Shown here: one piece after another, positions 1 through 64,000 of the stretch
Layout of the letters: each line of letters opens with the position of its first letter
How positions within the stretch are numbered: the first letter of the stretch is position 1
DNA from: an uncultured Balneolaceae bacterium
GTDB taxonomy: Bacteria; Bacteroidota; Rhodothermia; Balneolales; Balneolaceae
Direction: 5' to 3'
NCBI GenBank assembly: GCA_963974345.1
Contig: CAXBBW010000018.1
Coordinates: forward strand, 2,369-66,368
Length of the DNA: 64,000 nt
The notes under the pieces: generated by a model
Databases searched by the model: none
Told to the model about the DNA's origin: nothing
Seen by the model: the letters and a program-made list of their open reading frames with translations, nothing else
Program-made: the position numbers and the translations under genes

Positions 1-81
1 CCAAGGTGGCGGAACTGGTAGACGCGCGCGACTCAAACTCGCGTTCCTCACGGAGTAGGGGTTCGATTCCCCTCCTTGGTA
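1..81 (+). tRNA. tRNA-Leu (anticodon CAA); first acceptor base cut off by the window edge
   Basis: Cloverleaf readable: acceptor CCAAGG/CCTTGG; anticodon stem CGCGA/TCGCG with loop CTCAAAC (CAA at 34-36); long variable arm TCC-TCAC-GGA typical of class II tRNA; T arm AGGGG-TTCGATT-CCCCT; discriminator A at 81; no encoded CCA. Confidence 0.85.
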
Positions 82-86
82 CTAAG

Positions 87-122
87 AGCCTTCTTAATCT
101 TATGATTTTGAAGGCTTTTTTA
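87..122 (+). terminator. Hairpin plus T-run after the tRNA, abutting the stop codon of the convergent nuclease gene
   Basis: AGCCTTC (87-93) pairs with GAAGGCT (110-116), followed by TTTTTTA. The stop of the minus-strand ORF is at 120-122. Confidence 0.55.
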
Positions 123-1217
123 TTTAAGTAAGAGCATTTTTATAGATTGGATTGAAGTGGGAGTTGTTAACACCGCATAATAAATTCCACTTGAAAACCC
201 TGTTGCATTCCAAACAGCCGAGTTTTCACCAGAATTTTTAATCTGATCTTGGATTAGCACAGCAACTTGTCGACCTAACATATCAAATACTTCTAACCTA
301 ACTTTAGAAGAAGTAGGTAAATCAAAACTAATTCTTGTACTTGGATTAAATGGATTTGGATAATTTTGTTTGAGAGATATTTTCTTAATAGAACCTGCAA
401 TAAATTCATTATTGACTTGAGAAGGTTCAACATAAAAATAAGCTCTTCTAACCAGAGAACTATCATGAATAAAAGGGTTTTTATTCCCTTGAACTTCTTC
501 CACTGCAATACTCCTTGCAATTTCATGATCATCTGCAGGGTCTAATTTATGCCATGCAAAAAGAGTATTTTTCATTACGTCAAAAAAAGCTTCATTATCA
601 AATTCATCTTGAATTATATCTGTGTTGGATTGATACATTGTCCAAAAGTAAAACATAGCGCGAGCTGCATTTCCTTTATGGTCTTCTCTTGGCTCGAATG
701 TTGAATTATAATACTCACTATACTCATTGACATTTGAGTTTGGTAAACTTGCTACGCTGCTTCCATTCTTCCAGTACCACCATGAAGTGGTCAAATTATC
801 ATTAATTTCGGCATAAGGATGATTTCCTCTTGAAGAATTTGGTGAACTCCATACTGGAAAAAGATGGTGAATATCACCTCTCATTGGCTCTGAACTGTCA
901 TAAAAACTTTGGGGCCAAGAATGTTCAGTATTAAAACTCAAAGATCCATTACTTGGAGTTCTAGTTCCATCCTTTTTGGCTCGAAGACCCGTATATACAC
1001 CTGTTAGACTATCTGATTCATCAACATCTAGATAGTCGTACATAATATCTCGTGCAGCATCATACCTTTTTGGAGTTGTTGGGTAAAAGCTTTCTCTTAA
1101 AAACTGAATAAGTTCTTCTTCAATTAAATCTGTTCCAATAGAATTATTTTGAGCCTTACTTTCTCCAGAACTAATTAATAAAATAACTAGAACTACTATT
1201 ATTTTTTTTGCCATCAA
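120..1217 (-). CDS. Secreted endonuclease I family nuclease with T9SS C-terminal sorting domain
   Basis: Signal peptide MMAKKIIVVLVILLISSGESKAQ. Endonuclease I-like motifs FNTEHSWPQS, GDIHHLFP, SSRGNHPY. C-terminal LKQNYPNPFNPSTRISFDLP...GIYYAVL...KMLLLK. Confidence 0.75.
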   Translation of the reverse strand: MMAKKIIVVLVILLISSGESKAQNNSIGTDLIEEELIQFLRESFYPTTPKRYDAARDIMYDYLDVDESDSLTGVYTGLRAKKDGTRTPSNGSLSFNTEHSWPQSFYDSSEPMRGDIHHLFPVWSSPNSSRGNHPYAEINDNLTTSWWYWKNGSSVASLPNSNVNEYSEYYNSTFEPREDHKGNAARAMFYFWTMYQSNTDIIQDEFDNEAFFDVMKNTLFAWHKLDPADDHEIARSIAVEEVQGNKNPFIHDSSLVRRAYFYVEPSQVNNEFIAGSIKKISLKQNYPNPFNPSTRISFDLPTSSKVRLEVFDMLGRQVAVLIQDQIKNSGENSAVWNATGFSSGIYYAVLTTPTSIQSIKMLLLK

Positions 1218-1482
1218 ATGCCTTATAAGATCAATGTCCTTTTAAACATCAGATTAAGGCTCTAATATTATCGAACTTCGGTATTTATAAGATAGATGAG
1301 TTAAATCAAGTAAAATAACATCTAGTCACAGCACAAGAATTACATAAAACTTATTAATTAATAGTGCTGTATCATCAACTATATATAAAATTGTAAGAAG
1401 CTAACTTATAGCTAAGATTATTCACTTTAAGAATGAGAATAAATCCCTTTCCAAAAACAGATTTTCATTTATTTTTTACATT

Positions 1483-4047
1483 TTAAAAACTAATCCCAAT
1501 ACTGTCATTCGTTTCACTTTGATAAATAGAGATATGAGTATGATAAACTTCATTTTCTAATTCTGTACTCCAACTACTTACATCATTTTCATTTTGGGTA
1601 ATTTTAGTTGGTTTAACTTTTGATTGTATAGTTAAATTCACTGAATGACCGATAAAACTATTAACATTAAGCTCTAAATCGTTTTTTGAATATAAAACTG
1701 AATTAACACTCGCATTTATCCTTGTGAGCATAGGTTGAGTAATTCCCCCCATAATAATGTCAATCTCATTATTGCCGGGTTGAATAATTTTTGGAAGAAC
1801 TAAGCTATTTAAAGGTTTACCATTTACCGAAATGCTTTTAACGTATTCCCCTTCTCCTTTCAGATGCACCAAATATTTTTTTCCTGAATGAGTGAGACTG
1901 AAATCAACGTCTGTGATTTCTTTATTCAAATACGGATCAAACCGCACGTTCCATTCCGTTTCTTTGATTCCGAATAAATTGTACAAACTGTATAGGTACC
2001 AGCCGGCTGCCCAAGTAAACTGGGGCTTATCAATTTTGCCGTAGACCGACGCATCATCTTTATTACTTACTCTATACTCATACATTGCAGGTTGGCCGTT
2101 AGGACTGTTAATTGCCCCGTCTACCGTCATTACATCTTTGATAAAGCCTAGTGCTTGTTCTTTATTTCCTGCTTCTATCAATGAAAGCGCATACCAAGAA
2201 TTTCCATGAGGCCAGATTCCTCCATTAATGTAATAAAACGGATCTCCCGCTTCGTTGCCTTCCAGCTTCAGATATTCTATCAAATTCTGAAAATTCATTG
2301 GATAAACAGTATACACTCCAATCTTGGGGTCAACAATCTTTGAAGCAGCTGTTTCGGTAAGTTTAGCTTTTCGCTCATCACTCAATACATCATAATGACT
2401 TCCTAATAACGAGCCGATATAATAATGTTCATCGAGCGTACCATCTTCGAAGTAATTGATCAGATATTCCTGGTCTTCACTCCACAATTGTTCATTCAAT
2501 GCTTCTTGCATGGTTTTGATTTCTTCTTCCCATTCTACTAAAAGCTCCTCGTTTTCTCCAAGCTGACTTGATATATAAACATATTCCCGTAGTGCTTTTA
2601 TAGCGAGAATGGTTGTATAGGAACGTGGTCCTAGATTCCGAGCTATATCCCACCAGTCAGGTCGGTAAGAATAGATGATGTCGTTTTGTTTGTGAATTTT
2701 GAAATCATGAACACTTTTTGAGAGGTATGGATACATTTCCTTGAGAAACTCAGCGTCACCTGAATGGCGGAGATAGCTTCCTGCCACAATCACAAACCAG
2801 AAGTGATTCCAGTTGTCTGGTGGGGCTATTTCAGTTGCGAATTTATCATCCTTCCAATAGTAAGCGTGAGGAATTACAAAATTAGAATCGGCATGTTCGA
2901 GTATGAATTCTAGATCATGTTTTACTCTCGGGACATCAAAATTGATGGCTGCCAGATCGGTAAGTAATACATCATGCGTAAAATAGAAATTATACTCAGC
3001 AGGACATGGCATCGGTTGAAGACTTCCATCAATATAATGGCGGTTCACATCTAAAATACTATTTGCCCAAAGTACAGAATGATCTAAGACTGAATCTCCT
3101 GTCACAAATACGTTAGAGTTCACATAATCCAATACTTGTTTCTCATAAGCATCAGCTTCATCCTGAGCCGTATTCAAAAGTTTAGAAACTAAATCTCTTC
3201 CCTCACCCTCTTTAGTTGCCCCAATAATTTGAACAATTTTTACTTCCTCGCCTGAAGTCAATCTGGTTTTATATAAATATCTGATCGCAGGGGTTTGTTG
3301 GTTTGATTCAGCAGCTGTTTCATTCTCAAGATCGGTTTTAATTCCTTCCCACCATTTTTCTGATGCAGGAAGGCTATCAAGTTCACTAACCGAGCTATAT
3401 GCAACGGGTTGTAATCCACTGTTCGTAGCAAAGAGCTGCACATTTTGAGTCTCTTCTTCTTCAAAGTTGATATAGATTGAGTTTCCCTTTTTTTCGAATT
3501 CAGTCCATGCTTTATCTTTCGTAGCATAAGTATGGCTTGTTCTCAGACTGGCTTCAAGGTCGGTATAAAGTTCAAAGAACTCAGAACCATTACCTGTGTT
3601 CTTTAGGGTATAAGTGATGATTACCACCGGACTATCTTTCGAAAATTGATAGTTTATTGCGATCTCATGATTCTCTTCTTTTTTTAAATAGCTTACTTCA
3701 TACGGAGTAAGCTCCATTTCAAAGGGTTCGAAACCGACCCACTTATTTTCTTGGTTTCCGATTTTTAGGCCCAATACCATTGCAAAAGATTCGTCTCTTG
3801 TCCAGTAATCAGTACTTAAATCGATGCTATTAGCAACCGGATAGTAGAAACTTATTCGTTGAGGAAGCGGTGAACTTTGATGGAATTCCAATCCCACAAA
3901 AGGACTTCCAACTTCAACTGAAGCATCTCCATCAAAATGTACAGACAGTTCTTTTTTGAGTAATTCGTTTTTATCGGACTTACAATTTGTTAATAGGACA
4001 CATAGAAATAGTAAAAAGAAAACTGGGTAAACTTTTTTAATACTCAT
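1483..4047 (-). CDS. Lipoprotein with a C-terminal (alpha/alpha)6-barrel-like glycoside hydrolase domain (GDE_C/GH63/GH15-clan-like); family not resolved
   Basis: Lipobox LLTNC at the N-terminus. The W/Y/G-rich C-terminal half (INGGIWPHGNSWYALSLIEAGN, FTWAAGWYLYS) resembles barrel glycosidases. 4-nt ATGA overlap with the upstream GH130 gene. Confidence 0.4.
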   Translation of the reverse strand: MSIKKVYPVFFLLFLCVLLTNCKSDKNELLKKELSVHFDGDASVEVGSPFVGLEFHQSSPLPQRISFYYPVANSIDLSTDYWTRDESFAMVLGLKIGNQENKWVGFEPFEMELTPYEVSYLKKEENHEIAINYQFSKDSPVVIITYTLKNTGNGSEFFELYTDLEASLRTSHTYATKDKAWTEFEKKGNSIYINFEEEETQNVQLFATNSGLQPVAYSSVSELDSLPASEKWWEGIKTDLENETAAESNQQTPAIRYLYKTRLTSGEEVKIVQIIGATKEGEGRDLVSKLLNTAQDEADAYEKQVLDYVNSNVFVTGDSVLDHSVLWANSILDVNRHYIDGSLQPMPCPAEYNFYFTHDVLLTDLAAINFDVPRVKHDLEFILEHADSNFVIPHAYYWKDDKFATEIAPPDNWNHFWFVIVAGSYLRHSGDAEFLKEMYPYLSKSVHDFKIHKQNDIIYSYRPDWWDIARNLGPRSYTTILAIKALREYVYISSQLGENEELLVEWEEEIKTMQEALNEQLWSEDQEYLINYFEDGTLDEHYYIGSLLGSHYDVLSDERKAKLTETAASKIVDPKIGVYTVYPMNFQNLIEYLKLEGNEAGDPFYYINGGIWPHGNSWYALSLIEAGNKEQALGFIKDVMTVDGAINSPNGQPAMYEYRVSNKDDASVYGKIDKPQFTWAAGWYLYSLYNLFGIKETEWNVRFDPYLNKEITDVDFSLTHSGKKYLVHLKGEGEYVKSISVNGKPLNSLVLPKIIQPGNNEIDIIMGGITQPMLTRINASVNSVLYSKNDLELNVNSFIGHSVNLTIQSKVKPTKITQNENDVSSWSTELENEVYHTHISIYQSETNDSIGISF

Positions 4048-5171
4048 AAATGTCCTAATTCATTGAGTAACGACTTTAAGTTAATCCTTGCACCAAAAAT
4101 ACGACTATCAGCTCCAGCATAAGGTAATATCAAGTCATCATTCCATTGATAATTCGCACAAATGAATAACACATTATCTACTCCTAGGCTTTCATCACCC
4201 TTTTGCTCTTCTGATCCTGTAGGTCTCATAAGTGGCTCGATTCGTTTTTCAGGTTTACATTTTCCTTCTTCTGAAAAATCTAGAATGGTTACTGCCAAAT
4301 CGTATTCCCGATTGCGATCAGGCAAATAATGTCCTTGATGGTAAATAGTTAAAAACCGATTATTACCAAGAGATATAGGTGGACCACCTGCTCCAATCCA
4401 GGACTCACTAAACTCCTCATAACGGTAACTAGCCATGATCATCCCTTTGGTTTCCCAAGGTCCATGCAGACTTTCAGAAGTAGCCCAGTGAAGAGCTTTT
4501 GGATTTTCCCCCTGCATTGGGCGATGCAACAACACCCATTTTCCATGAACCTGTTTCGGTAGTAATACCGCGTTCTTGTTGTCTACATCATTAAGGTTTC
4601 CTGAAATTGGCCCTTTTAACTCCCAATTGATGAAATCTTTAGTAGTTGCCAGACAAATATGAACTTTGTTCCGATCTTCTGATTTGTTGTAATAATATCC
4701 GGTATAAAAAAAGTAATAGGTTCCATTTATATAGGTACACCGTCCATCTTCAACACCTAAATTATGATAAGCTTCATCTGGAGAAATAGCTGGGGTTTCC
4801 TTTCTCCAAACCAGTTCAAGAGTTGGAGTAAAAACTGCTAACCCTGCTGATGAAGGAGCCAATCCCTTTTTGGGATCAACCTCGCCTTGTGCACGATATA
4901 ACATTACCGTTGCTCCACCCATTTCCAATAATTTTTTCTGTTCATCTGAATCCAATCCCCAGGCAACCATTAATGGACCTAATTTTTCTAAATCATCAAT
5001 AAGAACAGCAGCAGGATTCAATACTACTTTAGATTCCCAATGTGAATCTTGTTTGGGTACCAAAACAGGCATTCCTTCATTCATTCTTGTAATTTTCAGA
5101 GAATGATTGATTTCAATACTTCTCTCCAGAGCTTGTTCATACATTGGTGTTGCGTCTTTCAAATGTGGCAT
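4044..5171 (-). CDS. GH130 family beta-mannoside phosphorylase/glycosidase (cytoplasmic)
   Basis: No signal peptide. GH130-like blocks VVLNPAAV, GVEDGRCTYINGTYYFFYTGY, KNAVLLPKQVHGKWVLLHRP, IGAGGPP, YAGADSRI. Confidence 0.7.
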   Translation of the reverse strand: MPHLKDATPMYEQALERSIEINHSLKITRMNEGMPVLVPKQDSHWESKVVLNPAAVLIDDLEKLGPLMVAWGLDSDEQKKLLEMGGATVMLYRAQGEVDPKKGLAPSSAGLAVFTPTLELVWRKETPAISPDEAYHNLGVEDGRCTYINGTYYFFYTGYYYNKSEDRNKVHICLATTKDFINWELKGPISGNLNDVDNKNAVLLPKQVHGKWVLLHRPMQGENPKALHWATSESLHGPWETKGMIMASYRYEEFSESWIGAGGPPISLGNNRFLTIYHQGHYLPDRNREYDLAVTILDFSEEGKCKPEKRIEPLMRPTGSEEQKGDESLGVDNVLFICANYQWNDDLILPYAGADSRIFGARINLKSLLNELGHL

Positions 5172-5186
5172 TAAATCGAAATATTT

Positions 5187-6194
5187 TTATGAATTAGTTT
5201 TGTTTTGAAGCATCCAATCAAGCACATCCTGTAAAGGGGCTTGTGCATGACCAATTACGGAGTCGGCTGCGCCATAATACACGTGAAGTGTTTCCCCGAT
5301 TACGACAGCACCTTCCGGAAAAACCACATTATTCACATCACCGAAAAGTTCAAAGTCTAGCTCAGGCTCTAAAAGTGGAATTGGACTTTTTGCTATCACT
5401 TTTTCCGGATTTTCTAAGTCTAATAATGCCATACCCATTCTATACACATGGTTGTTATCCACCCCATGATAAATAAGTAACCAACCTTCATCCGTTTCAA
5501 TTGGAGTAGGACCAGCTCCAATTTTCAGATTTTCCCATTCAAATTCAGGACGCATTACGGTATGATCTTCCAGATTTTCTAAATGATGTTCCCAAAATCC
5601 CTCTTCAGGATTATGAAACTCCTGGATTGAATCGAGATAGATAATCTGAATATTAGGAACCACACGATGAAGCATGGCAATTTTACCGTTTATTCGTTTT
5701 GGGAAAATAACAGCATCTTTATCTCTTAGGTCTACTGGACCTGCAATACCGTTTTTTTCGATAGTTTTAAAATCGTAAGTAATTGCCAGACCAATTCTAA
5801 CTCCGTTTACCTCATCAAATGCATGACGTTGAAGAGCGGTATAGGTAATCAAATATTGACCGTCAAGTTTCGATATTCTGGGATCTTCTGATCCAAATTT
5901 ATTGAACCAATCATCGGTTCCAATAAAAGGTTCTTCCCTCCAATCGAAATGAATTCCGTCTTTACTCGAAGCATAACCGATGTACGAAATATATTTCTCG
6001 TCGAAACCAGTGTCTGGTTCTCCAGGTTGAACATTTTTCAACTTTATTCGTTCATAACCTTTTGGAATTGCCCTGAAAAGTAAATGGACTAACTCTCCGT
6101 CGTAAAAAGCACCGGGATTAAATACAGCTCCACTTGCCCACTCTATATCCTTTCTCGGTGCGAGTAAGGGAGTTTTTGTTTTTTTAAACAACAT
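5187..6194 (-). CDS. GH130 family beta-mannoside phosphorylase (cytoplasmic)
   Basis: No signal peptide. GAVFNPGAFYDGELVHLLFRA, GSEDPRISKLDGQYLITYTA, DKDAVIFPKRINGKIAMLHR, IGAGPTPIETDEGWLLIYHGV, YYGAADSVIG are typical GH130 blocks. Confidence 0.8.
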   Translation of the reverse strand: MLFKKTKTPLLAPRKDIEWASGAVFNPGAFYDGELVHLLFRAIPKGYERIKLKNVQPGEPDTGFDEKYISYIGYASSKDGIHFDWREEPFIGTDDWFNKFGSEDPRISKLDGQYLITYTALQRHAFDEVNGVRIGLAITYDFKTIEKNGIAGPVDLRDKDAVIFPKRINGKIAMLHRVVPNIQIIYLDSIQEFHNPEEGFWEHHLENLEDHTVMRPEFEWENLKIGAGPTPIETDEGWLLIYHGVDNNHVYRMGMALLDLENPEKVIAKSPIPLLEPELDFELFGDVNNVVFPEGAVVIGETLHVYYGAADSVIGHAQAPLQDVLDWMLQNKTNS

Positions 6195-6214
6195 AAATTT
6201 TAATTGCCCCGATG

Positions 6215-7666
6215 TTAGTTTTGATTAAGTAAAGTATTCAGTTCTGTTTCGGTAATAATTCTTGATGTAGAATCAGTAAGATTTAGAAGTACAGCAATTT
6301 TCTCCGTCTCTTGATTCTGGTTGACCGTAAATACCCGATATTGATAGCTTTTTCCATCTTTTATCCAAATTAAGGGTTCTTCTGATTTTGCATAAAACCA
6401 TTTGTTTGAAAGGGTAAATTGTTCTACTTCAAGTACCGTAAAGTCAGCTTCAATTGTAGATTCAGCACCAGAATTTTTATTTACGTTGTTTTCGCTGTTT
6501 ATTCCATCATATCCGTAACCATGAAGGGAATTGTACATTTTGGTTTCTGCCACATTATTCCCATTGAGCCAACTTGCTAATAAACCGGCCATAATTGCAT
6601 AATCATCGTTTTGGGTGGCTTCATATAATCTAATCATTCCTACTGAAGCTGCTCGGGTTGCATAGGCTATTTGTTCAAAATCTCTTTTGTTTGATGGATT
6701 TTGAAGATCGAAAGAATGAAACCAACCATTTACAAGTAGCATTGGGAAAAAGTTCTCGGCTTCAATTACTGCACTTTCTAGTTTTCCTGCTTCTGCTAAT
6801 GCCATTGTTTGAGAATTTCCCCAGCCATGCCAACCACCTTCCCAGGAAAGATGTGCACCATATGGAGCATTTGTAAGATCACCATATTGAAGCATTGCTA
6901 TACCTTCACTAAACTTATTAATTGCATCGTCATATTTCCCGTTTGATGAAACTTTAGATGCGGCAACCAATCCCAATAGTAATTCACTTGTAGCATCAGA
7001 GCCTGTTTCTCCTATCAACCATGTTGGCATTTCGAATCCATTTACTATTTTTGTTTTCGGGTATGCTTCAAGTACTTCATTTATGTGAGGAAGTATTTTA
7101 TCAACCGAAAGAAGACTCATATTTGCAAAAGAAGAATCATATTCTGCAAGAACTCTTGCACCGGTTCCTAATGCCCACACTGCTCTTCCTGCCCACCAAT
7201 TTACTTCATTCGCCACACTATTTTTATGCGTTGTGTTTTTCCTGAGTGAATTATCCCAAACAAAATTGTGAAATAAGCCATCTTCTGTTTGCATATACAT
7301 TACAAACCGTAATAATTCTTTCGCTTTTTCCGCTGATTCTTCGTTTCCGGTGAGTTCAAAATGCCGTAAGTAAACTACTGCTGCCCTTGCCGCATCATCA
7401 ACACAGGCTTCTCCTTCGTCGTCATCTCCAACCCAGTTATAGTCGGGGGCATCTGCATATATGTGTATAATTCGAAGATCCTCACCTCCATAACTAACTA
7501 CTTCGCTTAGATAATCAAGATGACTAAGATTTAATATGGAAGAAGCAGGGTCCTCCTTTCCTCCGCTTTCTTTACAACTCGCTAATATCATTAGGCAAAG
7601 GATCATAGAAACATAAAGTGTTCTTTTTTTGTATGGATGGATATTCATTGTAGAGTTTCTGTTCAT
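6215..7666 (-). CDS. Lipoprotein of unknown function in the glycan operon (possibly a helical-barrel glycan-active protein)
   Basis: Lipobox ILASC. Start overlaps the permease stop by 1 nt (TAATG). No motif I can assign. Confidence 0.3.
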   Translation of the reverse strand: MNRNSTMNIHPYKKRTLYVSMILCLMILASCKESGGKEDPASSILNLSHLDYLSEVVSYGGEDLRIIHIYADAPDYNWVGDDDEGEACVDDAARAAVVYLRHFELTGNEESAEKAKELLRFVMYMQTEDGLFHNFVWDNSLRKNTTHKNSVANEVNWWAGRAVWALGTGARVLAEYDSSFANMSLLSVDKILPHINEVLEAYPKTKIVNGFEMPTWLIGETGSDATSELLLGLVAASKVSSNGKYDDAINKFSEGIAMLQYGDLTNAPYGAHLSWEGGWHGWGNSQTMALAEAGKLESAVIEAENFFPMLLVNGWFHSFDLQNPSNKRDFEQIAYATRAASVGMIRLYEATQNDDYAIMAGLLASWLNGNNVAETKMYNSLHGYGYDGINSENNVNKNSGAESTIEADFTVLEVEQFTLSNKWFYAKSEEPLIWIKDGKSYQYRVFTVNQNQETEKIAVLLNLTDSTSRIITETELNTLLNQN

Positions 7667-8475
7667 TAACTTTTTAGACCTGAAGAGGCCATACTTTTGA
7701 TAAAATGTTTCTGGAAAATTAAATAAGCGATGATTACCGGAAGCGCCAATAAGAAAGCAGATGCTAACTGCGCCCCAATACTTGAATCTGACCCGCCACC
7801 TACGGCAAATAGTGCAACCATCTGGGGCATAGTCATTAAGCTTTGTTCACGAATCACAATAAGTGGCCAAAGCACCTCGTTCCAATTAGCTACAAAGGTC
7901 AGGATGGCAACAGTAACCACTACGGGTTTTGAAAGTGGTAAAATGATTCGGAATAATATCCCAAGTTCACTGCAACCATCTAATCTGGCAGCATCAACTA
8001 AATCCTGAGGTATAGTCAAAAAACTTTGGCGAAAAAGAAGAATAGAAAAAGCAGTGACCATAGTCGGAACAATTAGACCTGCAAGATGATCTGTTAACCC
8101 AAATTTTACAATCAAAATGTAGGTTGGAATTAGTGTAATTTGAAACGGAATCATCATTGTAAGCAGACTCAAAGAAAACATAAAGTCTCTTCCCTTCCAT
8201 TTGAGTCTTGAAAATGCATATCCTGTTATTGAGCCAAACAGAGTAACTGATATTGTAACCAGACTTGTCACAATCAAACTGTTTAAAAATCCCTTTGCAA
8301 TCGGGATGCGATCAAAAACGAGTATATAATTTTGCCATGTCCATATTTCAGGTAATAGTTCAATATTTCCTATTTCACCATCAGGCTTAAAAGTGCTGAA
8401 AAACATCCATATAAAGGGATAAGCAAAAACAATAGCACCGATAATAAGAGCTGAATATAGTAGCGTTTTTTTCAT
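7666..8475 (-). CDS. Carbohydrate ABC transporter permease (MalG-like)
   Basis: Six-TM pattern and EAA-like loop DAARLDGCSELGILFRIILPLSKP. I prefer the ATG at 8475 (MKKTLLYS...), 1 nt after the upstream stop, over the TTG at 8499. Confidence 0.85.
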   Translation of the reverse strand: MKKTLLYSALIIGAIVFAYPFIWMFFSTFKPDGEIGNIELLPEIWTWQNYILVFDRIPIAKGFLNSLIVTSLVTISVTLFGSITGYAFSRLKWKGRDFMFSLSLLTMMIPFQITLIPTYILIVKFGLTDHLAGLIVPTMVTAFSILLFRQSFLTIPQDLVDAARLDGCSELGILFRIILPLSKPVVVTVAILTFVANWNEVLWPLIVIREQSLMTMPQMVALFAVGGGSDSSIGAQLASAFLLALPVIIAYLIFQKHFIKSMASSGLKS

Positions 8476-8476
8476 T

Positions 8477-9346
8477 TTAGTACACCTCCGTTTCAACAAA
8501 TTTCCGTTGAATTTTCACTACTGTAAAGATGATTACCGCAAAAAATAGTCCCATTGTTGAAGCATAGCCCATGTGACCGAAATTAAATGCCTGATTATAG
8601 ATATAAAGTACTGCCGATAATGTGGAATTCATTGGACCACCACCGGTCATTACATAAGGTTCTATAAATAGTGAAAATCCTCCAATAACGGATAAAACAA
8701 TTACGGTAACAATAGTTGGGTTCAACATTGGTAAAGTGATATAGAAAAAGCGTTGAGTGGTACTGGCACCTTCCAACTCTGCTGCTTCATACAATTCAGC
8801 GGGAATACTTTGTAAACCTCCCATAAACAAAATCACATATAAACCCACATTTTTCCAAGTAGCCATAAAAGCGATGGAAGGCATTGCCCAATTTTCTGAA
8901 ACCAACCAGGGAATTTGCCCCATCCCGAATTTGTGAAGAAGTTGATTTAATAATCCAGTATCGTAATTGAATAGTTGCTGAAATAAAATGGTAACAACAA
9001 CTCCTGATACTACAACCGGTAAAAAATAAAGGGTTCTAAAGAAGCCTCTAGCTATGATTTTCTGGTTTAATAAATTGGCAAAGAACAGAGCCAAAATGAT
9101 CTGAAGTGGAATATGCAGGACTAAAAAGATGCCTGTGTTAATAATTGACTGTAAAAAAACTTCATCAGAAAAGACCCTAATAAAGTTTTTGAATCCAACA
9201 AATTCCATTGGAGTAACTACATCCCATCGATGAAAAACCAGAATCAATGAAAACACAACTGGATATACAAAAAACAAAGAGAGATGAGCCATATAAGGCA
9301 TACTCAACAAAAAGCCGGGTTTTATCATTTTAGAGAGTTTCTTCAT
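8477..9346 (-). CDS. Carbohydrate ABC transporter permease (MalF-like)
   Basis: Multi-TM pattern and EAA loop EAAELEGASTTQRFFYITLPML. Abuts the binding-protein gene. Confidence 0.85.
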   Translation of the reverse strand: MKKLSKMIKPGFLLSMPYMAHLSLFFVYPVVFSLILVFHRWDVVTPMEFVGFKNFIRVFSDEVFLQSIINTGIFLVLHIPLQIILALFFANLLNQKIIARGFFRTLYFLPVVVSGVVVTILFQQLFNYDTGLLNQLLHKFGMGQIPWLVSENWAMPSIAFMATWKNVGLYVILFMGGLQSIPAELYEAAELEGASTTQRFFYITLPMLNPTIVTVIVLSVIGGFSLFIEPYVMTGGGPMNSTLSAVLYIYNQAFNFGHMGYASTMGLFFAVIIFTVVKIQRKFVETEVY

Positions 9347-10672
9347 CTATTTATTCCACTCCCTCAAAATCTGAATGGCTTCAATCATTTCGAGTGTAGC
9401 CTCTTCCGGTGTCATTTTTCCATAAACAGAAGCTATTTCATAATACCGAGCAACAGAATCCAGGATTTCTTTAAAGTCACGAACGCTATCAACTCCTCTT
9501 GTAAAAGCTGCCTGTTCGGCAAAGCGCGCTAAACTCGGGTTTAGCTTAAAAAAATCTTTAAAGTCAGGATCGGTAAGTAATTCTTTTCTTATGGGTATCT
9601 GACTTGCAAACTCAAGAAGGCGATAATCTGCTTCTTTGCTGATTAGGAACTTTACAAAATCCCAGCTTTCCTGTGGGTATTTTGTATTTGAAAAAATGGC
9701 AATATTCTTGTGATCACCATAGGTATATGCTTCCCCTTCATAATCATCAGGAACCGGTAGAGGAGCGTAATCATATTCAAGAGATTCTGGTGCATTTTTC
9801 TCGAGAAAAGAAATATTCCAGGGCCCTGTAAATTCAACAGCAATTTTACTGTAGAGGAAAGCATTTCCTTGTAATGTAGATTGCGGGAAATAACCACCCT
9901 CATAAATCTCTTGGTAGAATTTAAATACTTTTTTTGATGCTTCTTCATCAATAGCCAATTCGCCTTTATCGAAAAATGTTTTACCGCCCGAAGCATTGAT
10001 ATAACTAGTGTAATAATCGTAATATCTTTGCCACCAAATCGGTCGGATATCTCTAAACCCCATCCATTGATCTACTCTTCCATCACCGTCAATATCTTTG
10101 GTAATTTTTGATGCGGCATCTAAAAACTCTGAATAAGTTCGTGGAAACTCATTAACTCCTGCATCTCTGAACATTTTGGCATTGTATTGTACCATAATAG
10201 GATTTGTTTTCCATGGTACCTGATAAGTATGCCCATCTTTAGCTTTCACACTTTCTAGAATATCTTCAGGAACCCGCTCGCCCATTACTTGATAGTAATC
10301 CTCAAAAGTATCGAGTGCTAACAAGCCTTTAGCTCGAATGAAATCGTTGGTAATCCCAGGCCAGATATTTGAACAAATATCCGGTGTAGTTCCGGCAACC
10401 ATCGCGGATAGCAAAACTTCTTCGCTCGACTGTCCTGCTGGTAATGCCTGTAGTTTAACCTGAACTACATGTCCTTTTGCATTCCATTCATCAACTAATT
10501 CCTTTGCTAAAGCAAATTCCTGAGGATTAGGAGATGACCAGTAAGTAATAGTTTTATTTCCATTCTCAGATTCCACGGTACTTTCATTGGAGTTATCGCA
10601 ACTAACACTGAATACAAGAAATAAACCTATCAGCCAGCTTGCTAGTACAGCAAAATCTTTATATTGAAGCAT
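9347..10672 (-). CDS. ABC transporter extracellular sugar-binding lipoprotein
   Basis: Lipobox VFSVSC. Family-1 solute-binding-protein-like length and composition. Located upstream of the two permeases. ATG at 10672 is preferred; the longest ORF begins at TTG 10696. Confidence 0.75.
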   Translation of the reverse strand: MLQYKDFAVLASWLIGLFLVFSVSCDNSNESTVESENGNKTITYWSSPNPQEFALAKELVDEWNAKGHVVQVKLQALPAGQSSEEVLLSAMVAGTTPDICSNIWPGITNDFIRAKGLLALDTFEDYYQVMGERVPEDILESVKAKDGHTYQVPWKTNPIMVQYNAKMFRDAGVNEFPRTYSEFLDAASKITKDIDGDGRVDQWMGFRDIRPIWWQRYYDYYTSYINASGGKTFFDKGELAIDEEASKKVFKFYQEIYEGGYFPQSTLQGNAFLYSKIAVEFTGPWNISFLEKNAPESLEYDYAPLPVPDDYEGEAYTYGDHKNIAIFSNTKYPQESWDFVKFLISKEADYRLLEFASQIPIRKELLTDPDFKDFFKLNPSLARFAEQAAFTRGVDSVRDFKEILDSVARYYEIASVYGKMTPEEATLEMIEAIQILREWNK

Positions 10673-10696
10673 TCTATGTACTGTATTAATACGCAA

Positions 10697-11743
10697 TCAA
10701 AATCCCATTTCAAGTGTAAGACTATGGATGTTACCCAATCTGCCCATGGTTTTATAGCCATAGCTGAGTTTAGCAAGTAATCCGGTAGACAATTTTTGAT
10801 GAACTCCGAATCCGGTGTTAAAACCTGATTCTACTTCTTTAAGAAACAAAGTTTCATAGCCTCCTCTCAAAAACACTCGCTGTTGAAATCCATATTCTCC
10901 ACCAACATTTACGCTTTCGTAATTCGAACTTGGATGAAGAGCATCTATCGCAATCAATACATTATGCATTGGAGTTTTAACGGGCTCGAAGGCAATCCCA
11001 AATTGAAAATTTAGAGGAAGACTCCATGAATCCGTTTCAAAATTAACGGGAATACGATCGTTGTTTCCTTCACTAATCGGATCGGGATCAACAAAGGTTC
11101 TTAAATCTCTCCCCTTCATTTTCATATCGCTACCGAAGTTGTAAATCGTAGCACCAATCACCATTCCGCCAAGAAAATCCGTTTTGTATTTAGTACCTAG
11201 ATCAATGGCAATGGCATTAGCTTTGGTATGCCAGATTCTTTGTTGGATGAACTTTAAGGTTCCACCAACACTAAATCGGTCGCCTACATTTGAAGCATAA
11301 GTAATCCCAAAAGATATATCAGCGGCATCAAAGGTTTCTCCGTTTCCATCCTGGAATTCTTCGGTTCGAACCAGCATTTCAGGAACACTAAGCATTGTAA
11401 GTGCGAAACCTACATTTCCAATTTTTTCAAAATTGAATACGGCGCCAATGTAATTGAAATCTAAACCGGTAACCCATTCACTATGTGTAGTAATGATTTC
11501 ATTCTTTGCCACAGAAGCAATTCCTGCCGGGTTCCAGTAAAGTGCTGAGGCATCATCAGAAACTGCAACAAATGCACCTCCCATTCCTGTTGCTCTACTA
11601 CCAACTCCTATTTGAAGGAATTCTGCAGCGGTAGTTCCAACTTTAGAAACCTTTTGTGCATGAAGCTGGATAGGTATAAACCCAAAGAATAGTACAGACA
11701 GAAAAATGAGATTCTTAATAGATATTTTCATGACTTTTCTCAT
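10697..11743 (-). CDS. PorV/UPF0164-like outer-membrane beta-barrel (T9SS cargo-shuttle family paralogue)
   Basis: Signal peptide, then GTTAAEFLQIGVGSRATGMGGAFVAVSDDASALYWNPAGIA, the hallmark N-terminal block of the PorV/UPF0164 family. Alternating beta-strand pattern with a terminal F. Start overlaps the upstream stop (ATGA). Confidence 0.65.
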   Translation of the reverse strand: MRKVMKISIKNLIFLSVLFFGFIPIQLHAQKVSKVGTTAAEFLQIGVGSRATGMGGAFVAVSDDASALYWNPAGIASVAKNEIITTHSEWVTGLDFNYIGAVFNFEKIGNVGFALTMLSVPEMLVRTEEFQDGNGETFDAADISFGITYASNVGDRFSVGGTLKFIQQRIWHTKANAIAIDLGTKYKTDFLGGMVIGATIYNFGSDMKMKGRDLRTFVDPDPISEGNNDRIPVNFETDSWSLPLNFQFGIAFEPVKTPMHNVLIAIDALHPSSNYESVNVGGEYGFQQRVFLRGGYETLFLKEVESGFNTGFGVHQKLSTGLLAKLSYGYKTMGRLGNIHSLTLEMGF

Positions 11744-14700
11744 TTTATCACCGCAAATCTTCCGGTTGTTTCACCAATACCTTCAGCCTCAATGTGATAC
11801 ATATAAACTCCAAAAGAGAGATTCATTCCGTCTTTAGTAACCAAATCCCATGCTTCCTGACCGTCCTCAATAGAAGAATCATGATAGAGTGTTTGTACTA
11901 ACTGTCCCGTGATCGTATAGATTCTGATAGTACATTTTGCAGGTAGTTTCATGAAATAAATGCGTCGTTCTCCCCTACCTGCCCGATACGTGTTTGCAGG
12001 TTCGAAATCGCTGGAAGCTACATATGGATTAGGTACTACAAAGACGTCTTTAAGACTTTCTTTTGCAAAATTTTTGTCCAATGCTCCCCCATTCATACTG
12101 AAGCGATATTGATCTGAATTTTGAAACGGTTTCGTAGTTTCGAAAACAAATGATGAACCGGGCTGGGGTTCTTCTCTGGTTAAATCAGGTTGAAGAACAG
12201 GATCTGGTGGAATTAAACGAATCGACCAACTCGCTCTCCAATTACCTCCAGCGAACTGAGGCTCCAATCCAGGTTCCGTTCCCATAATAATTACAATAAG
12301 CTCTCCATAATCGTATTGTCCATTACTTAATCCGTCTACATCTTCAATGATTGAAAAGCGTTCTTTTTGACCTGTAATCGTATTTTCAATATAGAATTTA
12401 GTAGGAATTTCACGCATCCCGAAAGCAACTCTCATTGAAGTATCAGATACATTTTCGGTAAAGTGAATTTCAAAATTAGCAGGATATCTGATAAATCTTG
12501 AAACAAACAAACTGTTATTTGAAGCCGGCTCTACCAGTGGAGTAAAGTTTCCACCATCACCTTCAAATCCAACACTACTATCAATAATTGTAATCTCAGA
12601 AGGGCCTTCAATATCAATCGAGAAACCATCAGCCAATGGGGTTTGAATAGTCCCTTCTTCTAGCGGACCTTCAAAAAAAGGCTCGCTGTCTCCCGTGCTT
12701 TGCAGTGTAGCAATCGGGTTTATATTGGTTTGCCAAGTAGAGTCGTTCTGAAAACTAAGAACATATTCTTTCCCTTCAACCACCGTACCTGTTGAAAGGA
12801 TATTAATTGAAATATTCCCAGTACCAATAATTTCTGATTCATCAAGATCGATATCAGGTGGAATATAACCAGCAGATGGAGCCCTTGGGACAACTACCGC
12901 AGTATTAACGTCTACATTGATATTCCCTGCTACATCATTTTTGATAATGGACGAGGTTGTGCTTGGCGAAATCCCTCTTATTTTTCCATCTTCACCAACC
13001 ACATAACCACCTTCAGAATCACGTTCCACATAACCCCGATCGTAAGGAACCAATGCATAATAGTACGTTTTCCCGTTGATTACATCCCGATCGATGTAGC
13101 TGTGTTTAAGTCCTGAATCATTACCCAGATTAAACTGAACTCCATTTACTGCTACAGGATGAAGTCCTCTTAATCCGTTTTTCAAGTCAAATTGAGCTAA
13201 TGGTTTTTGATAAATCGTACTTCCATAAGCATCGGTGATCAACAGATTTTCTTCAAAATTTGGTTCAGTTGAACGATAAATGAGATAACCTTCAAAATCG
13301 TATTCACCTAAAAACGGGTCGAACGAACTTTCTGCTTTATCATCCCAAAACAGAGTTACCATTTCGTCTCCTGCAACAGCAGTCAGGTTCGATTTATTTG
13401 GAGGACGAGCAAACTGGTAGTCAGCATTATAAATCTGCTGAACTATTTCTTTTTTTCGGGCAAGTGAAGAATTTGAAATATCTCTTGGATCGTTAAAATC
13501 TTTTTCCGCAAAAACCAAAGCCATTGAAAAACGTTCGGTTTGACCTGCTTTTAAAGGAAAAGCTCCAGACGAAAAGAACATCCCCAGATTTCTACCACCT
13601 TCAAGAACAATATCATCTAAAGGAGGAAGTGCTTCTGAAAAAAGCTCGAAATTCTGTTCATCATCAATCAACTCATATTGATGCACATCAAAAACTTGAA
13701 ACCCTGTTAATCCAATTTGGTCCGATTCATCTTTATCTAGACCATCAAAATTTGGCTCGCCTTCATCAGGTCTACCGTTTCCTTCACCTTCATCAATTCC
13801 AGGATAATTCGCTTGATTGGGACCTAATCCATCCATTCCCACATCATTATTAAGTGGCTCACCAGAATCCCAAATTCCGTTTTCATTGATATCTGAGTAG
13901 CTCAACCAATCCATATCCTCATCTCCAGTCCACCAATATCCAGATTGATAAGCTGGCATTTGTTCCAAGGGTAAATAGAACGTCTCAAATTTAGATATAT
14001 CATAGTTAGCTAGTACGTAACTCGTAATATTATCTTGACCTTCTATAAGTTGCCCTGCTCCACTTTCTCTACGCTCATTAGTAATCCCGTCAGAATCATT
14101 GTCTTTATTATCTGTAGAGTTCCCTGGTGATTCTAAGAATGAATAACCTGCAGTTCCTACTGGTCCCCATAAACCAGGAGAACCAATTCCATCATGATCC
14201 CACGCAAATGCGATATCTAAGTCTACATCATAGGCACCTTCATCATCACCTGAATCATCTGTTCCTCCTATTCCCCAATCAATGTATTGAGAGAAGTAGA
14301 CTTCGTCGTAATCAACATCACACTCGTTAGTAATTTCATACAACCAAAAAATTACATCTTGTGCCAAAGGGTGATTCCATTGAAATCCACGGGCTTTAAC
14401 TTCGATCCCTAAACCGCCCCGTGTTTCATCTCCCGTACATGGATAAAAATTATGTGGGGCTTTTGTCCATTCTTTATCTTCGGCATCATCATAAACGAAA
14501 TAGGTTTCCAAATCGGCATTAAGCACTCCTTTTCCAAACCATCCATTCCATTGTCCAGCCCAATCTACAGAACGATCTGGCCAAACTTGAGGCCATGTTC
14601 TGTTATCATCACTTCTTGCTGGAGAATCTTGCAATGGATTAGAAAAACCGTAAAGAGGAGCAAATCCCCAAGGCACTTTTGTAATTGGATCCAGATCAAT

Positions 14701-15039
14701 AAACTCTCTGTAATTTGTAGACATTGGAGTAATAGTATTTCCGAAAGCATCTTTGGTTTTTGCAGATACTATGAAAGCCACTCCATCCACATAAGAATGC
14801 CCACTTCCTTTAGGCCATTCTCCAGAAGGTTGATCTGGGTGACGAGCAATTTCTCCATGATTGGAAAACAATGTTCTTACTCTGTTTCCATCCATTACAC
14901 CCCATTGAGTCCACTTATTACTACCATGATCAATGTTTTCCTGAGCATTTACAGGTATAACCAATCCGGTTAAAACCAGGGCTAAGACGATAAGTAACCA
15001 CTGCATTTTCGTATTCAATATGTTCTCTTGTTTAATCAC
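11740..15039 (-). CDS. Large secreted surface protein with Ca-binding-like Asp-rich repeats and a variant T9SS C-terminal domain
   Basis: Signal peptide (MQWLLIVLALVLTGLVIPVNAQ if the ATG at 15006 is used; the longest ORF starts at GTG 15039). DxDxDG-like runs (DNKDNDSDG, DINENGIWDSGEP, DVGMDG, DKDESD). C-terminus VVPNPY...IRIYTITGQLVQTLY...GVYMYHIEA...RFAVIK. Confidence 0.55.
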   Translation of the reverse strand: MIKQENILNTKMQWLLIVLALVLTGLVIPVNAQENIDHGSNKWTQWGVMDGNRVRTLFSNHGEIARHPDQPSGEWPKGSGHSYVDGVAFIVSAKTKDAFGNTITPMSTNYREFIDLDPITKVPWGFAPLYGFSNPLQDSPARSDDNRTWPQVWPDRSVDWAGQWNGWFGKGVLNADLETYFVYDDAEDKEWTKAPHNFYPCTGDETRGGLGIEVKARGFQWNHPLAQDVIFWLYEITNECDVDYDEVYFSQYIDWGIGGTDDSGDDEGAYDVDLDIAFAWDHDGIGSPGLWGPVGTAGYSFLESPGNSTDNKDNDSDGITNERRESGAGQLIEGQDNITSYVLANYDISKFETFYLPLEQMPAYQSGYWWTGDEDMDWLSYSDINENGIWDSGEPLNNDVGMDGLGPNQANYPGIDEGEGNGRPDEGEPNFDGLDKDESDQIGLTGFQVFDVHQYELIDDEQNFELFSEALPPLDDIVLEGGRNLGMFFSSGAFPLKAGQTERFSMALVFAEKDFNDPRDISNSSLARKKEIVQQIYNADYQFARPPNKSNLTAVAGDEMVTLFWDDKAESSFDPFLGEYDFEGYLIYRSTEPNFEENLLITDAYGSTIYQKPLAQFDLKNGLRGLHPVAVNGVQFNLGNDSGLKHSYIDRDVINGKTYYYALVPYDRGYVERDSEGGYVVGEDGKIRGISPSTTSSIIKNDVAGNINVDVNTAVVVPRAPSAGYIPPDIDLDESEIIGTGNISINILSTGTVVEGKEYVLSFQNDSTWQTNINPIATLQSTGDSEPFFEGPLEEGTIQTPLADGFSIDIEGPSEITIIDSSVGFEGDGGNFTPLVEPASNNSLFVSRFIRYPANFEIHFTENVSDTSMRVAFGMREIPTKFYIENTITGQKERFSIIEDVDGLSNGQYDYGELIVIIMGTEPGLEPQFAGGNWRASWSIRLIPPDPVLQPDLTREEPQPGSSFVFETTKPFQNSDQYRFSMNGGALDKNFAKESLKDVFVVPNPYVASSDFEPANTYRAGRGERRIYFMKLPAKCTIRIYTITGQLVQTLYHDSSIEDGQEAWDLVTKDGMNLSFGVYMYHIEAEGIGETTGRFAVIK

Positions 15040-15049
15040 TATTTATCCT

Positions 15050-17719
15050 TTAAAAACTTATGTTCAAACCAATGCTAACCCGTCTGGGAGCAGAGTAGAA
15101 ATCGGGTCGAAATAAATATTCGTCTTTGGTATTTAATCCTTGTGGAATTCCTGTTTGAAACTGCAGATTTGGAAAAGCTCTTCCCGTATCGGTATACACT
15201 TCAGTTTCATTCTGAGTATCGAATAGGTTATAAATTCTTGCAAACAAACTGGCATTAGTACCTTTAATAGTAAAACTTTTAGAGGCATACATATCAAAGT
15301 TGATGTAGGTTGGTTTCCTGTCTGAGTTCACCAATCCAATTCTCTCGTTCGATTTTGAAGGGGTATAAGGAAATCCGGAGCCATATTCACCAAGTATCGT
15401 TAATATCCAATTACTCTTTGTCAAAAAGCTTGTACTGGCATTCAGTTGATGCCTTCTGTCCCAATCTAATGGTACCAATTGTTTTTCAGTTTGTACTCCA
15501 GCCAGTTCGTCTAAGGCTCTTGATTGTGGGTCACTGGCATTTCCAGATGCAACCTGAAACGAATAATTTATATTGAAACTGAAATTATTCTGCATTCTTT
15601 TTTCAACATTCAGTATCAGTCCTTTAGTTTGACCATAATCAGTGTTGATATATCTTCCATATTTAGAAAGTGGGAATGGTTCATCAAAACCAGGTTGAAT
15701 GGTTTCGATTCGGGTACCAAGTAGATTTCTAATATCTTTATAAAAAGCAGTAACCTGCACTGAAAGAATATTACTAAAGCCTTGCTGAAGCCCAATTTCA
15801 TAAGAAACCGTTTGCTGTGGTTTCAAATCTGGATTACCAAAAATACGGCTTAATCCAACTTCTGGGTTATAAGTATAATCCGGGTTTATATAGAGATATT
15901 GAAAAGAAGGAACCTGAAAGAAATGACCATAAGAAACATGAACAACTCCAGTTTCTGAAATGGTATAAGCGATTCCAAATCGGGGGGAAATTTGCCAGTT
16001 TGGGGAGGTATTTGATTTAGCAGAGGTCGTTGGTTGTCCATAATCTGAAGGGAATGTACTGTTTGCATCAAAATAATCGTACCTAAGCCCCATATTAACT
16101 ACCATATAGTCAAACTCTATTTTATCCTGTATATAAGCACTTACTTCAATAGGTCGCTCATCAAAATAAACATGATCGGGAGTTCCCTCAGGTGGAATTG
16201 CCGGCTCAAAACTGGTTGATGAATTGTTCAATACATCGAACGTTCTGAATTCAATAGAATAAAGTTTTAACAAAGCTCCTGCTTTTACCATATTCTGGCG
16301 ATTCATTTGGCTGGTAATATCAAAACCAGTTAATAAAGTCCCGGTTTCCCTTGTCGTATGATCCATTACAACACCACCTCTGTAAAACCCGAAATTACCT
16401 CCAAGAAAACTCTGAGCGTCATCTCTTGGATATCTGGGATCAAGTGGATTTTCGTAAACATACGATTTACTCCGGTTAATAAAGTAAGCCCCCTTCAGAT
16501 TGATGAAAGTTTTATTACTTATCAAATAGTTGTCTACAATATTAAGACTTATGGATTCTCCATAATTGGTAGGAATTCCATCGGGGTTATAGCTGTATAG
16601 GTGATTATAGCCTTGACCTTCATCATTTTGATATAAACCCGTAACTGATAGTTTATTCCCTTTTATATGGGAAGATGTGAGCTTTAACTGAACCGTATTT
16701 TGCTTACTCCAATTCATAGAACTGTATGAACTATCTCCTAATTCAGGTACAAAAACCTGTCTTCCATCCACTGTTACAAATTCACCATTCTCCTGACCGT
16801 CATATTTTGGCCGAACAATATTTTGTCCATATAAATAACCGTCATCGTTTACAGCTCTGCCCGACATAAAGAAATGAAGTTTATTATTGAACCCTGGAAC
16901 AGATCCACTTAGAGAACCTTGAAAATCATATATATCAAGTGGTGAAATAGATTTATTGTTTTGGAATGCTTCATTATTCGTAGTTATATAATCTCCACTA
17001 TAAACTGAGAAGTTACCTTCATATTCATCTCGACCATCTTTGGTAACAATATTTACTACACCTGATTGTGCCTGCCCAAATTCTGCATTAAATGTTCCTG
17101 AAATAACTTCCACTTCCTGTATGGAATTGTTTTCCACCTGATAGGCATAGGAGTTATCGAACGAATCGTTGATAGGAATTCCATCTACCAGATAAGCAAC
17201 TTCTCCAAGTCTCCCCCCTCTAAAGTGACCATCAACTACTCCGGCCTGAAGGTTTACAACATCATTGAAGTTTTCAACTGGCATAATTTGCATTTCAGCT
17301 GAAGAAATAGATGCTTTCGATGAAGTTAAATCCTTTTCGACAATAGGTCTCTCAGCAGTTACAACTACTTCCTCTCCTTCAAACACACTTTCGCTTAAAG
17401 TAAAATCAATATTCGTTGTTTGGTTGATTTTAACTCGGACATCCTGAACAATTTGAGTTTTAAATCCCAAAAAAGAAGCTTTTAAATTATACGTACCCGG
17501 TGTAATATTTAAGATTACATAATAACCTTCAAAATCGGTTACTGCACCTTGTAAAGTACCTTCAATAACTACATTAACACCCGGTAATGTTTCTCCGGTC
17601 TCTGCATCAACTATCTGACCGGTAATTTTACCGGTAGTTAAAATATTAGGAGCCTTAGTTCCATTAATCAGAAATAAAGTGACAACAATCAGAAGAAGGG
17701 CACTCTTTGTTATTTGCAT
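15050..17719 (-). CDS. TonB-dependent receptor with N-terminal CarboxypepD_reg domain (not obviously SusC-type)
   Basis: GKITGQIVDAETGETLPGVNVVIEGT...YNLKASFLGFKTQ (carboxypeptidase regulatory-like). Plug region EEVVVTAERPIVEKD...MPVENFNDVVNLQAGV. C-terminal barrel ending in F. ATG at 17719 (MQITKSALLLIV...) is preferred to 17782. Confidence 0.85.
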   Translation of the reverse strand: MQITKSALLLIVVTLFLINGTKAPNILTTGKITGQIVDAETGETLPGVNVVIEGTLQGAVTDFEGYYVILNITPGTYNLKASFLGFKTQIVQDVRVKINQTTNIDFTLSESVFEGEEVVVTAERPIVEKDLTSSKASISSAEMQIMPVENFNDVVNLQAGVVDGHFRGGRLGEVAYLVDGIPINDSFDNSYAYQVENNSIQEVEVISGTFNAEFGQAQSGVVNIVTKDGRDEYEGNFSVYSGDYITTNNEAFQNNKSISPLDIYDFQGSLSGSVPGFNNKLHFFMSGRAVNDDGYLYGQNIVRPKYDGQENGEFVTVDGRQVFVPELGDSSYSSMNWSKQNTVQLKLTSSHIKGNKLSVTGLYQNDEGQGYNHLYSYNPDGIPTNYGESISLNIVDNYLISNKTFINLKGAYFINRSKSYVYENPLDPRYPRDDAQSFLGGNFGFYRGGVVMDHTTRETGTLLTGFDITSQMNRQNMVKAGALLKLYSIEFRTFDVLNNSSTSFEPAIPPEGTPDHVYFDERPIEVSAYIQDKIEFDYMVVNMGLRYDYFDANSTFPSDYGQPTTSAKSNTSPNWQISPRFGIAYTISETGVVHVSYGHFFQVPSFQYLYINPDYTYNPEVGLSRIFGNPDLKPQQTVSYEIGLQQGFSNILSVQVTAFYKDIRNLLGTRIETIQPGFDEPFPLSKYGRYINTDYGQTKGLILNVEKRMQNNFSFNINYSFQVASGNASDPQSRALDELAGVQTEKQLVPLDWDRRHQLNASTSFLTKSNWILTILGEYGSGFPYTPSKSNERIGLVNSDRKPTYINFDMYASKSFTIKGTNASLFARIYNLFDTQNETEVYTDTGRAFPNLQFQTGIPQGLNTKDEYLFRPDFYSAPRRVSIGLNISF

Positions 17720-17803
17720 GATATGTGTTAGGTCAACGGTTGGTTTTAAAAAGGATTCCCGGGCATTCAACCCGAGATCCATGGATATAACATGATTGTT
17801 ATA

Positions 17804-20455
17804 TTATTTAATCAATGTCATTCTTTTCACTTCAGCAAAATTAGAAGTGCTTAAGCGGTACAAGTAAACTCCACTTGGTAAGTTCGCCGCATTAAAGTTA
17901 ATGCTATGCATACCACTGCTCATTTTCGAATCTGTAATTAAATCTGCTACTTTTTGCCCCAGCATATTGAATACTGAAAGACTAACAACGTCAGTTTGAG
18001 CAAGCTCAAAACTAATATTAGTAGAAGGGTTGAAAGGATTCGGGTAATTTTGATTTAACTGAACTTTGAGAGGTCGATCTGTTCTTTCCGCGGGTTCGTT
18101 AGCAACCAATGTACCAACCGGAAGATCTGCTAGATTGGTGATACTAACATCATCCCAATAAGTAACGCCTTCGAAATGGTGCCAGTAGCGCAGGCGGACT
18201 TCCAAGCCAACCGCATCATCTGGTGGATAAACCACAAATGCGTATTGAGTCCAACCAGAATCTTCCACCCGGGTAGCTAACGGGATTACGTTTGGATTGT
18301 AATCACCATTTAATCGAATGTCTAGGCCTCCAATTTCGTTATAACCTGCTGCTCCAGATTCTAAGCTGCTATACCAAAGTGCGGTCATCCCAATATTGTT
18401 GTCTGCTTTCCCAATACTGTCTGGGAAAGGAACGTCCTCGTACTTCACCCAGTAGCTAACTAATACAGGTTCGCCAGTAGTTACCGGAACACGATCACTA
18501 ATTGCAACGGCTTCGCTACCTTCTGCATTTAGCTGTTCAATTCTATGACTATACGTTCCGGTATGCGCTTCAGCATCGGTTCGAGTCATCGCAAACTGTA
18601 AAGTTTCAGGCCAATCTGCTGCGCCTTGATCAAAATTACCTGGAGCATACCAAGTATACCAGGTATCGCCCATGTCCATATTTGGATTGAACCAACCACC
18701 AGCCCAGCCTTCAGCTCCTTCTGCTGCGCGGATAAAGATATCTTCTAAGTATACCGTACCAGTAGCACTTGCTCCTTTACGGAAGGTAATGCGAACACTT
18801 TTAGCTGCCTGTGAAGTAGGCAATGTAATTGCTCCCAAAGATAAACTGTTTATTTCTACCCAACCTGAACTTGCAGCATCTTGTGGTACATCAATTACAA
18901 CTGGTGCACCTAGTACATCAACTCCTTGGGCGTCAAAAAACTCATACACTAATTGGAATTTTTCAGCATCGGTAGCTGGGTTTGTATTTACTCCCTCTAC
19001 AAATACCCAGCCTCCTACAATGATTTCAGGAGTTCCATCACCAGGAATTCCTCCTACCCAATTACGCACTGCTTCACCTTGCGCCCATGAGGCCGCTCCG
19101 GTGCCACTTAATTTTAAGCTATAACTTGGGGTACGGTACTGTTCGGTACTCCATGTTGCTCCTGCCCCTTCCGGACTCCAATAAGCTGGGGTTTCTGCTT
19201 CAAACCCACCATTGCTTAGAAGATCTTCCATATTATCTGTTATATCAGAAACAGGTGCAATAAAAACATCATCCCAATAAGTAACGCCTTCGAAATGGTG
19301 CCAGTAGCGCAGGCGGACTTCCAAGCCAACCGCATCATCTGGTGGATAAACCACAAATGCGTATTGAGTCCAACCAGAATCTTCCACCCGGGTAGCTAAC
19401 GGGATTACGTTTGGATTGTAATCACCATTTAATCGAATGTCTAGGCCTCCAATTTCGTTATAACCTGCTGCTCCAGATTCTAAGCTGCTATACCAAAGTG
19501 CGGTCATCCCAATATTGTTGTCTGCTTTCCCAATACTGTCTGGGAAAGGAACGTCCTCGTACTTCACCCAGTAGCTAACTAATACAGGTTCGCCAGTAGT
19601 TACCGGAACACGATCACTAATTGCAACGGCTTCGCTACCTTCTGCATTTAGCTGTTCAATTCTATGACTATACGTTCCGGTATGCGCTTCAGCATCGGTT
19701 CGAGTCATCGCAAACTGTAAAGTTTCAGGCCAATCTGCTGCGCCTTGATCAAAATTACCTGGAGCATACCAAGTATACCAGGTATCGCCCATGTCCATAT
19801 TTGGATTGAACCAACCACCAGCCCAGCCTTCAGCTCCTTCTGCTGCGCGGATAAAGATATCTTCTAAGTATACCGTACCAGTAGCACTTGCTCCTTTACG
19901 GAAGGTAATGCGAACACTTTTAGCTGCCTGTGAAGTAGGCAATGTAATTGCTCCCAAAGATAAACTGTTTATTTCTACCCAACCTGAACTTGCAGCATCT
20001 TGTGGTACATCAATTACAACTGGTGCACCTAGTACATCAACTCCTTGGGCGTCAAAAAACTCATACACTAATTGGAATTTTTCAGCATCGGTAGCTGGGT
20101 TTGTATTTACTCCCTCTACAAATACCCAGCCTCCTACAATGATTTCAGGAGTTCCATCACCAGGAATTCCTCCTACCCAATTACGCACTGCTTCACCTTG
20201 CGCCCATGAGGCCGCTCCGGTGCCACTTAATTTTAAGCTATAACTTGGGGTACGGTACTGTTCGGTACTCCATGTTGCTCCTGCCCCTTCCGGACTCCAA
20301 TAAGCTGGGGTTTCTGCTTCAAACCCACCATTGCTTAGAAGATTAATACTTTCAGCTTGTGAAAGTATGGTATTAGTTTGAGCCATAACTGAACTTGATA
20401 CCAAAAAGGTAAAAAGAAACAGCGTACTCAAACATATTTTAGTAAATGTTTTCAT
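17804..20455 (-). CDS. T9SS-secreted protein with two identical ~360-aa CBM4/9-like (NGGFE...) double modules; putative surface glycan-binding protein
   Basis: Signal peptide MKTFTKICLSTLFLFTFLVSSSVMAQ (ATG at 20455; the longest ORF begins at TTG 20497). Repeated LLSNGGFEAETPAYW...GTVYLEDIFI and ...VTYWDDV jelly-roll-like modules. C-terminal LNQNYPNPFNPSTNISFEL...GVYLYRL...MTLIK. Confidence 0.65.
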   Translation of the reverse strand: MKTFTKICLSTLFLFTFLVSSSVMAQTNTILSQAESINLLSNGGFEAETPAYWSPEGAGATWSTEQYRTPSYSLKLSGTGAASWAQGEAVRNWVGGIPGDGTPEIIVGGWVFVEGVNTNPATDAEKFQLVYEFFDAQGVDVLGAPVVIDVPQDAASSGWVEINSLSLGAITLPTSQAAKSVRITFRKGASATGTVYLEDIFIRAAEGAEGWAGGWFNPNMDMGDTWYTWYAPGNFDQGAADWPETLQFAMTRTDAEAHTGTYSHRIEQLNAEGSEAVAISDRVPVTTGEPVLVSYWVKYEDVPFPDSIGKADNNIGMTALWYSSLESGAAGYNEIGGLDIRLNGDYNPNVIPLATRVEDSGWTQYAFVVYPPDDAVGLEVRLRYWHHFEGVTYWDDVFIAPVSDITDNMEDLLSNGGFEAETPAYWSPEGAGATWSTEQYRTPSYSLKLSGTGAASWAQGEAVRNWVGGIPGDGTPEIIVGGWVFVEGVNTNPATDAEKFQLVYEFFDAQGVDVLGAPVVIDVPQDAASSGWVEINSLSLGAITLPTSQAAKSVRITFRKGASATGTVYLEDIFIRAAEGAEGWAGGWFNPNMDMGDTWYTWYAPGNFDQGAADWPETLQFAMTRTDAEAHTGTYSHRIEQLNAEGSEAVAISDRVPVTTGEPVLVSYWVKYEDVPFPDSIGKADNNIGMTALWYSSLESGAAGYNEIGGLDIRLNGDYNPNVIPLATRVEDSGWTQYAFVVYPPDDAVGLEVRLRYWHHFEGVTYWDDVSITNLADLPVGTLVANEPAERTDRPLKVQLNQNYPNPFNPSTNISFELAQTDVVSLSVFNMLGQKVADLITDSKMSSGMHSINFNAANLPSGVYLYRLSTSNFAEVKRMTLIK
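18146..20343. repeat. Direct duplication: two apparently 100% identical 1079-bp copies (18146-19224 and 19265-20343) separated by a unique 40-bp linker; period 1119 bp
   Basis: Line-by-line comparison at offset 1119 showed no mismatch. The shadow ORFs 18502-18690/19621-19809 and 18672-19124/19791-20243 in the track are identical. Confidence 0.9.
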
Positions 20456-20514
20456 AGAGTTCTGCTTATTTATTAATGTTTTATCTGATCTATCCAACGA
20501 CTAGTATCACTTTA

Positions 20515-20526
20515 GGAAGCGCTACC
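20515..20526. promoter_or_regulatory. Candidate LacI-family operator half-degenerate palindrome upstream of the glycan operon
   Basis: GGAAGCGCTACC shares the core GAAGCGCT with the perfect palindrome at 21609-21622. It lies ~60 nt upstream of ATG 20455. Confidence 0.35.
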
Positions 20527-20542
20527 AATTTTTTAAAAATTT

Positions 20543-21589
20543 TTAAACTGAATTTCTAACAACTAATTCAGTTGGAATAGTGAGTTGATGACTCCCTCTC
20601 TGAAATTTTGAGGGTTTAATGTCACTCTCATCAAGAATTTCGGTGAGGTAGCGAAGTGCTAATTCTCCGAACTGTTCTTTAAAAACTCGAATGGTCGTAA
20701 GCTGAGGTGAAGCAAACTTTGCTCCATCTACATCATCAAAACCAACTACAGCTATATCTTCGGGTACTTTGATATGATGTTGTTCAGCGTACTTCATAAA
20801 ACCTAATGCCATTGCATCATTTGCACAAAAGACAGCAGTAGGTGCTGCTCCCGATTTCATTAGTTTTGCACCAAGATTATATCCGGTTTGCAACGTAGGT
20901 GAATCCTCTTCCTCAAGAAAAACCAAATCAGAGGTGTCCTTATGTCCTTCTTTTAACATTGCAAGTTGATAGCCTTCCAAACGTTCTGAGATACTGGGGT
21001 GATATGGATCTGCACCTAGAAACGATATCCTTGAATGACCTTTACCTATTAAATATCGAACCGCTTCTATAGAGGCATTCCTATTATCGACAGAAATACT
21101 TGGAAATGACTTATACTTATAATCAACTAACACAAAAGGAATACCTGATTCTTCTACTTCTTCCAACAATTCGCCACTTACTTTTCCGGCGATAATTATT
21201 CCATCTACATTTCTTTCTTTAAGCAATCTAGGTGTATCCTCACCTGCTTTATAATCATCAGAAACAGTAGCTAGTAATACATATAAATTATGTTTCTTTG
21301 ACTCAAATTCAGCTCCAAGAAAAATACGGGTGTAAAAAGGTTCACTTAGTGTAAAGTGGGTTTCACGTAGTATGAAGCCAATATTATTTGTTCTGTTGGA
21401 AGCAAGATTACGGGCTGATGCAGTAGGCACATAACCAAGTTCTTCAATAGAATTCAGTATGTCTTTTCTTTTTTCGTCACTTACATATCCTTTTTGATTT
21501 ACAACCATTGAAACAGTTGACATAGAGGCGTTTGCATGTATTGCAACGTCTTTTATAGTGACTTTTTTCTTCGTTTTAGTGTTTGTCAA
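20543..21589 (-). CDS. LacI family transcriptional regulator
   Basis: HTH block VTIKDVAIHANASMSTVSMVVNQKGYVSDEKRKDILNSIEELGYVPTASARNLA followed by a periplasmic-binding-protein-like sugar domain. The start is uncertain: the longest ORF begins at TTG 21652 but would cover the operator palindrome, so TTG 21589 (MTNTKTKKKVTIKD) is proposed. Confidence 0.85.
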   Translation of the reverse strand: MTNTKTKKKVTIKDVAIHANASMSTVSMVVNQKGYVSDEKRKDILNSIEELGYVPTASARNLASNRTNNIGFILRETHFTLSEPFYTRIFLGAEFESKKHNLYVLLATVSDDYKAGEDTPRLLKERNVDGIIIAGKVSGELLEEVEESGIPFVLVDYKYKSFPSISVDNRNASIEAVRYLIGKGHSRISFLGADPYHPSISERLEGYQLAMLKEGHKDTSDLVFLEEEDSPTLQTGYNLGAKLMKSGAAPTAVFCANDAMALGFMKYAEQHHIKVPEDIAVVGFDDVDGAKFASPQLTTIRVFKEQFGELALRYLTEILDESDIKPSKFQRGSHQLTIPTELVVRNSV

Positions 21590-21608
21590 AATTAAATCCT
21601 TTGTTTTG

Positions 21609-21622
21609 TCGAAGCGCTTCGA
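21609..21622. promoter_or_regulatory. Candidate LacI-family operator (perfect 14-bp palindrome) in the lacI / ABC-ATPase divergent region
   Basis: TCGAAGCGCTTCGA is its own reverse complement with a central CG, as in LacI/GalR-type operators. It lies 117 nt upstream of ATG 21739. Confidence 0.45.
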
Positions 21623-21738
21623 TAAATTTATAGAAATTAAACTGAAAAACAATACTTTTTTTTGCTTTTATTAAATTCCATTCAATAAAAGTGTATTTAG
21701 ACTCCACCGGATATTGATACCCTAACCAAATTAGAACT

Positions 21739-22854
21739 ATGTCAAACATCGAAATTAACAACGTTTTCAAGAACTACGATCAAACCAGCGTGGTAAAAGG
21801 AGTTTCACTAACAGTTAGTGATGGAGAGTTTATGGTATTAGTGGGCCCCTCTGGCTGTGGTAAATCTACCCTTTTAAGAATGATTGCAGGTTTAGAAAGT
21901 ATTGATTCAGGGACTATTTCAATTGATGGGGAAATTATAAATGAAGTACTACCTAAAGACAGGAATCTTGCTATGGTGTTTCAAAACTATGCACTGTATC
22001 CACATATGAGTGTTTATGAAAACCTCGCTTTTGGTTTAAAAATGATGGGTACAAAAAAGAAAGATTATGATAAACTGATCAGAGATACATCTGAAATTCT
22101 AGGGCTAAGTGAACTATTAGATCGTAAGCCTAAACAGCTCTCAGGTGGGCAAAAGCAACGCATTGCAGTTGGTCGTGCTATTGTAAGAAACCCAAAGGCT
22201 TTTCTTTTTGATGAACCCTTAAGTAATCTGGATGCAAAGCTACGCATTCAAATGAGAACTGATCTTTTAAGACTACACAGGCAACAAAAAGCTACCAGTA
22301 TTTATGTTACCCACGATCAGGTTGAAGCGATGACTATGGCAGACCGGATTGCCATTATCAATAAAGGTATAATTCAACAGGTAGATTCTCCCCTTGAGGT
22401 TTACAACAACCCCGTTAATCTTTTTGTTGCAGGATTTATTGGAAGCCCTACCATGAATTTTATTACAGGCTCAATAAAAACGATTGATGGAGCCTTAATT
22501 TTTGTTTCTGAAAATGGATCCAATCTTGTTCAAATCCCTGAAACGCTATTTAAAGACGGCAAAAATTTGTTATCTGAAAAATTAGTCCTTGGTATCCGTC
22601 CCGAGGATATTTATTTGCAAGACAATACTGAATCAAAATCACTAAAATCTTCGGCTTCTTACCCTATCGATCTAATTGAACATATGGGTGATGTATCTCT
22701 GATTCACTTAGCTTTAGAGAAAAACGTGACATGGACCGTTAAAACACCTCCTCAATCTCAACTTAGTGTTGGTTCTGAAACAGTGATTTACTTAAACCCA
22801 AAGAAAGTGCACTTCTTTAACAAAAAATCTGAGTTAAAATTAAAATCAATCTAG
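21739..22854 (+). CDS. Sugar ABC transporter ATP-binding protein (MalK/UgpC/MsmX-like)
   Basis: Walker A GPSGCGKST, signature LSGGQKQR, Walker B FLFDEPLS, and a C-terminal MalK-like regulatory domain. Confidence 0.9.
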   Translation: MSNIEINNVFKNYDQTSVVKGVSLTVSDGEFMVLVGPSGCGKSTLLRMIAGLESIDSGTISIDGEIINEVLPKDRNLAMVFQNYALYPHMSVYENLAFGLKMMGTKKKDYDKLIRDTSEILGLSELLDRKPKQLSGGQKQRIAVGRAIVRNPKAFLFDEPLSNLDAKLRIQMRTDLLRLHRQQKATSIYVTHDQVEAMTMADRIAIINKGIIQQVDSPLEVYNNPVNLFVAGFIGSPTMNFITGSIKTIDGALIFVSENGSNLVQIPETLFKDGKNLLSEKLVLGIRPEDIYLQDNTESKSLKSSASYPIDLIEHMGDVSLIHLALEKNVTWTVKTPPQSQLSVGSETVIYLNPKKVHFFNKKSELKLKSI

Positions 22855-22935
22855 TATGAGTAGCCAGTGATTATTGACAAACCAGCAGGAAATATTTTCC
22901 CAACTATTCATTGTCTTTTATTGAACTCTAAAACA

Positions 22936-25900
22936 ATGCACGGAAAAACAAAAGTGATTAATTTCTTATTAATCATCGAATTGATGGGTGTATTTTTTTT
23001 ATCGGGCACTTTAAGCGCTCAACAAATTGATATAAACAGAATCAATCAAATGCCCGATTTTCCAACTCCATATATTATGCGTGATTGGGAAAATGCAACC
23101 ATAGAATATGATTCCTTCGTTTTTAACCTAGATGCCACCGGACAATATTTACCAGTATTATTTTTCAGGGATACCCCAGTCAACTACCCAAATGAACCTA
23201 GTTTTGGTTTGCATACGGTAGTAGGAACTTCCTCTCCCACTTCAGGAGAAGCCATAAATGTGCTGCCAGCTCTTATTGGAGCTTCATTAGTTGGAATTGA
23301 TAAAAGTGATCAGAATGGATACAACTGGGTAAGAATGAGCCGGGAATTTTTCAATAAACGCCCTGAAGAAAATGTCTATCTCAACCATCCTTCTACTGAA
23401 AGTGGCGATGACTGGTGGTACGCTACTATGCCAAGTGTGTTCTTTTATCAGCTTTATGATTTATATCCTGAAACAGAAGACTTCGAATATCAGTTGAAAA
23501 GCGTTGCAGATCAGTGGTCAACCGCTATTGATAAAATGGGTGGTAGTGCTACTCCTTGGAAGGTTCCTAATATGAATTATCGGGGTTGGTATTTATCGAC
23601 TATGACTCCTTATACCAGTGGAGTTAAAGAACCGGAAGCTGCCGGAGCATTAGCTTGGATGTTATACAACGCTTACAAAGAAACCGGTGAAATCAAATAC
23701 AGAATGGGTGCCGAGTGGGCTATGGAGTTTTTGAATGCATATCCATCAAACCCGTCGTATGAGCTACAGCTAATTTATGGCATCTACACCGCAGCAAAAA
23801 TGAATGCTGAATTGGGTACAGAATATGATGTTGAAAAAATGTTGAACTGGACATTTGATGTAGGTCCATTGCGTGAATGGGGATCTATTGTAGGTAATTG
23901 GGGCGGACTTGATGTTTCTGGTTTAATAGGTGAAGTTAATGGAAGTAATGATTATGCCTTCTCTATGAACACATTTCAGCAAGCGGGAGCATTATTACCA
24001 TTATTACGTTATGATGATCGCTTTGCAAATGCTCTTGGTAAATGGATGCTTAATGCAGCAAATGCATCCAGACTTTTTTATACAGAATTTCTACCAGATA
24101 ATAAGCAAGACAGTGACGAATGGGCTCACGAATATGACCCGAACTCTGTACTTGGTCATGAAGCAATTAGGGAATCGAAATTCAATTTATCTCCTTATGC
24201 AACTGGAGATGCCATTGCCGGAGGCTGGGGAAGTACCAATCTTACTTTATATAGTTCTTCTCATGTCGGATACTTTGGTAGTATTATTGATACCACAAAT
24301 GTGGAAGGAATTCTGAAATTGGACTTATTGAAAACGGATTTCTTCAGGGATGAAGCCTACCCTACCTATTTGATAAATAATCCTTACGAAAGTTCAAAAA
24401 CGGTGTCTATTGATGTGGGCAACGGAAGCAAAGATATTTACGAATCAACAACCAATAGTTTTATTAGCACGGGAATTACAGGAGATACTGAAATCACCAT
24501 TCCTGCATTGAGTTCTTTTGTAATCGTTCTTACCCCGAGTGGTAGAATAAAATCTTATGAATACGATAAACTGTTAGTTGATAATGTCATTGTTGATTAT
24601 ATGTCCGGCCAATCTGTACCGAATTATCCTCCAAGAATTAAAGGTCTTGCAGCTGTTTCCCATAAATTATTGAAGTCAGATTCGACTTTTATTTATGCAA
24701 CTGCTGTAGATACAGACGAAGATTTACTGAACTATACCTGGTCATCAGAGTCGGGAACATTTATTGGTACTGGTTCAAAAGTAACATGGGTAGCTCCGGA
24801 TACTTCAGGCGAATATACCATTCAGGTACAGGTGAGTGACGGCAGTAGCGACCCTATCATTGAACACTTAGTTATTGAAGTAGTTGAAAAATTCAATTCA
24901 GCACCGAAAATTAGCAGTCTGAATGCAAACCCGAGAAAACTTGATTTAGGTGGCACATCCGAAATCAGTTGTTTAGCTAGTGATGAAGATGAGGATGAAA
25001 TTTTGCTTGGATGGAGTAGTTCGGGCGGAAGTATTGAGGGAACAAATGAAACCATTCAATGGAAAGCTCCGGAAACAGAAGGAAACTTTTACATTAAATG
25101 TGAGGCACGCGACCCGGATGGAGAAAGTGACTCAGATAGTATTGCTATTTCAGTGAGGGATTTGTCCGAAATCAATTCAGGTAATCTGGTGTTATACCTT
25201 CCGTTCAATGGAACTGCGTTAGATGAAAGTGGGAATTCTACCGAAGTAACGTTAAGTGGAGCATCACTTACTTCAGACCGATACGATGACTCCCAAAGAG
25301 CATATAGATTTGATGGGATCAATGATTTTATAAAAGTGACTAACTCCGAACTTCTAAATTTCTCGGATGCCATCACCCTTAATTTTTGGATTAACATTTC
25401 CACCTTTTATGATAGGGAGCAATATCCCATTTCACATGGCAATTGGGAAAAGAGATGGAAAATATCTGTTTCGGATAATATTCTCCGTTGGACGATAAAC
25501 ACCTCATCCGGAATTACGGATCTTGATGCAGAAACTGCCCTCGAAAAAAATAAATGGTATAATATTACCGCTTATTATTCCGGGGATGATATGGAATTAT
25601 ATATTGATGGAAACTTGGACGCCTTTAAATACTGGAACGGAAGTATAAGCCCCTCTCCTGTTGACTTAACTATTGGTCAGGTGCTACCCAACAATAATCA
25701 ATACAATTTTAACGGGAAAATTGATGACATACGATTGTATGATTATCCTTTGTCGCTCCAAGAGATTACTGAGCTTTTAACACTTAGTACGAATAATGAA
25801 GAAGAAAGTAAAAGTGAAATCCCCGAGAATACCGTTCTACATCAAAATTATCCAAACCCATTTAACCCTTCTACCGTTATTAGTTACCAATTATCAGAAC

Positions 25901-26088
25901 ACAGTTTGGTTTCGTTAAAGGTTTATGATTTGTTAGGTCGGGAAGTTGCCACCTTAGTTGATGAAAGAGTAAATGCCGGCAAACATCAGGTAACCTTGGA
26001 CGCTTCAGAATTTTCAAGTGGCATTTATTTCTACCGACTTACAACCAATAACATCTCCTTTACCAAAAGGATGATATTAATGAAATAA
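22936..26088 (+). CDS. T9SS-secreted multidomain protein: N-terminal unknown (possibly helical GH-like) domain, two PKD/Ig-like modules, LamG/ConA-like lectin domain, CTD
   Basis: ATG at 22936 gives a signal peptide (MHGKTKVINFLLIIELMGVFFLSGTLSAQ). PKD-like YTWSSESGTF...YTIQVQVSDG and LGWSSSGGSI...FYIKCEARDPDG. LamG-like LVLYLPFNG...FDGINDFIKV...IDDIRLYDYPLS. C-terminal LHQNYPNPFNPSTVISYQL...GIYFYRL. Confidence 0.65.
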   Translation: MHGKTKVINFLLIIELMGVFFLSGTLSAQQIDINRINQMPDFPTPYIMRDWENATIEYDSFVFNLDATGQYLPVLFFRDTPVNYPNEPSFGLHTVVGTSSPTSGEAINVLPALIGASLVGIDKSDQNGYNWVRMSREFFNKRPEENVYLNHPSTESGDDWWYATMPSVFFYQLYDLYPETEDFEYQLKSVADQWSTAIDKMGGSATPWKVPNMNYRGWYLSTMTPYTSGVKEPEAAGALAWMLYNAYKETGEIKYRMGAEWAMEFLNAYPSNPSYELQLIYGIYTAAKMNAELGTEYDVEKMLNWTFDVGPLREWGSIVGNWGGLDVSGLIGEVNGSNDYAFSMNTFQQAGALLPLLRYDDRFANALGKWMLNAANASRLFYTEFLPDNKQDSDEWAHEYDPNSVLGHEAIRESKFNLSPYATGDAIAGGWGSTNLTLYSSSHVGYFGSIIDTTNVEGILKLDLLKTDFFRDEAYPTYLINNPYESSKTVSIDVGNGSKDIYESTTNSFISTGITGDTEITIPALSSFVIVLTPSGRIKSYEYDKLLVDNVIVDYMSGQSVPNYPPRIKGLAAVSHKLLKSDSTFIYATAVDTDEDLLNYTWSSESGTFIGTGSKVTWVAPDTSGEYTIQVQVSDGSSDPIIEHLVIEVVEKFNSAPKISSLNANPRKLDLGGTSEISCLASDEDEDEILLGWSSSGGSIEGTNETIQWKAPETEGNFYIKCEARDPDGESDSDSIAISVRDLSEINSGNLVLYLPFNGTALDESGNSTEVTLSGASLTSDRYDDSQRAYRFDGINDFIKVTNSELLNFSDAITLNFWINISTFYDREQYPISHGNWEKRWKISVSDNILRWTINTSSGITDLDAETALEKNKWYNITAYYSGDDMELYIDGNLDAFKYWNGSISPSPVDLTIGQVLPNNNQYNFNGKIDDIRLYDYPLSLQEITELLTLSTNNEEESKSEIPENTVLHQNYPNPFNPSTVISYQLSEHSLVSLKVYDLLGREVATLVDERVNAGKHQVTLDASEFSSGIYFYRLTTNNISFTKRMILMK

Positions 26089-26236
26089 AGAAGCTTACGG
26101 AGTATTTAGAAGCTGGAGGTTGGATGATTGATATTGGAGCACCTTTTACGTAGGAGACCATTGGAATTACTCAGCAAGATCATCACGAGTCCGGTACTAA
26201 TCTAACGCTTCAAATCGATTTAAATGCATTTAAATA

Positions 26237-27820
26237 ACCTCCCTTGATACCTGCTACTTTGCTTTTTACAGGCTGTTCCTCCCATCCTTATTAACGAGGG
26301 GATTGAGGGAAGATCGGTTTATCAATTGGTTCAATAATCTGCTTTAGAAACAAGATCAAAGCCCCCAAAAATAAGACCGGGAAACATGGGTATGAAGAAT
26401 CCGGAGAGTTGGTAGGATCGTAAGCGGGGAAGAATTTCAACGGATCGTCAAAACGAAATCTACATGGTTTCCGGCGACTTTTCGTTCTTTTGGTCACTCA
26501 AAAGGACAAACCCTTCATCGCTGGAGGAATGACCTCCCCTGATACCTGCCACATTGCTCTTTTCAGGCAGTTCCTCCCCTCCTTACTAAGGAGGGGATTG
26601 AGAGGAGGTCGGTTTATCAATTGGTTCAATAATCTGCTTTAGAAACAAGATCAAAGCCTCCAAAAACAAGTCCAAAAGAAATGCGGTAGGCTTAGGCGTA
26701 GAGCTAGGAAGTACCCAGTTGTAGAAAGGAAATCAACGGATAGAAAAGGGAACATCTTCATTTCTTTTGGTGACTTTTCGTTCTTTTGGTCACTCAAAAG
26801 AACAAACCCTTCATCGCTGGAGGAATGACCTCCCCTGATACCTGCTATATTGCTCTTTATAGGCTGTTCCTCCCCTCCTTACTAAGGAGGGGATTGAGGG
26901 GAGGTCGTTTATTACTGGTACCGATGATCTGCTTCAGAAACAAGATTAAAGCCCCCAAAACAAGTCCAAAAGAAATGCGGTAGGCTTAGGCGTAGAGCTA
27001 GGAAGTACCCAGTTGTAGAAAGGAAATCAACGGGTAGGAAAGGGAACATCTTCATTTCTTTTGGTGTCTTTTCGTTCTTTTGGTCACTCAAAAGAACAAA
27101 CGGAATATATATTAGGTCTCAAAAATTAATAGCCTAATGATAACATACAGGCTTCTATCCACGAAGTTCCTTCGGAAGTATCCTCAGGATGACTATGGAA
27201 GATAATAATCAGCCTTTGAATTGTTGTTACCGGAGTTGAATAAAGTTCTTTAAACAATTGAACCAAATTCATGCAACAATTGAAGAGAGTTTTTATAAGA
27301 ACCCAAACGAGTTTGTCTATAAACTTAACTGAGTTTATATAAGAACTTTAAAAAGTTTTACTGAAAACTTTTTCTACACGTATCGACAGTTCGTAACGGA
27401 CATCTAAACGCAACGCATTAGATCTGGAGCTTCGTGAATACCTACCACATTGCTCTTTTCAAGCAGTTCCTCCCCTCCTTAGTAACGAGGGGATTGAGGG
27501 ATGTCGATTTTTCAATTGGTTCGATGATCTGCTTCAGAAACAAAATCAAAGCCCCCAAAACAAGTCCGGGAAACATGGGTATGAAGAATCCAGAGAGTTG
27601 GTAGGATCGTAAGCGGGGAAGAATTTCAACGGATCGTCAAAACGAAATCTACATGTTTTCCGGCGACTTTTCGTCCTTTTGGTCGCTCAAAAGAACAAAC
27701 CCTTCATCGCTAAAGGAATGACCTCCCCTGATACCTGCCACATTGATCTTTAATAAGCAATTCCTCCCCTCCTTATTAACGAGGGGATTGAGGGAAGGTC
27801 GTTTTTTACTGGTTTCAATA
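26237..27820. repeat. Array of ~295-bp structured non-coding repeats
   Basis: Units: 26237-26531, 26532-26827, 26828-27101, then a 335-bp unrelated insert, 27437-27720, and a head-only unit 27721-27820. Each unit has a head with nested inverted repeats (e.g. GACCTCCCCT 26827-26836 / AGGGGAGGTC 26897-26906 enclosing TCCCCTCCTT-ACT-AAGGAGGGGA), a central module, a tail in two variants and an end hairpin TTCTTTTG-GTCACT-CAAAAGAA. Periods measured: 295, 296 and 293 bp. Confidence 0.9.
27166..27193 (-). repeat. Solo copy of the GIY-YIG-element terminal motif (GTCATCCTGAGGATACTTCCGAAGGAAC on the minus strand)
   Basis: GTTCCTTCGGAAGTATCCTCAGGATGAC closely matches the right inverted repeat at 56221-56250. 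A weaker copy, CCTCAGAGATGAC, lies at 27872-27884. Confidence 0.6.
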
Positions 27821-27968
27821 GTATCACCTAGAACAACGCTGTGTGCTTCTTTCAAACCAAAGTACCCTGCCTCCTCAGAGATGACCAAATAGACGAAATA
27901 CCCAAAAAATAATCGCATTCCTTGTCTCTTTAAATACAATATTGTTCTGTAATCAAGAACGATCAATT

Positions 27969-29522
27969 ATGGCAGAAAAAATCTGGTGGAAAGAAACGGT
28001 ATTCTATGAAATTTATATGCCCAGCTATAAAGATGGCAATGGTTATGGGTATAGTGATTTTAAAGGACTGACCACAAAGCTATCTTATATAGAAAGTTTA
28101 GGAGTGAAAGGCATTTGGCTCACTCCTTTTTTGCAATCGCCTAAAGTTGATAACGGGTACGATGTTTCAAACTATTATCAGATTGATTCCACTTATGGTA
28201 CGCTGGAGGATTTCAAAGTATTTATACAAGAAGCGCACAATCTCGGAATAAAAGTAATTATGGATTTGGTTTTGAATCACACTTCTACAGAATCAGTATG
28301 GTTTCAGGAAGCTCAAAAATCTATCCACAATCCTTATCGAAATTATTATATATGGAAAGACAAGCCAAACAACTGGGAGTCTTTTTTTGGAGGTTCAGCA
28401 TGGGAACTCGATCCAATATCTAGCCAATATTACTACCATAAATTTGATGCTAAAATGGCCGATCTGAATTGGCAAAATCCTAAAGTAGTTGAGGAAATCA
28501 AAAAGGTATTAAGGTTTTGGCTGGAATTGGGTGTTGATGGATTCCGGCTTGATGTGATCAACTTTTTGACTACTGAAGGCATCACTTCAGATAATCCAAT
28601 AAATGAAGATGGAACACAAAATCATCTGTACGACATCAATCAGAAAGGATTAAAAGCAGCCATGAAAATGATTCGTGCTACTGTGAATGAATACGATGAT
28701 CGGTTTATAGTGGGCGAAATTGGAAGCGAAGACATTCATGTGCTAAATCAATATCAGGGAAGTAAATTATTAGATGTCGTTTTCAATTTTAATTTCGGAA
28801 GTATTACCGAGTTTTCTGCTCAACGTATATTTGATGAACTCCAAAGTATGGAGAAAAACATGAGTAGCTATCCGACTTTGTTTTTTGGAAGTCATGATTT
28901 GCCCCGGCTCATAGATCGATTGGCAAAGAATAATCCTGAAAGAGCAGAAGCCTTGGCTGCGCTAATGTTAACTGCTAAGGGCGTTCCTTTTATATATTAT
29001 GGTGAAGAAATTGGAATGGAAAATATAGAAGCCTACTCTATTAATGAAATAATAGATATTCAAGGTCGCACACAGTATCAGTTAGTCTTAGATAACGGTA
29101 AATCTGTTGATCAAGCTCTTGAAATCGGAAATAAACACAACAGGGATAAATCTCGGAGTCCAATGCAGTGGGATGACACCGAACATTCCGGATTTTCCGA
29201 TCGAACTCCCTGGATAAAGGTTCATCAAAATCATAGTTATTTGAATGTAGCTGCATCTGAGAAAGATGAACACTCGTTATTGAATAGGTATAAGAAAATT
29301 ATTTCTTTACGAAATTCAGAACCTGTCCTTCAATATGGGTACTATAAAGAACTTACTTTTTTGAATGATATGATAATCTTTACCAGAATTTTTGATGGTG
29401 ACACCATTAAATGCTATTTCAATTTTGGGGAACTTCCATATCAAGTAGCTTTAGAAAAGAAAGAGCGTATTTTACTGGGAGAATTAACCATTGAACCTGA
29501 TAAGTATTTGATTATCAAATAA
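27969..29522 (+). CDS. GH13 alpha-glucosidase / oligo-1,6-glucosidase-like enzyme
   Basis: WWKETVFYEIY, GIWLTPF, DNGYDVSNYY, VIMDLVLNHTS, GVDGFRLDVINF (nucleophile region), VGEIGSE, FGSHDLPR. ATG at 27969 is preferred to TTG 27942. Confidence 0.88.
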   Translation: MAEKIWWKETVFYEIYMPSYKDGNGYGYSDFKGLTTKLSYIESLGVKGIWLTPFLQSPKVDNGYDVSNYYQIDSTYGTLEDFKVFIQEAHNLGIKVIMDLVLNHTSTESVWFQEAQKSIHNPYRNYYIWKDKPNNWESFFGGSAWELDPISSQYYYHKFDAKMADLNWQNPKVVEEIKKVLRFWLELGVDGFRLDVINFLTTEGITSDNPINEDGTQNHLYDINQKGLKAAMKMIRATVNEYDDRFIVGEIGSEDIHVLNQYQGSKLLDVVFNFNFGSITEFSAQRIFDELQSMEKNMSSYPTLFFGSHDLPRLIDRLAKNNPERAEALAALMLTAKGVPFIYYGEEIGMENIEAYSINEIIDIQGRTQYQLVLDNGKSVDQALEIGNKHNRDKSRSPMQWDDTEHSGFSDRTPWIKVHQNHSYLNVAASEKDEHSLLNRYKKIISLRNSEPVLQYGYYKELTFLNDMIIFTRIFDGDTIKCYFNFGELPYQVALEKKERILLGELTIEPDKYLIIK

Positions 29523-29852
29523 CCTGAACTACATAATTGCATAACTGAGCCAATAATAATTCTTTAATGTATCGATATCAGTTAAGTAGATCAGAAAATC
29601 AAATCCTATCTTAAGATCTGGTACTAATTACAACCAAATATTGAACTATTATCTCCATTTTAAAGTACATTCATTTCACTTCTTTTGATTTCCCTGCGTA
29701 TACATTCCACTATAACCACTTCATTCAGTAACTATTTTTTAATCAAAATCTGCGTTTTTGATTTAGATGCCACTTATCTTGATCTAAAAGGATTTTCTGG
29801 AATTTTAAGGTTTACTTTTATCTCTAAAACAGATAGACTTGGCGTTGTCAAA

Positions 29853-29936
29853 ATGAAAAACAATTTTAGAAATAACACCCCATCTTTCCTCCTCGTAATT
29901 ATTACAATTACGATTATTTTCATTATTACCCCTTAG
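29853..29936 (+). promoter_or_regulatory. Candidate thr-operon leader peptide (27 codons, Ile/Thr-rich) 84 nt upstream of thrA
   Basis: MKNNFRNNTPSFLLVIITITIIFIITP. Ten of the 12 codons between V and the final P are Ile (7) or Thr (3). The stop TAG sits in the loop of hairpin TACCCC-TTAG-GGGGTA (29927-29942). Confidence 0.4.
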
Positions 29937-30020
29937 GGGGTACATATTTACATATCACATCTTAGGATATATTCCTACATTCACAGTCTTAAAAACTCAC
30001 AACGTTTATCGAAGTATTTA

Positions 30021-32471
30021 ATGATAGTTTTAAAATTTGGGGGCACCTCAGTTGGAAGTGCAGAAAGCCTCAACCTTGTTCGCGATATTGTATCTAAAAA
30101 ATCTAAATCTGATCCTCTAATTGTAGTTGTTTCAGCACTTGGGGGCGTAACCAATAACTTGGTTAATTGCGCCAATCTAGCAGCTTCAGGAAATGAAGAA
30201 TATGAAGTTATTCTCTCAGAAATTGAAGCTCGGCACATTACGCTTTGCAATACATTGATTCCTGTATCTCAACGTAATCACGCGCTCACACGTGTTAAAT
30301 TTCTTCTAAATGATCTCGAAGATATTTGTAGAGGTGTATTTTTAATTCAAGAGCTCTCTCCTCGTTCTAGTGATCATATTCTTAGCTTTGGGGAACGTCT
30401 CTCTTCGGTTATTATAAACGATTATTTCAAGGCCGATAAAATTGATAGTCAACTTCTTGATCCAAGAAAACTGATTAAGACAGACGGTCAGTTTGGAAAC
30501 GCTGTTGTTGACTTAGAATTGAGCTACAATAATATTCAAAATGAATTTGAAACACATACACAGGTAAGTATTTGCCCTGGATTTCTAGCTTCATCTAATA
30601 TTGATAATCATACAACTACCCTTGGTCGTGGGGGCTCTGACTATACTGCTGCACTACTGGCTGCGGCATTAGAAGTCGACTTTCTTGAAATATGGACGGA
30701 TGTAAGTGGTATGATGACAGCTAATCCAAAGTTAGTTCCTCTAGCGCATCCTATTGAAGAATTATCCTATGAAGAAGCTATGGAACTTTCTCACTTTGGA
30801 GCGAAGGTGATTTATCCTCCTACCATTCAACCAGTGTTAGATAAAGAAATTCCTGTATTAATTAAGAATACATTTAGTGCGGATGATGTTGGTACTAAAA
30901 TTTCTCGCGAAGGTGATACCAATGGACGATGGATCAAAGGGATTTCTTCGATTGATGATGTTGCGCTTTGCACACTTTCAGGTTCGGGTATGGTTGCTGT
31001 TCCGAATTTTTCTTATCGATTATTTTCTGCGTTAAGTCGCGAAGCTGTTAACGTAATCATGATTACCCAAGCTTCATCAGAGCATACTATTACGGTTGGA
31101 ATGGACCGAAAGGATGCAGAAAGAGCTCGTAAGAGTATTGAAACTGAGTTTCAGCATGAACTTCGACAACGTAAAGTAAACCCTTTAGATATTGAAGTTG
31201 AACTTTCCATTGTAGCTTTGGTTGGAACCAGAATGCGACAACAAGTTGGTGTTAGTGCCAATTTATTTGAAACGCTCAGCCATAATGGGATTAATGTAAA
31301 AGCAATTGCTCAGGGTTCTACAGAGCTTAATATTTCAGTGGTAGTTGATAAAAAAAATCTTAGTAAATCACTAAACTCACTCCACGAAAGCTTTTTCTTA
31401 TCTGATATGAGGAAGTTCAATCTGTTTATGATTGGAGTTGGAAATGTTGGTAAAACCTTTTTATCTCAAATTGAAAAGCAGCACGAATTCTTATCAAAGG
31501 CATTCAAAATAAATTTAAATGTAGCCGGACTAGCGAATTCTCGAAAGATGTACTTCAGTGAAGACCCAATTGATCTTGAAAATTGGTCTGAACATCTTGA
31601 AAAATATGGTGAACCAATGTCACTCGATGGCTTTACAGATAAAATGTCTGGCATGAACCTTCGAAACAGCATATTTATTGATTGTACTGCAAGCAATGAT
31701 ATCCCGAAAATGTACGAGAAAATACTTTCGAGCAGTATTTCGGTCGTTACACCAAATAAAGTGGCTTGCTCATCAGACTTTGATACTTATCTAGGTTTAA
31801 AGAAAACGGCTACAAAATATCGAGCTCGATTTTTGTTTGAAACCAATGTTGGCGCTGGACTTCCAGTTGTTTCTACTGTAAGTGATTTACTTAAAAGTGG
31901 AGATCAAATTCATAAAATCCAAGCAGTACTTTCTGGTACTCTTAACTTCCTCTTTAATACTTATAATGCCACTCAAAAGTTCAGCGATGTTGTTAAAGAA
32001 GCTAAAGCTGCAGGATATACCGAACCAGATCCTAAACTTGATTTAAGTGGTATAGATGTGATGAGGAAAATCCTAATCTTAGCTCGTGAAAGTGGGTATA
32101 AAATTGAACTTGATGAAATCACTAACGTTCCTTTTGTACCTGAAGAATGCATGAATACGGACTCTCTTGAGGCTTTTTATGATAAATTAGATGAACATGA
32201 TGAAGTATTTCAAGAACTTTATAAAAAGGCTGAATCGGAAGGAAAACGTATTAAGTATGTTGCCACTTTCGAAAATGGTGAGGCAAAAACAGGACTTGAA
32301 ACGTTTGGAAGTGAACACCCATTCTATGAGCTTCATGGAAAGGATAATATCGTACTCTTCCAAACGATGCGATATCCCGAACAGCCTTTAGTAGTAAAAG
32401 GTGCTGGTGCTGGTGCAGAAGTAACAGCATCAGGAATTTTTGCCGATGTAATGAGAATCACTTCAGCTTAA
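30021..32471 (+). CDS. thrA: Bifunctional aspartokinase / homoserine dehydrogenase I
   Basis: N-terminal aspartokinase (MIVLKFGGTSVG, GRGGSDYTAA), ACT region, C-terminal homoserine dehydrogenase (MIGVGNVGK...; GAGAGAEVTASG). 816 aa. Confidence 0.93.
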   Translation: MIVLKFGGTSVGSAESLNLVRDIVSKKSKSDPLIVVVSALGGVTNNLVNCANLAASGNEEYEVILSEIEARHITLCNTLIPVSQRNHALTRVKFLLNDLEDICRGVFLIQELSPRSSDHILSFGERLSSVIINDYFKADKIDSQLLDPRKLIKTDGQFGNAVVDLELSYNNIQNEFETHTQVSICPGFLASSNIDNHTTTLGRGGSDYTAALLAAALEVDFLEIWTDVSGMMTANPKLVPLAHPIEELSYEEAMELSHFGAKVIYPPTIQPVLDKEIPVLIKNTFSADDVGTKISREGDTNGRWIKGISSIDDVALCTLSGSGMVAVPNFSYRLFSALSREAVNVIMITQASSEHTITVGMDRKDAERARKSIETEFQHELRQRKVNPLDIEVELSIVALVGTRMRQQVGVSANLFETLSHNGINVKAIAQGSTELNISVVVDKKNLSKSLNSLHESFFLSDMRKFNLFMIGVGNVGKTFLSQIEKQHEFLSKAFKINLNVAGLANSRKMYFSEDPIDLENWSEHLEKYGEPMSLDGFTDKMSGMNLRNSIFIDCTASNDIPKMYEKILSSSISVVTPNKVACSSDFDTYLGLKKTATKYRARFLFETNVGAGLPVVSTVSDLLKSGDQIHKIQAVLSGTLNFLFNTYNATQKFSDVVKEAKAAGYTEPDPKLDLSGIDVMRKILILARESGYKIELDEITNVPFVPEECMNTDSLEAFYDKLDEHDEVFQELYKKAESEGKRIKYVATFENGEAKTGLETFGSEHPFYELHGKDNIVLFQTMRYPEQPLVVKGAGAGAEVTASGIFADVMRITSA

Positions 32472-32475
32472 GTTT

Positions 32476-33408
32476 ATGGATCAAATTAAAGTATTTGCCC
32501 CTGCTACTGTTGCTAATGTTGCCTGTGGATTTGATGTAATGGGTTTTGCCCTCGATTCAATCGGGGATGAAATCACTCTAACAAAATCAGATTCGTTTGG
32601 ACTTAAAATCACTGAGATTATTGGTTGTGAAGGTCTACCAACTGAGCCTGAAAAAAATGTTGCTACTGTTGCTGCACAAGCTTTATTAAACGCATTAGAT
32701 GAACATCCTGATTTCGGATTTGAATTTATGTTATCCAAGAATGTAATGGCTGGAAGTGGCTTAGGTTCAAGTGCTTCTAGTTCTGCTGCTGCGGTATTCG
32801 CAATGAACGAAATCCTTGGAAAACCATTCACTAAATCGGAATTAGTTTACTTTGCAATGCAAGGTGAATTTGCGGCTTCAGGAAATGCTCATGCTGATAA
32901 TGTAGCCCCAAGTTTACTCGGAGGATTTACACTCGTTCGTAGCTATTATCCTCTTGATGTAATCAAACTTGATTACCCAGAAAAGTTATATGTATCAATA
33001 GTTCATCCACAAATTGAAGTAAAAACATCAGATTCTAAACGGATTCTACGTCGAGAAATCTTACTTAAAGATGCTATAACACAATGGGGAAATGTTGGTG
33101 GGTTAGTTTCTGGCTTAGCTAAAGGAGATTATGATCTTATTGGAAGGTCATTAATGGATGTAATTGCTGAACCAGTACGATCAATGTTAATTCCTTTATT
33201 TAACGAAGTAAAACAATCAGCTATTGATAATGGAGCATTAGGATGTAGTATTTCAGGTTCTGGACCTTCTATTTTTGCTCTTTCTAAAGATAAAAACACT
33301 GCCGATACCATCGGTAAAGAATTTAAAAAGATCTATGAGTCGAACGATATCGAAGCAAATGTATATGTTTCTAAAATTAATCCTATTGGTGCTGAGGTAA
33401 TAGAATGA
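32476..33408 (+). CDS. thrB: Homoserine kinase
   Basis: GHMP kinase motif GSGLGSSASS. 310 aa. Lies between thrA and thrC. Confidence 0.9.
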   Translation: MDQIKVFAPATVANVACGFDVMGFALDSIGDEITLTKSDSFGLKITEIIGCEGLPTEPEKNVATVAAQALLNALDEHPDFGFEFMLSKNVMAGSGLGSSASSSAAAVFAMNEILGKPFTKSELVYFAMQGEFAASGNAHADNVAPSLLGGFTLVRSYYPLDVIKLDYPEKLYVSIVHPQIEVKTSDSKRILRREILLKDAITQWGNVGGLVSGLAKGDYDLIGRSLMDVIAEPVRSMLIPLFNEVKQSAIDNGALGCSISGSGPSIFALSKDKNTADTIGKEFKKIYESNDIEANVYVSKINPIGAEVIE

Positions 33409-34703
33409 AATATTTTAGCACTAAAAACGAAGTATCACCTGTTTCATTCCAAGAAGCTATCTTTAAAGGCTTGCCAGCAGACAATGGGTTATTTATGCCT
33501 GAGCAAATTCCGGTACTTCCCTCCTCTTTTTTTGATGGAATTTCGAACCTAACATTACCCGAAATTGGATTTGAAGTCATTCGCCCTTTTGTTGATGGAG
33601 AAATACCTGATTCGGATTTAAAAAAGATTATCGAAGATACATTGAGTTTCGATATACCTCTTGTTAAAATTAAAGATGGAGTTTATTCACTTGAGTTGTT
33701 TCACGGTCCTACCCTTGCTTTTAAGGATGTTGGAGCTCGATTCTTAGCGAGATCACTGAGTTACTTCACTAAGCAAAAAGAGCAGAAACTAACGGTACTT
33801 GTGGCTACTTCAGGCGATACAGGAAGTGCGGTTGCTAATGGCTTTTATAATGTTCCAAACATTGAAGTAATCATACTTTACCCTTCAGGAAAAGTAAGTA
33901 CTTTTCAAGAACAACAGATGACAACTCTTGGAGGAAACATTACAGCCTTAGAAGTTGATGGAACCTTCGATGATTGTCAAAAACTGGTTAAAGAAGCTTT
34001 TCTAGATGAAGAACTCCGTACCTCAAAAAATCTTACTTCAGCTAACTCAATAAATATGGCAAGGTTGTTACCACAAAGCGTGTATTATTTTCATGCATGG
34101 GCTCAACTTACATCAGATGAAAAAAAGAACGCTGTCTTTTCAATCCCAAGTGGTAATTATGGCAATCTTTCTGCTGGCTTAATAGCCCAGCGAATGGGAC
34201 TACCCGTAAAGCACTTTTTAGCATGCTCTAACGCCAATGATACTGTTCCTCACTATTTATGGAATGGAGAATTTGAACCTAAGCCAAGCATCGAAACCAT
34301 TTCAAATGCAATGGATGTAGGTAATCCAAGTAATTTTGTTCGAATGCTTCATTTGTTCGGAGGAAATCATTCGAACATGACCGACAAAATCACTGGTTAT
34401 GCTTATACCGATGAAAGTACTAGAAGTACCATACAGAAAACTTTTGCTCTAACAGGTTATACATTAGATCCTCATGGAGCTGTTGGTTATATGGGCTTGG
34501 CTGATTATCAGAATTCTCATAAAGTAACCGGTATTGTTTTGGAAACCGCACATCCTGTTAAGTTTAATCAAACTGTAGAGGAAGAAATTGGGATTAAAGT
34601 GCCTCTTCCATCACACGTAGAATCTACAAACTTGGAGAAGAAAAGTATTTCATTTTCTAAAGATTTTGGCGATTTTAAAAACTTTTTAAAAGATACGTAT
34701 TAG
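33405..34703 (+). CDS. thrC: Threonine synthase
   Basis: PLP-lysine block HGPTLAFKDVGARF, SGDTGSA. 4-nt overlap with thrB. Confidence 0.9.
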   Translation: MKYFSTKNEVSPVSFQEAIFKGLPADNGLFMPEQIPVLPSSFFDGISNLTLPEIGFEVIRPFVDGEIPDSDLKKIIEDTLSFDIPLVKIKDGVYSLELFHGPTLAFKDVGARFLARSLSYFTKQKEQKLTVLVATSGDTGSAVANGFYNVPNIEVIILYPSGKVSTFQEQQMTTLGGNITALEVDGTFDDCQKLVKEAFLDEELRTSKNLTSANSINMARLLPQSVYYFHAWAQLTSDEKKNAVFSIPSGNYGNLSAGLIAQRMGLPVKHFLACSNANDTVPHYLWNGEFEPKPSIETISNAMDVGNPSNFVRMLHLFGGNHSNMTDKITGYAYTDESTRSTIQKTFALTGYTLDPHGAVGYMGLADYQNSHKVTGIVLETAHPVKFNQTVEEEIGIKVPLPSHVESTNLEKKSISFSKDFGDFKNFLKDTY

Positions 34704-34711
34704 TAAAAGTT

Positions 34712-35623
34712 ATGATTAAATCGTGGGTACAAAATATAAAGTCTCCTTGGACCGTCACGGTAATTTCTATACTTATTTCAGAGATAGTATTTATAATAAT
34801 AGGCTTAATTTTTTTGGGAGATATTCCACTTTTAGGTGTACTTCTTTCATTTATAATACCTGCCTCTTCAGCTTACCCTATATCCTCAATATTGCTCCAG
34901 AATCAAGCTAAAATTGAGGCACAAAAAAATGAGTTAGAACATCTTGATAAGATTAATAAAAAGCTTTTTACAACCATTTCTCATGATATTAAAAGCCCAT
35001 TAGCAAATATCTCCCCTTTAGTTGAATTGATTGGTTCTAAATCTATTTCTGAAGAAGAAGCAAAGCTTTTTATAAAGGATTTAGGCTCTTCAGTAAACCT
35101 AATCTTAGAATTTCTGGATGATATTTTAAAATGGAGTTTATATCAAATAAATAAAAAGCCTCTTGAACCAGAGATATTTGATACAGAAGAGGTCCTTAGC
35201 CAAAGCTTGAGCCTTTACAAACATATATTTTCTCAAAAAAAGCTAACTTTAAAACAGGGAAATCTAAGTAGTCCTATTCTAGTTGATAAAGGGAGTTATT
35301 CTTTCGCCATTCGTAATATCCTTCAAAATGCTATTAAGTATACGGGGAGTGGTGGAACGATTGAGATTCATGTTGAAGAGAAGTACGATCACATTATTAC
35401 AGTTATAAGTGATAATGGAATTGGGATGAAGAAGGAACAGATTGAAAGAATTAAATCTAAGACAAATTACCACTCTACTATGGGAACAGATGAAGAGCAT
35501 GAAACAGGATTCGGATTGCGAACTGCAATTGAATATCTAGAAAAACAAAATGGTAAATTGGTAATTCACTCAGAAAAAAATTCAGGGACAAAAATTTCGG
35601 TTATACTTCCTGTGGCTAATTAA
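34712..35623 (+). CDS. Membrane sensor histidine kinase (two TM helices, HisKA plus HATPase_c)
   Basis: H-box ISHDIKSPLANI; N-box NAIKYT; G-boxes DNGIGM and GFGLRT. Confidence 0.85.
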   Translation: MIKSWVQNIKSPWTVTVISILISEIVFIIIGLIFLGDIPLLGVLLSFIIPASSAYPISSILLQNQAKIEAQKNELEHLDKINKKLFTTISHDIKSPLANISPLVELIGSKSISEEEAKLFIKDLGSSVNLILEFLDDILKWSLYQINKKPLEPEIFDTEEVLSQSLSLYKHIFSQKKLTLKQGNLSSPILVDKGSYSFAIRNILQNAIKYTGSGGTIEIHVEEKYDHIITVISDNGIGMKKEQIERIKSKTNYHSTMGTDEEHETGFGLRTAIEYLEKQNGKLVIHSEKNSGTKISVILPVAN

Positions 35624-35678
35624 TAGCAATAAGATAGTTTATCTTAATGTTCTTCTACTTCAATTAAATTAAGTTTAT

Positions 35679-37013
35679 ATGAAATCCTACAATCGGTTAC
35701 CCCTTCTTTTACTTATCCCCTTTTTTCTTTTTAATTCTCTTAAAGCTCAGGATCCAACTCGATTTGTAAATGAAATTCAAACCATTCAAAACAAAGATTT
35801 TCAAATTGATAAAAGTAAAGAAGTTGTTGTTTTTACGGGAAGCTCAAGTGTTAGAATGTGGCGAAATGTTCCAGATGTTTTTCCTACTATAAATGCTCTA
35901 AATACTGGATTTGGTGGCTCTGAATTTTCTGATCTTATTCATTATCGTAAAGAACTTATTTTTGATTTAAAACCTGATCGAATTTTTATTTATGAAGGTG
36001 ATAACGATGTTAGTTCTGGAAAATCCCCTGAAACTATTCTAGCCGATGCAAAGAAACTATTAAGCTTTATACGAGGTGAACTTCCTAGTGTACCAATTTA
36101 TTTTATTTCACCAAAACCAAGTATCTCCCGATGGGAACTTGAAGATCAATACTTAGAGACTAACCTTTTACTAAAAGAACTGGCAGAATCGAACGAAAAT
36201 GTTAATTACATAGACGTTTGGTATCCAATGCTCAATGAATCTGGTGAGCCTATTTCAGATATATTTATTGAGGATAACCTTCATATGAATGCTAAAGGTT
36301 ATAAGATTTGGGAAGATGTAATAAGTAAAGAAGCAAGATTGATTACAAGAAATCAAATTATTAGTTCGTATAACCAATGGAACAAAAAGCAGAATGATTG
36401 GGCTAATTTTGAAAGATTTAAAGATGAAAACACTATGATTAAACCTCCTGCATCAAATGAAAACCGAGTAGTTTTTATGGGGAATTCTATTACCCAAGGT
36501 TGGGCAGATACCGTCCCTGAATTTTTTGAGGATAACCCATATATAGAACGAGGAATTAGTGGGCAAACTACTCCTCAAATGTTGGTTCGTTTTAGACAAG
36601 ATGTAATCGATTTACAGCCCAAGGTTGTGGTAATTCTCGCTGGCACAAATGATATTGCAGGAAATACGGGACAGGCAACTAATAAAATGATTCAGGATAA
36701 TCTTGCAAGTATGGCCGAATTAGCACACTCGAATGGTATTAAAGTAGTTCTTTCCTCTATCCTTCCTGCATATGATTACCCTTGGCGTAAAGGTACACTA
36801 CCATCACAACGAATTATTGACATTAACAACTGGTTGAAAGAGTACTCTGATATGAACGGTCATGTTTATTTGGATTACTGGACTCCAATGGCTGATGAAA
36901 GAAATGGAATGAAAAGTGAGTACACCTATGATGGTGTACATGTTACAAAAGAAGGGTATTTAAAAATGCAAAGCCTTGTAGTACCTGCTATAAATAAAGC
37001 TTTATCTAAGTAA
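35679..37013 (+). CDS. Secreted protein with tandem SGNH/GDSL hydrolase domains
   Basis: Signal peptide. Two copies of the block set: FTGSSSVRMW ... GDNDV ... EDNLHMNAKGY and FMGNSITQGW ... GTNDI ... YDGVHVTKEGY. Confidence 0.75.
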   Translation: MKSYNRLPLLLLIPFFLFNSLKAQDPTRFVNEIQTIQNKDFQIDKSKEVVVFTGSSSVRMWRNVPDVFPTINALNTGFGGSEFSDLIHYRKELIFDLKPDRIFIYEGDNDVSSGKSPETILADAKKLLSFIRGELPSVPIYFISPKPSISRWELEDQYLETNLLLKELAESNENVNYIDVWYPMLNESGEPISDIFIEDNLHMNAKGYKIWEDVISKEARLITRNQIISSYNQWNKKQNDWANFERFKDENTMIKPPASNENRVVFMGNSITQGWADTVPEFFEDNPYIERGISGQTTPQMLVRFRQDVIDLQPKVVVILAGTNDIAGNTGQATNKMIQDNLASMAELAHSNGIKVVLSSILPAYDYPWRKGTLPSQRIIDINNWLKEYSDMNGHVYLDYWTPMADERNGMKSEYTYDGVHVTKEGYLKMQSLVVPAINKALSK

Positions 37014-37015
37014 TA

Positions 37016-37624
37016 TTGAGTATTAATACTAATTCTTGGAATAGAATCCGATATACCATCTATCGTCCATTCTATGATATTATTGCAAGCTATTTCAGAC
37101 CTTTTAGAAAACGCTCTATTGATTCTCTTGAGATAAAACCAACCGATAAAGTTTTAATTTTGGGAGCTGGGACTGGACTCGATTTAGAATTCTTGAATGG
37201 TCATGAGCATATCTATGCCATCGACATCACTCCTTCAATGATTGATAAGCTTGAAAAGGAAGCTCAATTTCTTGGCTTAGAAGTTGAAACTAGAGTTATG
37301 GATGGAAGTAACCTTGATTTTGAGGATGAATCCTTTGATGTTGTAATTCTACATTTAATTATAGCTGTTATACCTGATCCAATTAACTGTCTTAAGGAAA
37401 CAGAACGAGTTCTAAAATCTGGTGGTAAGTTCACTATTATGGATAAGTTTATTAAACCAGGAAGCAAACCAAGCTTTCTTAGAGTACTTCTAAACCCCAT
37501 TACCAATCTGTTAGCTACTAACATTAATCGTGATATAGATGAACTGATTTCAGAAACCGCATTGGTAAAGGAATCAGATCAAAGTTTGAACTCTATATTT
37601 AGGTTAATAAAGGGTTCAAAATAA
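37016..37624 (+). CDS. Class I SAM-dependent methyltransferase
   Basis: Motif I VLILGAGTGLD; FDVVILHLII; LKSGGKF. TTG start. Confidence 0.7.
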   Translation: MSINTNSWNRIRYTIYRPFYDIIASYFRPFRKRSIDSLEIKPTDKVLILGAGTGLDLEFLNGHEHIYAIDITPSMIDKLEKEAQFLGLEVETRVMDGSNLDFEDESFDVVILHLIIAVIPDPINCLKETERVLKSGGKFTIMDKFIKPGSKPSFLRVLLNPITNLLATNINRDIDELISETALVKESDQSLNSIFRLIKGSK

Positions 37625-37626
37625 GC

Positions 37627-39591
37627 TTAATCGGGTTCTACACTTACAAATCGTGCAATATTCCTAGACATCTCAATTCGAGTTAGAAACGACTGCATAA
37701 TCCTTAAATAAAGTTCTTTTCCAAGTATTTTATCCTCTATTCCAGCATCAATATTCGGGTTATCATTTACCTCAATAACATATACTTTGCCTTTCACTTC
37801 TTTCAAATCTACACCATACAACCCATCTCCCATTAAAGAAGCGGCTTTAGTTGCAGCTTGGATTACTTTCTTAGGCACTTCTGATAATGGTAGTGTCTCG
37901 AAATCACCAGATGGATCTTTTTCATCACTTTTCCAATCATAAATCTGCCAATGACCTTTTGCCATATAATATTTACATGCAAAGAGTGGTTGATTATCTA
38001 ACACTCCAATTCTCCAATCATAATCAGATGGTAGAAAAGCTTGTCCAATCACTAATTCCGACTTTTTAAAAAGTGCATTTAGATTTTCCTTAAGCTCAAT
38101 CTCATTATTTACTTTAAGAACACCAATTGAAAATGCACTATCTGGTTGCTTTAAAATAATCGGGTATACTATACTTTCTAGAAGCTTCTTTTTTAACTCA
38201 CCTTTAAAGAAAACATGCGTTTCGGGAGTATTTAAGTTATTTATTCTTAAGCGTTCATTAAGGTAAATCTTATTAGAACATCTTAGAATAGACCAAGGGT
38301 CATCAATTACAACCAGTCCTTCTGCATACGCTTTTCGAGCAAATTGATAGGTATAATTATTCACATTCGTTGTTTCCCTAATAAAAAGAGCATCGAACTC
38401 AGATAGTCTATTCAAATCATCTTTATGAATGTATTCTGTATAGAAATCCAAATCTTCAGCTATATCATTGAACAACTTCAAAGCCTTTTTATCTGAAGGC
38501 GGATGCTCTTCGTTTGGATTTACAAGAATCGCTAAATCGTACTTATACGGCTTCATTCTCTTTCGATGGAATCTCTTAGTTTCGAAGTATTTTTTTGCGA
38601 ACAGCTGAATATTTTCAAAATCACTAGCATCTACCTTATCCAGACTTTTCGGAATTATCTTTATTATTTCCCATTTGGTTGATTTAGAAAAGTAAACTCG
38701 AAATAATGGAGCTTCAAAAAGCTGGTAAATTTTTTGCCCTAAGTTTTTGAAAGAAGCATCAATGGTTTGTCCGAAATAAATATCCAGCTCTAATTTATCT
38801 CCACTAATTTTCTGAAGTGATTTTTGAATTATTTCATCGATATCATCGGTAATAGAACGAATAACACTCGTATCTTTCATATCACGAATGGTCGTTACGC
38901 TAGGTATAACACGGTGCTCTCTAGCTGATGCTAAAAGCGATACGTAATAACCCAGCGTCTGATATTTATATGAACTGCACAAATTGAATACTCTAAGATT
39001 TTTCCTAGAAAAAAAATCTGAATCTGAGGTATAATCCTTTGCTGAAATTACTTTTACATGATTAATATTAAGGTTCCAGCGTTTAGGTTTATCAACTACA
39101 ATTATATTAGTAACGCGATTTATATCTGATATTTGAGGCAGTTCAAATACCATTCGAAGTGCGTCTCTTCCTTCTTCATAGTAATCTTCGATAAGCTCCG
39201 TTGAATGATATCCAGATCTATTATACCACGAAATTAAAGAAGCATTATCCACATCAACTTCTAAAGAAATTCGTTCGAATCCATGTGAAATAGCAAAATT
39301 TTCGACGTATTTAAGCAATGAAATACCAACGCCAGTTCCTTGATATTCTGGTAATACAGCAATCGAAAATACTCTAAGAGTCCTTTTATGCATATGCACT
39401 GTAAGACTTCCTACTTCTTTCTTCGATTTACCTAAATTAATTTCAGCGAACCAAACTCTTTGAAAAGGACTGTTCAAACTCAACCTTAAAGTTCGGCGAG
39501 GGCATTGCTGAAAAGGTTGGAATGTAGATTTCTCAATATTTTCAAGAAGATTAAGGTCATTGAGTGTTGATCTTCTTATAGTAGCATTCAT
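37627..39591 (-). CDS. Fusion protein: N-terminal GNAT acetyltransferase plus C-terminal RimK-like ATP-grasp ligase
   Basis: GNAT block RVFSIAVLPEYQGTGVGISLLKYVENFAISHGF in the first ~150 aa. ATP-grasp blocks (YPIILKQPDSAFSIGV, GQAFLPSDYDWRIGVL, GVDLKEVKGKVYVIEVNDNP) at the C-terminus. Confidence 0.75.
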   Translation of the reverse strand: MNATIRRSTLNDLNLLENIEKSTFQPFQQCPRRTLRLSLNSPFQRVWFAEINLGKSKKEVGSLTVHMHKRTLRVFSIAVLPEYQGTGVGISLLKYVENFAISHGFERISLEVDVDNASLISWYNRSGYHSTELIEDYYEEGRDALRMVFELPQISDINRVTNIIVVDKPKRWNLNINHVKVISAKDYTSDSDFFSRKNLRVFNLCSSYKYQTLGYYVSLLASAREHRVIPSVTTIRDMKDTSVIRSITDDIDEIIQKSLQKISGDKLELDIYFGQTIDASFKNLGQKIYQLFEAPLFRVYFSKSTKWEIIKIIPKSLDKVDASDFENIQLFAKKYFETKRFHRKRMKPYKYDLAILVNPNEEHPPSDKKALKLFNDIAEDLDFYTEYIHKDDLNRLSEFDALFIRETTNVNNYTYQFARKAYAEGLVVIDDPWSILRCSNKIYLNERLRINNLNTPETHVFFKGELKKKLLESIVYPIILKQPDSAFSIGVLKVNNEIELKENLNALFKKSELVIGQAFLPSDYDWRIGVLDNQPLFACKYYMAKGHWQIYDWKSDEKDPSGDFETLPLSEVPKKVIQAATKAASLMGDGLYGVDLKEVKGKVYVIEVNDNPNIDAGIEDKILGKELYLRIMQSFLTRIEMSRNIARFVSVEPD

Positions 39592-39746
39592 CCAAAAAAT
39601 AATTAATTAAGTTCCAATAGTACGGCTATTACAAACAAGTTAAATCAATCGAAAAAAGAAAATATTTAATATTAGTTACCTTGATTAAAGTAGATTAAGA
39701 CTAATATTTTACTTTCCTTGTATGATAACTAACCATTTGTAGTACA

Positions 39747-40199
39747 ATGAAATACTTCTTTTGCATTCTTTTCTTTTTTGGAGTTAATACTATGACAACT
39801 GCTCAAAATTTTGACCTAACTTTTAATCATTATGCTATAAATGTTGAAGATCTACAAACAAGCGTAGATTTTTATGAAAATGTGATGGGTTTAACACAAA
39901 TCACAAATCAAACCCAAAATAATAACATTCGATGGTTTGGGATTGGCGATCACTTAGAACTGCATGTAATCCAGGCAGATACTAAGAATATCAGTTTAAT
40001 TAAAGGAGTTCATCTTTCCTTTACTCTTTCAAATTTAGATGATTTTGTTAAACACTTAAGTTCTAAGGAAGTTTACTACGAAAGTTGGCAGGGTGAAGCT
40101 TTAACAACTAACACTAGACCAGATGGAATAAAACAGATTTATTTACAAGACCCAGATGGTTATTGGATAGAAATTAACGACGCTGCTGCACAATACTAA
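39747..40199 (+). CDS. VOC (glyoxalase/bleomycin-resistance) family protein with signal peptide
   Basis: FNHYAINVEDLQTSVDFYENVMGL ... YLQDPDGYWIEIND. Confidence 0.7.
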   Translation: MKYFFCILFFFGVNTMTTAQNFDLTFNHYAINVEDLQTSVDFYENVMGLTQITNQTQNNNIRWFGIGDHLELHVIQADTKNISLIKGVHLSFTLSNLDDFVKHLSSKEVYYESWQGEALTTNTRPDGIKQIYLQDPDGYWIEINDAAAQY

Positions 40200-40214
40200 C
40201 CAAACCTTAAACAT

Positions 40215-41129
40215 ATGAAGAACCTAACCTGTTCAGCATTATACTTAATCGCATTATGCGGGATTATAACCTCATGTGATTCCCCAGAACAACTAATCCG
40301 TGAATCTTATGTGAGCGAAATAGCCGGAGAAGAGCGTGATTACTTCGTCTACCTACCAAAGAACTACGAAACCCAACCTAATAAAGAATGGCCAGTACTC
40401 ATGTTTCTACATGGTAATGGCGAACGAGGAGACGGAAAAGAGGAACTCGACTTTGCAATGGTTCATGGTCCACTTATGGAAGCTTGGGTTCAAAAAAGAG
40501 ATCTTCCATTTATAATAATAAGTCCACAGCTACATATGTTTGGTCTTGATACGGTTGGAATAGACTATCTTACTAATCGAGACACAAATAACATTCCAAG
40601 AAGACTTGAACAAGGAGTGCCAGATAGAGAACCAGATTTTAGAACACAAGATCGAATTGAGGCGGAACCACATATAGAAGAATTCAGTGATAATCTTCCT
40701 CTAAGTGAATTTGGTTGGGATAGGGTTCAACATGATTTAATTGGAATGCTAGATCACGTTATTGAAAATTATAACACTGACACAAACAGAGTTTATCTTT
40801 CTGGGTTAAGCTACGGTGGATTTGGGACATGGTATATGGGAAGCCATTATCCAGAACGTTTTGCTGCTATCAGTCCTGTTGTTGGCTGGGGACACCCCTC
40901 TTTAATGCCTTCTATAGCAAAAGCAAAACTTCCAGTTTGGGTTTTCGCAGGTGGAAGAGATAATACGGTTGAAAAGAAATATTTTTTTGAAGGATTAAAT
41001 GTGTTGGAGGAACTAGGACATGAAGAAGTATTATTTACTATTCATGAAGATATGAACCATGACACATGGAAGCGTGTATATGCGGGAGAAGATATTTATA
41101 CGTGGTTACTCTCTCATTCAAAAAAATAG
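40215..41129 (+). CDS. Alpha/beta-hydrolase esterase lipoprotein (phospholipase/carboxylesterase or PHB-depolymerase-like)
   Basis: Lipobox ITSC; LMFLHGNGERGDG; nucleophile elbow GLSYGG; C-terminal H in NHDTW. Confidence 0.65.
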   Translation: MKNLTCSALYLIALCGIITSCDSPEQLIRESYVSEIAGEERDYFVYLPKNYETQPNKEWPVLMFLHGNGERGDGKEELDFAMVHGPLMEAWVQKRDLPFIIISPQLHMFGLDTVGIDYLTNRDTNNIPRRLEQGVPDREPDFRTQDRIEAEPHIEEFSDNLPLSEFGWDRVQHDLIGMLDHVIENYNTDTNRVYLSGLSYGGFGTWYMGSHYPERFAAISPVVGWGHPSLMPSIAKAKLPVWVFAGGRDNTVEKKYFFEGLNVLEELGHEEVLFTIHEDMNHDTWKRVYAGEDIYTWLLSHSKK

Positions 41130-41238
41130 AATTAGGCACATTCTATATGCTTCATTGTTTAATACTATGTTAGTTTCCTGAACAAAATAGTCCTCATCTT
41201 TGTTTAAACAAGTGAAATCAAACAAAAAAATATTACTT

Positions 41239-41745
41239 ATGGATACACTAATAGAAGATCAGGAAATATTAAACAGAATTGGGCTAAACCAGAAAAAAAG
41301 TGAAGAACTTGCTGACCAACTAAATAATTTATTAGCTAATTATTCAGTCTTCTATCAAAATGTGCGCGGTTATCACTGGAATGTACAAGGAGATCAGTTT
41401 TTTGTACTCCATGAACAGTTTGAAGAACTATATGAAGACTTATTTCAAAAGATTGATGAAATAGCAGAACGAGCTTTAACCCTTGGATATCACCCCGATC
41501 ACAACTTTACAAAGTATTTAACTATCTCAGAAATACCCGAAAGTCATGAAGTTAAAAATGGGGCCAAAGCAGTCGAAGAAATTCTAAGTGCCTTTAAAAC
41601 TATACTACAAAAACAACGAACACTTTTAAATCTCTCTGAACTGGCAGATGATGAAGGTACAAATGCACTAATGAGTGATTATATATCAGAACAGGAAAAA
41701 ATGGTTTGGATGTATTCTGCTTTTCTTAAAGAACCAACCATTTGA
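41239..41745 (+). CDS. dps: Dps family DNA-protection/ferritin-like protein
   Basis: VFYQNVRGYHWNVQGDQFFVLHEQFEELYEDLFQKIDEIAERALTLG. ATG at 41239 is preferred to the longer TTG ORF at 41200. Confidence 0.85.
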   Translation: MDTLIEDQEILNRIGLNQKKSEELADQLNNLLANYSVFYQNVRGYHWNVQGDQFFVLHEQFEELYEDLFQKIDEIAERALTLGYHPDHNFTKYLTISEIPESHEVKNGAKAVEEILSAFKTILQKQRTLLNLSELADDEGTNALMSDYISEQEKMVWMYSAFLKEPTI

Positions 41746-41766
41746 AAAAATCAGTAATTAATTTCA

Positions 41767-41797
41767 AATCCCGCTTTACTTCAAAGTGGGATTTTTT
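41767..41797 (+). terminator. Rho-independent terminator after dps
   Basis: AATCCCGCTTT (41767-41777) pairs with AAAGTGGGATT (41783-41793), 11 bp with one G-U, followed by a T-run to 41797. Confidence 0.75.
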
Positions 41798-41808
41798 AAT
41801 TTCTGGGT

Positions 41809-42159
41809 ATGTTTAAAGACCTAGACCAGTTTTATGAAACGTAGAATGAACCCAATAAAAGTTGTTTATTGACATTAAGAGATTTCATTCTAGATTTTAA
41901 TGACCAAATCAGCCAAACCATTAAATACGGTATGACCTGCTTTGTATTTAAAAAAAGACATTTTTGTTACCTAGCAACTGATAAAAAAACGAATAATCCG
42001 TACATTTTAATTGTGGAAGGAAGAAACATTGAGCACCCTTTACTAGTACAAGGCGATCGCAAACGAATGAAAGTTCTACCAATTAATCCAATGGAAGATA
42101 TTCCGATTTCTGCAATCAACGAAATCTTTACAAAAGCTCTCCAATTTTATACAAACTGA
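41809..42159 (+). pseudogene. DUF1801/YdhG-like gene interrupted by an in-frame TAG (41842-41844)
   Basis: ATG 41809 gives MFKDLDQFYET*NEPNKSCLLTLRDFILDF...IKYGMTCFVFKK, in the same frame as the listed ORF 41869-42159. The N-terminal piece matches the usual start of this family. Confidence 0.5.
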
Positions 42160-42163
42160 AATA

Positions 42164-43384
42164 GTGCATAAAAGTCTCTACCCTATTTTCTTTATCATTT
42201 TCGCTGCTACTATTTGGTTCACTCAAAGTGAAGTTGAACCCGTTGAAATCCCTCTTAAAATTATAGAAAAAGCTCAAATTATTGATGATTCCACAAAAGC
42301 TTTTTTGAATGAGTTCGAGCTAAAAGTTGAAGAAGGAATGAAACAACGAGGAATACCTGGCGGTGCAATTGTTATTACGAGAGGAACAGATATTATTTTT
42401 CAAAAAGGGTTTGGAGTAAAGGTTAAAAGCACAACCGATTCTGTTGATATACATACCGTTTTTCGACTTGGAAGTGTCTCAAAAGGCTTCGCTTCCATTC
42501 TTGCAGGAACAATGGTAGAGGATGAACTTATGCACTGGAATGACCCTGTAGTTTCTTACGTTCCTGAATTTGAATTAAATGATTCTGATCAAACTCAACG
42601 AGTTCAAATTAACCATTTGCTATCGCATACATCAGGTCTTCCACGTCATGCTTACACAAATCTTGTTGAAGACGGTCTTTCATTAAATAGAATTATTCCA
42701 AGATTTAGTAATGTAGAGTTAATTAGTGAAGAAGGAGTCCAATTAGCCTACCAAAATGCAGCTTATGCAATTATTGAAAAAGTAATAGAATCTAAGGCTG
42801 ATACTACTTTCGGTGGAGAATTAAAAAATAAGCTATTTGATCCATTGCTGATGAGTAATGCAAGTACTACTCATAAAGAGTTAGTAGAAAATAAGAACAA
42901 AGCCATGCCACACCTCTATCATTCTAGAAGAAAGGGCTTACTTCCTACTCCAATCAGTAAGAAATATTATAATGCTATTTCTGCAGGAGGAATTAATGCA
43001 TCCATATCAGATATGGGCAATTGGTTATTGATGTTGACGGGTAATAATCCCGAAATAATTTCTAATGAAACACTTGATCAAATCTTTGAGCCTATAGCTT
43101 CGATTAACAACCGTCGTTTTAGCCGTTATTGGGATGAGGTTAATGAATCTTTTTATGGTTTAGGTTGGCGTATTCTAGATAATTATGGTCAAAAAATTGT
43201 CTATCATGGTGGATATGTGAATGGCTATCGAAGTGAAATAGCATTTGATAAAGAGAATAAAATTGGAATCTGTATTTTATTCAATTCCCCTTCTAGCTAT
43301 GCACTTCAAGTAATTCCTGATTTCTTTAATGAGTTCATGCCATCAAAAGCTACTCAGCAGCGTGAAACATCATTGAGTAAATAA
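42164..43384 (+). CDS. Serine hydrolase, class C beta-lactamase/penicillin-binding family
   Basis: SxxK motif GSVSKGF; YQNAAY (YxN); HGG near the C-terminus. GTG start. Confidence 0.75.
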   Translation: MHKSLYPIFFIIFAATIWFTQSEVEPVEIPLKIIEKAQIIDDSTKAFLNEFELKVEEGMKQRGIPGGAIVITRGTDIIFQKGFGVKVKSTTDSVDIHTVFRLGSVSKGFASILAGTMVEDELMHWNDPVVSYVPEFELNDSDQTQRVQINHLLSHTSGLPRHAYTNLVEDGLSLNRIIPRFSNVELISEEGVQLAYQNAAYAIIEKVIESKADTTFGGELKNKLFDPLLMSNASTTHKELVENKNKAMPHLYHSRRKGLLPTPISKKYYNAISAGGINASISDMGNWLLMLTGNNPEIISNETLDQIFEPIASINNRRFSRYWDEVNESFYGLGWRILDNYGQKIVYHGGYVNGYRSEIAFDKENKIGICILFNSPSSYALQVIPDFFNEFMPSKATQQRETSLSK

Positions 43385-43405
43385 TTAAACTTTTAAAACA
43401 ACTAA

Positions 43406-44500
43406 GTGACTAAGAATCTCAATATTAAGCGCTACCCTGCTACCGAGAATAAATCGCTACAAGCCTGGAATGCCTCTGATGAGTACATACTTTCCTATGT
43501 AAATGATCACCAGCTCTCAGATAAAAGAACAGTGATTTTTAATGATCGATTTGGGTTTTTAGGATGTCACTTGTCTTCATCAAATGCAATTCAAATTATC
43601 AACTATAAGAGTGAGCAAAAAGCTTTACAGTTCAATCTTAAGAACAACGAGTTAGTACTTAATGAGGGTTCAATATTATTTCCATTATCCGAGTTACCTA
43701 GTGGCATTCAACTTGGAATAATTAAAGTTCCAAAATCTATTGAATTGTTTGAATTCTACCTTTCTAAGCTATCAAAAAGTATTAATAAGGATGGTGTTGT
43801 ACTTTGCGGTTTTATGACTAAATACTTCAATAAAAGCATGGTTTCTGCTGCAGAAACCTATTTTGAAGAGGTAGAACAAAGCCTAGCTTGGAAAAAATCA
43901 AGGATACTTATTCTTAAAAAACCAAAGGATATTGAAGGCAAGAATCCTATTCAGTCCTTTAGCTTCTCGCATTCTTTAACTGGTGATATAGAAATCAATC
44001 AATATCCTGGAGTTTTTTCTTCAAAAAGGATTGATCAAGCGACTGAATTTTTTCTAGATCACTTAGGAGTCACTGATAATGTTGATCGAATTTTAGACCT
44101 TGCATCAGGAAATGGAATACTTGGCATAACTGCTAAAACTATCAACCCAAAAAGTGAAATTACATTAGTTGATGATTCTTTCTTAGCAGTTGAATCCTCT
44201 AGATTGAATCTAAATTCTGAGAATACTCATTTCAAATGGAAAGATACGCTGGAAGATTTTGAAAGTGAGTATTTTGACCTAGTAATTTCCAATCCTCCCT
44301 TCCACTTCGAGTTTGAAACCAATATCGAGGTTTCAATTTTTTTATTTAAAGAAGTCTACCGATGTTTAAAAATAGGTGGGAGATTTCGATCGGTGGCAAG
44401 TAAACACCTCAATTTTAAAACTCATTTAGATTCGTTGTTTTCTTCTACCAAAATAGTTGCTGAAACCACCAAGTTCGTGGTTTATGAAAGCGTGAAGTAA
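43406..44500 (+). CDS. rRNA (guanine-N2)-methyltransferase, RlmG/RsmC-like
   Basis: Two-domain length (364 aa). LDLASGNGILG SAM motif and NPPFH catalytic motif. Confidence 0.7.
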   Translation: MTKNLNIKRYPATENKSLQAWNASDEYILSYVNDHQLSDKRTVIFNDRFGFLGCHLSSSNAIQIINYKSEQKALQFNLKNNELVLNEGSILFPLSELPSGIQLGIIKVPKSIELFEFYLSKLSKSINKDGVVLCGFMTKYFNKSMVSAAETYFEEVEQSLAWKKSRILILKKPKDIEGKNPIQSFSFSHSLTGDIEINQYPGVFSSKRIDQATEFFLDHLGVTDNVDRILDLASGNGILGITAKTINPKSEITLVDDSFLAVESSRLNLNSENTHFKWKDTLEDFESEYFDLVISNPPFHFEFETNIEVSIFLFKEVYRCLKIGGRFRSVASKHLNFKTHLDSLFSSTKIVAETTKFVVYESVK

Positions 44501-44525
44501 TAGGTTTGTAGTTTACATCCAAAGA

Positions 44526-44553
44526 GATACTTCAGAAGTATCCTCAGAAGGAC
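44526..44553 (-). repeat. Solo variant of the GIY-YIG-element terminal motif between convergent genes
   Basis: GATACTTCAGAAGTATCCTCAGAAGGAC aligns with 27166-27193 and 56223-56250. It contains the hairpin GATACTT-CAG-AAGTATC. Confidence 0.5.
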
Positions 44554-44622
44554 TAGTTAGTTTATTCTTTTCTTCGATTAACTTTTAGTTTAGTTCGGCA
44601 TTCATCCATTTCATTCACATAA

Positions 44623-45489
44623 TTATTTAGCCAACAACCCACTATCTCTCATCCAGTCTTCTAATCTTCTTGACCAGGTTCTAATACCATTCAATTCCGA
44701 TCGATCTCCCATATTAAAAGCATGATCACCATGTGTATAGATATGTGCTTCAAAAGGCGCGCCTGCTTTACGGTACGCTAAAAGCAATTTTATAATTGGC
44801 TCGGAGCAACATTCATCATTATTAGAAACTACTCCAAACGTAGATGGAGCATCTTTAGTAACTAAGTCAGGTATAAATAGTGGCCCAGGATAAACTAGAA
44901 TTTGAAAGTTCGGTTTCGAGCTTATTCCATCAATTTGATCTCTAATCGTTTGATGTTCGGTTCCATCTCCATATGCAACTAGTGCAGCAGTTTCTCCACC
45001 TGCCGAAAATCCTACTATGCCAATACGTTTTGGGTCAAATCCCCATTGTTCTGCATATGCTCTTGCAATACGAACACTACGATGCGCATCTTGCGCATTA
45101 TGTATTTCCAGATTATATGGAGAATCCTCTTCCCTCGCCAACCGATATTTAATTACAATTGCAGTGACACCAATCGAGTTAAAAAACTTGGCAGCTTTTA
45201 CCCCTTCAGAGTTGTAAACTAGATTCATATGACCTCCACCTGGAAAAATAACTACAGCCGTTCCATTAGCTATTTCAGGATCGGCTAAAAATACATTGGC
45301 TGTTGGATTATGAATATTTCGGACCCACCAATCGGCAGCCTGTTCAGGTTCGTCTTTTCTATCCTCGAAACCAGGAGCACCGTTTTCCCAAAGCGGAACA
45401 ACAATTGGTTCAGTTTGGGCAAATACATTTGTATTGATTATCGCTAATGTACAAACTGCTAAAAATATTGAGACTAATCTAAACTTCAT
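44623..45489 (-). CDS. Secreted alpha/beta-hydrolase esterase
   Basis: Signal peptide; HGGG-like FPGGGH; nucleophile GFSAGG; C-terminal GDHAF. Confidence 0.7.
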   Translation of the reverse strand: MKFRLVSIFLAVCTLAIINTNVFAQTEPIVVPLWENGAPGFEDRKDEPEQAADWWVRNIHNPTANVFLADPEIANGTAVVIFPGGGHMNLVYNSEGVKAAKFFNSIGVTAIVIKYRLAREEDSPYNLEIHNAQDAHRSVRIARAYAEQWGFDPKRIGIVGFSAGGETAALVAYGDGTEHQTIRDQIDGISSKPNFQILVYPGPLFIPDLVTKDAPSTFGVVSNNDECCSEPIIKLLLAYRKAGAPFEAHIYTHGDHAFNMGDRSELNGIRTWSRRLEDWMRDSGLLAK

Positions 45490-45870
45490 TTAAGGCTGCA
45501 AAATAGTTATTGAGAGGCGCTAAAGTATTGATGGGTAGAGTTATAAACAAACTTGATTTAGCATATTGAAAACTGCACCTAGAAAGAACAAAAACCAACC
45601 AATTATCAAATCAATAATCTCAGGTTCATTACCATAAATTTCTTTGTACTCTTTCTACTTAAGATGTAGGGAAGTTAGCTCATTAGAAAGATATTGGGCT
45701 CCTTTCCCTGAATTGGATTGAAAACTTTATAAGTATTCCTTTTCTATTTCATCAGGAGTATATGTCATGAATTTAGTTAAGGCTACATAACGTCCCTGCG
45801 TTTAAACGACGAAGGTTTTCAATTGAATGGAAAGTAACATAATTAATGAATTAGCTGAAAGTTAAACTTT

Positions 45871-46115
45871 GCGGAGCCACTACCCGAAGCCTGTACTGAA
45901 CTTGATTCAGTCTCAGCCTTATAATGCTTATATAAGATTCATATTAGATCACTTTCGCGCTGCTCGTGAATGGAAACACTTGCAAGGATCCCGATACTTC
46001 GGCAGACAAAGCAATCCTTGGTGTATGGGAGGGGTAACTTCTTCGCCAGCTGGTGGATCGTGAAGGGGTACATTTTCAACTCGCTCCGATGCTCTGTGTA
46101 GGAGTGCATCCCTTG
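45871..46115 (+). ncRNA. Candidate structured RNA or conserved non-coding element; strand and identity unknown
   Basis: A stretch with ~50% G+C by eye sits in an AT-rich spacer. Long-range helix CGGAGC (45872-45877) / GCTCCG (46083-46088); inner helices CAAGGAT (45983-45989) / ATCCTTG (46014-46020), CTGAA-CTTGA-TTCAG, CCGA-TACT-TCGG; terminal hairpin GATGC...GCATC followed by a T-run. Confidence 0.25.
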
Positions 46116-46128
46116 AGTTTATATTTTT

Positions 46129-47712
46129 TTACTTTATCAAAAGCATTTTATTGGTTTTGGTAAATGTTCCTGCTTTAATCGAATAGAAATACACACCACT
46201 TGGTAAATTATCAGCACTAAATTCCACAGTATAACTTCCTGATTGTTTTCGCTCATTTACTAAATTAGCTACTGGTTGACCTATTATGTTAAAGATATTC
46301 AATTGAACATCTGATGCTTTAGGAATAGAGTAACTTATTAATGTACTTGGATTAAATGGATTCGGATAATTTTGATTCAGTTTAAAGTCTGAAGGTAGAT
46401 TCGAACTGATTTCTGTATTGGTTGTTAACACTTGTACAGATTCAGACACTAAAACCCCAATTTTATTTAGGTCAGCATCAACCAACACCATTCGAACAGA
46501 GTCTACATCTTCGGAAATACTGAATGGTTCGTTATATTCGAACATATTTAATGGAGTCACTTTTACAGTATCAGTACTTTCTATTATAGTCCCAGTATTA
46601 TCTAAGTATTCAAGTCTGGCAAAGGCATTATGAAACACGCCAAAAGAACCTGAAAGCCTTTCAAGATCAGGAGAATATCCGAAGTGCGTTACAGCTCCCA
46701 CTGCATTCACAGACAAAATGGGATCACTATTAATTTTAGCTGCCCACCAGTTTTCTGTAAACGTATATGTCCCTCCGTTTGGCGGAAGTGAAATAATGGG
46801 ACTTAAGACTTCTACTTCCAGATAAAGCGGATCAGCATTTATCCAGACCTCTACTCTAGCTCCTTCATCCGGATAGTTACCCGATTCATCAATATCAAAA
46901 GTTTTAGCGTAGATATATCCCTCTTGCTCATCTACATACGCAATCCATCCAAGGTGAGAGTCGGCAAAAATCTTTTTCGATTCTGGTAGAAATTGAACCC
47001 CAAAAATTCCATCCGCTACTTCCCCTAACCAAGCGCTTGATGCTGCACTTACACGAACTCCATCAGAACCATATCTACTTTCTGGATTGATAGGGAAATA
47101 CACCTTAAAATTCTCGAAATCAGTCTTACCGGGATGATTGGTAATATGTTGAGTGACATCCCAAATACTCCACTCTTGTACATCGTCAGCTACATTTATG
47201 ATGGTTTGATCTACTTTTACTCGACTACTATTTTTATAAATCGTAGTATTTCTTTTAAACTGAAGATTCGGGGTTCTCCATTGTTCTACAGGACTTATTA
47301 CTTCCAAACTTACCGAATCATGAGTTATATACGTAGCTTCGTGTTCATAACTTCCAAAATCCAATATTGGAGGTGGAGGCCAATTCCATTCGCTTTGCGG
47401 AGCTGGCCAGTTTTTGAATCCACCAAAGTTAGGCCAACTTGAACCAGAACTTGGTGTAGGAGTATTTCCAATTTCGTCTGGATTTACAAACATAGAGGAG
47501 TGATTGCCTAAGTCAAACTGCATAATCTTTGCACCAATTTCAGGAACTGTGGAAACTGTTATTAATCCATTTTTCATTACCCAAGAATCCCACCCCCATT
47601 CATTATGATTCTCGATTAATTCTAAAGTGGTTCCTTCTTGTCCCAGACTTTTAAACGGATTAATTACAGAATTAATAACAATTATAAAGAGTACAAAAAA
47701 GGTAAATCGCAT
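46129..47712 (-). CDS. T9SS-secreted protein of unknown function
   Basis: ATG at 47712 gives signal peptide MRFTFFVLFIIVINSVINPF. C-terminal LNQNYPNPFNPSTLISYSI...GVYFYSI...KMLLIK. Confidence 0.6.
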   Translation of the reverse strand: MRFTFFVLFIIVINSVINPFKSLGQEGTTLELIENHNEWGWDSWVMKNGLITVSTVPEIGAKIMQFDLGNHSSMFVNPDEIGNTPTPSSGSSWPNFGGFKNWPAPQSEWNWPPPPILDFGSYEHEATYITHDSVSLEVISPVEQWRTPNLQFKRNTTIYKNSSRVKVDQTIINVADDVQEWSIWDVTQHITNHPGKTDFENFKVYFPINPESRYGSDGVRVSAASSAWLGEVADGIFGVQFLPESKKIFADSHLGWIAYVDEQEGYIYAKTFDIDESGNYPDEGARVEVWINADPLYLEVEVLSPIISLPPNGGTYTFTENWWAAKINSDPILSVNAVGAVTHFGYSPDLERLSGSFGVFHNAFARLEYLDNTGTIIESTDTVKVTPLNMFEYNEPFSISEDVDSVRMVLVDADLNKIGVLVSESVQVLTTNTEISSNLPSDFKLNQNYPNPFNPSTLISYSIPKASDVQLNIFNIIGQPVANLVNERKQSGSYTVEFSADNLPSGVYFYSIKAGTFTKTNKMLLIK

Positions 47713-47837
47713 TTTTAAGATCAATAATAGAGTTAATGAATTATCAGAAAGTTAATAAAATAAGGTTCTATAAACTTTATAACCTTCTCTCTTCTTATTA
47801 CGTACCTTTGCCTCACTGTTAACATAAATTTTTTGCT

Positions 47838-48002
47838 ATGAGCATACTTAGACTAATCATTGCCATTTTTATTCCACCACTAGCCGTTTTTTTAACCGTT
47901 GGAATTCGTGGAGCTTTCTGGATAAACCTTTTACTTACATTTCTTGGATATCTTCCTGGTATAATTCATGCTGTTTGGGTAATCGCAAAACACGATAAAT
48001 GA
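47838..48002 (+). CDS. Pmp3/YqaE (UPF0057) family small membrane proteolipid, 54 aa (below the ORF-track cutoff)
   Basis: MSILRLIIAIFIPPLAVFLTVGIRGAFWINLLLTFLGYLPGIIHAVWVIAKHDK has the family-typical PPLAV...G...LLT.LG.iPG.iHA block. ATGA overlap with the next gene. Confidence 0.75.
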   Translation: MSILRLIIAIFIPPLAVFLTVGIRGAFWINLLLTFLGYLPGIIHAVWVIAKHDK

Positions 48003-48880
48003 AGTTTAACACTTTAGGAAAATCACAAATTCAAGTATCTGAGATTAGCTTTGGGTGTATGTCGCTGGAGAACAACCATTCTTTAAATGAATCCCTTCTT
48101 CGTAAAGCTTTTGATTCTGGATTTAATTTCTTTGACACTGCTGATTTATACGATAAGGGTTGGAATGAAGAATCAGTAGGTAAAGCGTTAAAACCAATTC
48201 GAGATCAAGTGATTATTGCCACCAAGGTTGGAAATCAATGGCGAGAAGATGGCTCTGGATGGGATTGGAACCCAAGTAAGGAATATATTCTAAAAGCTGT
48301 AGATGAAAGTCTTCGTCGACTCCAAACCGATTATATCGACTTATACCAACTTCACGGTGGTACTATTGATGATCCGATAGATGACGCCATTGAAGCTTTT
48401 GAACTCCTTAAACAACAAGGGAAAATTCGGGAATATGGAATCTCCTCCATCCGACCCAATGTAATTCGGGAATGGATTGAAAGATCAAATATAGTTTCTG
48501 TAATGATGCAATACAGTTTATTAGATCGCCGACCTGAAGAAAAATGCTTAGATATACTTCATGAAAATGATATTTCTGTACTAACACGTGGAAGCCTTGC
48601 AAAAGGAATGCTAATTGATAAACCCATTACAGATTATCTAGGATATTCTGAATATGAAGTCGAGTTAATTCAGCAAAAGATTCAACGTTTAGAAAACCAA
48701 ATTTCTTCCTCTTTACAGTTTGTACTACAACATAACGTCGTAGCAAGTGTGGTGGTTGGGATTCGAACCGAAGAGCAATTGAGTTCAATTGTTGAATCAA
48801 TTAGTTGTGATATTTCTACTGAAGCTTTGAAAAAACTTGGAGAAGTACTGGAACTAAACGTGTATGAAGCTCACCGTTAA
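47999..48880 (+). CDS. Aldo/keto reductase
   Basis: FFDTADLYDKGWNEESVG, LRRLQTDYIDLYQLH, REYGIS. Confidence 0.85.
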   Translation: MKFNTLGKSQIQVSEISFGCMSLENNHSLNESLLRKAFDSGFNFFDTADLYDKGWNEESVGKALKPIRDQVIIATKVGNQWREDGSGWDWNPSKEYILKAVDESLRRLQTDYIDLYQLHGGTIDDPIDDAIEAFELLKQQGKIREYGISSIRPNVIREWIERSNIVSVMMQYSLLDRRPEEKCLDILHENDISVLTRGSLAKGMLIDKPITDYLGYSEYEVELIQQKIQRLENQISSSLQFVLQHNVVASVVVGIRTEEQLSSIVESISCDISTEALKKLGEVLELNVYEAHR

Positions 48881-48924
48881 TTGTAAAAAGGTTTTCCAAC
48901 AATATCCTTCGTCCCTAATTCTCG

Positions 48925-48983
48925 GGGTCAGAAGGAGTAGATGTAGATTTTTTCCAATTCATTCAGAGCGAAAGCGATGAAAC
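48925..48983 (+). repeat. Solo left-end copy of the GIY-YIG element (no ORF)
   Basis: GGGGTCAGAAGGAGTAGATGTAGA...TTCATTCAGAGCGAAAGCGATGAAAC parallels 55704-55776 (GGGTCATCCATGTAGATGTCAG...GTCATTCTGAGCGAATGCGAAGAAC). Confidence 0.5.
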
Positions 48984-49133
48984 TAATTGGATATTAATTT
49001 CTCAAGATCAGTAGGACCAAAGTAATAGTTCTCCACGATTTTTATTAACTACGGTGCTAGCTTTGCATTATCTTTAAAGTTCGTAATGTAGTATCATTAA
49101 TCGAGTTAATTTAAACGGACAGCAACCAACTAC

Positions 49134-50291
49134 GTGGCGTATACCTATATAAATACTTCAGGACAATTATCAGAATGTATTAATCATCTTTCTACGAAAT
49201 CAGAAATCGCAATAGATCTTGAATTCGATAAAAACAGATTTAGATATGGATTTAATCTTTGTTTAATGCAGATTTATTCTGGGGATGAATGTTTTTTGAT
49301 TGATCCATTAAGCGAAGAAATTGACATCAAACTTATATTTCCAGTCCTGGAAAATTCATCCATTCAAAAAATTGCATTCTCATTCGGTGAAGACATTCGC
49401 CTTCTTCATCATATCGGATGTAAACCTAAAGGATTGTATGATTTAAGTATTGCCTCTGCCCTACTCAACTACCCACCAACTTCACTTACAAACTTGTTGT
49501 TAGATATACTTGGTACTGATGTGGGGAAATCATCACAACAAAGTAACTGGTTTGATAGACCACTAAGCGATGATCAACTAAGTTATGCTGCTAATGATGT
49601 ACTTCACCTCTTTAAATTGAAAGAAGTACTTGCTAAAGAAGCTTCCGATAAAGGCGTTGAAGATTGGATCAATCAAGAAAATGACTTGTTTGAGTCAGCA
49701 AATTATGAGAACGAAGATCATAATGCCTTCATCAAGGAAAAAGACAAAGGTGATTTAACACACTTCGAGTGGTATTTGTTTACAAAATTGATGGAGTTCC
49801 GTGAAGAAAAGGCAAGGGAAATGAATAAACCTTCTTACCAAGTTATTGATAAGAAATATTTAGAAGGTGTTGCTCAACGTCCTAAGCAAATTAACGATTG
49901 GCAAAAACTAAGATCCACGCATAAAAGACTCAAAAACGGAAATACTCACAATGAAGTGATGGAGCTTTTGGAGAATGCAATTGCAGAAGCTGAGAAGCAG
50001 AAACTTTCTAAAACAAAAAAAGCATCTAATTCCTTTACTACTGAAGAATATCAAGAATTTAAACAAGCTCAACGATTGGTTGAAAAGGCGAAGAAAAATT
50101 GCTTCAAACCAATCCAAAAAGCAATGGAATCAGATTTAGGTAAAAATACCCAAACATATATACTAAATAATCGCTTAATGAAAGAATTGGTGAGTGGCGA
50201 TACTTCCAATTATCTCCCCTACAAAAAAAATCTAATTGAAGATTACGCCAAAAAGCTTGATCTACAACTACACAATTACATTAAGGCATAA
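49134..50291 (+). CDS. rnd: Ribonuclease D (3'-5' exonuclease plus HRDC domain)
   Basis: DEDD blocks IAIDLEFD, FGEDIRLL, YAANDVLHL. HRDC-like REEKAREMNKPSYQVIDKKYL. GTG start. Confidence 0.8.
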   Translation: MAYTYINTSGQLSECINHLSTKSEIAIDLEFDKNRFRYGFNLCLMQIYSGDECFLIDPLSEEIDIKLIFPVLENSSIQKIAFSFGEDIRLLHHIGCKPKGLYDLSIASALLNYPPTSLTNLLLDILGTDVGKSSQQSNWFDRPLSDDQLSYAANDVLHLFKLKEVLAKEASDKGVEDWINQENDLFESANYENEDHNAFIKEKDKGDLTHFEWYLFTKLMEFREEKAREMNKPSYQVIDKKYLEGVAQRPKQINDWQKLRSTHKRLKNGNTHNEVMELLENAIAEAEKQKLSKTKKASNSFTTEEYQEFKQAQRLVEKAKKNCFKPIQKAMESDLGKNTQTYILNNRLMKELVSGDTSNYLPYKKNLIEDYAKKLDLQLHNYIKA

Positions 50292-50302
50292 TCGATCAGA
50301 AT

Positions 50303-51289
50303 ATGAAAGTTTTATTTATCGGCGGAACAGGAAATATTAGTGCCGAAGTAAGCAAGTTAGCAATAGAGCAAGGAATTGACCTTTATCTGTTAAATCGAGG
50401 AAACTCGGGCGTTACTATTTCTGGGGCAAAATCCATCACTGCAGATATTTACAATATTGAAGAGACAAAAAAGGCACTAAAAGACCATATTTGGGATGTA
50501 GTAGTTAACTGGATTGCATTTATTCCAGAACATGTTCAAAATGATATCGATTTATTTAGAGGGAAAACGAAACAGTATATTTTTATTAGTTCTGCTTCTA
50601 TTTATCAAAAGCCTCCGACTTCTCATATTATTACCGAATCTACACCAATCGCGAATCCTTATTGGGGATATTCGAGAGATAAAATAGCGTGTGAAGAATT
50701 GCTTCAAAAAGTCTATCAAGAAGAAGCTTTCCCAATGACAATTGTTCGTCCCTCTCATACGTATAATACAACAATCCCGCTATCCATAGGTGGTTGGACC
50801 GAATACACTGCCATCGATAGAATGAAAAAAGGAAAGAAAGTTATTATTCATGGAGATGGAACTTCACTTTGGACTCTTACCCATGCGAAAGACTTTGCAA
50901 AAGGATTTAATGGCTTACTTGGTCATGATCAAACCGTTGGTCATGCAATTCATATTACTTCAGATGAAGTTTTAAATTGGAATCAGATTTATCAAATTGT
51001 AGCAGATACGGCTGGTGTAGAACTTAATGCTGTACATATTTCATCAGATTTCATTACAAAAATGGCACCCGGTGAAAAGGATGGTTTATTAGGCGATAAA
51101 GCTCATTGTGCTATTTTTGATAACACTAAGATCAAATCTTTTGTACCCGATTTTAAAGCTTTGATTCCATTTAGAGTGGGATTTAAAGATACATTAGATT
51201 GGTTTGAAGCCGATAAGAAGCGAATGGTTGTTAATACTGAAACCAATGCTATGATGGATCGGATTATCGAGGCCCATGAAAGACCTTAA
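50303..51289 (+). CDS. NAD-dependent epimerase/dehydratase (extended SDR)
   Basis: Rossmann motif VLFIGGTGNIS; YxxxK as YSRDK. Confidence 0.75.
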   Translation: MKVLFIGGTGNISAEVSKLAIEQGIDLYLLNRGNSGVTISGAKSITADIYNIEETKKALKDHIWDVVVNWIAFIPEHVQNDIDLFRGKTKQYIFISSASIYQKPPTSHIITESTPIANPYWGYSRDKIACEELLQKVYQEEAFPMTIVRPSHTYNTTIPLSIGGWTEYTAIDRMKKGKKVIIHGDGTSLWTLTHAKDFAKGFNGLLGHDQTVGHAIHITSDEVLNWNQIYQIVADTAGVELNAVHISSDFITKMAPGEKDGLLGDKAHCAIFDNTKIKSFVPDFKALIPFRVGFKDTLDWFEADKKRMVVNTETNAMMDRIIEAHERP

Positions 51290-51298
51290 CTTTCTGGT

Positions 51299-53500
51299 TT
51301 ATAGAGTCTTAACTTTACCATTTGTAAACACTTCATAGAGCTTTTCTTTCTCAATAGGCTTGAGTAAAAAACCATCAAAAAACTGAGTAAATTCATCTTC
51401 CTGCTCGGCAGTAACATCTGCAGTTAATGCAAAAATCGGGGTTTCTTGGTTTTTATTATTCCCACTTTTAATAGCTTTAGTGGCTTCAAAACCGTCCATT
51501 ACTGGCATATGAATATCCATTAGGATAAAATCATATTCTTTATCTCTTGCCATTTCCAATACTTCAGCACCATTCACCGCATGGTCGTAATTAATTCCCC
51601 ACTTACCGAGTAGTTTACCTAGAACAATTGCATTAATACGATTGTCTTCAGCAAGTAAAATAGTTAAATCAACAAATTGCTCGGAATGATCTACTGAAAT
51701 TTCTTTTGGCTTTTTTGAAGGTTCAAGCTTTAAATCGAAATAAAATTCTGATCCGCTCCCAAAAGTACTTCTAACATGAATTTCACTATCGTAAAGAGCA
51801 ATAATCTTTTTAACAATTGCTAACCCTAAGCCAGAACCACCTTCTTGTCTTGTTCTTATGCTTTTAGATTGACTAAAGCTATCGAATAGGTGCTTCTGAA
51901 ATTCTTTCGAAATTCCATGACCAGTGTCTTTCACACAAAAATGAATCACATCTTTATTTTCCACCTTCGAAACCTTTTTTACTAACACAGTTACTATTCC
52001 CTTATCAGTAAATTTTATAGCGTTGGTTATCAAATTTCCAAGTATTTGTGAAAGCTTAGTATCATCCAATTTATAAGCTATACTAAGATTTTTATCTACT
52101 TTCAAATCAAGTAAAAGTCCTTTTTCAGTAGCTAAGCCTTCGTAAGTATTGCAGATATTTTGAAGGTGTTTTTTTAAATTATAAGATCTGAAATCTAGAG
52201 TAACTTTTCCTGAATCGAGTTTAGTAAAATCAAGAATATCATTAATGATATAAAGAAGATTCTTGGCAGAAAAATTTAGAGAATCAAGAAGTTGTTGCTC
52301 TTCCACATCTCTACCCTCGCCTAACATAGAGGAAATAGTAATCACAGCATTTAATGGGGTTCTAATTTCATGACTCATAGTTGATAAAAACTCTTGCTTA
52401 ACTCTAGCCGAATTTTCAGCGAGGTTTTTCTTTTCAACAATTGCTGCTTTTTCAAGGCGCATTTGAGCCTCTTTCTTATCTGATTCCATTTTAGAAATCA
52501 TCTCATAATTCTCAATTACCTTAAGAGTTTGAGTATTTATATTCGCTTCTTTCTCTTCTAGATAAACCTCTAGATACTTCAATGCTGTATCAGAATCGCC
52601 TTCTTTTTTAAAGAGTTCGTATAATAAATAATTACACTTAAGCTTGATTAAAGCAATATTATATTCTAATGCAAAACTCGCAGCTTTACTTAAATATTCT
52701 TTCGCTTTTTTATTTTTTTTCCATTGAATGTATAAATTACCAAGTTTATGAAAAGCCATTCCCTGACCAAGTTTTTCTCCTGCATTAACATGGATATCAA
52801 TAGCATCGAAAAAATCTTTTTCTGCTTTTTCAAACTCACCGGTTCGAGTATAAATCTTACCTCTACCATAAAGAGCAAAAGCTAATCCACGGATATCACC
52901 CGTTTGCTTTTTCATTGTTATTGAATACTCAATCAACTTCTTTGCACGCTCTATATTCCCTTGATTGAGATAAATACCAGATAAAGGATTTAAGGCATTT
53001 GATTCTAAATTCGAATCGTTTGCCTTTCTAGAGGCTTCAATGCATTCTAAGTAGGTGGAAATACTTCTCTTTTCATCTCCAAAGTACTCGTATATAGTAC
53101 CTAAGGCTTTTAGAGTTCTGGCTTCTTGATGATAATTATTAAAAGTTCGATAAATTGTAAGGCAATCAATCAAATAAACAAGACCTGCGTGGAGATGATC
53201 TGTTTTATAGTAAATACTGGCAATGTTATACTTTGCATCAGCAATACCCAATTCATTACCTAATTCTTCGAAATAGGTAATTGCCTTTTGTGATAGTTTC
53301 ATTGATTCATCATATTCTGCCTGAATCATGTAAAAAAGAGCTAGCATATTCAGACTCTTACCTATCAATTCCTTCTCATTAAGCTCTTTGCTCTGTTTCA
53401 AAGCCTTTCTTACTAAACGAATACTCGTCTTAAGGTTACTCCCCCTTTGGTCGTAAGCTTCTTTTAGTATCTCAAGAATTTCGTTCCTAATGTCAGTCAC
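51299..53500 (-). CDS. Hybrid sensor histidine kinase/response regulator with N-terminal TPR repeats
   Basis: Multiple TPR-like repeats; coiled coil; H-box MSHEIRTPLNAV; NAIKFT; DTGHGI; GSGLGL. Receiver domain LLAEDNRINA...DIHMPVMDG...ALTA. Confidence 0.88.
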   Translation of the reverse strand: MTDIRNEILEILKEAYDQRGSNLKTSIRLVRKALKQSKELNEKELIGKSLNMLALFYMIQAEYDESMKLSQKAITYFEELGNELGIADAKYNIASIYYKTDHLHAGLVYLIDCLTIYRTFNNYHQEARTLKALGTIYEYFGDEKRSISTYLECIEASRKANDSNLESNALNPLSGIYLNQGNIERAKKLIEYSITMKKQTGDIRGLAFALYGRGKIYTRTGEFEKAEKDFFDAIDIHVNAGEKLGQGMAFHKLGNLYIQWKKNKKAKEYLSKAASFALEYNIALIKLKCNYLLYELFKKEGDSDTALKYLEVYLEEKEANINTQTLKVIENYEMISKMESDKKEAQMRLEKAAIVEKKNLAENSARVKQEFLSTMSHEIRTPLNAVITISSMLGEGRDVEEQQLLDSLNFSAKNLLYIINDILDFTKLDSGKVTLDFRSYNLKKHLQNICNTYEGLATEKGLLLDLKVDKNLSIAYKLDDTKLSQILGNLITNAIKFTDKGIVTVLVKKVSKVENKDVIHFCVKDTGHGISKEFQKHLFDSFSQSKSIRTRQEGGSGLGLAIVKKIIALYDSEIHVRSTFGSGSEFYFDLKLEPSKKPKEISVDHSEQFVDLTILLAEDNRINAIVLGKLLGKWGINYDHAVNGAEVLEMARDKEYDFILMDIHMPVMDGFEATKAIKSGNNKNQETPIFALTADVTAEQEDEFTQFFDGFLLKPIEKEKLYEVFTNGKVKTL

Positions 53501-53686
53501 AGTATCATTTATTTAAACCCAATCTATACCTTTAACGGCAATATAGCTTACTTAAACAAAAAACAGAATTTTTAAAATGAGTATAAATCAAACATATAAA
53601 CTCTTATAAAAAACACATTGTATAAAGTCTAGTATTTGATTTAGATTATTTCTTCATCTTGTAATTCAAAACTAAACTACTCTTCT

Positions 53687-55258
53687 GTGAAAAATTCCTT
53701 GGTCGCCTCCCTTTCATTACTACTATTCCTTTATTCTTGTACTCCTCCTTCTTCTAAGTATGAACAACTAGGGTTAGAAGAAATTACCATTAACGAGCTT
53801 CAAGAAAACTATTCAAACGGTACCTATACCATTTCTGATGTTGTTGAAGCTTATTTACAACGCATTGAAGATATTGATAATAATGGACCTGCGATAAACT
53901 CTATCATAGAGGTTAACCCTGATGCAATGGAAATTGCTAAAAAGCTGGATGAAGAACTTGCAGCTGGAAATTCTAGAGGTCCAATGCATGGAATTCCTGT
54001 TATTCTTAAAGACAATATTGATACTCACGACAAAATGAGTACTACCGCAGGTGCTAATGCTTTGATTGGCTCTAAACCACTTCAGGATGCATTTATCGTT
54101 GAAAAACTAAGAGAAAGTGGCGCCATCATTTTAGCAAAAGCTAACTTAAGTGAATGGGCTAATTTTCATTCCGATTTCTCTTCCAGTGGATGGAGTGCTC
54201 ATGGTGGGCAAACTAAAAATCCTTACGACATCACTAGAAACCCTTGTGGTTCAAGTGCTGGTTCTGGGGCATCTGCTTCAGCAAATCTAACCGTTATTTC
54301 AATAGGCACAGAAACAAATGGCTCTATCACTTGTCCTTCTAGCGCTAATGGGTTAGTTGGTATTAAACCTACCGTTGGGCTTTTAAGTCGATCTGGAATT
54401 ATCCCAATTTCGTTTACACAAGATACGCCTGGTCCAATGACTAGAACTGTTACTGATGCCGCTATAGCGCTTGGAGCAATGGTTGGAATTGATATTAAAG
54501 ATTCAAAAACAGTAGCTAGTGAAGGTAATTTTCATATAGATTATACTCAGTTTTTAAAAGAAGGAGCTCTCGAAGGAAAACGAATAGGCGTTTTTAATGG
54601 TCCACGTGGTAATCATTTCCGAGTTGATACTTTATTCAATGATAATCTTAGACTATTAGAAGCACAAGGCGCAACATTGGTTGAAATCGATCAAATTGGT
54701 GGACAAGGTGCTGGAGGAGATTCATTTCAAGTTCTTTTATATGAATTTAAAGATGGGTTAAATGCCTACTTCGCCTCACTTGGACCTGAAGCAAAAGTTA
54801 AAAATATGGACGAGCTTATCGAAAAGACATTTAACGACCCAGTTGAAATGAAATATTTCGATCATAGTCTTTTGGTTACAGCAAATGAAAAGGGTGATTT
54901 GGAATCTGAAGAATATAAAACAGCGTTAGCCAACCTTATTCGCAAAACCAGAGACGAAGGAATTGATCTTGTTATGGAAGAAAACAATCTGGATGCTTTC
55001 GTATCAATAACTGGAGGACCCGCTTGGAAAACAGATCATACTAATGGTGACAATTTTGGACTTTCATCAAGTTCTCCTGCAGCAAGATCAGGATACCCAA
55101 ATATTACGCTACCAATGGGTTATATTGATGGTTTACCAGTAGGAATTAACTTTTTCGGTAAAGCTTGGAGTGAGCCTGTGTTAATTGAAATAGCATACTC
55201 TTTCGAACAATTAACCAAAGCTCGTAAAGCTCCCGAATTCAAGAACTATGAGTTTTAG
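53687..55258 (+). CDS. Amidase-signature family amidase, lipoprotein
   Basis: Lipobox LYSC; GIPVILKDNI; amidase signature GGQTKNPYD...CGSSAGSGAS. GTG start. Confidence 0.85.
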   Translation: MKNSLVASLSLLLFLYSCTPPSSKYEQLGLEEITINELQENYSNGTYTISDVVEAYLQRIEDIDNNGPAINSIIEVNPDAMEIAKKLDEELAAGNSRGPMHGIPVILKDNIDTHDKMSTTAGANALIGSKPLQDAFIVEKLRESGAIILAKANLSEWANFHSDFSSSGWSAHGGQTKNPYDITRNPCGSSAGSGASASANLTVISIGTETNGSITCPSSANGLVGIKPTVGLLSRSGIIPISFTQDTPGPMTRTVTDAAIALGAMVGIDIKDSKTVASEGNFHIDYTQFLKEGALEGKRIGVFNGPRGNHFRVDTLFNDNLRLLEAQGATLVEIDQIGGQGAGGDSFQVLLYEFKDGLNAYFASLGPEAKVKNMDELIEKTFNDPVEMKYFDHSLLVTANEKGDLESEEYKTALANLIRKTRDEGIDLVMEENNLDAFVSITGGPAWKTDHTNGDNFGLSSSSPAARSGYPNITLPMGYIDGLPVGINFFGKAWSEPVLIEIAYSFEQLTKARKAPEFKNYEF

Positions 55259-55290
55259 TTAGATATAATAAAATCAAAGGATAGTCTATT

Positions 55291-55662
55291 ATGGATCGCA
55301 CACTCAAACTTGAAGAATTAGCCACTTTTGGCTTTTCAATATTCCTATTCAATCAAACTGAATACGCTTGGTGGATGTATGTAGCTTTGATTTTAGTACC
55401 TGATATTGGAATGATCGGATATATTATAAATACTAAGATTGGAGCACTCACCTACAACCTGTTCCACCACAAAGGAATTGCCCTATGTATCTTAATTCTA
55501 GGTTATTACTATTCGATGGAATGGCTAGTTCTTACAGGAATCATTCTTTTCGGCCATTCAGCATTAGACAGAATGTTAGGTTATGGATTAAAATACGAGG
55601 ATAGTTTTAAGCATACACATTTAGGATGGCTGAATGGAGAGGAACCTCAAAACCCTTCATAA
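55291..55662 (+). CDS. DUF4260-like small membrane protein
   Basis: Four hydrophobic segments; LVPDIGMIGYIIN...YNLFHHKG block as I recall for DUF4260. Confidence 0.55.
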   Translation: MDRTLKLEELATFGFSIFLFNQTEYAWWMYVALILVPDIGMIGYIINTKIGALTYNLFHHKGIALCILILGYYYSMEWLVLTGIILFGHSALDRMLGYGLKYEDSFKHTHLGWLNGEEPQNPS

Positions 55663-55749
55663 ACTTATCATCCTTTTAGAAATCAAGTAATTCGTTTTCA
55701 GTCAGGGTCATCCATGTAGATGTCAGGAATTCGTTGACAGTTTTCTTTT

Positions 55750-56252
55750 GGGTCATTCTGAGCGAATGCGAAGAACCTTGGCGGATGAGTGCATCGTTTC
55801 CCCTCTCAATTCATTTTTTTGTAAGGAACCTCTCTTTCACAGGTCTAACTATACTATGAAAGAATATTATGTCTATATCGTGACAAACCCAAGTAAAACT
55901 ACCTTATACACAGGAGTAACCAACCATTTAGAAAGACGATTGATTGAACATTATCACAACAAAGGGAATCAAGATACTTTTGCTGGGAAATATTACTGCT
56001 ACAACTTATTGTATTATGAACCTTTCCAAACATCTCATGAAGCAATCCAAGCAGAAAAGTATATAAAAGGGAAAAACAGATCTAAAAAGGAAGCTATTAT
56101 AAAAGAACGCAATCCTTCATTGGCTTTTTTTAAACAGGAAGGTATTGGGTTACTGGCCACCGAAGTGAATCCTTTGCTCTGGCAATCAGATAATTCATAA
56201 CGAGGGTAGTTTATCTCGCCAAGGTCCTTCGGAGGTATCCTCAGGATGACCC
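55750..56252 (+). mobile_element. 503-bp unit: GIY-YIG nuclease gene bracketed by ~35-bp imperfect terminal inverted repeats (putative mobile or selfish cassette)
   Basis: Left end GGGTCATTCTGAGCGAATGCGAAGAACCTTGGCGG (55750-55784). The reverse complement of the right end (56216-56252) reads GGGTCATCCTGAGGATACCTCCGAAGGACCTTGGCGA. Both share GGGTCATYCTGAG at the tips and CGAAGRACCTTGGCG at the inner edges. Confidence 0.55.
55856..56200 (+). CDS. GIY-YIG nuclease family protein (UPF0213/YhbQ-like), 114 aa
   Basis: MKEYYVYIVTNPSKTTLYTGVTNHLERRLIEHY...YYCYNLLYYEPF...AIQAEKYIKGKNRSKK matches the GIY...YxG...R..EH...E pattern. The ATG at 55856 is preferred; the longer TTG ORF (55748) would translate the inverted repeat. 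Confidence 0.8.
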   Translation: MKEYYVYIVTNPSKTTLYTGVTNHLERRLIEHYHNKGNQDTFAGKYYCYNLLYYEPFQTSHEAIQAEKYIKGKNRSKKEAIIKERNPSLAFFKQEGIGLLATEVNPLLWQSDNS

Positions 56253-56364
56253 TACTTAGGATGTGGGAAAAGCTAAAACTAATCAGTTCCAAATAAGACG
56301 TCGAATTATCTACCTTCTAAAGGAATAACTGGATTTCTTTTCATTGAAAAATTTTACAGGATTG

Positions 56365-57645
56365 CTACATCAACTCCAGAATAGCATTATATATCCCATC
56401 AATCTCATTTTCTGTAACACAGTATGGTGGCATCAAATAAAGTACGTTTCCTAATGGTCGTAGCAGGTATCCTAAATCCAATGCTTGGGTTCTTAATACT
56501 TTTGAAATAGGATTTAAATAACCTTCTTCCCATCCTGTTTCGCCACCATCTACAATATCCATTGCCGCTACAGTACCTTTAACTCTTAAATTTGAAATGC
56601 GTGGATGAGATTTTAGTCGTTCGAAATTTTTCAAATGGATAGACTCCATATTTTTGAACACTGATTCATTTTCAATCAATAGCTTCCATGAAGCTAAACC
56701 AGCGGCACAACCTAATGGATTTCCGGTGTAACTATGTCCGTGCCAAAATGTTTTTATTGGTTCAGATGAGTTAAAACTTTCATATATATTATCACTGCAA
56801 ATCGTTGCACTCAAAGGCATAAACCCCCCTGTTATGCCTTTACTCAAACAAATAATATCAGGTTCAACCTGAGCTTTTAAACAAGCAAAATAATCACCTG
56901 TTCTACCAAAACCAGTCATTACTTCATCAAAAATTAGTAGCACTTCAAATTGTCTATTAGACCAATGAAGTTTTTGAAGGAATTCTTCGGAACACATTCG
57001 CATCCCTCCAGCACCTTGAATCAAAGGCTCAATTAAAATACCTGCGTATTTATCAGGATTATTACTTAGTAATTTTTCTAAGTGATCAATAACAGCATCT
57101 TCTTTATTCGCACGATGTTCGTCCCCTATCCATGTTTCAGGAAATGGGATCACTTCTACATCAAACATCCAATCCTTGAACACCTCAGTAAACAAAGATC
57201 TTTCTCCTACCGACATCGCTCCAAGTGTATCACCGTGGTAAGCACCTTCAAAACAAATAAACGTCTTACGATCTTCACCCAAATTTTTCCAGTGCTGATA
57301 CGCGATCTTCATAGCCACTTCAACAGATGTAGAGCCATTATCAGAATAAAAAAGACGATTTAAGTTCTTTGGTAATTTTGAAGTGATTACCTCCGCTAAT
57401 TGCTCTGCTGGGTCATGAGTAAACCCTGCGAAAATTACGTGCTCTAAGGTTTGAGCCTGCTTATAAATGGCTTTCGCGATATCAGGATGAGAATGTCCGT
57501 GCATATTCACCCACCAACTCGATATGCAATCCAAAACAGTACGACCATCTTCTAAATTCAAATATGCACCTTTCCCACTTTTTACTTTAAGTGGCTCAGG
57601 CGAGCCTTTAATGATTGTAAATGGATGCCAAATGTTTTTATGCAT
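56365..57645 (-). CDS. bioA: Adenosylmethionine-8-amino-7-oxononanoate aminotransferase
   Basis: Class III aminotransferase; WHPF, SWWVNMHGH, DEVMTGFGRTG, LSKGITGG (PLP lysine). Confidence 0.9.
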   Translation of the reverse strand: MHKNIWHPFTIIKGSPEPLKVKSGKGAYLNLEDGRTVLDCISSWWVNMHGHSHPDIAKAIYKQAQTLEHVIFAGFTHDPAEQLAEVITSKLPKNLNRLFYSDNGSTSVEVAMKIAYQHWKNLGEDRKTFICFEGAYHGDTLGAMSVGERSLFTEVFKDWMFDVEVIPFPETWIGDEHRANKEDAVIDHLEKLLSNNPDKYAGILIEPLIQGAGGMRMCSEEFLQKLHWSNRQFEVLLIFDEVMTGFGRTGDYFACLKAQVEPDIICLSKGITGGFMPLSATICSDNIYESFNSSEPIKTFWHGHSYTGNPLGCAAGLASWKLLIENESVFKNMESIHLKNFERLKSHPRISNLRVKGTVAAMDIVDGGETGWEEGYLNPISKVLRTQALDLGYLLRPLGNVLYLMPPYCVTENEIDGIYNAILELM

Positions 57646-57703
57646 AAGAAAGTTTGAATGGTGAATTAAAGATTCTGAATTAAAATAACGCAGAAATTAT
57701 AAT

Positions 57704-58318
57704 TCATAATTTATTAAAAACTTTGATTAATGAGTCTTTATCAATTTTTGCCAAATTCTCGACTTCATGAACCGACACATTACTAAAGTGTTCAATCGTT
57801 TCTTTATTACTTTGGTGTTTATCTCCATTTAAAACTACTCCAAATACTTCGATATTTCGATTTCTAAGCGCCTGAATAGAAAGCAGCGTGTGATTTAAGG
57901 TGCCGAGACTTGAACGAGCTACAAGCAACACAGGAAGCTTTAGCTTCTCAATTAAATCTAACACCGTCTCTTCCCAGTTAATTGGAACAATTAGACCTCC
58001 AGCTCCTTCAACAATTAAATGCTTTGTAGAATGTGTTGGAACTTCAAAATCATTTAGTGAAATCGAAACCTCATCAATATCGGCTGCGCCATGTGGACTC
58101 ATTGGTGTTGTTAATCGATATCGCTCCGGAAGAATTCGATGATCGTCAGCTTCAGAAACTCGCTTTATAAATTCTGTATCTGTTTCTTCATCAAGTCCAG
58201 CTTGAATCGGTTTCCAGTAAGTGGCATCTAAAGCGGACATCAACATTGCAGAAACTAGAGTTTTACCAATCCCAGTATCGGTTCCAGTTACAAAGAATTT
58301 CTCTGGAAACTCAATCAT
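57704..58318 (-). CDS. bioD: Dethiobiotin synthase
   Basis: FFVTGTDTGIGKT P-loop, EGAGG; 204 aa. Confidence 0.9.
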   Translation of the reverse strand: MIEFPEKFFVTGTDTGIGKTLVSAMLMSALDATYWKPIQAGLDEETDTEFIKRVSEADDHRILPERYRLTTPMSPHGAADIDEVSISLNDFEVPTHSTKHLIVEGAGGLIVPINWEETVLDLIEKLKLPVLLVARSSLGTLNHTLLSIQALRNRNIEVFGVVLNGDKHQSNKETIEHFSNVSVHEVENLAKIDKDSLIKVFNKL

Positions 58319-59118
58319 ATCATGTCCTTTTTAACTGCCAGATAAACAACATGCCATTTAGCTTTAATTTGATTATTAGTCTTCTTATCCCAGAAAGAAG
58401 TTAAAAGCTTTAATTGTTTTGTGTTCAATGATTTATCTGTTGTAGATATTCCTGCACCGATGTCTTTTAAACTCCTTAAAAAATCCATAGATGAGTTAAA
58501 ATTCTGAAATAAATCATTCTCATAGTAATCTACTTGAACGGGATTTAAAGAGAGCTTTACAACAACTTCTTCAACATCTGGTAAAGGATTAGCGGTATAC
58601 GGAATTCCAAGCTCTAAACAGCATTCATACCATTCCATAAAACTATGATTACCAGGAAATGCAGTTAGCAGTATCCCACCCGGATTCAACATTTGAGTAA
58701 GTTTTTCCAACCCAATCGCAGTATCCTCAAACCATTGAGCCGCAAAATTTGATACAATTAAGGAATATTGAGGCGTTGGGTTTTCAATCTCATCGACATT
58801 AAGAGTTTCAAATTTAGTACGGGCTGAATTCCCCAATCTTTCTTCGGTGAATGAAACCATCTCAGAGCTCGCATCAGTAAGTACAAAGTTTCGAGTTGGA
58901 AATTCATTAAGCATTAATTCCGATAAAAACCCTGTTCCACAACCAACTTCTAAAATTGGTCCCGGAGGAATAATGTCTTTCCATGGTCGAATTGAGGCAT
59001 TAAGTCCTTCTGCTACTTTCTTCTGAACCTCTGCCTTCTCGTGGTAATTTTGGACAGATTTCGAGAATGATTCTGTTATTTTCTCTGAATATTTTAAAGG
59101 CTGTTCTGTGCTTTTCAT
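58315..59118 (-). CDS. bioC: Malonyl-[ACP] O-methyltransferase
   Basis: SAM motif ILEVGCGTGFLS. Lies between the esterase and bioD with 4-nt overlaps on both sides. Confidence 0.8.
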   Translation of the reverse strand: MKSTEQPLKYSEKITESFSKSVQNYHEKAEVQKKVAEGLNASIRPWKDIIPPGPILEVGCGTGFLSELMLNEFPTRNFVLTDASSEMVSFTEERLGNSARTKFETLNVDEIENPTPQYSLIVSNFAAQWFEDTAIGLEKLTQMLNPGGILLTAFPGNHSFMEWYECCLELGIPYTANPLPDVEEVVVKLSLNPVQVDYYENDLFQNFNSSMDFLRSLKDIGAGISTTDKSLNTKQLKLLTSFWDKKTNNQIKAKWHVVYLAVKKDMI

Positions 59119-59795
59119 TTCACTTTAAAAATAGGAAAAGCTTCACTTAGAATCTTAATACATTCTTCTGGATTTGTAGCTGGTAATGCGTGGACTCCAT
59201 GTTCAATTTTCTGATATTTTTCGGCACCTAAAAAGGCTAATAGCTCCTTTCCTCTGTTTCTTGATACAATTCTATCTTTTTCGGAATCAATAATCAGCCA
59301 ATCACACTTGGTTTCTTTTGTAAGCTTTAACTTAGTTTTGTGTAACCCATTGAGGTCTTTTAATAGTAAAGAACGATTTAACCAATGTAAGTTTGGCTCA
59401 AGGGTTTCAAATTTTGAAAAACAGTTTTTGTAAAAAGCTTTCAGAACTAGTGCAGGTTCCTTTTTAAATTCTTTGACCATCCCTTTTAAAATCTTTTTTG
59501 ATCTGGATTTAGCAGGATTCTCTAAAGGATGAAATGTGTTAAACCCATTAAATATGATAATTAAATCTGCTTGTTCTTTTTTTTCAGCGGGACACCAATG
59601 CAGCCCAAAAGAGTGTAAAAAAAGTATCTTATTCTTTGATTCATTATCAAATTCAGGAATGAATTCACCTCCGAAATATCCGCGATCTGCTGGTTTCAAG
59701 AGAATATGATCGGGTAGCTCTGATTTAATTGGATTCCAAAACTTCGTATCAAATCCCCATCCATGATAAGCATGTACTTCTACTTCTTTTTCCAT
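59115..59795 (-). CDS. Small alpha/beta-hydrolase, probable pimeloyl-[ACP] methyl ester esterase (BioH/BioG-type gatekeeper); subtype unresolved
   Basis: Operon position between bioF and bioC. HGWGF oxyanion-like start, nucleophile elbow LHSFG, later D (IIDSEKD) and H (HGVHALP). Confidence 0.55.
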   Translation of the reverse strand: MEKEVEVHAYHGWGFDTKFWNPIKSELPDHILLKPADRGYFGGEFIPEFDNESKNKILFLHSFGLHWCPAEKKEQADLIIIFNGFNTFHPLENPAKSRSKKILKGMVKEFKKEPALVLKAFYKNCFSKFETLEPNLHWLNRSLLLKDLNGLHKTKLKLTKETKCDWLIIDSEKDRIVSRNRGKELLAFLGAEKYQKIEHGVHALPATNPEECIKILSEAFPIFKVK

Positions 59796-60955
59796 GAAGA
59801 TAACGTAGTTAGTAAATGGTTTATATCAGATTGAGAATGATTTGTATTTATTGTAATTCGGATTCTTGAGGCATTATTCTCTACTGTTGGAGGTCGAATT
59901 GCAGAAGCCCAAATACCATGCTCTTCCAAATATTGTGATAAATCCATCGTCTTCTCTTCACTTCCAATTATAATTGGAATAATTTGAGATGCTGAATCGC
60001 CAATTTTAAATTCTAGTTTTTCAACTTCAGATTTTAAAAAAGTGATGTTTTTATAAAGTAATTTTCGATCTTCTTCCATTTTTGGTATTAAATCAAGAGA
60101 AGCATCTATTGCTCCTAAAACTGCTGGTGGAAGTGACGTAGTATATATAAAGCCTGGACAGAAGTTTACAAGATAATTCTTCATTTCAAGGCTGCAACCT
60201 ACAAAAGCACCGAATGAGCCAAATGCTTTCCCAAAAGTACCAATACTAACATCTATTCCGCTTTTACCGAAATTTAGGCCTAACCCTTTCTCCCCTAAAA
60301 CACCAAGAGCATGTGCATCATCCGAATAAAATAAAGCATCGTATTTTTGAGCAAGATCAATCAATGCCGATACATCACTCTGATCACCGTCCATGCTAAA
60401 TATTGTCTCTGAAACTATCCAAACTCGATTATAAGATGTAGAAGATGCTTCTACTAACAGAGACTCTAAGTGATCCAAATCGTTATGATTGAACCTTTTG
60501 AAGGTAGCACGACTTAATAAAGCTCCTTGAATTAAACTGTTATGACACTTTTTATCAGCTAATATCAATGAATTGCGATCTGCGAGTGTAGAGAGAATAG
60601 TTGTATTTGCTTGAAAGCCTGTGTTAAATAACAAAACAGCTTCAACACCAAAAGTTAGGGCAAGTTTTTCTTCGAGTTGTTGGTGTATAGAAAATGAGCC
60701 AGAAACCAATCGAGAGGCACCAGATCCTGCTCCGTATGTATTTGTGAAGTCAGTAGAGCGTTTAATTACTTCAAGATTAGATGAAAGCCCCAGATAATCA
60801 TTTGTACAAAAATTAATGTACTCTTTACCATCAATTTTCACGTTTGAAGTGCCATATATTGGTTCTACAAAGCGTAGAGACCGAAATTGATGATCTACTC
60901 TTCTTAGCTCGAGAGCCTTTGATATAAAGTCAGTTTTAGAAATCCTTTTACTCAC
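59780..60955 (-). CDS. bioF: 8-amino-7-oxononanoate synthase
   Basis: NFCTNDYLGL, DDAHALG, GTFGKAFG (PLP lysine). The GTG at 60955 (8-nt overlap GTGAGTAA with the upstream stop) gives a typical 391 aa. The listed ATG 61078 would overlap the upstream gene by 131 nt and add ~40 atypical residues. Confidence 0.85.
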   Translation of the reverse strand: MSKRISKTDFISKALELRRVDHQFRSLRFVEPIYGTSNVKIDGKEYINFCTNDYLGLSSNLEVIKRSTDFTNTYGAGSGASRLVSGSFSIHQQLEEKLALTFGVEAVLLFNTGFQANTTILSTLADRNSLILADKKCHNSLIQGALLSRATFKRFNHNDLDHLESLLVEASSTSYNRVWIVSETIFSMDGDQSDVSALIDLAQKYDALFYSDDAHALGVLGEKGLGLNFGKSGIDVSIGTFGKAFGSFGAFVGCSLEMKNYLVNFCPGFIYTTSLPPAVLGAIDASLDLIPKMEEDRKLLYKNITFLKSEVEKLEFKIGDSASQIIPIIIGSEEKTMDLSQYLEEHGIWASAIRPPTVENNASRIRITINTNHSQSDINHLLTTLSSWKKK

Positions 60956-62045
60956 TCGATAATATTGGTCCACCTGGTGTCCATGTCGAATCACTCTCAA
61001 AAGTCCTTCCCATCGCTCTAAATTGTCGCACAAAGGGAAGCTTCTTTCTAACTCCCGGTGCAAATTGAGAGTATTCAATCATAAATAATCGACTAGTCAT
61101 AGGATCAAAATATGTGAAATTTACAAATGGGCCACCCATAGCAGCATTAATCATTTGCCAAGTTCCAAGAGTTTCATAACCAAGTAACCGACCTTTTTCG
61201 AAGGTTTTAGTTTCTACAGCCCGGCGATATTCTGTGGCTACATAATTATTATCTCTACTTCCTCTAATAAATTGTTGCATTAATGAGTCACGAGTGGTGT
61301 TAATCCAATCATTATCTAAAAAGCTTATGTCTTTAACATCTTCTTTCCACCAAATCCACATCCAACGGGTATTATTTGGAAGATCTCTTCGATAAGTTAT
61401 AAAATTGGTGGTATCTACACTTTTGATATAATCGTGTTGAATGCGAACCATAAAGCCGTGTTCGTCCCATAAAGAATCCGAATATTGAACTTGTTCCTTC
61501 TTTTCATAAACGAAATAAGTCCAACGCTTTATTTCTTTTTCTAAGGCACTGCTTAACAATGCTTGCTCAGAATTTCTTATTTTTTTAGCCAACGCTGAAT
61601 CTGATGCAGAACTTAGAATCAAAGCATATTGATCACGATACCATTGATCTTCGAGTGGAAATGCAAAGCTCTCACCTTCGCGTACTCGTTGTTCTACTCC
61701 ATCATCTAGAAAAGCCCTAACTTGTCGACCAACATTGTCATCAGCATCTATTGAAGAAGCAAATATGATATTTTTAGTCCCTCTAATTCTATCCAGTTGA
61801 TTTCTCGAACGAATTGGCATAAAAGTTAAATCATAATATTCTTCGGGATTAGGTAGCGTAAACACCCCTTTTCCGAAAGTTTCTCGAATAGCATTTGCTG
61901 TTTCACTTTCCCATTGAGTAGAATCCATTACTACTACAAATTCTCTAGTATTACCTTTAGCAAACTCTCTATAATCTCCATCGCAAGCTACTGTTAATGC
62001 AATTACTGTTAACAATAGAGTATTAATTAATTTGATAGACCTCAT
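60948..62045 (-). CDS. Lipoprotein of unknown function (possibly DUF4837-like)
   Basis: ATG at 62045 gives MRSIKLINTLLLTVIALTVAC (lipobox). The alternative ATG 62066 overlaps the trpA stop by 11 nt. Confidence 0.4.
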   Translation of the reverse strand: MRSIKLINTLLLTVIALTVACDGDYREFAKGNTREFVVVMDSTQWESETANAIRETFGKGVFTLPNPEEYYDLTFMPIRSRNQLDRIRGTKNIIFASSIDADDNVGRQVRAFLDDGVEQRVREGESFAFPLEDQWYRDQYALILSSASDSALAKKIRNSEQALLSSALEKEIKRWTYFVYEKKEQVQYSDSLWDEHGFMVRIQHDYIKSVDTTNFITYRRDLPNNTRWMWIWWKEDVKDISFLDNDWINTTRDSLMQQFIRGSRDNNYVATEYRRAVETKTFEKGRLLGYETLGTWQMINAAMGGPFVNFTYFDPMTSRLFMIEYSQFAPGVRKKLPFVRQFRAMGRTFESDSTWTPGGPILSSE

Positions 62046-62055
62046 TCGAATAGAT

Positions 62056-62850
62056 TTATTTTCCAAATTTTAGTGAATGTACAAAAGAAAAAACGTCCTT
62101 TTTCCAATTTTCGTTGGGGTATGATTTTCTTATGGTATCAATTAAAGCACTTCCAACTATAAATCCATCGGCATTTGATGCGATTGCTTGGGCATCTTCA
62201 AATGATTTAATCCCAAATCCCACCAAAACTGGATTCTTAGTAACGTTAACTCGTACGCGATTAATAAATTTTGAAACTGAATCAGAAACTATATTTCCAT
62301 CTCTAGCTCCCGTTACACCTGTTACGGATACACAGTAAACGAATCCACCTGACTTCTCATCAGCGAGTTGCATGCGTTCATCCGAGGTATTCGGTGCCAC
62401 TAGATAAATAATTGGTAAATTATTCTCTGCCGCTTCTTTTTCAATCAACCCACTTTCTTCAACTGGTATATCTGGAAGAATTAACCCATCTACTCCTACT
62501 GAAGCTGCTTTTGCACAAAAGTTAGAAACTCCGTATCGCAAAACTGGATTCATATATCCCATTAATATGATTGGTATCTCAGATGATTTTCTAATCTCAG
62601 CAACCATATCCAGAATTTTATCAATGCTGATTCCATTAGAAATAGAAACGTCATTCGAATATTGAATGGTAGGTCCATCTGCAAGTGGGTCACTAAAAGG
62701 CATCCCTAATTCAATTAAATCGGCTCCACTTTTTTCGAATCCGAGTACTAGATCTACAGTAGACTCTATATCTGGATATCCAGCAGTTATAAAAAGGTTC
62801 AAAAGCTTATCTGATCCTTTATCTTCAAATTTTTTAGTAATTCTGTTCAT
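62056..62850 (-). CDS. trpA: Tryptophan synthase alpha subunit
   Basis: LFITAGYPD, ADLIELGMPFSDPLADGPTIQ, GFGI near the C-terminus. Confidence 0.9.
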   Translation of the reverse strand: MNRITKKFEDKGSDKLLNLFITAGYPDIESTVDLVLGFEKSGADLIELGMPFSDPLADGPTIQYSNDVSISNGISIDKILDMVAEIRKSSEIPIILMGYMNPVLRYGVSNFCAKAASVGVDGLILPDIPVEESGLIEKEAAENNLPIIYLVAPNTSDERMQLADEKSGGFVYCVSVTGVTGARDGNIVSDSVSKFINRVRVNVTKNPVLVGFGIKSFEDAQAIASNADGFIVGSALIDTIRKSYPNENWKKDVFSFVHSLKFGK

Positions 62851-62936
62851 TTAAGATTCAATCAATTATCTAAGGGTTAAAAATCTTTCGCATAATATTA
62901 TATCTCCGTTGGGGCGGATAGCTACCTGCCCTTACT

Positions 62937-62973
62937 GTCATTCTCTAGCTACTACCTACTGCCAAAGGATGAC
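62937..62973. repeat. Miniature inverted repeat made of the two tip motifs of the GIY-YIG element
   Basis: GTCATTCT (62937-62944) ... 21 nt ... AGGATGAC (62966-62973). Confidence 0.35.
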
Positions 62974-63012
62974 TTTCAATAATTCAATTCTATGTCTCCC
63001 TTCGAGAGGAGA

Positions 63013-63044
63013 TAAAAAAGTTGAACATGTTCTTCAACTTTTCT
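63013..63044 (-). terminator. Hairpin plus T-run terminator downstream of the 138-aa lipoprotein gene, upstream of trpA
   Basis: AAGTTGAA (63018-63025) / TTCAACTT (63033-63040), flanked by an A-run on plus (T-run on minus). Confidence 0.55.
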
Positions 63045-63162
63045 GAGGGGTGTTTGTGAAGCCGAGTCATCACTAACACCCTCCGTCTCGATTTGCTATC
63101 GCAAATCAATCCACCTCCCTCAAGGGAGGATTTTACTTTCTTTGATTAAAATAATTTTCCAT

Positions 63163-63579
63163 TCAGTTTAACATTGCTATATCATCAAGAATCCAGGCGG
63201 AATAAAGCTGGTTTGCAACAACCTGACAATTTTCGATTGCAACAACTCCTTGTGCACCACTCTTTTCGTCACCTTGAATATACCACCAAAATGAATCTCC
63301 TTTTTTTAGCTGATCTTTAAATCTTTGATTAGAAAAATCCTCAATTTCGTTTCTGTTTAATGGCCCTTCAAAATCCCCTTTAAATTCATTTTTTGAATGA
63401 TGATCCATTAATATCTCAAGATTCATTGTTATTTTTTCACATTCAGATATTCTTTCTGCTTGAAAACAAGATGTGAAAAATTTATTGCATTCACTTGCTA
63501 AAGGGTTATTTGTATTCTTTGACAGGGTTGCACAATTCAAAAAAAAAATAACAAGAGTTAGAGAATAAAAACTTTTCAC
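63163..63579 (-). CDS. Small lipoprotein of unknown function inserted between trpB and trpA
   Basis: The GTG at 63579, 1 nt after the trpB stop, gives VKSFYSLTLVIFFLNC (lipobox). The listed ATG 63621 would overlap the trpB 3' end. Confidence 0.4.
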   Translation of the reverse strand: MKSFYSLTLVIFFLNCATLSKNTNNPLASECNKFFTSCFQAERISECEKITMNLEILMDHHSKNEFKGDFEGPLNRNEIEDFSNQRFKDQLKKGDSFWWYIQGDEKSGAQGVVAIENCQVVANQLYSAWILDDIAMLN

Positions 63580-63580
63580 C

Positions 63581-64000
63581 TTACAAATTCTCCGAAATAG
63601 TACCCATGTCCTTATCACCACGTCCTGACAAGTTTATGATAATGATTTCATCTTCTGAGGTATTCGGCATCATATGCTCTAACCATGCAATAGCATGAGC
63701 GGTTTCTAACGCTGGTATAATTCCCTCTTTCTTAGATAACAATTTTACTGCTTCCATAGCTTCATCATCCGTTACAGAGTTATACTCTACACGCTTCGAA
63801 TCATACAGGAAAGAATGCTCAGGACCAATTCCAGGATAATCTAAACCGGCGCTTATCGAATGAGCTAGCTCAATCTGACCATTTTTATCATGAAGTAAAT
63901 AACTTAAAGAACCATGTAAAATTCCGGGAGTCCCTTTTGTGATGGTTGCTGCAGTTTTACCAGAATCTACTCCATATCCTGCAGCCTCAATGCCAATGAT
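63581..64000 (-). CDS. trpB: Tryptophan synthase beta subunit, C-terminal 139 codons (5' part outside the window)
   Basis: Manual translation of the minus strand: ...[31 protein letters not shown]...[19 protein letters not shown]...[15 protein letters not shown]...[18 protein letters not shown]. Not in the ORF track because there is no start in the window. Confidence 0.9.

What the first reader, a model, noticed from the sequence alone, without database searches (positions are those of the whole stretch)
10697..17719. TonB receptor / giant CTD protein / locus-embedded PorV-like barrel: a possible SusD-independent surface glycan-capture module
Three consecutive genes are tightly coupled. A CarboxypepD_reg-type TonB-dependent receptor (15050-17719) is followed 10 nt later by a 1099-aa secreted protein. 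That protein carries Asp-rich Ca-binding-like stretches and a variant T9SS C-terminal domain (VVPNPY...IRIYTITGQLV...GVYMYHIEA). Its stop overlaps (ATGA, 11740-11743) the start of a 348-aa barrel whose N-terminus, GTTAAEFLQIGVGSRATGMGGAFVAVSDDASALYWNPAGIA, is the hallmark of PorV/UPF0164. In Bacteroidota, PorV is known as a general shuttle that binds CTD cargo and is not normally part of substrate-specific operons. Here a PorV-like paralogue is translationally coupled to one specific CTD cargo and to a non-SusC receptor, inside a glycan operon with no SusD. My inference is a dedicated receptor-cargo-barrel complex filling the SusD/SGBP role. I do not know of a characterised example.
Basis: partly seen in the sequence, partly recalled or inferred. 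Interest (0 to 1): 0.7.

Follow-up and report, generated by a model that had tools for sequence, protein, structure and literature searches.

The report
TonB receptor, surface protein, PorV-like anchor
An outer-membrane nutrient importer is always encoded next to a large unnamed secreted protein and a small PorV-like barrel that probably holds that protein on the cell surface. This three-gene set recurs widely in environmental relatives of Bacteroidetes and may do the job that SusD does in gut Bacteroides.

Summary
The gene order is a TonB-dependent receptor, then after 10 nt a 1099-aa secreted protein ("BIG"), then a 348-aa PorV/PorQ-family barrel joined by an ATGA overlap. All three lie inside a LacI-regulated GH130/ABC-transporter operon.

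In 80 loci from other species the barrel follows BIG in 73 of 73 loci with enough sequence, and the receptor precedes it in 77 of 80.

The triad is also a generic, repeated cassette. Six of six distant BIG paralogues (29-40% identity), in loci without GH130 genes, have the same receptor and barrel neighbours, sometimes as tandem triads.

The BIG family has no Pfam model; every relative that carries a source name is called "hypothetical". It comprises about 8,000 clusters at 50% identity. A confident AlphaFold model (pLDDT 90) shows a beta-sandwich head with Asp-rich loops, further beta-sandwich domains and a C-terminal domain. That domain is homologous to type A T9SS signals and closest to those of PorZ and PorU, which are retained in PorQ and PorV.

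Best reading: T9SS exports BIG, its own barrel tethers it, and it serves the adjacent receptor. No physical complex or SusD-like role has been shown. I rate it a new variant of known kinds. I found no literature on it.

The parts
15050..17782 (-). TonB-dependent receptor. The ORF encodes 910 aa; the likely start is the Met at 17719. It has an N-terminal CarboxypepD_reg-like extension, a Plug and a 22-strand-type barrel. It is not a SusC/RagA family member.
   Evidence: Pfam PF13715 78 bits, PF07715 29.6 bits, PF00593 112 bits. TIGR04056 SusC/RagA scores only 81 bits against a cut-off of 368, and the match covers only the N-terminal ~200 residues. The C-terminal residue is Phe.
17351..17374 (-). 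TonB box EEVVVTAE, residues 137-144 of the receptor, between the N-terminal extension and the plug.
   Evidence: Located by script. The match to the classical TonB-box consensus (e.g. DTLVVTA) rests on established knowledge.
11740..15039 (-). 1099-aa secreted multidomain protein, called 'BIG' here. It founds a large family with no Pfam or NCBIfam model.
   Evidence: No Pfam hit. More than 3,684 relatives were found, and all that carry a source name are called hypothetical. The profile search found 8,024 clusters at 50% identity with E<=1e-3. The AlphaFold model has pLDDT 90.2 and pTM 0.82.
13405..14922 (-). BIG N-terminal head, residues ~40-545. It is a large beta-sandwich (strands in 46-310 and 444-511) with an inserted region of Asp-rich loops and helices (311-443).
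   Evidence: Secondary structure and pLDDT of about 90. It is 59-71% identical among orthologues. It also occurs as stand-alone ~640-aa proteins with a canonical type A CTD.
13717..14103 (-). Asp-rich, Ca-binding-like motifs: DNDSDG (res 313), DEDMD (res 373), DDVGMDG (res 398-404) and DKDESDQ (res 435). These are the most conserved residues in the whole family.
   Evidence: Across 74 diverse members the invariant columns are D313, D315, E322, D373, W378, D399, G401, D403, G404, D416, E428, D435, E438 and D440. Ca binding itself is an inference from the motif type.
12880..13392 (-). BIG residues ~550-720: an FN3-like, beta-rich region.
   Evidence: Confident in both AlphaFold models. Foldseek returns FN3 arrays. 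It is 64% identical among orthologues.
12070..12879 (-). BIG residues ~721-990: beta-sandwich domains. This is the only fast-evolving part of the protein.
   Evidence: Mean identity among orthologues is 35% here, against 59-71% in the other regions measured.
11743..12042 (-). BIG C-terminal domain, residues 1000-1099. It is a divergent type A T9SS CTD with a conserved insertion of about 20 aa after PNPY (GRGERR at 11962-11979).
   Evidence: NCBIfam best hits are the PorZ C-terminus (2.2e-5), the PorU C-terminus (2.5e-4) and TIGR04183 at 18.6 bits (cut-off 23). Pfam PF18962 scores 16.2 bits (cut-off 27). hhalign against the type A CTDs of the co-encoded CBM proteins gives 95.4% probability, E 1.9e-8. 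Among PDB sequences the family profile hits only the PorU and PorZ CTDs.
10697..11743 (-). 348-aa PorV/PorQ-family outer-membrane barrel. It is a paralogue, not the PorV, PorQ or PorV2 equivalog.
   Evidence: NF033709 205.7 bits against a cut-off of 90, covering positions 1-326 of 326. PorV 69 against 250, PorQ 87 against 220, PorV2 83 against 325. No PorP/SprF hit. PDB PorV 6h3i_F at E 5e-5. It has a signal peptide and a C-terminal Phe.
11740..11743 (-). ATGA stop/start overlap between BIG and the barrel gene.
   Evidence: Read directly from the sequence. Across 69 loci the median gap from BIG to the barrel is 18 nt. Across 63 loci the median gap from receptor to BIG is 11 nt.
17804..20497 (-). 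897-aa protein with duplicated CBM4_9-like modules and a canonical type A T9SS CTD. It lies upstream of the receptor in every locus with enough sequence.
   Evidence: PF02018 51.5 bits, PF18962 41.9 bits, TIGR04183 43.5 bits. Present in 42 of 42 loci with at least 6 kb upstream.
20543..21652 (-). LacI-type regulator at the head of the operon.
   Evidence: Judged from the translation. Its position is conserved in related loci.
7666..10696 (-). ABC sugar importer: solute-binding protein 9347-10696 and two permeases, 8477-9346 and 7666-8499.
   Evidence: SBP_bac_8 99 bits and SBP_bac_1 96 bits. The permeases were identified from their translations. The solute-binding gene follows the triad in 58 of 59 loci with enough sequence.
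1483..7666 (-). Downstream catabolic genes: a 483-aa lipoprotein with no family (6215-7666), two GH130 genes (5187-6194 and 4044-5171) and an 854-aa GH94-like protein (1483-4047).
   Evidence: Pfam. The closest solved GH130 structures are beta-1,2-mannobiose phosphorylase (7fip) and 1,2-beta-oligomannan phosphorylase (9fj8), at E 1.7e-60 and 3.4e-60. GH94-like assignment.

Best explanation
The three genes form one outer-membrane uptake cassette.

**Shown**
- A TonB-dependent receptor of a non-SusC type, a BIG-family protein and a PorV/PorQ-family barrel are inherited, duplicated and transcriptionally packed as a unit.
- BIG carries a Sec signal and a divergent type A T9SS C-terminal domain.

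**Inferred**
- BIG crosses the outer membrane through the T9SS.
- Its variant C-terminal domain is not cleaved. It stays bound in the extracellular loops of its own PorV-like barrel, as PorZ does in PorQ and PorU does in PorV. This tethers BIG to the cell surface without a lipid anchor.
- The tethered BIG sits beside or over the receptor. It binds substrate or caps the receptor and hands substrate to it.
- In this locus the substrate is probably a beta-1,2-mannoside. The type A-CTD CBM protein captures it. The receptor imports it, the ABC system takes it up, and the two GH130 enzymes phosphorolyse it.

Functionally this would be the counterpart of SusD or other surface glycan-binding proteins, built from T9SS parts instead of lipoproteins.
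For: **Synteny among orthologues**
- The barrel lies downstream in 73 of 73 loci with room, the receptor upstream in 77 of 80, and the CBM-CTD protein upstream in 42 of 42.
- Median intergenic gaps are 11 and 18 nt.

**Generic cassette**
- Six of six informative distant paralogues are flanked by the same kind of receptor and barrel in loci without GH130 genes.
- Tandem triads occur on single contigs.
- All six triad barrels tested from other loci match NF033709 end to end (203-236 bits) and stay below the PorV, PorQ and PorV2 cut-offs.

**C-terminal domain**
- It is homologous to type A CTDs (hhalign 95.4%, E 1.9e-8).
- It falls below the type A thresholds and carries a family-wide insert.
- Its best sequence matches are the CTDs of PorZ and PorU, the two proteins reported to keep their CTD bound to PorQ and PorV (PMC10202324).
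- PorZ is the top Foldseek hit for the confident model.

**Natural domain swap**
- When the BIG head carries a canonical type A CTD (proteins of ~640 aa), no receptor or barrel gene is adjacent.
- Triad BIGs showed no Por_Secre_tail hit in the precomputed Pfam lists.

**Conservation**
- BIG is more conserved than its receptor in 68 of 68 loci. That is unusual for a free surface protein and fits a tightly fitted complex partner.
- Pairwise identities of the three components correlate across 20 triads (r 0.72-0.90, Mantel p 0.001). This is weak evidence because shared phylogeny contributes.

**Precedents**
- PorP/SprF anchors type B cargo (PMC9143113).
- The 14-strand FadL-like BamG holds the surface protein BamH against BamA (PMC12578637).
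Against: - No interaction was tested. No multimer modelling was available and no experimental data exist.
- I did not model the barrel itself.
- Whether the C-terminal domain is retained or cleaved is unknown.
- I identified no glycan-binding site in BIG. Its most conserved residues are acidic loop residues, which could be purely structural.
- Paralogous triads sit in contexts that are not obviously about glycans (GDSL lipase, FG-GAP proteins, an oxidase). The generic role may therefore not be glycan capture.
- I could not check the rest of the source genome for a separate housekeeping porV.
- The paralogue sample is small (6 look-ups plus neighbouring triads). It was drawn from the best-scoring 150 representatives.
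Confidence: 0.55

Rival explanations
1. The barrel is a dedicated but transient T9SS shuttle for BIG, acting as PorV does for ordinary cargo. It takes BIG from the translocon. BIG is then cleaved and either released or attached to anionic LPS. BIG works near the receptor but is not held by the barrel.
For: PorV, the best-studied family member, is described as a shuttle (PMC10202324). The BIG C-terminal domain is homologous to type A signals, which are normally cleaved. The barrel belongs to the PorV/PorQ family.
Against: The organism already exports at least four canonical type A proteins encoded in this window, presumably through a general PorV. Needing one extra barrel per cargo gene, repeated in tandem triads, fits a stoichiometric partner better than a catalytic shuttle. 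The closest CTD matches are the two retained CTDs.
Confidence: 0.17
2. BIG is a surface enzyme, for example a new endo-acting depolymerase, rather than a binding or capping protein. It produces oligomers next to the receptor. The barrel only anchors it.
For: The locus has no recognisable secreted endo-glycanase. The head is very conserved, with invariant R217, E322, W378 and E428. It also exists as a free T9SS-secreted protein. After the head was modelled confidently, Foldseek gave probability-1.0 hits, but with low TM scores, to GH94 phosphorylases, a dextran dextrinase and an exo-arabinanase (compared).
Against: Those hits have TM 0.14-0.22, and the tool does not report which part of the query they match. 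No Pfam, PDB-sequence or CAZy-like sequence signal was found. A homologous head is kept in paralogues from unrelated gene contexts, which argues against a single substrate-specific catalytic activity. The conserved acidic residues form DxDxDG-type loops typical of Ca sites.
Confidence: 0.15
3. The barrel is a FadL-like channel with a transport role of its own, unrelated to T9SS. BIG and the receptor are linked to it only by co-regulation.
For: PorV proteins are FadL homologues (PMC12578637). There is a weak Toluene_X hit at 19.6 bits.
Against: The FadL model is below its threshold, whereas the PorV/PorQ family model is passed more than twofold and end to end. The barrel always follows a protein with a T9SS-like C-terminal domain, often with overlapping or near-touching genes.
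Confidence: 0.05
4. It is simply the organism's housekeeping porV, lying next to unrelated genes by chance.
For: I could not check the remainder of the genome for another porV.
Against: It scores 69 bits against the PorV equivalog cut-off of 250. Adjacency is conserved in 73 of 73 loci and in distant paralogues. Two or more such barrels occur within 10 kb.
Confidence: 0.02

Closest known systems
PorZ-PorQ and PorU-PorV pairs of the T9SS attachment complex (Porphyromonas gingivalis)
   Same: A T9SS-exported surface protein has a C-terminal domain that is reported to stay bound to a PorV-family 14-strand barrel (PMC10202324). The BIG C-terminal domain's best sequence matches are exactly these two CTDs. 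PorZ is the top Foldseek hit.
   Different: The barrel is not the PorQ or PorV equivalog. The BIG passenger shows no sequence similarity to PorZ or PorU outside the C-terminal domain. The pair is encoded with a TonB-dependent receptor inside nutrient-uptake loci and is repeated many times, rather than being a single housekeeping complex. Retention of the C-terminal domain is untested here.
Type B CTD cargo with cognate PorP/SprF-like barrels (SprB-SprF, PG1035-PorP)
   Same: The logic is one adjacent barrel gene per cargo gene, and the barrel anchors the cargo at the surface (PMC9143113).
   Different: The barrel gave no PorP/SprF hit. The C-terminal domain is type A-like and gave no type B hit. 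No TonB-dependent receptor is part of those systems.
SusC/SusD pairs and surface glycan-binding proteins of Bacteroidota polysaccharide utilisation loci
   Same: A TonB-dependent transporter with an N-terminal CarboxypepD_reg-like extension is always co-encoded with a surface accessory protein. The pairs are repeated, sometimes in tandem, and sit in regulated substrate-specific loci.
   Different: The receptor fails the SusC/RagA model (81 against 368 bits). The partner is not a lipoprotein and not a SusD-fold protein; it is a 1,100-1,600-aa beta-sandwich protein with a T9SS signal. A third gene, the barrel, is obligatory. Import continues through an ABC transporter.
BamG-BamH in the Bacteroidota BAM complex
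   Same: A 14-strand FadL/PorV-like barrel holds a surface-exposed protein by its extracellular loops and packs against another large barrel (PMC12578637). This is a structural precedent for the proposed geometry.
   Different: It is a different machine, for outer-membrane protein assembly. The partner is a lipoprotein, and neither T9SS nor a C-terminal signal domain is involved. I did not test sequence relatedness to BamG.

Membership tests
PorV/PorQ family (NCBIfam NF033709; Pfam PF19572/PF03687) | Score above the curated cut-off, full-length match | tested here: met
   205.7 bits against 90, covering model positions 1-326 of 326. PF19572 41.3 against 27. PF03687 31 against 21.4. Six triad barrels from other loci score 203-236 bits.
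PorV proper (NF033710 equivalog) | Score at or above 250 bits | tested here: not met
   69.2 bits, and only the N-terminal ~200 residues align. PDB PorV 6h3i_F at E 5e-5 over residues 25-187.
PorQ (NF033711) and PorV2 (NF052325) equivalogs | Score at or above 220 bits (PorQ) or 325 bits (PorV2) | tested here: not met
   87.2 and 83.4 bits.
PorP/SprF family barrels | Match to the PorP/SprF model | tested here: not met
   No such family was listed at E<=0.01 in the NCBIfam or Pfam scans of the 348-aa protein.
FadL/OMPP1/TodX channels (PF03349) | Score at or above 29.7 bits | tested here: not met
   19.6 bits, residues 51-131 only.
PorV/PorQ family | 14-strand FadL-like barrel fold | not tested
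The fold is inferred only from family membership.
T9SS type A C-terminal sorting domain (TIGR04183 / PF18962) | Score above the cut-off at the extreme C-terminus | tested here: inconclusive
   TIGR04183 18.6 against 23 and PF18962 16.2 against 27: both below threshold. Profile-profile homology to the type A CTDs of the co-encoded proteins is 95.4%, E 1.9e-8. The PNPY, GVY and C-terminal K motifs are present, with an extra insert of about 20 aa.
T9SS type B C-terminal domain (TIGR04131) | Match to the type B model | tested here: not met
   Not among the hits even at E<=10.
Retained-CTD anchoring (PorZ-PorQ type) | The C-terminal domain is not cleaved and is physically bound to the cognate barrel | not testable with these tools
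   This needs proteomics, cross-linking or multimer modelling. The only indirect support is that the best CTD matches are PorZ and PorU and that the barrel gene is adjacent.
TonB-dependent receptor | TonB box, plug and 22-strand barrel domains | tested here: met
   PF07715 29.6 against 23.9 and PF00593 112 against 27. TonB box EEVVVTAE at residues 137-144.
SusC/RagA (TIGR04056) | Score at or above 368 bits | tested here: not met
   81.3 bits, covering only the N-terminal extension and plug (residues 52-252).
SusD/RagB-like partner | Lipoprotein with a SusD (TPR-like) fold encoded next to the receptor | tested here: not met
   No SusD-family Pfam hit in any operon protein scanned. BIG has no lipobox Cys and is predicted to be almost all beta.
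SusCD-like working principle (receptor plus surface cap or binder) | The partner contacts the receptor and binds the substrate | not testable with these tools
   Only the obligate gene adjacency and the conservation pattern bear on this.

The most novel reading that the evidence does not exclude
The non-Bacteroidia lineages of the FCB superphylum and allied candidate phyla use a previously unrecognised class of TonB-dependent uptake machine. [quoted passage not shown] This would be a lipoprotein-free, three-component analogue of SusCD, present in thousands of cassettes. It would make T9SS a prerequisite for nutrient import in these groups. It would also imply that most PorV/PorQ-family barrels in nature are receptor-associated anchors rather than secretion shuttles.
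Probability: 0.4. Interest if true: 0.85.

Novelty: new variant of a known kind. Interest (0 to 1): 0.72.

Why it matters
SusCD pairs define how Bacteroidota capture glycans and are used as markers for polysaccharide use in metagenomes. How their abundant environmental relatives feed large substrates to TonB-dependent receptors is largely unaddressed. These relatives include Marinimicrobia, Ignavibacteria, Calditrichia, Rhodothermia and Balneolia.

A conserved receptor/BIG/PorV-like cassette would give three things:
- a concrete, testable model for that uptake;
- a new marker triad for annotating uptake loci, since the BIG family currently has no Pfam model and its named members are called hypothetical;
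- a new physiological role for T9SS and for the many unexplained PorV/PorQ paralogues.

Cultivable carriers would make it experimentally accessible. Roseithermus sacchariphilus carries the locus, and a MAG labelled Melioribacter roseus does too.

Tried and rejected
- **First AlphaFold run.** With 20 orthologues, residues 26-545 came out below pLDDT 50, and the Foldseek result was uninformative FN3 strings. A 74-sequence alignment that included distant paralogues fixed this.
- **Foldseek on the good model.** The whole-chain search gives only low TM scores because the protein has many domains.
- **Sequence searches for a known domain in BIG.** Profile searches against PDB sequences found nothing for the head. 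Pfam and NCBIfam found nothing outside the C-terminal domain.
- **Literature.** Nine full-text searches combining PorV, PorV-like, UPF0164, TonB-dependent, GH130, Ignavibacteria, Melioribacter, Caldithrix, Rhodothermus and phrasings for loci lacking SusD found no description of this cassette. A September 2026 review of bacterial glycoside transporters does not mention PorV, T9SS or these phyla.
- **Rejected: housekeeping PorV.** Equivalog scores and tandem copies argue against it.
- **Rejected: FadL channel.** The model is below threshold.
- **Rejected: PorP/SprF with type B cargo.** No hits.
- **Rejected: SusC/SusD membership.** Both fail.

Full report
**1. What is in the window**

Positions 1483-21652 carry one densely packed minus-strand operon. 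Its genes, in transcription order, are:
- a LacI-type regulator (20543-21652);
- an 897-aa protein with CBM4_9-like modules and a canonical type A T9SS C-terminal domain (17804-20497);
- a TonB-dependent receptor (15050-17782);
- a 1099-aa protein with no family assignment (11740-15039), called BIG here;
- a 348-aa PorV/PorQ-family barrel (10697-11743);
- an ABC solute-binding protein and two permeases (7666-10696);
- a 483-aa lipoprotein with no family;
- two GH130 genes;
- an 854-aa GH94-like protein.

The receptor has a CarboxypepD_reg-like N-terminal extension, a TonB box (EEVVVTAE), a plug and a barrel. It fails the SusC/RagA model (81 bits against 368).

The barrel passes the PorV/PorQ family model end to end (205.7 bits against 90). 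It is far below the equivalog cut-offs for PorV, PorQ and PorV2. It has no PorP/SprF hit and is below threshold for FadL.

None of the operon proteins scanned gave a SusD hit.

The window encodes four proteins with canonical type A T9SS signals, which indicates that the organism uses a T9SS.

The closest relatives of BIG are from Balneolaceae: 92% identity to a metagenomic protein and 78% to a Balneolaceae chromosome.

**2. Is the triad conserved?**

BIG has more than 3,684 relatives in the 90%-clustered protein collection. None has a Pfam domain, and every one that carries a source name is called hypothetical.

I fetched the best 80 loci with flanks. By their record titles they come from Balneolales, Rhodothermales (including Roseithermus sacchariphilus), Marinimicrobia, Fidelibacterota, Kryptonia, Ignavibacteria/Melioribacteraceae and Calditrichia.

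I compared all open reading frames of these loci with the window's proteins by BLASTP:
- a PorV-like gene lies directly downstream of BIG in 73 of 73 loci with at least 1.2 kb of downstream sequence;
- the receptor lies directly upstream in 77 of 80;
- the CBM/type A-CTD gene lies upstream of the receptor in 42 of 42;
- the solute-binding gene lies downstream in 58 of 59.

In fact the whole order is colinear across these phylum-level lineages: LacI, CBM-CTD, receptor, BIG, barrel, ABC importer, then the 483-aa protein and GH130.

Median gaps are 11 nt from receptor to BIG and 18 nt from BIG to barrel.

**3. Is it only this one locus?**

No. A profile of BIG searched against 1.84 billion representatives (50% clusters) found 8,024 clusters at E<=1e-3 and 1,055 at E<=1e-30. 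Many of these proteins are 1,100-1,600 aa long.

I looked up the genomic context of seven distant members (29-40% identity over the head). Six contigs were long enough to judge. All six show the same neighbours: a CarboxypepD_reg-Plug receptor immediately upstream and a 339-347-aa PorV/UPF0164 barrel immediately downstream. Their wider contexts have no GH130 genes; they include a GDSL lipase, FG-GAP proteins with T9SS signals, an oxidase and a sugar kinase.

HMM searches of all fetched loci revealed tandem arrays:
- two complete triads in L084/L085;
- a second receptor-BIG pair on the other strand in L082;
- a new receptor starting right after the barrel in L083;
- a barrel ending just before the receptor in L020.

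All six triad barrels tested from other loci match NF033709 end to end and stay below the PorV, PorQ and PorV2 cut-offs.

Pairwise identities of the three components correlate across 20 triads (r 0.72-0.90, Mantel p 0.001). They also correlate among paralogue-only pairs, for example receptor against barrel at r 0.88. This fits duplication of the cassette as a unit, but shared descent inflates such numbers.

**4. What is BIG?**

With only 20 orthologues AlphaFold left the N-terminal half unresolved. With 74 diverse family members the model reached mean pLDDT 90.2 and pTM 0.82. The predicted layout is:
- a signal-peptide helix;
- a large beta-sandwich head (residues ~46-310 and 444-511) with an inserted Asp-rich loop and helix region (311-443);
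- a helix (525-538);
- an FN3-like beta region (552-716);
- further beta-sandwiches (729-983);
- a short helix (989-998);
- a C-terminal beta-sandwich (1000-1098).

The residues invariant across the 74 sequences are almost all acidic or glycine residues in DxDxDG-like motifs: D313, D315, E322, D373, D399, G401, D403, G404, D416, E428, D435, E438 and D440. These look like Ca-binding loops. That is an inference from the motif type.

Foldseek's top PDB hit is PorZ (E 9e-7), and PorU is also listed. The second search also gave probability-1.0 but low-TM hits to GH94 phosphorylases, a dextran dextrinase and an exo-arabinanase. These were absent from the top 50 of the first search, when the head was unmodelled, so I attribute them to the head. 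They suggest only a generic sandwich fold of the kind found in those enzymes. They are not evidence of catalysis.

Among orthologues the head, the FN3 region and the C-terminal domain are 59-71% identical. Residues 721-990 are only 35% identical.

BIG is more conserved than its own receptor in 68 of 68 loci.

**5. The C-terminal domain**

Scanned alone, its best NCBIfam matches are the C-terminus of PorZ (2.2e-5), the C-terminus of PorU (2.5e-4) and the type A sorting domain (18.6 bits against a cut-off of 23). No type B model appears. Pfam Por_Secre_tail scores 16.2 bits against 27.

The family profile, searched against all PDB sequences, hits only the PorU and PorZ CTDs (E about 0.009).

A profile-profile comparison between 80 BIG tails and 65 type A tails, mostly of the co-encoded CBM proteins, gives 95.4% probability and E 1.9e-8.

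By eye the type A landmarks are present: PNPY, GVY and a C-terminal K. There is also a family-wide insert of about 20 residues containing GRGxR.

So the domain is a real but distinct T9SS-type signal. PorZ and PorU are the two proteins reported to keep their CTD and remain bound to PorQ and PorV. A review has already proposed that cognate PorV-like barrels protect CTDs from cleavage (PMC10202324). For type B cargo, anchoring by adjacent PorP/SprF-like barrels has experimental support (PMC9143113).

**6. A natural control**

A search with the head of an Ignavibacteria orthologue found many proteins of about 640 aa. They consist of the head (about 47-49% identical to the window's) followed directly by a canonical Por_Secre_tail domain. 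In the three loci fetched for two of them, no receptor or PorV-like gene is adjacent.

Conversely, none of the triad BIGs has a recorded Por_Secre_tail hit.

So the variant C-terminal module goes with the receptor and barrel, while the canonical signal goes without them. This is the strongest indirect argument that the barrel serves the variant C-terminal domain.

**7. Mechanism proposed**

Shown:
- the cassette is a unit of inheritance and expression;
- BIG is Sec-exported, has a T9SS-type C-terminal domain and is not a lipoprotein;
- the barrel is a PorV-family paralogue.

Inferred:
- T9SS exports BIG;
- the variant C-terminal domain stays in the loops of the cognate barrel and tethers BIG at the surface;
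- BIG contacts the receptor and binds substrate or caps it.

For this locus the substrate is probably a beta-1,2-mannoside. Both GH130 proteins are closest to beta-1,2-mannobiose phosphorylase and 1,2-beta-oligomannan phosphorylase (7fip and 9fj8; about 1e-60 for the first gene). The CBM/type A-CTD protein probably does the first capture. The ABC system and the GH130 phosphorylases complete import and breakdown.

BamG-BamH-BamA in Bacteroidota offers a structural precedent for a FadL-like barrel holding a surface protein against another barrel (PMC12578637).

My confidence in the full chain is about 0.55. That the three genes work together, I put at about 0.9.

**8. Rivals**

- The barrel is a transient private shuttle (0.17).
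- BIG is a surface enzyme anchored next to the receptor (0.15).
- The barrel is an independent FadL-like channel (0.05).
- It is a housekeeping PorV adjacent by chance (0.02, contradicted by synteny, scores and tandem copies).

**9. Comparison with the known, and novelty**

It works like SusCD in logic: a receptor with an obligatory surface partner, repeated in substrate-specific loci. It fails both membership tests: the receptor is not SusC/RagA, and the partner is neither a lipoprotein nor a SusD fold.

It works like PorZ-PorQ and like type B cargo with PorP in anchoring logic. But the barrel is none of those equivalogs, and those systems contain no receptor.

Nine full-text literature searches and a 2026 review of glycoside transporters gave no description of such a cassette. 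The searchable library omits most subscription-journal papers, so absence is not proof.

I classify it as a new variant of known kinds: two known principles combined into an undescribed three-gene machine with a very large unannotated protein family at its centre.

**10. Limits**

- There is no interaction evidence of any kind.
- The barrel was not modelled.
- I did not search the source genome for another porV.
- The paralogue sample is small and drawn from the best-scoring representatives.
- Taxon names are those of MAG records.
- Domain-level structure searches were not possible.

Noticed in passing
window 18137-19229 and the copy 1119 nt further on (inside gene 17804-20497): The CBM4_9/T9SS-CTD gene contains an in-frame tandem duplication of about 1092 nt with only 9 mismatches. 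The protein therefore has two nearly identical 373-aa modules. This stretch has GC of about 0.45 against about 0.37 nearby. Orthologues are of similar length, so the two-module layout is old. The near-identity here suggests recent gene conversion or an assembly effect.
   Followed up: partly
window 5187-6194 and 4044-5171: Both GH130 proteins are closest, among solved structures, to beta-1,2-mannobiose phosphorylase (7fip) and 1,2-beta-oligomannan phosphorylase (9fj8). They are more distant from beta-1,4-mannooligosaccharide phosphorylases. The locus probably targets beta-1,2-mannosides.
   Followed up: partly
window 1483-21652 compared with L001-L080: The whole operon of roughly twelve genes keeps the same gene order across Balneolales, Rhodothermales, Marinimicrobia, Fidelibacterota, Kryptonia, Ignavibacteria and Calditrichia. 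The order is LacI, CBM-CTD, receptor, BIG, barrel, solute-binding protein, two permeases, 483-aa protein, GH130s, with or without the GH94-like gene. That is unusually deep conservation for a catabolic locus.
   Followed up: partly
window 6215-7666: A 483-aa predicted lipoprotein with no Pfam hit is conserved within the locus; at least 44 related loci have a match covering at least 80% of it. It is a candidate for a new glycoside hydrolase or binding protein.
   Followed up: no
L086 10001-11926, L087 3939-5864, L088 8530-10452: Stand-alone proteins of about 640 aa consist of the BIG head plus a canonical type A T9SS signal. They are encoded without any receptor or PorV-like neighbour.
   Followed up: partly
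L049 14342-15863 (and the equivalent ~1.5 kb gap in other Ignavibacteria and Calditrichia loci): These lineages carry an extra gene between the barrel and the solute-binding gene. In L049 it is split into 332-aa and 140-aa reading frames. The 332-aa frame has no Pfam hit; the 140-aa frame was not scanned.
   Followed up: no
L084 7326-23341; L085; L082 1-3831; L083 10004-12322; L020 38-1111: Receptor/BIG/barrel triads occur in tandem or back to back on single contigs, much like tandem SusC/SusD pairs.
   Followed up: partly
window 21739-26088: Divergently transcribed from the LacI gene are an MsiK-like ABC ATPase (identified from its translation) and a 1073-aa PKD/Laminin_G_3 protein with a canonical type A T9SS signal. 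The ATPase may energise the operon's permeases.
   Followed up: no
window 120-1217 and 46129-47724: Two more canonical type A T9SS cargo proteins are encoded here: an endonuclease I family protein and a DUF4380 protein.
   Followed up: no

Follow-up and report, generated by a model that had tools for sequence, protein, structure and literature searches.

Two identical CBM-like modules in a T9SS surface protein of a Balneolaceae bacterium: an old tandem duplication probably kept uniform by recombination

Gene architecture and genomic neighbourhood

The window (the whole 64,000-nucleotide stretch of DNA that was analysed) contains, within a glycan-use locus, a surface-protein gene flanked by the genes for a LacI regulator and a TonB-dependent receptor (Table 1). 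The encoded protein comprises, in order, a signal peptide, a module, a linker, a second module, a spacer, and a T9SS type-A sorting domain. The longest open reading frame extends from 17804 to 20497. The true start codon is the ATG at 20455, as called on a TARA scaffold (L062) that is 100% identical, and homologues begin at the same MK.. sequence. The signal peptide is a probable one, assigned by inspection of the sequence; together with about 12 residues, it is all that precedes module 1.

Table 1. Features of the surface-protein gene and its locus (positions in the window)
Feature	Position	Strand	Basis
Surface-protein CDS, 883 aa	17804..20455	-	ORF list, translation, start on identical TARA scaffold
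Probable signal peptide, MKTFTKICLSTLFLFTFLVSSSVMAQ	20378..20455	-	Hydrophobic N-terminus ending A-Q
Module 1 copy (N-terminal), 359 aa, two CBM4/16/22-like β-sandwiches	19265..20343	-	Exact identity, AlphaFold, Foldseek, Pfam CBM_4_9
Linker-coding spacer, 40 bp; with 2 nt of the repeat it encodes FIAPVSDITDNMED	19225..19264	-	Base comparison
Module 2 copy (C-terminal, closer to anchor)	18146..19224	-	Exact identity
T9SS type-A C-terminal sorting domain (Por_Secre_tail)	17822..18046	-	Pfam PF18962, TIGR04183
TonB-dependent receptor with CarboxypepD_reg N-domain, directly downstream	15050..17782	-	Pfam
LacI-family regulator, directly upstream, 348-aa form	20543..21589	-	Pfam, NCBIfam; length as on L062
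Remaining same-strand locus	4044..15039	-	Pfam

The sorting domain was recognized by both Pfam PF18962 (E 1.3e-10) and TIGR04183 (43.5 bits, cut-off 23; residues 818-892 of P0001). The host genome also contains a PorU sortase match (1,064 bits) and about 95 T9SS sorting tails. This combination of a C-terminal tail and T9SS machinery in the genome assigns the protein to the type-A cargo of the T9SS.

An earlier note on this DNA, made from the letters alone, had described each repeat unit as a double CBM-like module, and this description held. Pfam CBM_4_9 (PF02018) matched the whole protein with 51.5 bits, summed over weak stretches, against a cut-off of 25.9, and the AlphaFold model of one module (pLDDT 85.9) displayed two β-sandwiches. 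The best PDB matches in Foldseek were the tandem CBM22-1/CBM22-2 of 4xup (E 6e-11), CBM16 (TM 0.62-0.66), and CBM4-2 of R. marinus (TM 0.58). A PDB sequence search with the module returned no match at E ≤ 1, and only the fold search was informative. The β-sandwich fold, together with the family profile, places the modules within the CBM4/9/16/22 type.

The remaining same-strand locus encodes a 1,099-aa secreted protein, a PorV-like barrel, an ABC sugar-binding protein with two permeases, a 483-aa unknown protein, and two GH130 phosphorylases. The order LacI, surface-protein gene, receptor, and ~1,098-aa protein is kept in L056, L057, L058, L061, and L063. No SusD is present at the locus, and the receptor scored 81 bits against the SusC/RagA cut-off of 368. 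From fold, family, and gene order, we infer that the protein is anchored at the surface, binds glycan, and is partnered with the receptor, which is probably its import partner. Its ligand at the surface is most likely a β-linked glycan.

Extent and identity of the repeat

A direct base-by-base comparison of the two module copies by script (18146-19224 and 19265-20343) revealed 0 mismatches over 1,079 bp. The earlier note had claimed a perfect tandem match from inspection by eye, and no mismatch had been overlooked. Its unique 40-bp linker was likewise recovered, and its peptide strings, LLSNGGFEAETPAYW...VTYWDDV for the modules and the string given in Table 1 for the linker, agreed with the translation. 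The repeat offset is 1,119 bp, or 373 codons, so that the reading frame is preserved, and the identity at this offset starts and stops precisely at the limits of the two copies. An exact repeat of 1,079 bp cannot have a chance origin. Whole-genome self-comparison found these two copies and no third.

Several other readings of the repeat region were considered and rejected. The antisense open reading frames at 18672-19124 and 19791-20243 (+ strand) are without a family match and are mirror copies of the repeat; they are probably not genes. The gene has a GC content of 46%, compared with 36% for the genome. The excess is found in codon positions 1 and 2 (0.58 and 0.49), and the value at position 3 is 0.318, with 0.24-0.32 in neighbouring genes. 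Since the excess is confined to positions 1 and 2, it reflects amino-acid composition, and a GC-rich island signalling horizontal transfer or biased conversion was dismissed. A diversity-generating or phase-variation system was also rejected: the locus genes scanned against Pfam included neither a reverse transcriptase nor an invertase, and the copies are without any difference.

Promoter-like sites showed no excess (10, versus 10.4 in shuffles). Terminator-like sites numbered 10, versus 3.0 in shuffles, and four of them (two pairs) represent one coding sequence counted twice.

Age of the duplication

The earlier note had offered three explanations for the zero divergence: a very recent duplication, ongoing gene conversion or copy-number variation, and an assembly artefact. 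The first was not borne out. The two-module layout and the linker are found in the nearest relative and are common to 60 homologues from Balneolales and Rhodothermales; members of both orders keep the linker in the form F[IV]APVS...N. The start of the linker resembles the sequence that follows a module, and its end resembles the sequence that precedes one. Where the two modules have diverged, each groups with its positional counterpart in other species (module 1 with module 1, module 2 with module 2); this positional orthology holds in the lineages P0036/38/40, P0026/31, and P0054/55/58/60. The shared linker and this grouping indicate that the duplication is old and predates the species carrying the modules. 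On these comparisons, the linker at 19225..19264 marks the junction of an ancient in-frame tandem duplication, whose repeat period is 373 codons.

In a fresh tandem duplication, a one-module ancestor would have doubled so recently that the copies had no time to diverge. The 0 differences over 1,079 bp would fit such an event, and one-module homologues do exist besides those with two modules. However, a fresh duplication would build a new junction from its own post-module and pre-module sequences, whereas the linker is the family-wide one. It is unlike the flanks of the window's own modules (SITNLADL..., ...SQAESIN) and matches that of the nearest relative, both as protein and as DNA (40 of 42 nt, compared with about 79% identity in the N- and C-terminal parts of the gene). 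Moreover, two modules are already present in this relative, and their DNA shares 76-92% identity with the window's module. We regard a fresh duplication as very improbable.

Homogenization of the modules across the family

In the module tree, modules 1 and 2 form exclusive sisters in 43 of the 60 proteins, while the species differ by 10-50%. The two modules within a protein (n = 60) are 100% identical in 11 cases, at least 99% identical in 17, and at least 95% identical in 29. The closest module in any other 90% cluster reaches 64-92% identity; the two copies of one genome resemble each other more than they resemble their orthologues in other genomes.

Mosaic tracts were detected in L058, L057, L007, L003, and L005, and the window is uniform, with 0 differences. 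The copies in L058 differ at 126 positions, yet they share an identical run of 311 bp and 98-100% identity over most of the second half. The first 941 bp are identical between the copies in L003, with all 15 differences beyond, and the first 959 bp in L005, with all 17 differences beyond.

Could purifying selection on the protein hold the copies identical, without recombination between them? The modules are strongly constrained, and 32 of the 34 codons that differ between the L057 copies differ synonymously. However, protein-level selection does not hold synonymous sites, and the window copies show no synonymous difference, while their DNA identity to the orthologous modules in the nearest relative is only 76-92%. 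Blocks of perfect identity beside blocks of ~75%, as observed in L058, are also unlike the effect of uniform selection. The synonymous-site pattern refutes selection alone, to which we give virtually no weight.

Copy-number variation

Two R. marinus strains differ in module number: L061 has two modules and L063 has one. Their flanks are 99.6-99.8% identical, and they differ by exactly 1,110 bp. Across the module tree, one-module forms occur at 28 separate places, although on short contigs an assembly that bypassed the loop could account for some of these 'alleles'. The Balneolaceae-like homologues found with the linker are all two-module and none is three-module. The 40-bp linker of the window had no exact match in the JGI metagenome contigs.

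The conversion or copy-number option of the earlier note is upheld by the comparison with relatives. The clustering by genome in 43 of 60 proteins, the mosaics, and the difference between one and two modules in R. marinus speak for it, but no one- or three-module allele of the window's own species was present in the protein collection or the JGI contigs.

Contribution of the assembly

Both the zero divergence in the window and the count of exactly two copies derive from short-read metagenome assemblies. With 27 contigs, a 990-bp repeat at two contig ends, and 100% identity to a TARA metagenome scaffold, the genome has the look of a short-read MAG; the only long exact repeats within its contigs are two tandem 'loops', whose unique spacers are short. 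In such an assembly, slightly different copies could have been collapsed to one node that was traversed twice, making the identity, and possibly the copy number, artefactual. If a de Bruijn assembler passed twice through a single collapsed copy, the zero differences may slightly overstate the identity; the same assembly graph would equally fit three copies. Across the family, exactly 100% DNA identity was observed only in short-read assemblies (the window, L017, L020, L025, L034, and L061), and many short-read MAG contigs stop within the gene. Closed or long-read assemblies have 1 to 35 or more differences between the copies, and the nanopore MAGs show only 76-93% identity.

Against this explanation, two assemblies agree: over 15.8 kb, with the repeat included, the window and the TARA scaffold match at 100%. 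Collapse is not automatic, as short-read assemblies of relatives (L003, L004, L005, and L010) retain 4-17 differences, and the uniform two-module state of the Balneolaceae-like homologues with the linker also argues against a miscounted copy number. Furthermore, the copies in the closed genome CP030887.1 differ by 1 mismatch over 1,080 bp, which indicates that near-zero divergence is real in the family. The copies are 97.0% identical in the circular 3.85-Mb contig (L057) and 98.1% identical in Roseithermus CP030158.1. Given these three genomes, homogenization is more than a short-read effect. We consider an assembly effect unlikely; if it is true, the 100% becomes perhaps 99% or more, and the biology is unchanged. 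The artefact option of the earlier note is excluded for the two-module architecture, but it may still account for the exact zero divergence or the exact copy number.

Discussion

The reading that we favour, with good though not full confidence, is concerted evolution, in which the modules of an ancient duplication are kept identical by recombination within a two-headed, glycan-binding T9SS protein that feeds a receptor. One ancient in-frame tandem duplication would have generated the two modules, with the 14-aa linker as the junction. Homologous recombination between the 1.1-kb copies, presumably of the RecA type, would then repeatedly overwrite one copy with the other, which would account for the base identity of the modules. 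Gene conversion would leave tracts of variable length, and unequal crossover would yield one-module and, occasionally, three-module alleles. The identity ends exactly at the limits of paralogous homology: inwards these are set by the linker, outwards by the N- and C-terminal flanks. At the cell surface, the two identical heads could capture a β-linked glycan with avidity, and the captured glycan would be handed to the TonB-dependent receptor encoded next door.

A second T9SS gene in the same genome, unrelated to the first, encodes a β-helix beside a TonB receptor and shows the same homogenized-repeat behaviour. The CBM pair and the β-helix belong to unrelated families and both lie beside TonB receptors in one genome, which suggests a rule rather than an accident. 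As a speculation that we hold to be more doubtful than plausible, homogenized duplicated heads might be a selected design rule for SusD-less glycan capture in Balneolales, Rhodothermales, Ignavibacteria, and their relatives. If so, T9SS-anchored TonB partners would retain sets of two or three identical modules to have every head track the same substrate, and the 1.1-1.3-kb repeats would act as a reversible dial of one, two, or three modules for avidity or reach.

The family described here comprises uncharacterized surface proteins of marine and hot-spring Bacteroidota and their relatives, in which putative sugar-binding halves appear to have long been locked together by recombination. In short-read genomes and MAGs, such genes will systematically be broken, collapsed, or counted wrongly, and trees or selection tests on such modules will mislead unless conversion is accounted for. 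If the two-head design is functional, the family would offer a handle on SusD-less glycan capture for TonB-dependent import.

Comparison with known systems

The canonical surface glycan-binding proteins (SGBPs) of Bacteroidota polysaccharide utilization loci are, like SusD, lipoproteins that pair with a SusC-type transporter. Like them, the window protein is non-catalytic and multi-domain and is encoded beside a TonB-dependent transporter and a sugar-responsive regulator, its binding being putative. CHU_1279 (PMC12016534) provides a comparison case for such proteins. Unlike SGBPs and SusD, the window protein would be anchored by a T9SS tail, has no lipobox, and is accompanied by no SusD and by a receptor below the SusC/RagA cut-off; it is not a lipoprotein beside a SusC/SusD pair. 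It may work in an SGBP-like manner, yet it is not a member of the SGBP family.

The paralogous outer-membrane adhesin genes babA and babB of Helicobacter pylori undergo concerted evolution by gene conversion. As in the window gene and its relatives, segments coding for surface proteins are homogenized, with mosaic tracts and sharp identity boundaries. However, babA and babB are separate genes at different loci, whereas the present case concerns two halves of one reading frame.

Long tandem repeats of high DNA identity in surface proteins are also characteristic of the Periscope Proteins (SasG, Rib, Sgo_0707, and CdrA), for which intragenic recombination has been proposed to alter repeat number (Whelan et al. 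2021, PMC8201768). In both the Periscope and the window proteins, identical domains lie side by side, contrary to the general pattern of <50% identity between neighbours (PMC8201768), and the window protein, with its 100% identical copies and predicted T9SS sorting tail, resembles them as a surface-anchored protein with repeats of high DNA identity. Periscope repeats are domains of ~80-130 aa in arrays of up to >40, forming a rod with a separate binding domain held out at its N-terminal end (PMC8201768). In contrast, the two 373-aa units of the window protein have CBM-like folds and are themselves the putative binding domains; there is no separate head, and no stalk that projects a distinct N-terminal domain.

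The closest known case is HagA of Porphyromonas gingivalis, which, according to the account in PMC13390158 (from Han et al. 1996 and Kozarov et al. 1998), has contiguous direct repeats of about 1.3 kb whose number varies from two to four between strains. On that account, HagA and the window protein are both T9SS cargo of the Bacteroidota lineage with in-gene repeats (1.3 kb versus 1.1 kb) encoding binding domains, putatively so in the window protein, and the repeat number varies in both, from two to four between HagA strains and from one to three in the window family. The two proteins have no sequence relationship. As described in that source, the cleaved-adhesin repeats of HagA bind red cells and haem in a host-associated pathogen, whereas the window family has CBM4/16/22-like sandwich pairs, occurs in free-living marine and thermophilic bacteria, and is encoded in a glycan-use locus beside a TonB receptor. 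Concerted evolution is a known process, and the present case would be one of this process in a new protein family rather than of a new mechanism; the homogenization in this family is lineage-wide across dozens of species.

An exact repeat in a gene for a double-module surface protein

Base-by-base comparison of 18146-19224 with 19265-20343 showed identity at 1,079 of 1,079 positions, confirming the perfect duplication at a 1,119-bp offset that the earlier note had described. The identity at this offset begins and ends exactly at these coordinates, and the peptide strings proposed for the modules and the linker were found to be correct by translation. The whole genome (27 contigs, 3.84 Mb) contains these two copies and no third. 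The gene is encoded on the minus strand, within a longest ORF of 17804-20497. Its start was placed at the ATG at 20455, as called on an identical TARA Oceans scaffold, giving 883 aa, and this position matches the starts of the homologues. The repeat period corresponds to 373 codons, and thus the reading frame is kept. The GC content of the gene (46%, versus 36% for the genome) reflects an amino acid composition rich in Gly, Ala, Trp, Asp, and Glu: the excess resides in codon positions 1 and 2, while the GC of position 3 (0.318) is like that of the neighboring genes (0.24-0.32), so that it gives no evidence of transfer or GC-biased conversion.

The C-terminal sorting domain was recognized by PF18962 (E 1.3e-10) and TIGR04183 (43.5 bits; cut-off 23), and the genome encodes a PorU sortase (1,064 bits) and ~95 such sorting tails. 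Pfam CBM_4_9 passes on the whole protein with 51.5 bits, summed over weak stretches, and a PDB sequence search with the module returned no match. The AlphaFold model of one module (34 sequences; pLDDT 85.9, pTM 0.85) consists of two beta-sandwiches. Among PDB structures, it best matches the tandem CBM22-1/CBM22-2 from Paenibacillus Xyn10C (E 6e-11), CBM16, which binds mannan and cellulose (TM 0.62-0.66, target-normalized), and R. marinus CBM4-2. The model and these matches bear out the suggested double CBM-like module; with two such sandwiches per module, the protein comprises four CBM-like domains, in the order A-B-A-B.

Features of the repeat gene, its locus, and the second repeat gene
Feature	Position	Strand	Description
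Spacer between repeat copies	19225-19264		40 bp, unique sequence
Repeat protein, N to C			Hydrophobic signal-like N-terminus; 359-aa module; 14-aa linker FIAPVSDITDNMED; same module; ~35-residue spacer; type-A T9SS sorting domain
Genes downstream of the receptor		Same strand	1,099-aa secreted protein; PorV-like barrel; ABC sugar-binding protein and two permeases; two GH130 phosphorylases
Two GH130 phosphorylases	4044-6194	Minus	Near the end of the same-strand gene string
GH94-like protein	1483-4047	Minus	Further down the same strand, after the GH130 genes
Second repeat gene	L060:5373-8399 (G000:C2:229884-232332)	Minus	1,008-aa T9SS cargo with two beta-helix-like modules

Origin of the tandem modules

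A search of a 5.8-billion-protein collection yielded 158 homologues, the best 120 of which were retrieved. Among the resulting 121 proteins, query included, two full modules are present in 60, one in 39, and three in 22. Nearly all Balneolales/Rhodothermales two-module proteins carry a linker of 13-19 aa that reads F[IV]APVS...N. This linker starts like the sequence after the last module (e.g., FIAPM, FITPL, AIVSV) and ends like the sequence before the first module (...N), as expected of a tandem-duplication junction. The linker of the window is identical in protein, and in 40 of 42 nt of DNA, to that of the nearest relative among the best 120 of 158 homologues (88% aa identity). In lineages with diverged modules, each module has its closest counterpart at the same position in other species, first with first and second with second (e.g., proteins P0036/38/40, P0026/31, and P0054/55/58/60). 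The very recent duplication offered earlier as one cause of the identity was therefore not borne out: the family-wide linker, its near-identical DNA in the nearest relative, and the positional orthology lead us to reject a fresh event in the window lineage, to which we assign only a very slight chance, and indicate that the duplication is old.

At its N- and C-terminal ends, the gene shares ~79% DNA identity with that of the nearest relative (locus L058). The linker DNA (19225-19264) is more conserved than these ends and the modules, which could be due to chance on 42 nt or to functional constraint.

Probable concerted evolution of the two modules

Of the 60 two-module proteins, 11 have modules that are 100% identical to each other, 17 reach at least 99% identity, and 29 reach at least 95%. 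Compared with modules from other 90% clusters, among the best 120 of 158 homologues, the highest identity is 64-92%. When all modules are placed in a maximum-likelihood tree, 43 of the 60 proteins have their two modules as exclusive sisters. The three-module relatives, many labelled KSB1, provide a natural contrast group, in which positional orthology is kept and only 1 of 22 proteins has its own modules together in one clade. The three-module proteins P0068-P0113 (~1,177 aa) show no homogenization, their modules being only ~60% identical to each other.

The module of the window shares only 76-92% DNA identity along its length with those of the nearest relative, and its own two copies have no synonymous differences. 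Protein-level selection alone cannot explain such identity and was ruled out by these homogenized synonymous sites. In L058, the copies differ at 126 positions, which lie mainly in the first half of the module; one run of 311 bp is identical, and most of the second half is 98-100% identical. The copies in L057 (a circular 3.85-Mb contig) differ at 35 positions, nearly always synonymously (32 of 34 differing codons), and agree completely over a stretch of 349 bp. In two other relatives, L003 and L005, the first 941 and 959 bp are identical and all differences follow in the last ~120-130 bp. In L007, a single block of 95% identity stands out from 64-86% elsewhere. These mosaics bear the signature of gene conversion in tracts of varying length, conversion being scarcest toward the homology edge.

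Concerted evolution of the two modules by intragenic recombination is the best explanation, and a probable one. Gene conversion, one of the alternatives raised previously, finds comparative support in the sister modules, the mosaic tracts, and the synonymous sites.

Two R. marinus assemblies, L061 and L063, have flanks that are 99.6-99.8% identical and differ in length by exactly 1,110 bp, corresponding to one unit: L061 has two modules with the family linker, and L063 (3.22-Mb contig) has one without it. One-module proteins occupy 28 separate places on the module tree, although some on short contigs may be loop-skipping assemblies. No one- or three-module allele of the window species was found among the best 120 of 158 homologues from the protein collection or in the JGI contigs searched for the linker.

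In L061:6180-7370 (R. marinus-like SPAdes contig NODE_1, ERZ795093), compared with L063 (AGIV01000001.1), the first 25 nt of linker-type sequence also take the place of the beginning of the segment that follows module 2. The sequence switches back at a 5-nt GGTGG microhomology, with a gain of 5 nt, a shifted frame, loss of the T9SS tail, and an 842-aa product. The pattern resembles a conversion tract that ran beyond the module into the homology of the old junction, disrupting the gene; the frameshift may instead be an assembly error.

Reliability of the exact identity

A TARA metagenome scaffold matches the window at 100% identity over 15.8 kb. An inverted 990-bp repeat (97.5% identity) lies at the end of contig C24 (19940-20927) and the start of contig C25 (1-988), where it probably broke the assembly. 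The scaffold identity, the 27 contigs, and this repeat at two contig ends indicate that the genome is most likely a short-read MAG. Only two long exact repeats lie inside its contigs, both tandem loops with short unique spacers. Such a loop is the one kind of long repeat that a graph (de Bruijn) assembler is known to walk through.

Within the CBM-module family, exactly 100% DNA identity between copies occurs in short-read assemblies only. The values in closed or long-read sequences are 99.9% for CP030887.1 (1 mismatch in 1,080 bp), 98.1% for Roseithermus CP030158.1, 97.0% for the circular 3.85-Mb contig, and at most 93% for other lineages. A contribution of the assembly to the final fraction of a percent of identity, or to the copy number, would fit this confinement and the probable short-read origin of the window genome, but is unlikely, as short-read assemblies of relatives keep 4-17 differences between copies, so that collapse is not automatic, and the closed CP030887.1 comes within a single mismatch of identity. 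In our reading, the two-module architecture and the near-identity are real, and the figures of exactly 0 differences and exactly 2 copies are provisional, assembly-based values.

About 20 short-read MAG contigs end inside the gene (L021, L024, L029-L033, L035, L036, L039, L043-L047, L050, L051, L054, L055), and in Balneola sp. EA18-04 it is split over two contigs (L036, L050). These ends are consistent with the repeat breaking assemblies; the family will consequently be under-counted and mis-annotated in MAG catalogues.

A second repeat gene in the genome

The sole other long exact repeat of the genome lies on contig C2, where 229884-231000 equals 231216-232332 (1,117 bp, 100%) with a period of 1,332 bp, or 444 codons. 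Its gene is directly downstream of another CarboxypepD_reg-type TonB receptor, and its module is unrelated to the CBM module. The fold that AlphaFold predicts for this module (pLDDT 88.9) resembles a right-handed beta-helix and weakly matches PL6 alginate lyase, pectate lyases, and phage tailspikes. The family (Pfam PF28492 in a precomputed table; 3,086 matches) has one, two, or three modules per protein, and 59 of 77 two-module and 34 of 39 three-module members have their own modules grouped in an exclusive clade.

Genomic context and comparison with known systems

The CBM-module gene is flanked by a LacI regulator on one side and a TonB-dependent receptor with a CarboxypepD_reg N-domain on the other. 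The order LacI, repeat gene, receptor, and ~1,098-aa protein is kept in Balneolaceae-like genomes and in Rhodothermus marinus. A MalK-type ATPase at the locus is transcribed divergently, and the same-strand string ends with the GH130 pair and the GH94-like protein, with the ABC sugar importer lying in between. The phosphorylases, the importer, and the CBM16-like fold hint at a substrate of the beta-mannoside or beta-glucan type.

We infer that the repeat protein is a surface glycan-binding partner of the adjoining receptor, SGBP- or SusD-like in its working. However, it is not a member of the SGBP/SusD family: the locus has no SusD, a T9SS tail serves as the anchor, and the score of the receptor is under the SusC cut-off.

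It is well known that long repeats with identical DNA evolve in concert in bacterial surface proteins. The nearest case is HagA of P. gingivalis, likewise a T9SS cargo, in which two to four direct repeats of ~1.3 kb encode the adhesin domains themselves and strains carry different numbers of repeats (PMC13390158, citing Han 1996 and Kozarov 1998). Repeats identical at the DNA level and a model of recombination are also features of Periscope Proteins, but their defining rod-plus-head design is absent from the repeat protein (PMC8201768). Against this background, our finding adds the breadth of the comparative evidence and a second family in the same genome.

Follow-up and report, generated by a model that had tools for sequence, protein, structure and literature searches.

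What is an intergenic stretch of ~1.6 kb, built from long, hairpin-rich repeats, doing between a gene for a secreted protein and a gene for a glycoside hydrolase in a marine, Balneolaceae-like member of the Bacteroidota? A sequence-only reading of this DNA had offered three answers, i.e. a tandem array of small-RNA genes, an array of small-peptide or antisense cassettes, or a pile-up of REP- or MITE-type repeats, and here we follow up on that reading across the whole stretch of DNA that was analyzed (64 kb, hereafter the window), together with 12 kb more of the same scaffold.

The array comprises four full units of ~295 bp and one head-only unit, arranged in two blocks. Tandem Repeats Finder returned a period of 295 with 2.9 copies and 85% matches at 26233-27101, the core of the head matched five times (26276, 26571, 26867, 27467 and 27761, at spacings of 295, 296, 600 and 294 bp) against a chance expectation of 0 for the whole window, and the end hairpin occurred four times in the array and was absent from the rest of the window. 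The arrangement described earlier, four full units plus a head, is real. Each unit runs in order through a pre-head hairpin, a head of ~80 nt, a weakly structured central stretch, a tail cassette of ~100 bp and a 10-bp end hairpin, and almost the whole unit consists of palindromic modules. Block II aligns at 89% with block I over the latter's first 1.3 units. In the phase used here, units 1 to 5 occupy 26215-26509, 26510-26805, 26806-27101, 27405-27698 and 27699-~27822, which leaves an insert of 303 bp (27102-27404) between the blocks; counted to 27438, where similarity restarts, the insert measures 336 bp, in keeping with the 335 bp given before. Between the sequence to the left of block I and the insert that precedes block II, homology does not exceed ~20 nt. 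The features of the locus are as follows.

22867-26088, + strand: upstream flanking gene for a 1073-aa T9SS (type IX secretion system) secreted protein (Pfam PKD, Laminin_G_3, Por_Secre_tail), syntenic in relatives
26089-26232, no strand: left flank of the inserted region, unique, unlike relatives and unlike the repeat units
26233-26509, no strand: unit 1, with head 26236-26315 (fold lost), central stretch 26316-26376, type A tail cassette 26377-26474 and end hairpin 26484-26507
26510-26805, no strand: unit 2, with pre-head hairpin 26512-26527, head 26531-26610, central stretch 26611-26671, type B tail cassette 26672-26770 and end hairpin 26780-26803
26806-27101, no strand: unit 3, the best-preserved copy, with head 26827-26906, type B tail cassette 26966-27064 and end hairpin 27074-27097
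27102-27404, no strand: AT-rich unrelated insert between the blocks, with a REP-like motif (short, dispersed) at 27168-27193 and a tandem repeat of 22 bp x 2.8 at 27287-27348
27405-27698, no strand: unit 4, with head 27427-27505 (with a broken outer stem and little of the fold left), central stretch 27506-27565, type A tail cassette 27566-27663 and end hairpin 27673-27696
27699-27822, no strand: unit 5, head only, with pre-head 27701-27716 and head 27720-27800; likeness to the other units stops at ~27822
27823-27904, no strand: right flank of the inserted region, unique
27969-29522, + strand: downstream flanking gene, 517 aa, GH13 (glycoside hydrolase family 13), alpha-glucosidase / alpha-amylase family (by Pfam and homologues)

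The same two genes are found as neighbors in relatives, where the gap between them is 39 bp (L137-139) or 278 bp (L145/146), or holds an AbiEi_2 gene with a 277-aa partner (L133-136), and none of these gaps resembles the array. Homology to the region upstream of the relatives' GH13 gene restarts at ~27905-27929. Since the flanking genes lie 39-278 bp apart in relatives or have an AbiE-type pair between them, the array is an insertion, specific to this lineage, at an intergenic hotspot of variable content, and the locus is a clean case of one, with 39 bp, an AbiE module or a repeat array in one and the same gap. A remnant of the relatives' AbiE genes was considered as the origin of the array and rejected, as tblastn found nothing.

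The nested inverted repeats claimed for the head were borne out. Inside an outer stem lie two hairpins, one weak and one of 10 bp, which gives a three-stem structure: in unit 3 both the 9-bp outer stem and the 10-bp inner hairpin (26871-26893) are perfect, and unit 2 combines the outer stem GACCTCCCC/GAGGAGGTC with a second hairpin that is weak and with the hairpin TCCCCTCCTTACTAAGGAGGGGA at 26575-26597. One arm of the 10-bp hairpin is a Shine-Dalgarno sequence (SD, TAAGGAGG), the other the complementary anti-SD (CCTCCTTA). Folding is good in the heads of units 2 and 3 (z = -3.7 and -4.5) and lost in units 1 and 4 (z = 0.07 and -1.2), and unit 2 taken as a whole outdoes its shuffled versions in folding for both strands (z = -2.0 and -2.5). 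Hairpin-rich units with such scores speak for an array of structured non-coding RNAs, in which each unit or tail cassette would yield an RNA, as its own transcript or cut from a long one, with the head and end hairpins acting as processing or stability elements; the AbiE-type module found at this site in a relative also implies that accessory functions do land here. We nevertheless regard this reading as unlikely, given that the fold is gone in two of the five heads and that the locus is not conserved in relatives. Stem mismatches are moreover divided about evenly between the G.U type on the + strand and the A.C type, which would be G.U on the - strand, and in this even split selection at the RNA level on one strand is not apparent.

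The tail bears on the same reading from both sides. It is a ~100-bp cassette closed by an inverted repeat of 12-16 bp and, as had been noted, comes in two types, A in units 1 and 4 (98% identical) and B in units 2 and 3 (97%), which are direct homologues and not mutual inversions, with 52-57% identity to each other, slightly below the ~60% stated earlier. The closing 12-bp stem is kept between A and B through four compensatory pair changes, type A has in addition a G.U pair on the + strand, and the tails are much better conserved than the remaining unit, all of which would suit an RNA. However, A and B have no common internal structure besides this stem, and DNA elements with matching ends equally predict compensatory changes in their inverted repeats.

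How the units diverged is also best seen in the tails. Outside them, same-type units are 74-94% identical; units 1 and 4 differ at 2 of 104 tail positions as against 30 of 171 elsewhere (Fisher p = 3e-5), and the same comparison for units 2 and 3 gives p = 6e-4. This uneven divergence supports the earlier proposal of module shuffling or gene conversion over simple slippage. The patchiness fits conversion, and the similarity of same-type tails could instead reflect purifying selection on a functional tail. Central stretches are 77-94% identical between units. The claim that the units display all four combinations of two central versions (alpha, beta) with tails A and B held in part: the pattern exists, thinly supported by a central split of only 4 informative sites, plus a block specific to unit 3 that unit 5 also has.

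Is there then anything in the units that could be expressed? Six-frame translations contain no ORF conserved between units, as had been noticed before, and the ten listed ORFs of at least 43 aa gave no significant Pfam match (sub-threshold noise only). A 68-aa ORF had no homologue among 5.8 billion proteins. The idea of a small-peptide cassette array thus finds no support. The scan against Rfam that had been proposed as a check was run with Rfam 15 on the whole window, where the sole match at gathering thresholds is a tRNA at 1-81, outside the array; at E <= 10, the best matches within 26000-28000 reach 20-22 bits (E 0.3-0.5), far under the thresholds, and the only match to a CRISPR-repeat family scores 18.8 bits vs a threshold of 41. 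The absence of a recognizable RNA family therefore stands and, together with the signals below, counts against an RNA array. The Bacteroidota -7 box (TAnnTTTG) occurs once, in unit 1, and never inside a tail cassette; sigma-70-like sites number 2, with 4.8 expected; and of the 4 terminator-like sites (2.9 expected) only two lie at equivalent unit positions, on the minus strand in units 1 and 4, both of type A. Neither a promoter nor an intrinsic terminator recurs in all units.

The sharp edges of the tails raise another possibility, namely that the cassettes are small mobile or invertible segments (MITE-like or invertons, with inverted repeats of 12-16 bp) that entered, or were exchanged within, an older and decaying array, which would explain the near-identity within each tail type. 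The split between A and B (46 of 54 informative sites) does not extend outside alignment columns 166-263, with both its limits at the inverted repeat, and the tract of high identity between units 1 and 4 (columns 164-273) matches the bounds of the cassette within 2-10 nt. MITEs and Bacteroidota invertons are comparable to the tail cassette in size and in the length of their inverted repeats. REPINs (PMC3116915) fit these dimensions too. Quite improbable in our view, this reading has against it that neither cassette recurs in 76 kb of scaffold, that no target-site duplication was visible by eye, that A and B are not inverted versions of one another, and that no promoter-like box lies within the cassette; measured against invertons, the inverted repeats are thus present without a promoter box in the cassette or an invertase in the scanned ORFs. 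More broadly, the 38 long ORFs scanned in the window include no cas, integrase, reverse-transcriptase, transposase, RAYT or invertase gene, and no transposase domain was found in the genes called in the additional 12 kb of scaffold. MITEs in the strict sense, multi-copy elements with terminal inverted repeats (TIRs) and a target-site duplication (TSD), were rejected as a class for the array: its inverted repeats belong to the tail, a TSD was not seen by eye and the 76 kb hold no further copies.

Searches for further copies separate the head from the rest of the unit. The non-head ~200 nt were found nowhere else in 76 kb of scaffold, JGI metagenomes, viral contigs, plasmids or phages: the modules of the unit are absent outside the array in the window and the 12 kb beyond it, a 26-base pattern of head plus central stretch had 0 matches in JGI metagenomes, head plus central stretch and the end hairpin each had 0 in viral contigs, blastn with units 2-3 gave no match in plasmids or phages, and a locus from a Balneolaceae MAG held no copy of the unit. 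With a 23-mer of the head as query, 10 convincing matches, each a single copy, came from genomes of Paceibacterota, Saccharibacteria, Ignavibacteriaceae, Neomarinimicrobiota, Thermodesulfobacteriota and Bacteroidota. A Paceibacterota genome shares a 40-nt stretch of unit 3 without a mismatch, and >120 metagenome loci have the bare hairpin, as a rule with GGGG(A/T)GGT after it and in many cases with ACC(A/T)CCCC before it. The head-type element measures ~54 nt between these boxes, is palindromic, and forms tandem clusters elsewhere (117 bp x 2.3 in L102; 44 bp x 3 in L045). In one Ignavibacteriaceae genome (L008) it lies in frame in the C-terminal sorting domain of a T9SS-secreted protein, IRYTIP-TSPASLPLLTKEGIEGRF-VTLKVYD; the in-frame peptide was not found in other proteins, which gives no sign of common insertion into T9SS sorting domains. 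Its outer stem, tested at one A/T position, was mismatched in 9 cases and paired in 4, i.e. without covariation. An ORF-based census of the element's context was crude and too noisy for use.

The head is thus one copy of a very widespread, cross-phylum and unannotated family of short pyrimidine/purine hairpin elements. Twenty loci with head-type elements yielded no Rfam family for the element, and full-text literature searches returned no description of the hairpin sequence family or of related repeats in Bacteroidota. Abundant in metagenomes as it is, the family merits a survey of how many copies there are, whether they move and whether they have a tie to translation, given that a Shine-Dalgarno and an anti-Shine-Dalgarno sequence, both perfect, are paired in its hairpin. 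A bolder proposal would make the unit, or at least the covarying two-version tail cassette, a new functional structured RNA or recombination cassette in an accessory/defense hotspot, with the head as a copy of a new cross-phylum class of SD/anti-SD mobile or regulatory elements; we find this quite unlikely.

Unit order and copy number rest on a short-read metagenome assembly, and path switching between near-identical repeats or co-occurring strains might have produced the mosaic order or the number of copies. The source is indeed a scaffold from a Tara Oceans metagenome, units have in common segments as long as 148 nt with 97% identity, and a related strain with other gap content was assembled from the same sample (L134). 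Such an artefact is very unlikely, however, in a region free of N runs whose units differ at many positions, so that most k-mers are unique; an 89-aa ORF that spans the end of unit 4, unit 5 and the right flank, and the GH13 protein, are each recorded in three contig size classes; and an artefact could not itself create the repeat family. That the 89-aa ORF was called as a 'gene' illustrates how arrays of this kind trap gene callers as well as short-read assemblers.

Among the three answers offered at the outset, the REP/MITE pile-up fits best, because the head belongs to a widespread palindromic family, the array is a hotspot insertion, its heads are decaying, no promoter or terminator is present in all units and the mismatches have no strand bias. 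We give about an even chance to the array being a lineage-specific, non-coding, higher-order palindromic cluster, a macrosatellite of the REP/BIME/REPIN kind, grown by unequal crossing-over and patchy gene conversion. Short imperfect extragenic palindromes of ~20-60 bp, as in such elements, are present in the form of the 23-nt head hairpin, the 24-nt end hairpin and the inverted-repeat tail, and they are arranged, likewise as in such elements, in higher-order tandem clusters that include flanking sequence. Several observations count against this: true REP, REPIN and MITE families are multi-copy and the non-head parts of the unit were found only here in the sequences searched; the 38 long ORFs scanned hold no RAYT or transposase gene; a target-site duplication was not seen by eye; the closing stem of the tail is kept through four compensatory changes; the closeness of same-type tails may be due to selection; and the order and number of units depend on a short-read assembly. 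According to one report (PMC3733652), REPs are in most cases tagged at one of their ends, with the tetranucleotides GTAG/CGTC. No such tag was seen by eye next to the head hairpin; CGTTC precedes the end hairpin, with CGTCC in unit 4 only.

Under this palindromic-cluster reading, a composite element would have been seeded in the intergenic gap and its copy number raised through unequal crossing-over, or through slippage in replication, between units, after which a segment of ~1.3 units may have been duplicated again, giving rise to block II. The tails would later have been homogenized within each type by short-tract gene conversion, or held similar by constraint, and the heads at the block edges would decay. 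Any effect of the array on the cell would most likely be indirect. A role as RNA 3'-end barrier or insulator has been proposed for REP/BIME elements, and if the gap is read through from the upstream gene, the stable hairpins could act in this way between the secreted-protein gene and the GH13 gene. If the reading is true, REP/BIME-style higher-order palindromic arrays occur in Balneolaceae-like Bacteroidota too, and such arrays can form around a short hairpin that very distant phyla share almost base for base.

Several known systems invite comparison. A structured, conserved repeat that alternates with a variable stretch is loosely reminiscent of chromosomal integron arrays and CRISPRs, and the presence of a toxin-antitoxin/abortive-infection module at the site in a relative might suggest an array of an already known type (CRISPR, integrase-less integron cassette array (CALIN) or type III antitoxin (ToxI-like) repeats), a suggestion we hold to be extremely improbable. 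CRISPR arrays, in which repeats of 23-55 nt alternate with unique spacers about as long, usually with cas genes, were rejected, as they had been before: the period is 295 nt, the 'spacers' between heads are ~200 nt long and recur (A, B, B, A), and no cas gene is among the ORFs scanned. For CALIN, no attC core pair (RYYYAAC...GTTRRRY) was found on either strand of 26089-27968 and no integrase among the scanned ORFs. ToxI-like arrays consist of ~34-40-nt tandem repeats directly upstream of an endoribonuclease toxin gene, whereas this array repeats every 295 nt and is followed by a gene for a GH13 glycosidase. Vibrio VCR-type integron arrays do share with this one an imperfect palindromic repeat of ~80-95 nt alternating with a cassette-like stretch, and cassettes that can recur; unlike them, the array has no attC cores, no integrase, ~200-nt cassettes devoid of ORFs, and a three-stem head in place of a single bulged hairpin.

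Closer parallels are found among palindromic repeats. E. coli BIMEs are bacterial interspersed mosaic elements, palindromic and of mosaic composition. Like them, and like the REPIN clusters of Pseudomonas fluorescens SBW25 (with ordered GI/GIII REP arrays), the array is extragenic, non-coding and mosaic, with several imperfect palindromes in fixed order that are tandem-amplified together with their flanks. In SBW25, tandem repeats of REPINs plus flanks contain up to four REPINs and exceed 700 bp, and REPs of two types form ordered arrays (PMC3116915); the present array is longer in total, and its period of 295 bp compares with ~184 bp (spacings of 112 + 72 bp) in those ordered arrays (PMC3116915). 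Unlike in REP/REPIN clusters, its modules have no scattered copies in the 76 kb covered, the GTAG/CGTC tag is lacking and no RAYT was seen; its host is a Balneolaceae-like member of the Bacteroidota and not a proteobacterium, and the family of one of its modules, the head, is cross-phylum and not genome-specific. MITEs that tolerate in-frame insertion, such as Rickettsia palindromic elements (RPEs), resemble the short palindromic head-type element, in frame in one Ignavibacteriaceae protein. RPEs are, to our knowledge, confined to one genus, whereas the head-type family extends across phyla, with no transposase partner or target-site duplication known. Finally, although the array is very short, lies in a compact bacterial genome and has a unit made almost entirely of palindromic modules, it shares with satellite and macrosatellite DNA, shaped by unequal crossing-over and gene conversion, its head-to-tail order, its block duplication and its segment-wise homogenization.

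Over positions 26233-27101, Tandem Repeats Finder detected 2.9 copies of a repeat with a period of 295 bp and 85% identity, and a repeat finder placed the head core five times, at spacings of 295, 296, 600 and 294 bp. In the 64-kb window, a 34-nt head pattern matched five times, all within the array, vs 0 expected by chance, and a 31-nt pattern for the end hairpin matched four times, again all in the array. The array of ~295-bp units described in the sequence-only reading is thus real, a genuine observation that annotation does not explain. Its units form block I (u1-u3) and block II (u4 and the head-only u5), between which lie 303 bp of AT-rich DNA unrelated to the units, or 336 bp when measured to the resumption of similarity.

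Features of the window
1-81, plus strand: tRNA gene truncated by the window start, the window's sole Rfam match at gathering score
26215-26509: unit u1
26510-26805: unit u2
26806-27101: unit u3
27287-27348: tandem repeat of 22 bp x 2.8, GAGTTTATATAAGAACTTAAAC-like, in the AT-rich insert between u3 and u4
27405-27698: unit u4
27649-27918, minus strand: 89-aa 'gene' called in the public assembly, spanning the u4 end hairpin, the u5 head and the right flank
27699 to ~27822: unit u5, head only

The 89-aa ORF has no family match, and as a gene is almost certainly spurious. The earlier exclusion of conserved ORFs was borne out: no reading frame is open throughout the units, the 10 listed ORFs of at least 43 aa in the array gave no significant Pfam match, and a search of 5.8 billion proteins returned no homologue of the longest unit-specific ORF. 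The Rfam scan agreed with the view that no known RNA family is present, returning nothing for the array at gathering thresholds and, with the cutoff relaxed to E <= 10, noise alone. Of the window's long ORFs, 38 were scanned; they have sugar-utilisation, amino-acid and housekeeping functions, and include no integrase, transposase, reverse transcriptase or invertase, nor, as had been stated, any cas gene. With neither cas nor integrase among them, and with the attC core pairs of an integron-type array absent, membership in one of the known array types is hardly credible.

Every unit is a string of palindromic modules. The head (~80 nt) has an outer stem, GACCTCCCC / GGGGAGGTC, around two hairpins, the first weak and poorly conserved, the second strong (10 bp, TCCCCTCCTTA-N-TAAGGAGGGGA), with one arm a perfect Shine-Dalgarno (SD) sequence and the other, the anti-SD, perfectly complementary to it. 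Head identities between units are 74-91%, and head folding relative to shuffles is strong in u2 (z = -3.7) and u3 (z = -4.5), moderate in u5 (z = -2.5), and without clear excess in u1 and u4 (z = 0.07 and -1.2). The tail is a discrete ~100-bp cassette, in which all 46 A/B-specific sites of the tail part fall within alignment columns 166-263, and which is bounded by a 12-bp inverted repeat (CCGGGAAACATG / CATG(G/T)TTTCCGG in type A; CCAAAAGAAATG / CATTTCTTTTGG in type B). That cassettes with such borders are mobile or invertible strikes us as quite improbable. The unit is closed by an AT-rich end hairpin of 10 bp, with no U-tail on either strand.

The two proposed tail variants hold up, at 98% identity between u1 and u4 (type A), 97% between u2 and u3 (type B), and 52-57% between types; the alpha/beta dimorphism proposed for the central stretch is thinly supported, by four informative sites and a u3-specific block common to u5. 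Divergence along the unit is strongly uneven, with 2 differences in 104 tail positions vs 30 in 171 elsewhere for u1 and u4 (Fisher p = 2.8e-5), and 3 in 133 positions of tail and end hairpin vs 19 in 142 elsewhere for u2 and u3 (p = 6e-4). The cassettes may therefore be homogenised by short conversion tracts, or be under constraint, and the data fit either. Block II aligned best to the first 1.3 units of block I (89% over 386 nt), which suggests a segmental duplication. A mosaic created by assembly, in which this pattern of tails and blocks would be artefactual, is very doubtful.

The sole evidence of selection on pairing comes from the stem closing the tail, where four pairs differ between A and B on both sides and complementarity is kept, a compensatory change expected for RNA stems and equally for DNA elements that need matched ends. 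An array of functional RNAs could draw on these four changes, but is unlikely, as no promoter or terminator recurs in all units, the heads are decayed in two of the five, and the non-Watson-Crick pairs of the five stems favour neither strand, G.U-type on the plus strand and A.C-type (G.U on the minus strand) being about equally common. A single copy of the Bacteroidota -7 box TAnnTTTG is present in the array, in u1; sigma-70-like sites are rarer in the array than in shuffles, and terminator-like sites at equivalent unit positions are confined to u1 and u4, the type A units, on the minus strand. Scant structure common to A and B was found by RNAalifold in the cassette interior.

The window, which comes from the 339.6-kb Tara Oceans scaffold_69, has a GC content of 36.6% and Shine-Dalgarno sequences at few genes. 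The array lies downstream of the gene for a 1073-aa lectin-like protein, secreted via the type IX secretion system (T9SS), and upstream of the gene for a glycoside hydrolase family 13 (GH13) alpha-glucosidase. Among related contigs, this gene pair is separated by 39 bp (loci L137-139) or 278 bp (L145/146). Between the two genes in the closest relatives (L133-136, of which one is from the same Tara sample, and with 82% identity for GH13) lie an AbiEi_2-domain gene and a partner on the opposite strand.

Features of related contigs, and copies of a second short repeat, TCCTTCGGA(A/G)GTATCCTCAGGATGAC
L133, L134 and L136, 4027-5833, minus strand: AbiEi_2 gene and 277-aa partner
L135, 1033-2839, minus strand: the same pair
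Window, 27168-27193, 44530-44547 and 56225-56250: second short repeat
L145, 3156-3184 and 3350-3379: second short repeat
L146, 6067-6095 and 6261-6290: second short repeat

No gap between the two genes in the related contigs resembles the array, and its origin as an AbiE remnant was rejected, no trace of AbiE proteins being found in it. The gap is a hotspot for accessory or defence cargo, and its differing contents, together with the lack of an AbiE remnant, mark the array as a lineage-specific insertion of ~1.8 kb in this variable site. The second short repeat, which is unrelated to the array units, is dispersed in intergenic DNA of the genome; its copy at 27168-27193 lies within the insert that divides the array, and related contigs have two oppositely oriented copies of it downstream of the GH13 gene.

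Upstream of thrA, a glycan-utilisation cluster (window 1-29522) contains GH94, two GH130, an ABC sugar transporter, a TonB-dependent receptor, T9SS cargo genes and GH13. In the Balneolaceae MAG GCA_040222455.1 (L149), the region preceding thrA lacks this cluster, which from such comparison looks accessory and possibly transferred; ThrA falls in the same 90% cluster as a protein of a 'Balneolaceae bacterium' MAG, and for the GH13 protein the named homologues that come nearest belong to Flavobacteriaceae (<=78% identity). About 85 bp upstream of thrA, a 27-codon Thr/Ile-rich leader ORF (MKNNFRNNTPSFLLVIITITIIFIITP; 29853-29936, plus strand), with a similar ORF in L149, probably encodes a leader peptide for attenuation of the thr operon; it was not among the Rfam hits.

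Elements resembling the unit head are widespread. In a search of 185,579 species genomes, the head 23-mer matched 11 loci, each single-copy, and 10 of these had the wider architecture in common (in Paceibacterota, Saccharibacteria, Ignavibacteriaceae, Neomarinimicrobiota, Thermodesulfobacteriota and Bacteroidota), with 40 consecutive bases identical between u3 and a Paceibacterota locus; the bare hairpin was present at >120 metagenome loci among the matches listed. GGGG(A/T)GGT typically comes 2-8 nt after the hairpin, and ACC(A/T)CCCC often stands before it, with a short linker or GC hairpin between; no covariation is seen at the single A/T position in the two boxes (9 elements mismatched, 4 paired). 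At eight loci (L001, L009, L025, L028, L043, L059, L069, L083), of which L001 and L009 are from candidate phyla radiation genomes (Paceibacterota, Saccharibacteria), the hairpin belongs to a recurrent three-hairpin composite in the order TTCCT, hairpin, A(A/T)TGAGGGGAGGTTC, TTAATTAAT, GGAACC(C/T)CTCCC and a second hairpin CCCTCTCCTT..AAGGAGAGGG, the first half being almost identical to the head in the window. Head-type elements also stand in tandem elsewhere (L102, 117 bp x 2.3). At L045, three tandem 44-bp elements (900-1033) lie inside an Rfam T-box leader match (751-1192) and stretch it to 442 nt, so such elements can land inside a riboswitch-like leader. In an Ignavibacteriaceae MAG (L008, ~7070-7125, minus strand), a 54-nt element forms an in-frame part of the gene for a T9SS-secreted protein and adds TSPASLPLLTKEGIEGRF between two strands of its C-terminal sorting domain; no other protein was found to have this exact peptide. 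No Rfam family covers head-type elements, and nothing on them turned up in the literature searched. JGI metagenomes, viral contigs, plasmids and phages gave no match to the central stretch, the tail or the end hairpin, nor did the Balneolaceae MAG locus, the rest of the window or 12 kb more of scaffold.

The best-supported reading, to which we would give roughly even chances, takes the region to be a higher-order palindromic array of a REP/BIME/REPIN-like kind. In this view, a composite element made of hairpin modules, one of them a copy of the cross-phylum palindromic element, would have been seeded in the hotspot, amplified via unequal crossing-over and patched through gene conversion. Membership in the REP/BIME/REPIN family is not proven: no dispersed unit copies were seen in the window or in 12 kb more of scaffold, the GTAG/CGTC tag typical of REPs was not found, and no RAYT gene is among the 38 ORFs scanned. 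The array has the features of selfish or neutral repeat DNA, and for its higher-order organization a direct precedent is Pseudomonas fluorescens SBW25, in which REPINs and their flanks form tandem arrays, and two REP types also form ordered arrays (PMC3116915).

Follow-up and report, generated by a model that had tools for sequence, protein, structure and literature searches.

Single-domain GIY-YIG nucleases that partner with a hairpin repeat have been described by Chenal et al. (Nat Commun 2025, PMC11893778). These Ssn proteins, which fall in CDD cd10448, bind the repeat NTS (CGTCATTCCCGCGMAVGCGGGAATCYRG), or more generally the SRM, in single-stranded DNA only, and cut at a site a few nucleotides upstream of it (PMC11893778). 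The three bases 5' of the palindrome are important for cutting and the C that follows it for binding, and SRM lie near 71% of Ssn homologues, on both sides in 42% (PMC11893778). The system makes transformation by NTS-bearing DNA less efficient in Neisseria, and SsnA of N. meningitidis does not bind RNA (PMC11893778). The same authors noted the insertion-sequence look of the NTS-ssnA-NTS arrangement and its parallel with REP/RAYT systems and BIMEs, and they raised the idea of a mobile element as a hypothesis; the characterised Ssn enzymes only cut, with no strand transfer known and no transposition demonstrated (PMC11893778).

Our results make it probable that the locus described here is of the Ssn type, that is, a single-domain GIY-YIG gene bracketed heads outward by cognate hairpins with tandem GA in the stem (GA-type hairpins), a variant of the SRM. 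Since the same architecture was reported by Chenal et al., the locus would be a new example of the Ssn/hairpin system and not a new kind of element; the gene-plus-repeat partnership, the IS-like look and the REP/RAYT analogy are already published (PMC11893778). Specific to the locus are the GA-type hairpin class, the presence of several gene/hairpin pairs in one genome, and a cassette that has been copied as a unit.

The window analysed, a 64-kb stretch of DNA, is taken from contig 18 of an assembly of 3.84 Mb with 36% G+C. A DUF4260 gene (55291-55662) is followed by a 114-aa ORF (55856-56200, plus strand), with which a bioA-like class-III aminotransferase gene (56365-57645, minus strand) is convergent. 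An earlier note on this DNA had described the ORF as a GIY-YIG gene standing alone between 35-bp terminal inverted repeats (TIRs) with conserved ends and a diverged middle, and had seen no target-site duplication. All of this was seen again at the locus: the arms match at 55750-55762 and 56240-56252 (13 nt, 1 mismatch) and at 55769-55783 and 56217-56231 (15 nt, 1 mismatch), the ORF is the sole gene between them, its product matches the Pfam GIY-YIG family (E 1.2e-14), and again no duplication was visible. A chance inverted repeat was rejected, since within the 64-kb window both arm sub-motifs occur at 0 mismatches in these two places only.

The Pfam match, the only one of the protein, is to PF01541 over residues 4-78, without an added DNA-binding domain. 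Y7, Y18/G20 and E67 do not vary among nine aligned relatives, which comprise orthologues and other Ssn-like proteins of the genome, and these residues fall where Chenal et al. mutated Y6, Y17 and E64 (PMC11893778). The nearest homologue loci are those of Balneolaceae MAGs. Orthologues with 64-72% identity are encoded in five genomes of the same genus (G001, G002, G003, G005, G009) and in one of another genus of the family (G017), and two genes of the same genome that lie beside canonical NTS-like repeats encode proteins with 41-44% identity (E 1e-16 to 2e-14). Of the earlier label, GIY-YIG stands and "UPF0213/YhbQ-like" is imprecise, because Ssn proteins are placed in cd10448 (PMC11893778) and the UPF0213 structures in the PDB match weakly (E 2.7e-5); NCBIfam returned just one sub-threshold match, to a group I intron endonuclease.

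Comparison with the tails of the orthologues revealed that the reading frame leaves theirs from a run of seven T (56125-56131) onwards. The other frame, read from 56130, gives LNRKVLGYWPPK and a stop, which is the conserved C-terminal tail (...LGYWPPK, stop), and the run and this alternative-frame tail together occupy 56125..56168 on the plus strand. A TARA Oceans metagenome scaffold has the same 114-aa form, but it is 100% identical to the window and thus not independent of it. With the conserved tail out of frame, this copy of the nuclease may be impaired, and the hairpins could also be served by another GA-type gene of the genome (C13 59154), whose frame is not interrupted by a stop.

Two features of the earlier description had to be redrawn. 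First, to call the arms TIRs is too simple, because either arm folds on itself and its pairing is held by compensatory changes; as each arm is a hairpin of its own, the "diverged middle" becomes a compensated inner stem. Both arms follow the general layout GTC, ATYCT, GA, short stem-loop, GA, AGRAT, C. The left SRM-like hairpin (55752..55777, plus strand) is of type A and reads GTC-ATTCT-GA-GC-GAAT-GC-GA-AGAA-CC, with the GTCAT head and the C after the palindrome as in the published NTS; the arm as first drawn (55750-55784) also includes a tail, CTTGGCGG, that pairs with 56217-56223. The right SRM-like hairpin (56223..56250, minus strand; first drawn as 56217-56252) reads GTC-ATCCT-GA-GGA-TACC-TCC-GA-AGGA-CC and is of type B, for which the covariation is given below.

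Secondly, the limits of the unit are not 55750-56252, since the sequence that is repeated elsewhere runs from about 55704 to 56329. At its left edge lies an outer repeat module (AGGGTCATCCATGTAGATGTCAGGAATTCGTTGACAGTTTTC; 55704..55745, plus strand) that is conserved at the left edge of other unit copies and is inverted relative to the right outer module (56297..56329, minus strand). The extra GGGTCATCC that had been pointed out at 55705-55713 is present and is the head of this module, found in the other copies of the unit too; the module core has 8 matching sites genome-wide, of which at least four are solo. Between the right hairpin and the right module, the five-copy alignment delimits a spacer (56253..56296) with a decayed 9-bp hairpin, which in other copies reads ATTTGGGAA...TTCCCAAAT. 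Immediately 5' of the ATG there is a conserved leader, TTTTTTTGTAAGGAAC...GGTCTAAC (55813..55855, plus strand), possibly a promoter or a short leader. The leader box also precedes the sister-species orthologues and four of the five other Ssn-like genes of the genome, and it occurs in 4 of 79 more distant homologue loci. Within the genus the arrangement directly 5' of ssn-like start codons is the box TTTTGTAAGGAR followed, some 20 nt on, by GGTCTAAC (window 55813-55855; L093-L097). A sigma-70 promoter scan performed no better than on shuffled sequence, and a terminator scan made no call and showed no T-tract.

In the genome as a whole two hairpin types recur, A (GTCATTCTGAGCGAAAGCGAAGAAYC) and B (GTCATCCTGAGGATACYTCCGAAGGAYC), with at least 31 well-formed copies, 30 of 31 outside long ORFs. 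The hairpins have the GTCAT head and, for the most part, the ATC tail; the two window arms end in ACC. Strict GA-type matches number 22, against 0 for a reversed control pattern; a generic GA-hairpin finder was dropped as too permissive, as it gave 93 matches in contig C1 against 55 in its shuffle. Five pairs of hairpins form heads-outward doublets with 22-45 nt between them, in the geometry of the gene bracket. A wider heads-outward pair at C15:48783-49340 (L229) encloses some 500 non-coding nt in which no trace of a GIY-YIG gene remains, and just upstream of it lies a sub-threshold Rfam match to whalefall-1 (23.6 bits, cut-off 37).

The earlier note had listed five related end motifs in the window and held that such motifs are always intergenic. 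Three of the five were recovered, all intergenic: a clean solo type-B hairpin (GTCATCCTGAGGATACTTCCGAAGGAAC; 27166..27193, minus strand), a decayed left end consisting of an outer-module remnant and a type-A-like hairpin, TTCA-GA-GC-GAAA-GC-GA-TGAA (48925..48983, plus strand), and a degenerate type-B copy between convergent genes (44526..44553, minus strand). The motifs at 27872-27884 and 62937-62973 are too weak to be retained. Only one of the five, 27872-27884, falls within an ORF of at least 90 aa, a 105-aa minus-strand ORF (27649-27966) that we judge to be spurious; the other four are clear of such ORFs.

The pairing of the hairpins is under selection. Pairing holds in 96% of cells over 41 distinct type-B sequences, which come from the genus and from its neighbours, and double-change cells number 41 compared with 12.3 +/- 2.9 in shuffles (0/500), with compensatory changes at three pairs; slid-alignment controls collapse. 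Nearest-neighbour DNA folding energies of the arms were no better than those of shuffles (z -0.2 to -1.0), so the case for a hairpin rests on covariation. A hammerhead ribozyme, suggested by a CUGA...GAA resemblance, was rejected on reading the sequence, because it has neither the second GA nor the three-way junction.

Such conservation could also be taken to mean that the hairpins are mainly RNA elements, terminator-like, transcript-stabilising or protein-binding stem-loops with tandem G·A pairs, and that the bracket around the gene is regulatory. The strict conservation of the tandem G·A and of the UACY/GNRA-like loops, the compensatory nature of the stem changes, and the position of the copies between genes, some of them convergent, would all fit. 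We nevertheless find this reading improbable. There is neither a T-tract nor a terminator call; at gathering thresholds Rfam matched nothing in the window but a tRNA at its start, and nothing meaningful in 55600-56400 at E<=10; and with respect to the genes around them the copies point either way. Moreover, the conserved GTC head and the trailing C lie outside the stem, at positions important for cutting and binding of DNA by Ssn, and RNA is not bound by the N. meningitidis SsnA (PMC11893778).

An Ssn-type locus calls for a bond between gene and hairpin, and the earlier claim of a partnership between the nuclease gene and the scattered hairpins was borne out by bracketed orthologues elsewhere, by co-occurrence, by deletion copies and ORF-less hairpin doublets, and by shorter spacers in sister species. 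The orthologues in G001, G002, G003, G005, G009 and G017 occupy at least three other genomic contexts, with hairpins close by. In the five of the same genus the TTTTGTAAGGA leader, which is conserved, has a plus-strand hairpin before it, and 14-57 nt past the stop comes an inverted one; the orthologue of G017 has hairpins around the gene, without the leader. Hairpins and nuclease homologues also co-occur at the level of genomes. Strict GA-type counts in ten sister species range from 1 to 130 (at least 10 in nine of them), with 0 for the reversed control everywhere, and 0-1 such hairpins were counted in each of the 11 relatives that lack a homologue at E<=1e-10, the genomes compared being related and not independent samples. 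Two exceptions were encountered: G010 has 13 hairpins and a homologue of just 45% identity, and G016 has a 52% homologue and 0 hairpins.

The linkage extends to distant phyla. Around more distant homologues, a structural detector placed an SRM-like hairpin near the gene in 24 of 80 loci and on both sides in 10, and over these 80 loci hairpin density is 0.56/kb near the gene versus 0.05/kb in the outer flanks, an 11-fold enrichment. In the reverse test, a GIY-YIG homologue directly adjoins the hairpin in 4 of 80 loci that were picked from other phyla by the hairpin pattern alone, and one of the four (L167) shows the same inverted bracket. The matches listed from a GA-type scan of the genome collection include Chloroflexota, Acidobacteriota, Nitrospirota, CPR groups, Bacteroidota and others, and 84 of the 113 matches listed have an inner stem of at least 2 bp. 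One Balneolaceae MAG (L011) carries seven GA-type hairpins of alternating orientation, with a GTCTT head and in two sequence classes, directly upstream of an ssn gene (about 30-470 nt from it).

These findings bear on the proposition that the hairpins are ordinary REP-type repeats, spread by a Y1 (RAYT/IS200-like) transposase and flanking the GIY-YIG gene by chance. The genome does have one Y1 transposase-like gene (C7 6611-7162; PF01797, E 2e-10), and intergenic sites, doublets and mosaics are REP-like behaviour. That gene, however, is flanked by palindromes of its own (e.g. GATCTCTTAAGTCTGAGACTTAAGAG), which reappear in the same contig at a distance of about 5 kb and are unrelated to the GA-type hairpins, and it is Ssn homologues that the latter track across genomes and ssn genes that they adjoin in several phyla. 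RAYT-driven REP spread was rejected on the difference between the two palindromes, and we regard chance flanking as highly improbable.

The earlier note had also proposed that paralogues without the repeats would speak against the partnership. Most other Ssn-like genes of the genome carry their own, different hairpin types, and two of them adjoin canonical NTS-like repeats. The gene at C13 137346 is accompanied by GTCATTCCCAYGAWGGTGGGAATC three times, that at C1 207631 by an inverted GTCATGCTGAATTTAGTTCAGCATC and an NTS-like repeat, and that at C13 59154 by GA-type hairpins. On either side of C27 2417 the repeats are of other, unrelated kinds, and beside C20 14507 no hairpin is evident. In the genome as a whole the degenerate SRM pattern of Chenal et al., HGTCWYN(0-2)YYVSBRHN(0-5)WNVSBRGN(0-2)RNCYNB (PMC11893778), has 11 matches, of which 7 are NTS-like hairpins of another class and 3 of these the exact Neisseria NTS consensus. 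The exact sites are C23:19148, C23:18560 and C15:100204; variants one or two positions off lie at C6:55729, C13:45476, C13:46469 and C1:207531, and one of these adjoins an Ssn-like gene. The same pattern has 0 matches in both window arms and in the type A and B consensus, where head and tail agree, because the tandem GA interrupts the stem. Elsewhere in the genome two further GIY-YIG genes, likewise small but with another motif (FxVYxL...), lie between duplicated tRNA 3' pieces (C2:323119-323349 and C22:16178-16372), with the same tRNA-like sequence just up- and downstream of each, which looks like insertion of the gene into a tRNA gene or a tRNA array.

The whole 626-bp cassette (55704-56329) was copied to five loci and then underwent internal deletions. 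By blastn and alignment one of the five copies is coding, that of the window, and four are internally deleted with both ends present: C5 125895-125512, C14 73379-73713, C7 68430-68605 (only the tip of the right hairpin) and C6 165124-164965. Common to these four are the hairpins, the leader, pieces of the ORF, the 3' spacer and an outer module beyond each hairpin; they are 77-91% identical to the window copy, from which they differ by the internal deletions.

That the cassette was copied around follows from the far shorter spacers at the matching places in sister species. The DUF4260-bioA spacer measures 708 nt here versus 41 in G009, 35 in G006 and 41 in G001, and in G006 the spacers that correspond to the C14, C6 and C7 copies measure 145, 164 and 69 nt versus 838, 306 and 604 nt, respectively. 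For the C5 copy the sole usable comparison is G010 (413 nt there versus 594 nt here). In three further genomes, G002 (L085), G007 (L086) and G010 (L082), the DUF4260-bioA spacer, of 557 nt in G010, holds another hairpin variant, GTCATCCTGAACTTGTTTCAGGATC, inverted, which marks this spacer as a hot spot.

The copying raises the question of whether the cassette moves autonomously as a selfish element, with the GIY-YIG nuclease acting as a transposase on the terminal hairpins, and with the doublets and deletion copies as non-autonomous offspring, a reading in line with the earlier note. Several observations are in line with this: five copies of the unit at unrelated loci, four of them deleted internally with both ends kept; five doublets with the cassette's heads-outward geometry; a spacer that is much shorter in at least one sister species at the window, C14, C6 and C7 copies, four of the five; and orthologues at different loci in different species. 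On the other hand, none of the five copies shows a target-site duplication, and at about 20% DNA divergence between the sister species exact junctions are unreadable, so that no exact empty site can be aligned. The degree of likeness among the copies gives no sign of recent activity. The two hairpins lie on opposite strands, which leaves one cleavable site per strand and is a misfit with the peel-and-paste mode of IS200/IS605. Furthermore, no strand transfer is known for the characterised Ssn enzymes, which only cut (PMC11893778), and blocks of this kind could also spread by recombination between dispersed repeats. Of the classical marks of an IS or MITE, a transposase domain is missing, as is a duplication at the five copies. 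We hold a transposing nuclease to be a tentative reading, less likely than not.

For the Ssn-type locus, a course of action can be proposed by analogy with the characterised enzymes. Most likely, the protein would bind the hairpin of the GTCAT...ATC strand in single-stranded DNA; that strand would then be cut a few nucleotides 5' of the motif, and double-stranded DNA, RNA and the complementary strand would be left uncut. The presumptive targets are the well-formed dispersed hairpins, at least 31 in number and nearly all outside long ORFs. As to its role, the system could restrict or modulate incoming single-stranded DNA, serve selfish spread, or both.

We would go further only with considerable reserve, and suggest as a doubtful but possible extension that the cassette is, or recently was, self-mobilising, with a GIY-YIG single-strand nuclease of about 100 aa as its sole protein, that the ORF-less doublets are its progeny, and that the GA-type hairpin represents a large, cross-phylum class of Ssn targets missed by the published motif. 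As a probable Ssn-type locus, the window copy adds a free-living marine lineage to the Ssn/SRM system. Since a widespread class escapes the published search pattern, published SRM counts may understate the system. With several nuclease/hairpin pairs of different types, a single genome provides natural material for tests of specificity, and Ssn enzymes attract interest for their site-specific cutting of single-stranded DNA. The copying of the cassette (five copies, deletion derivatives, short sister spacers) bears on the question of mobility. The basic picture in the literature is unchanged.

Comparison with known systems places the locus as follows. With GIY-YIG homing endonucleases of the I-TevI type it shares the catalytic domain and a selfish-looking setting, but it has no DNA-binding domain and no intron or phage context, and its target is a multi-copy hairpin, not one long allele-specific site. 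IS200/IS605 elements and MITEs likewise have subterminal hairpins recognised as single-stranded DNA, small size and ORF-less derivatives; here, in contrast, the end hairpins lie on opposite strands, and there is no known transposase family, target-site duplication or demonstrated transposition. REP/REPIN-RAYT systems and BIMEs resemble it in their short palindromic intergenic repeats, often in inverted doublets and mosaics, and in the tie to a single-copy gene which the repeats also flank, whereas the enzyme here is a GIY-YIG nuclease and not an HUH Y1 transposase, the repeat class is another, and the Y1 gene of the genome has other repeats. From the Ssn/SRM system it differs by the tandem G·A mismatches in the stem, which place it outside the published SRM pattern, by a marine Balneolaceae-like host that is neither symbiont nor pathogen, and by the extra outer modules, the deletion-derivative copies and the frameshifted C-terminal tail. 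With the same system it shares a GIY-YIG-only protein of about 100 aa; a gene bracketed by oriented hairpins whose head is GTCAT and whose tail is ATC; the GTC head, the palindrome starting ATYC and the C after the palindrome in both flanking hairpins; a repeat dispersed intergenically in tens to hundreds of copies; the co-occurrence of repeat and gene by genome; and several gene/repeat pairs of different specificities, the canonical NTS also being present in this genome.
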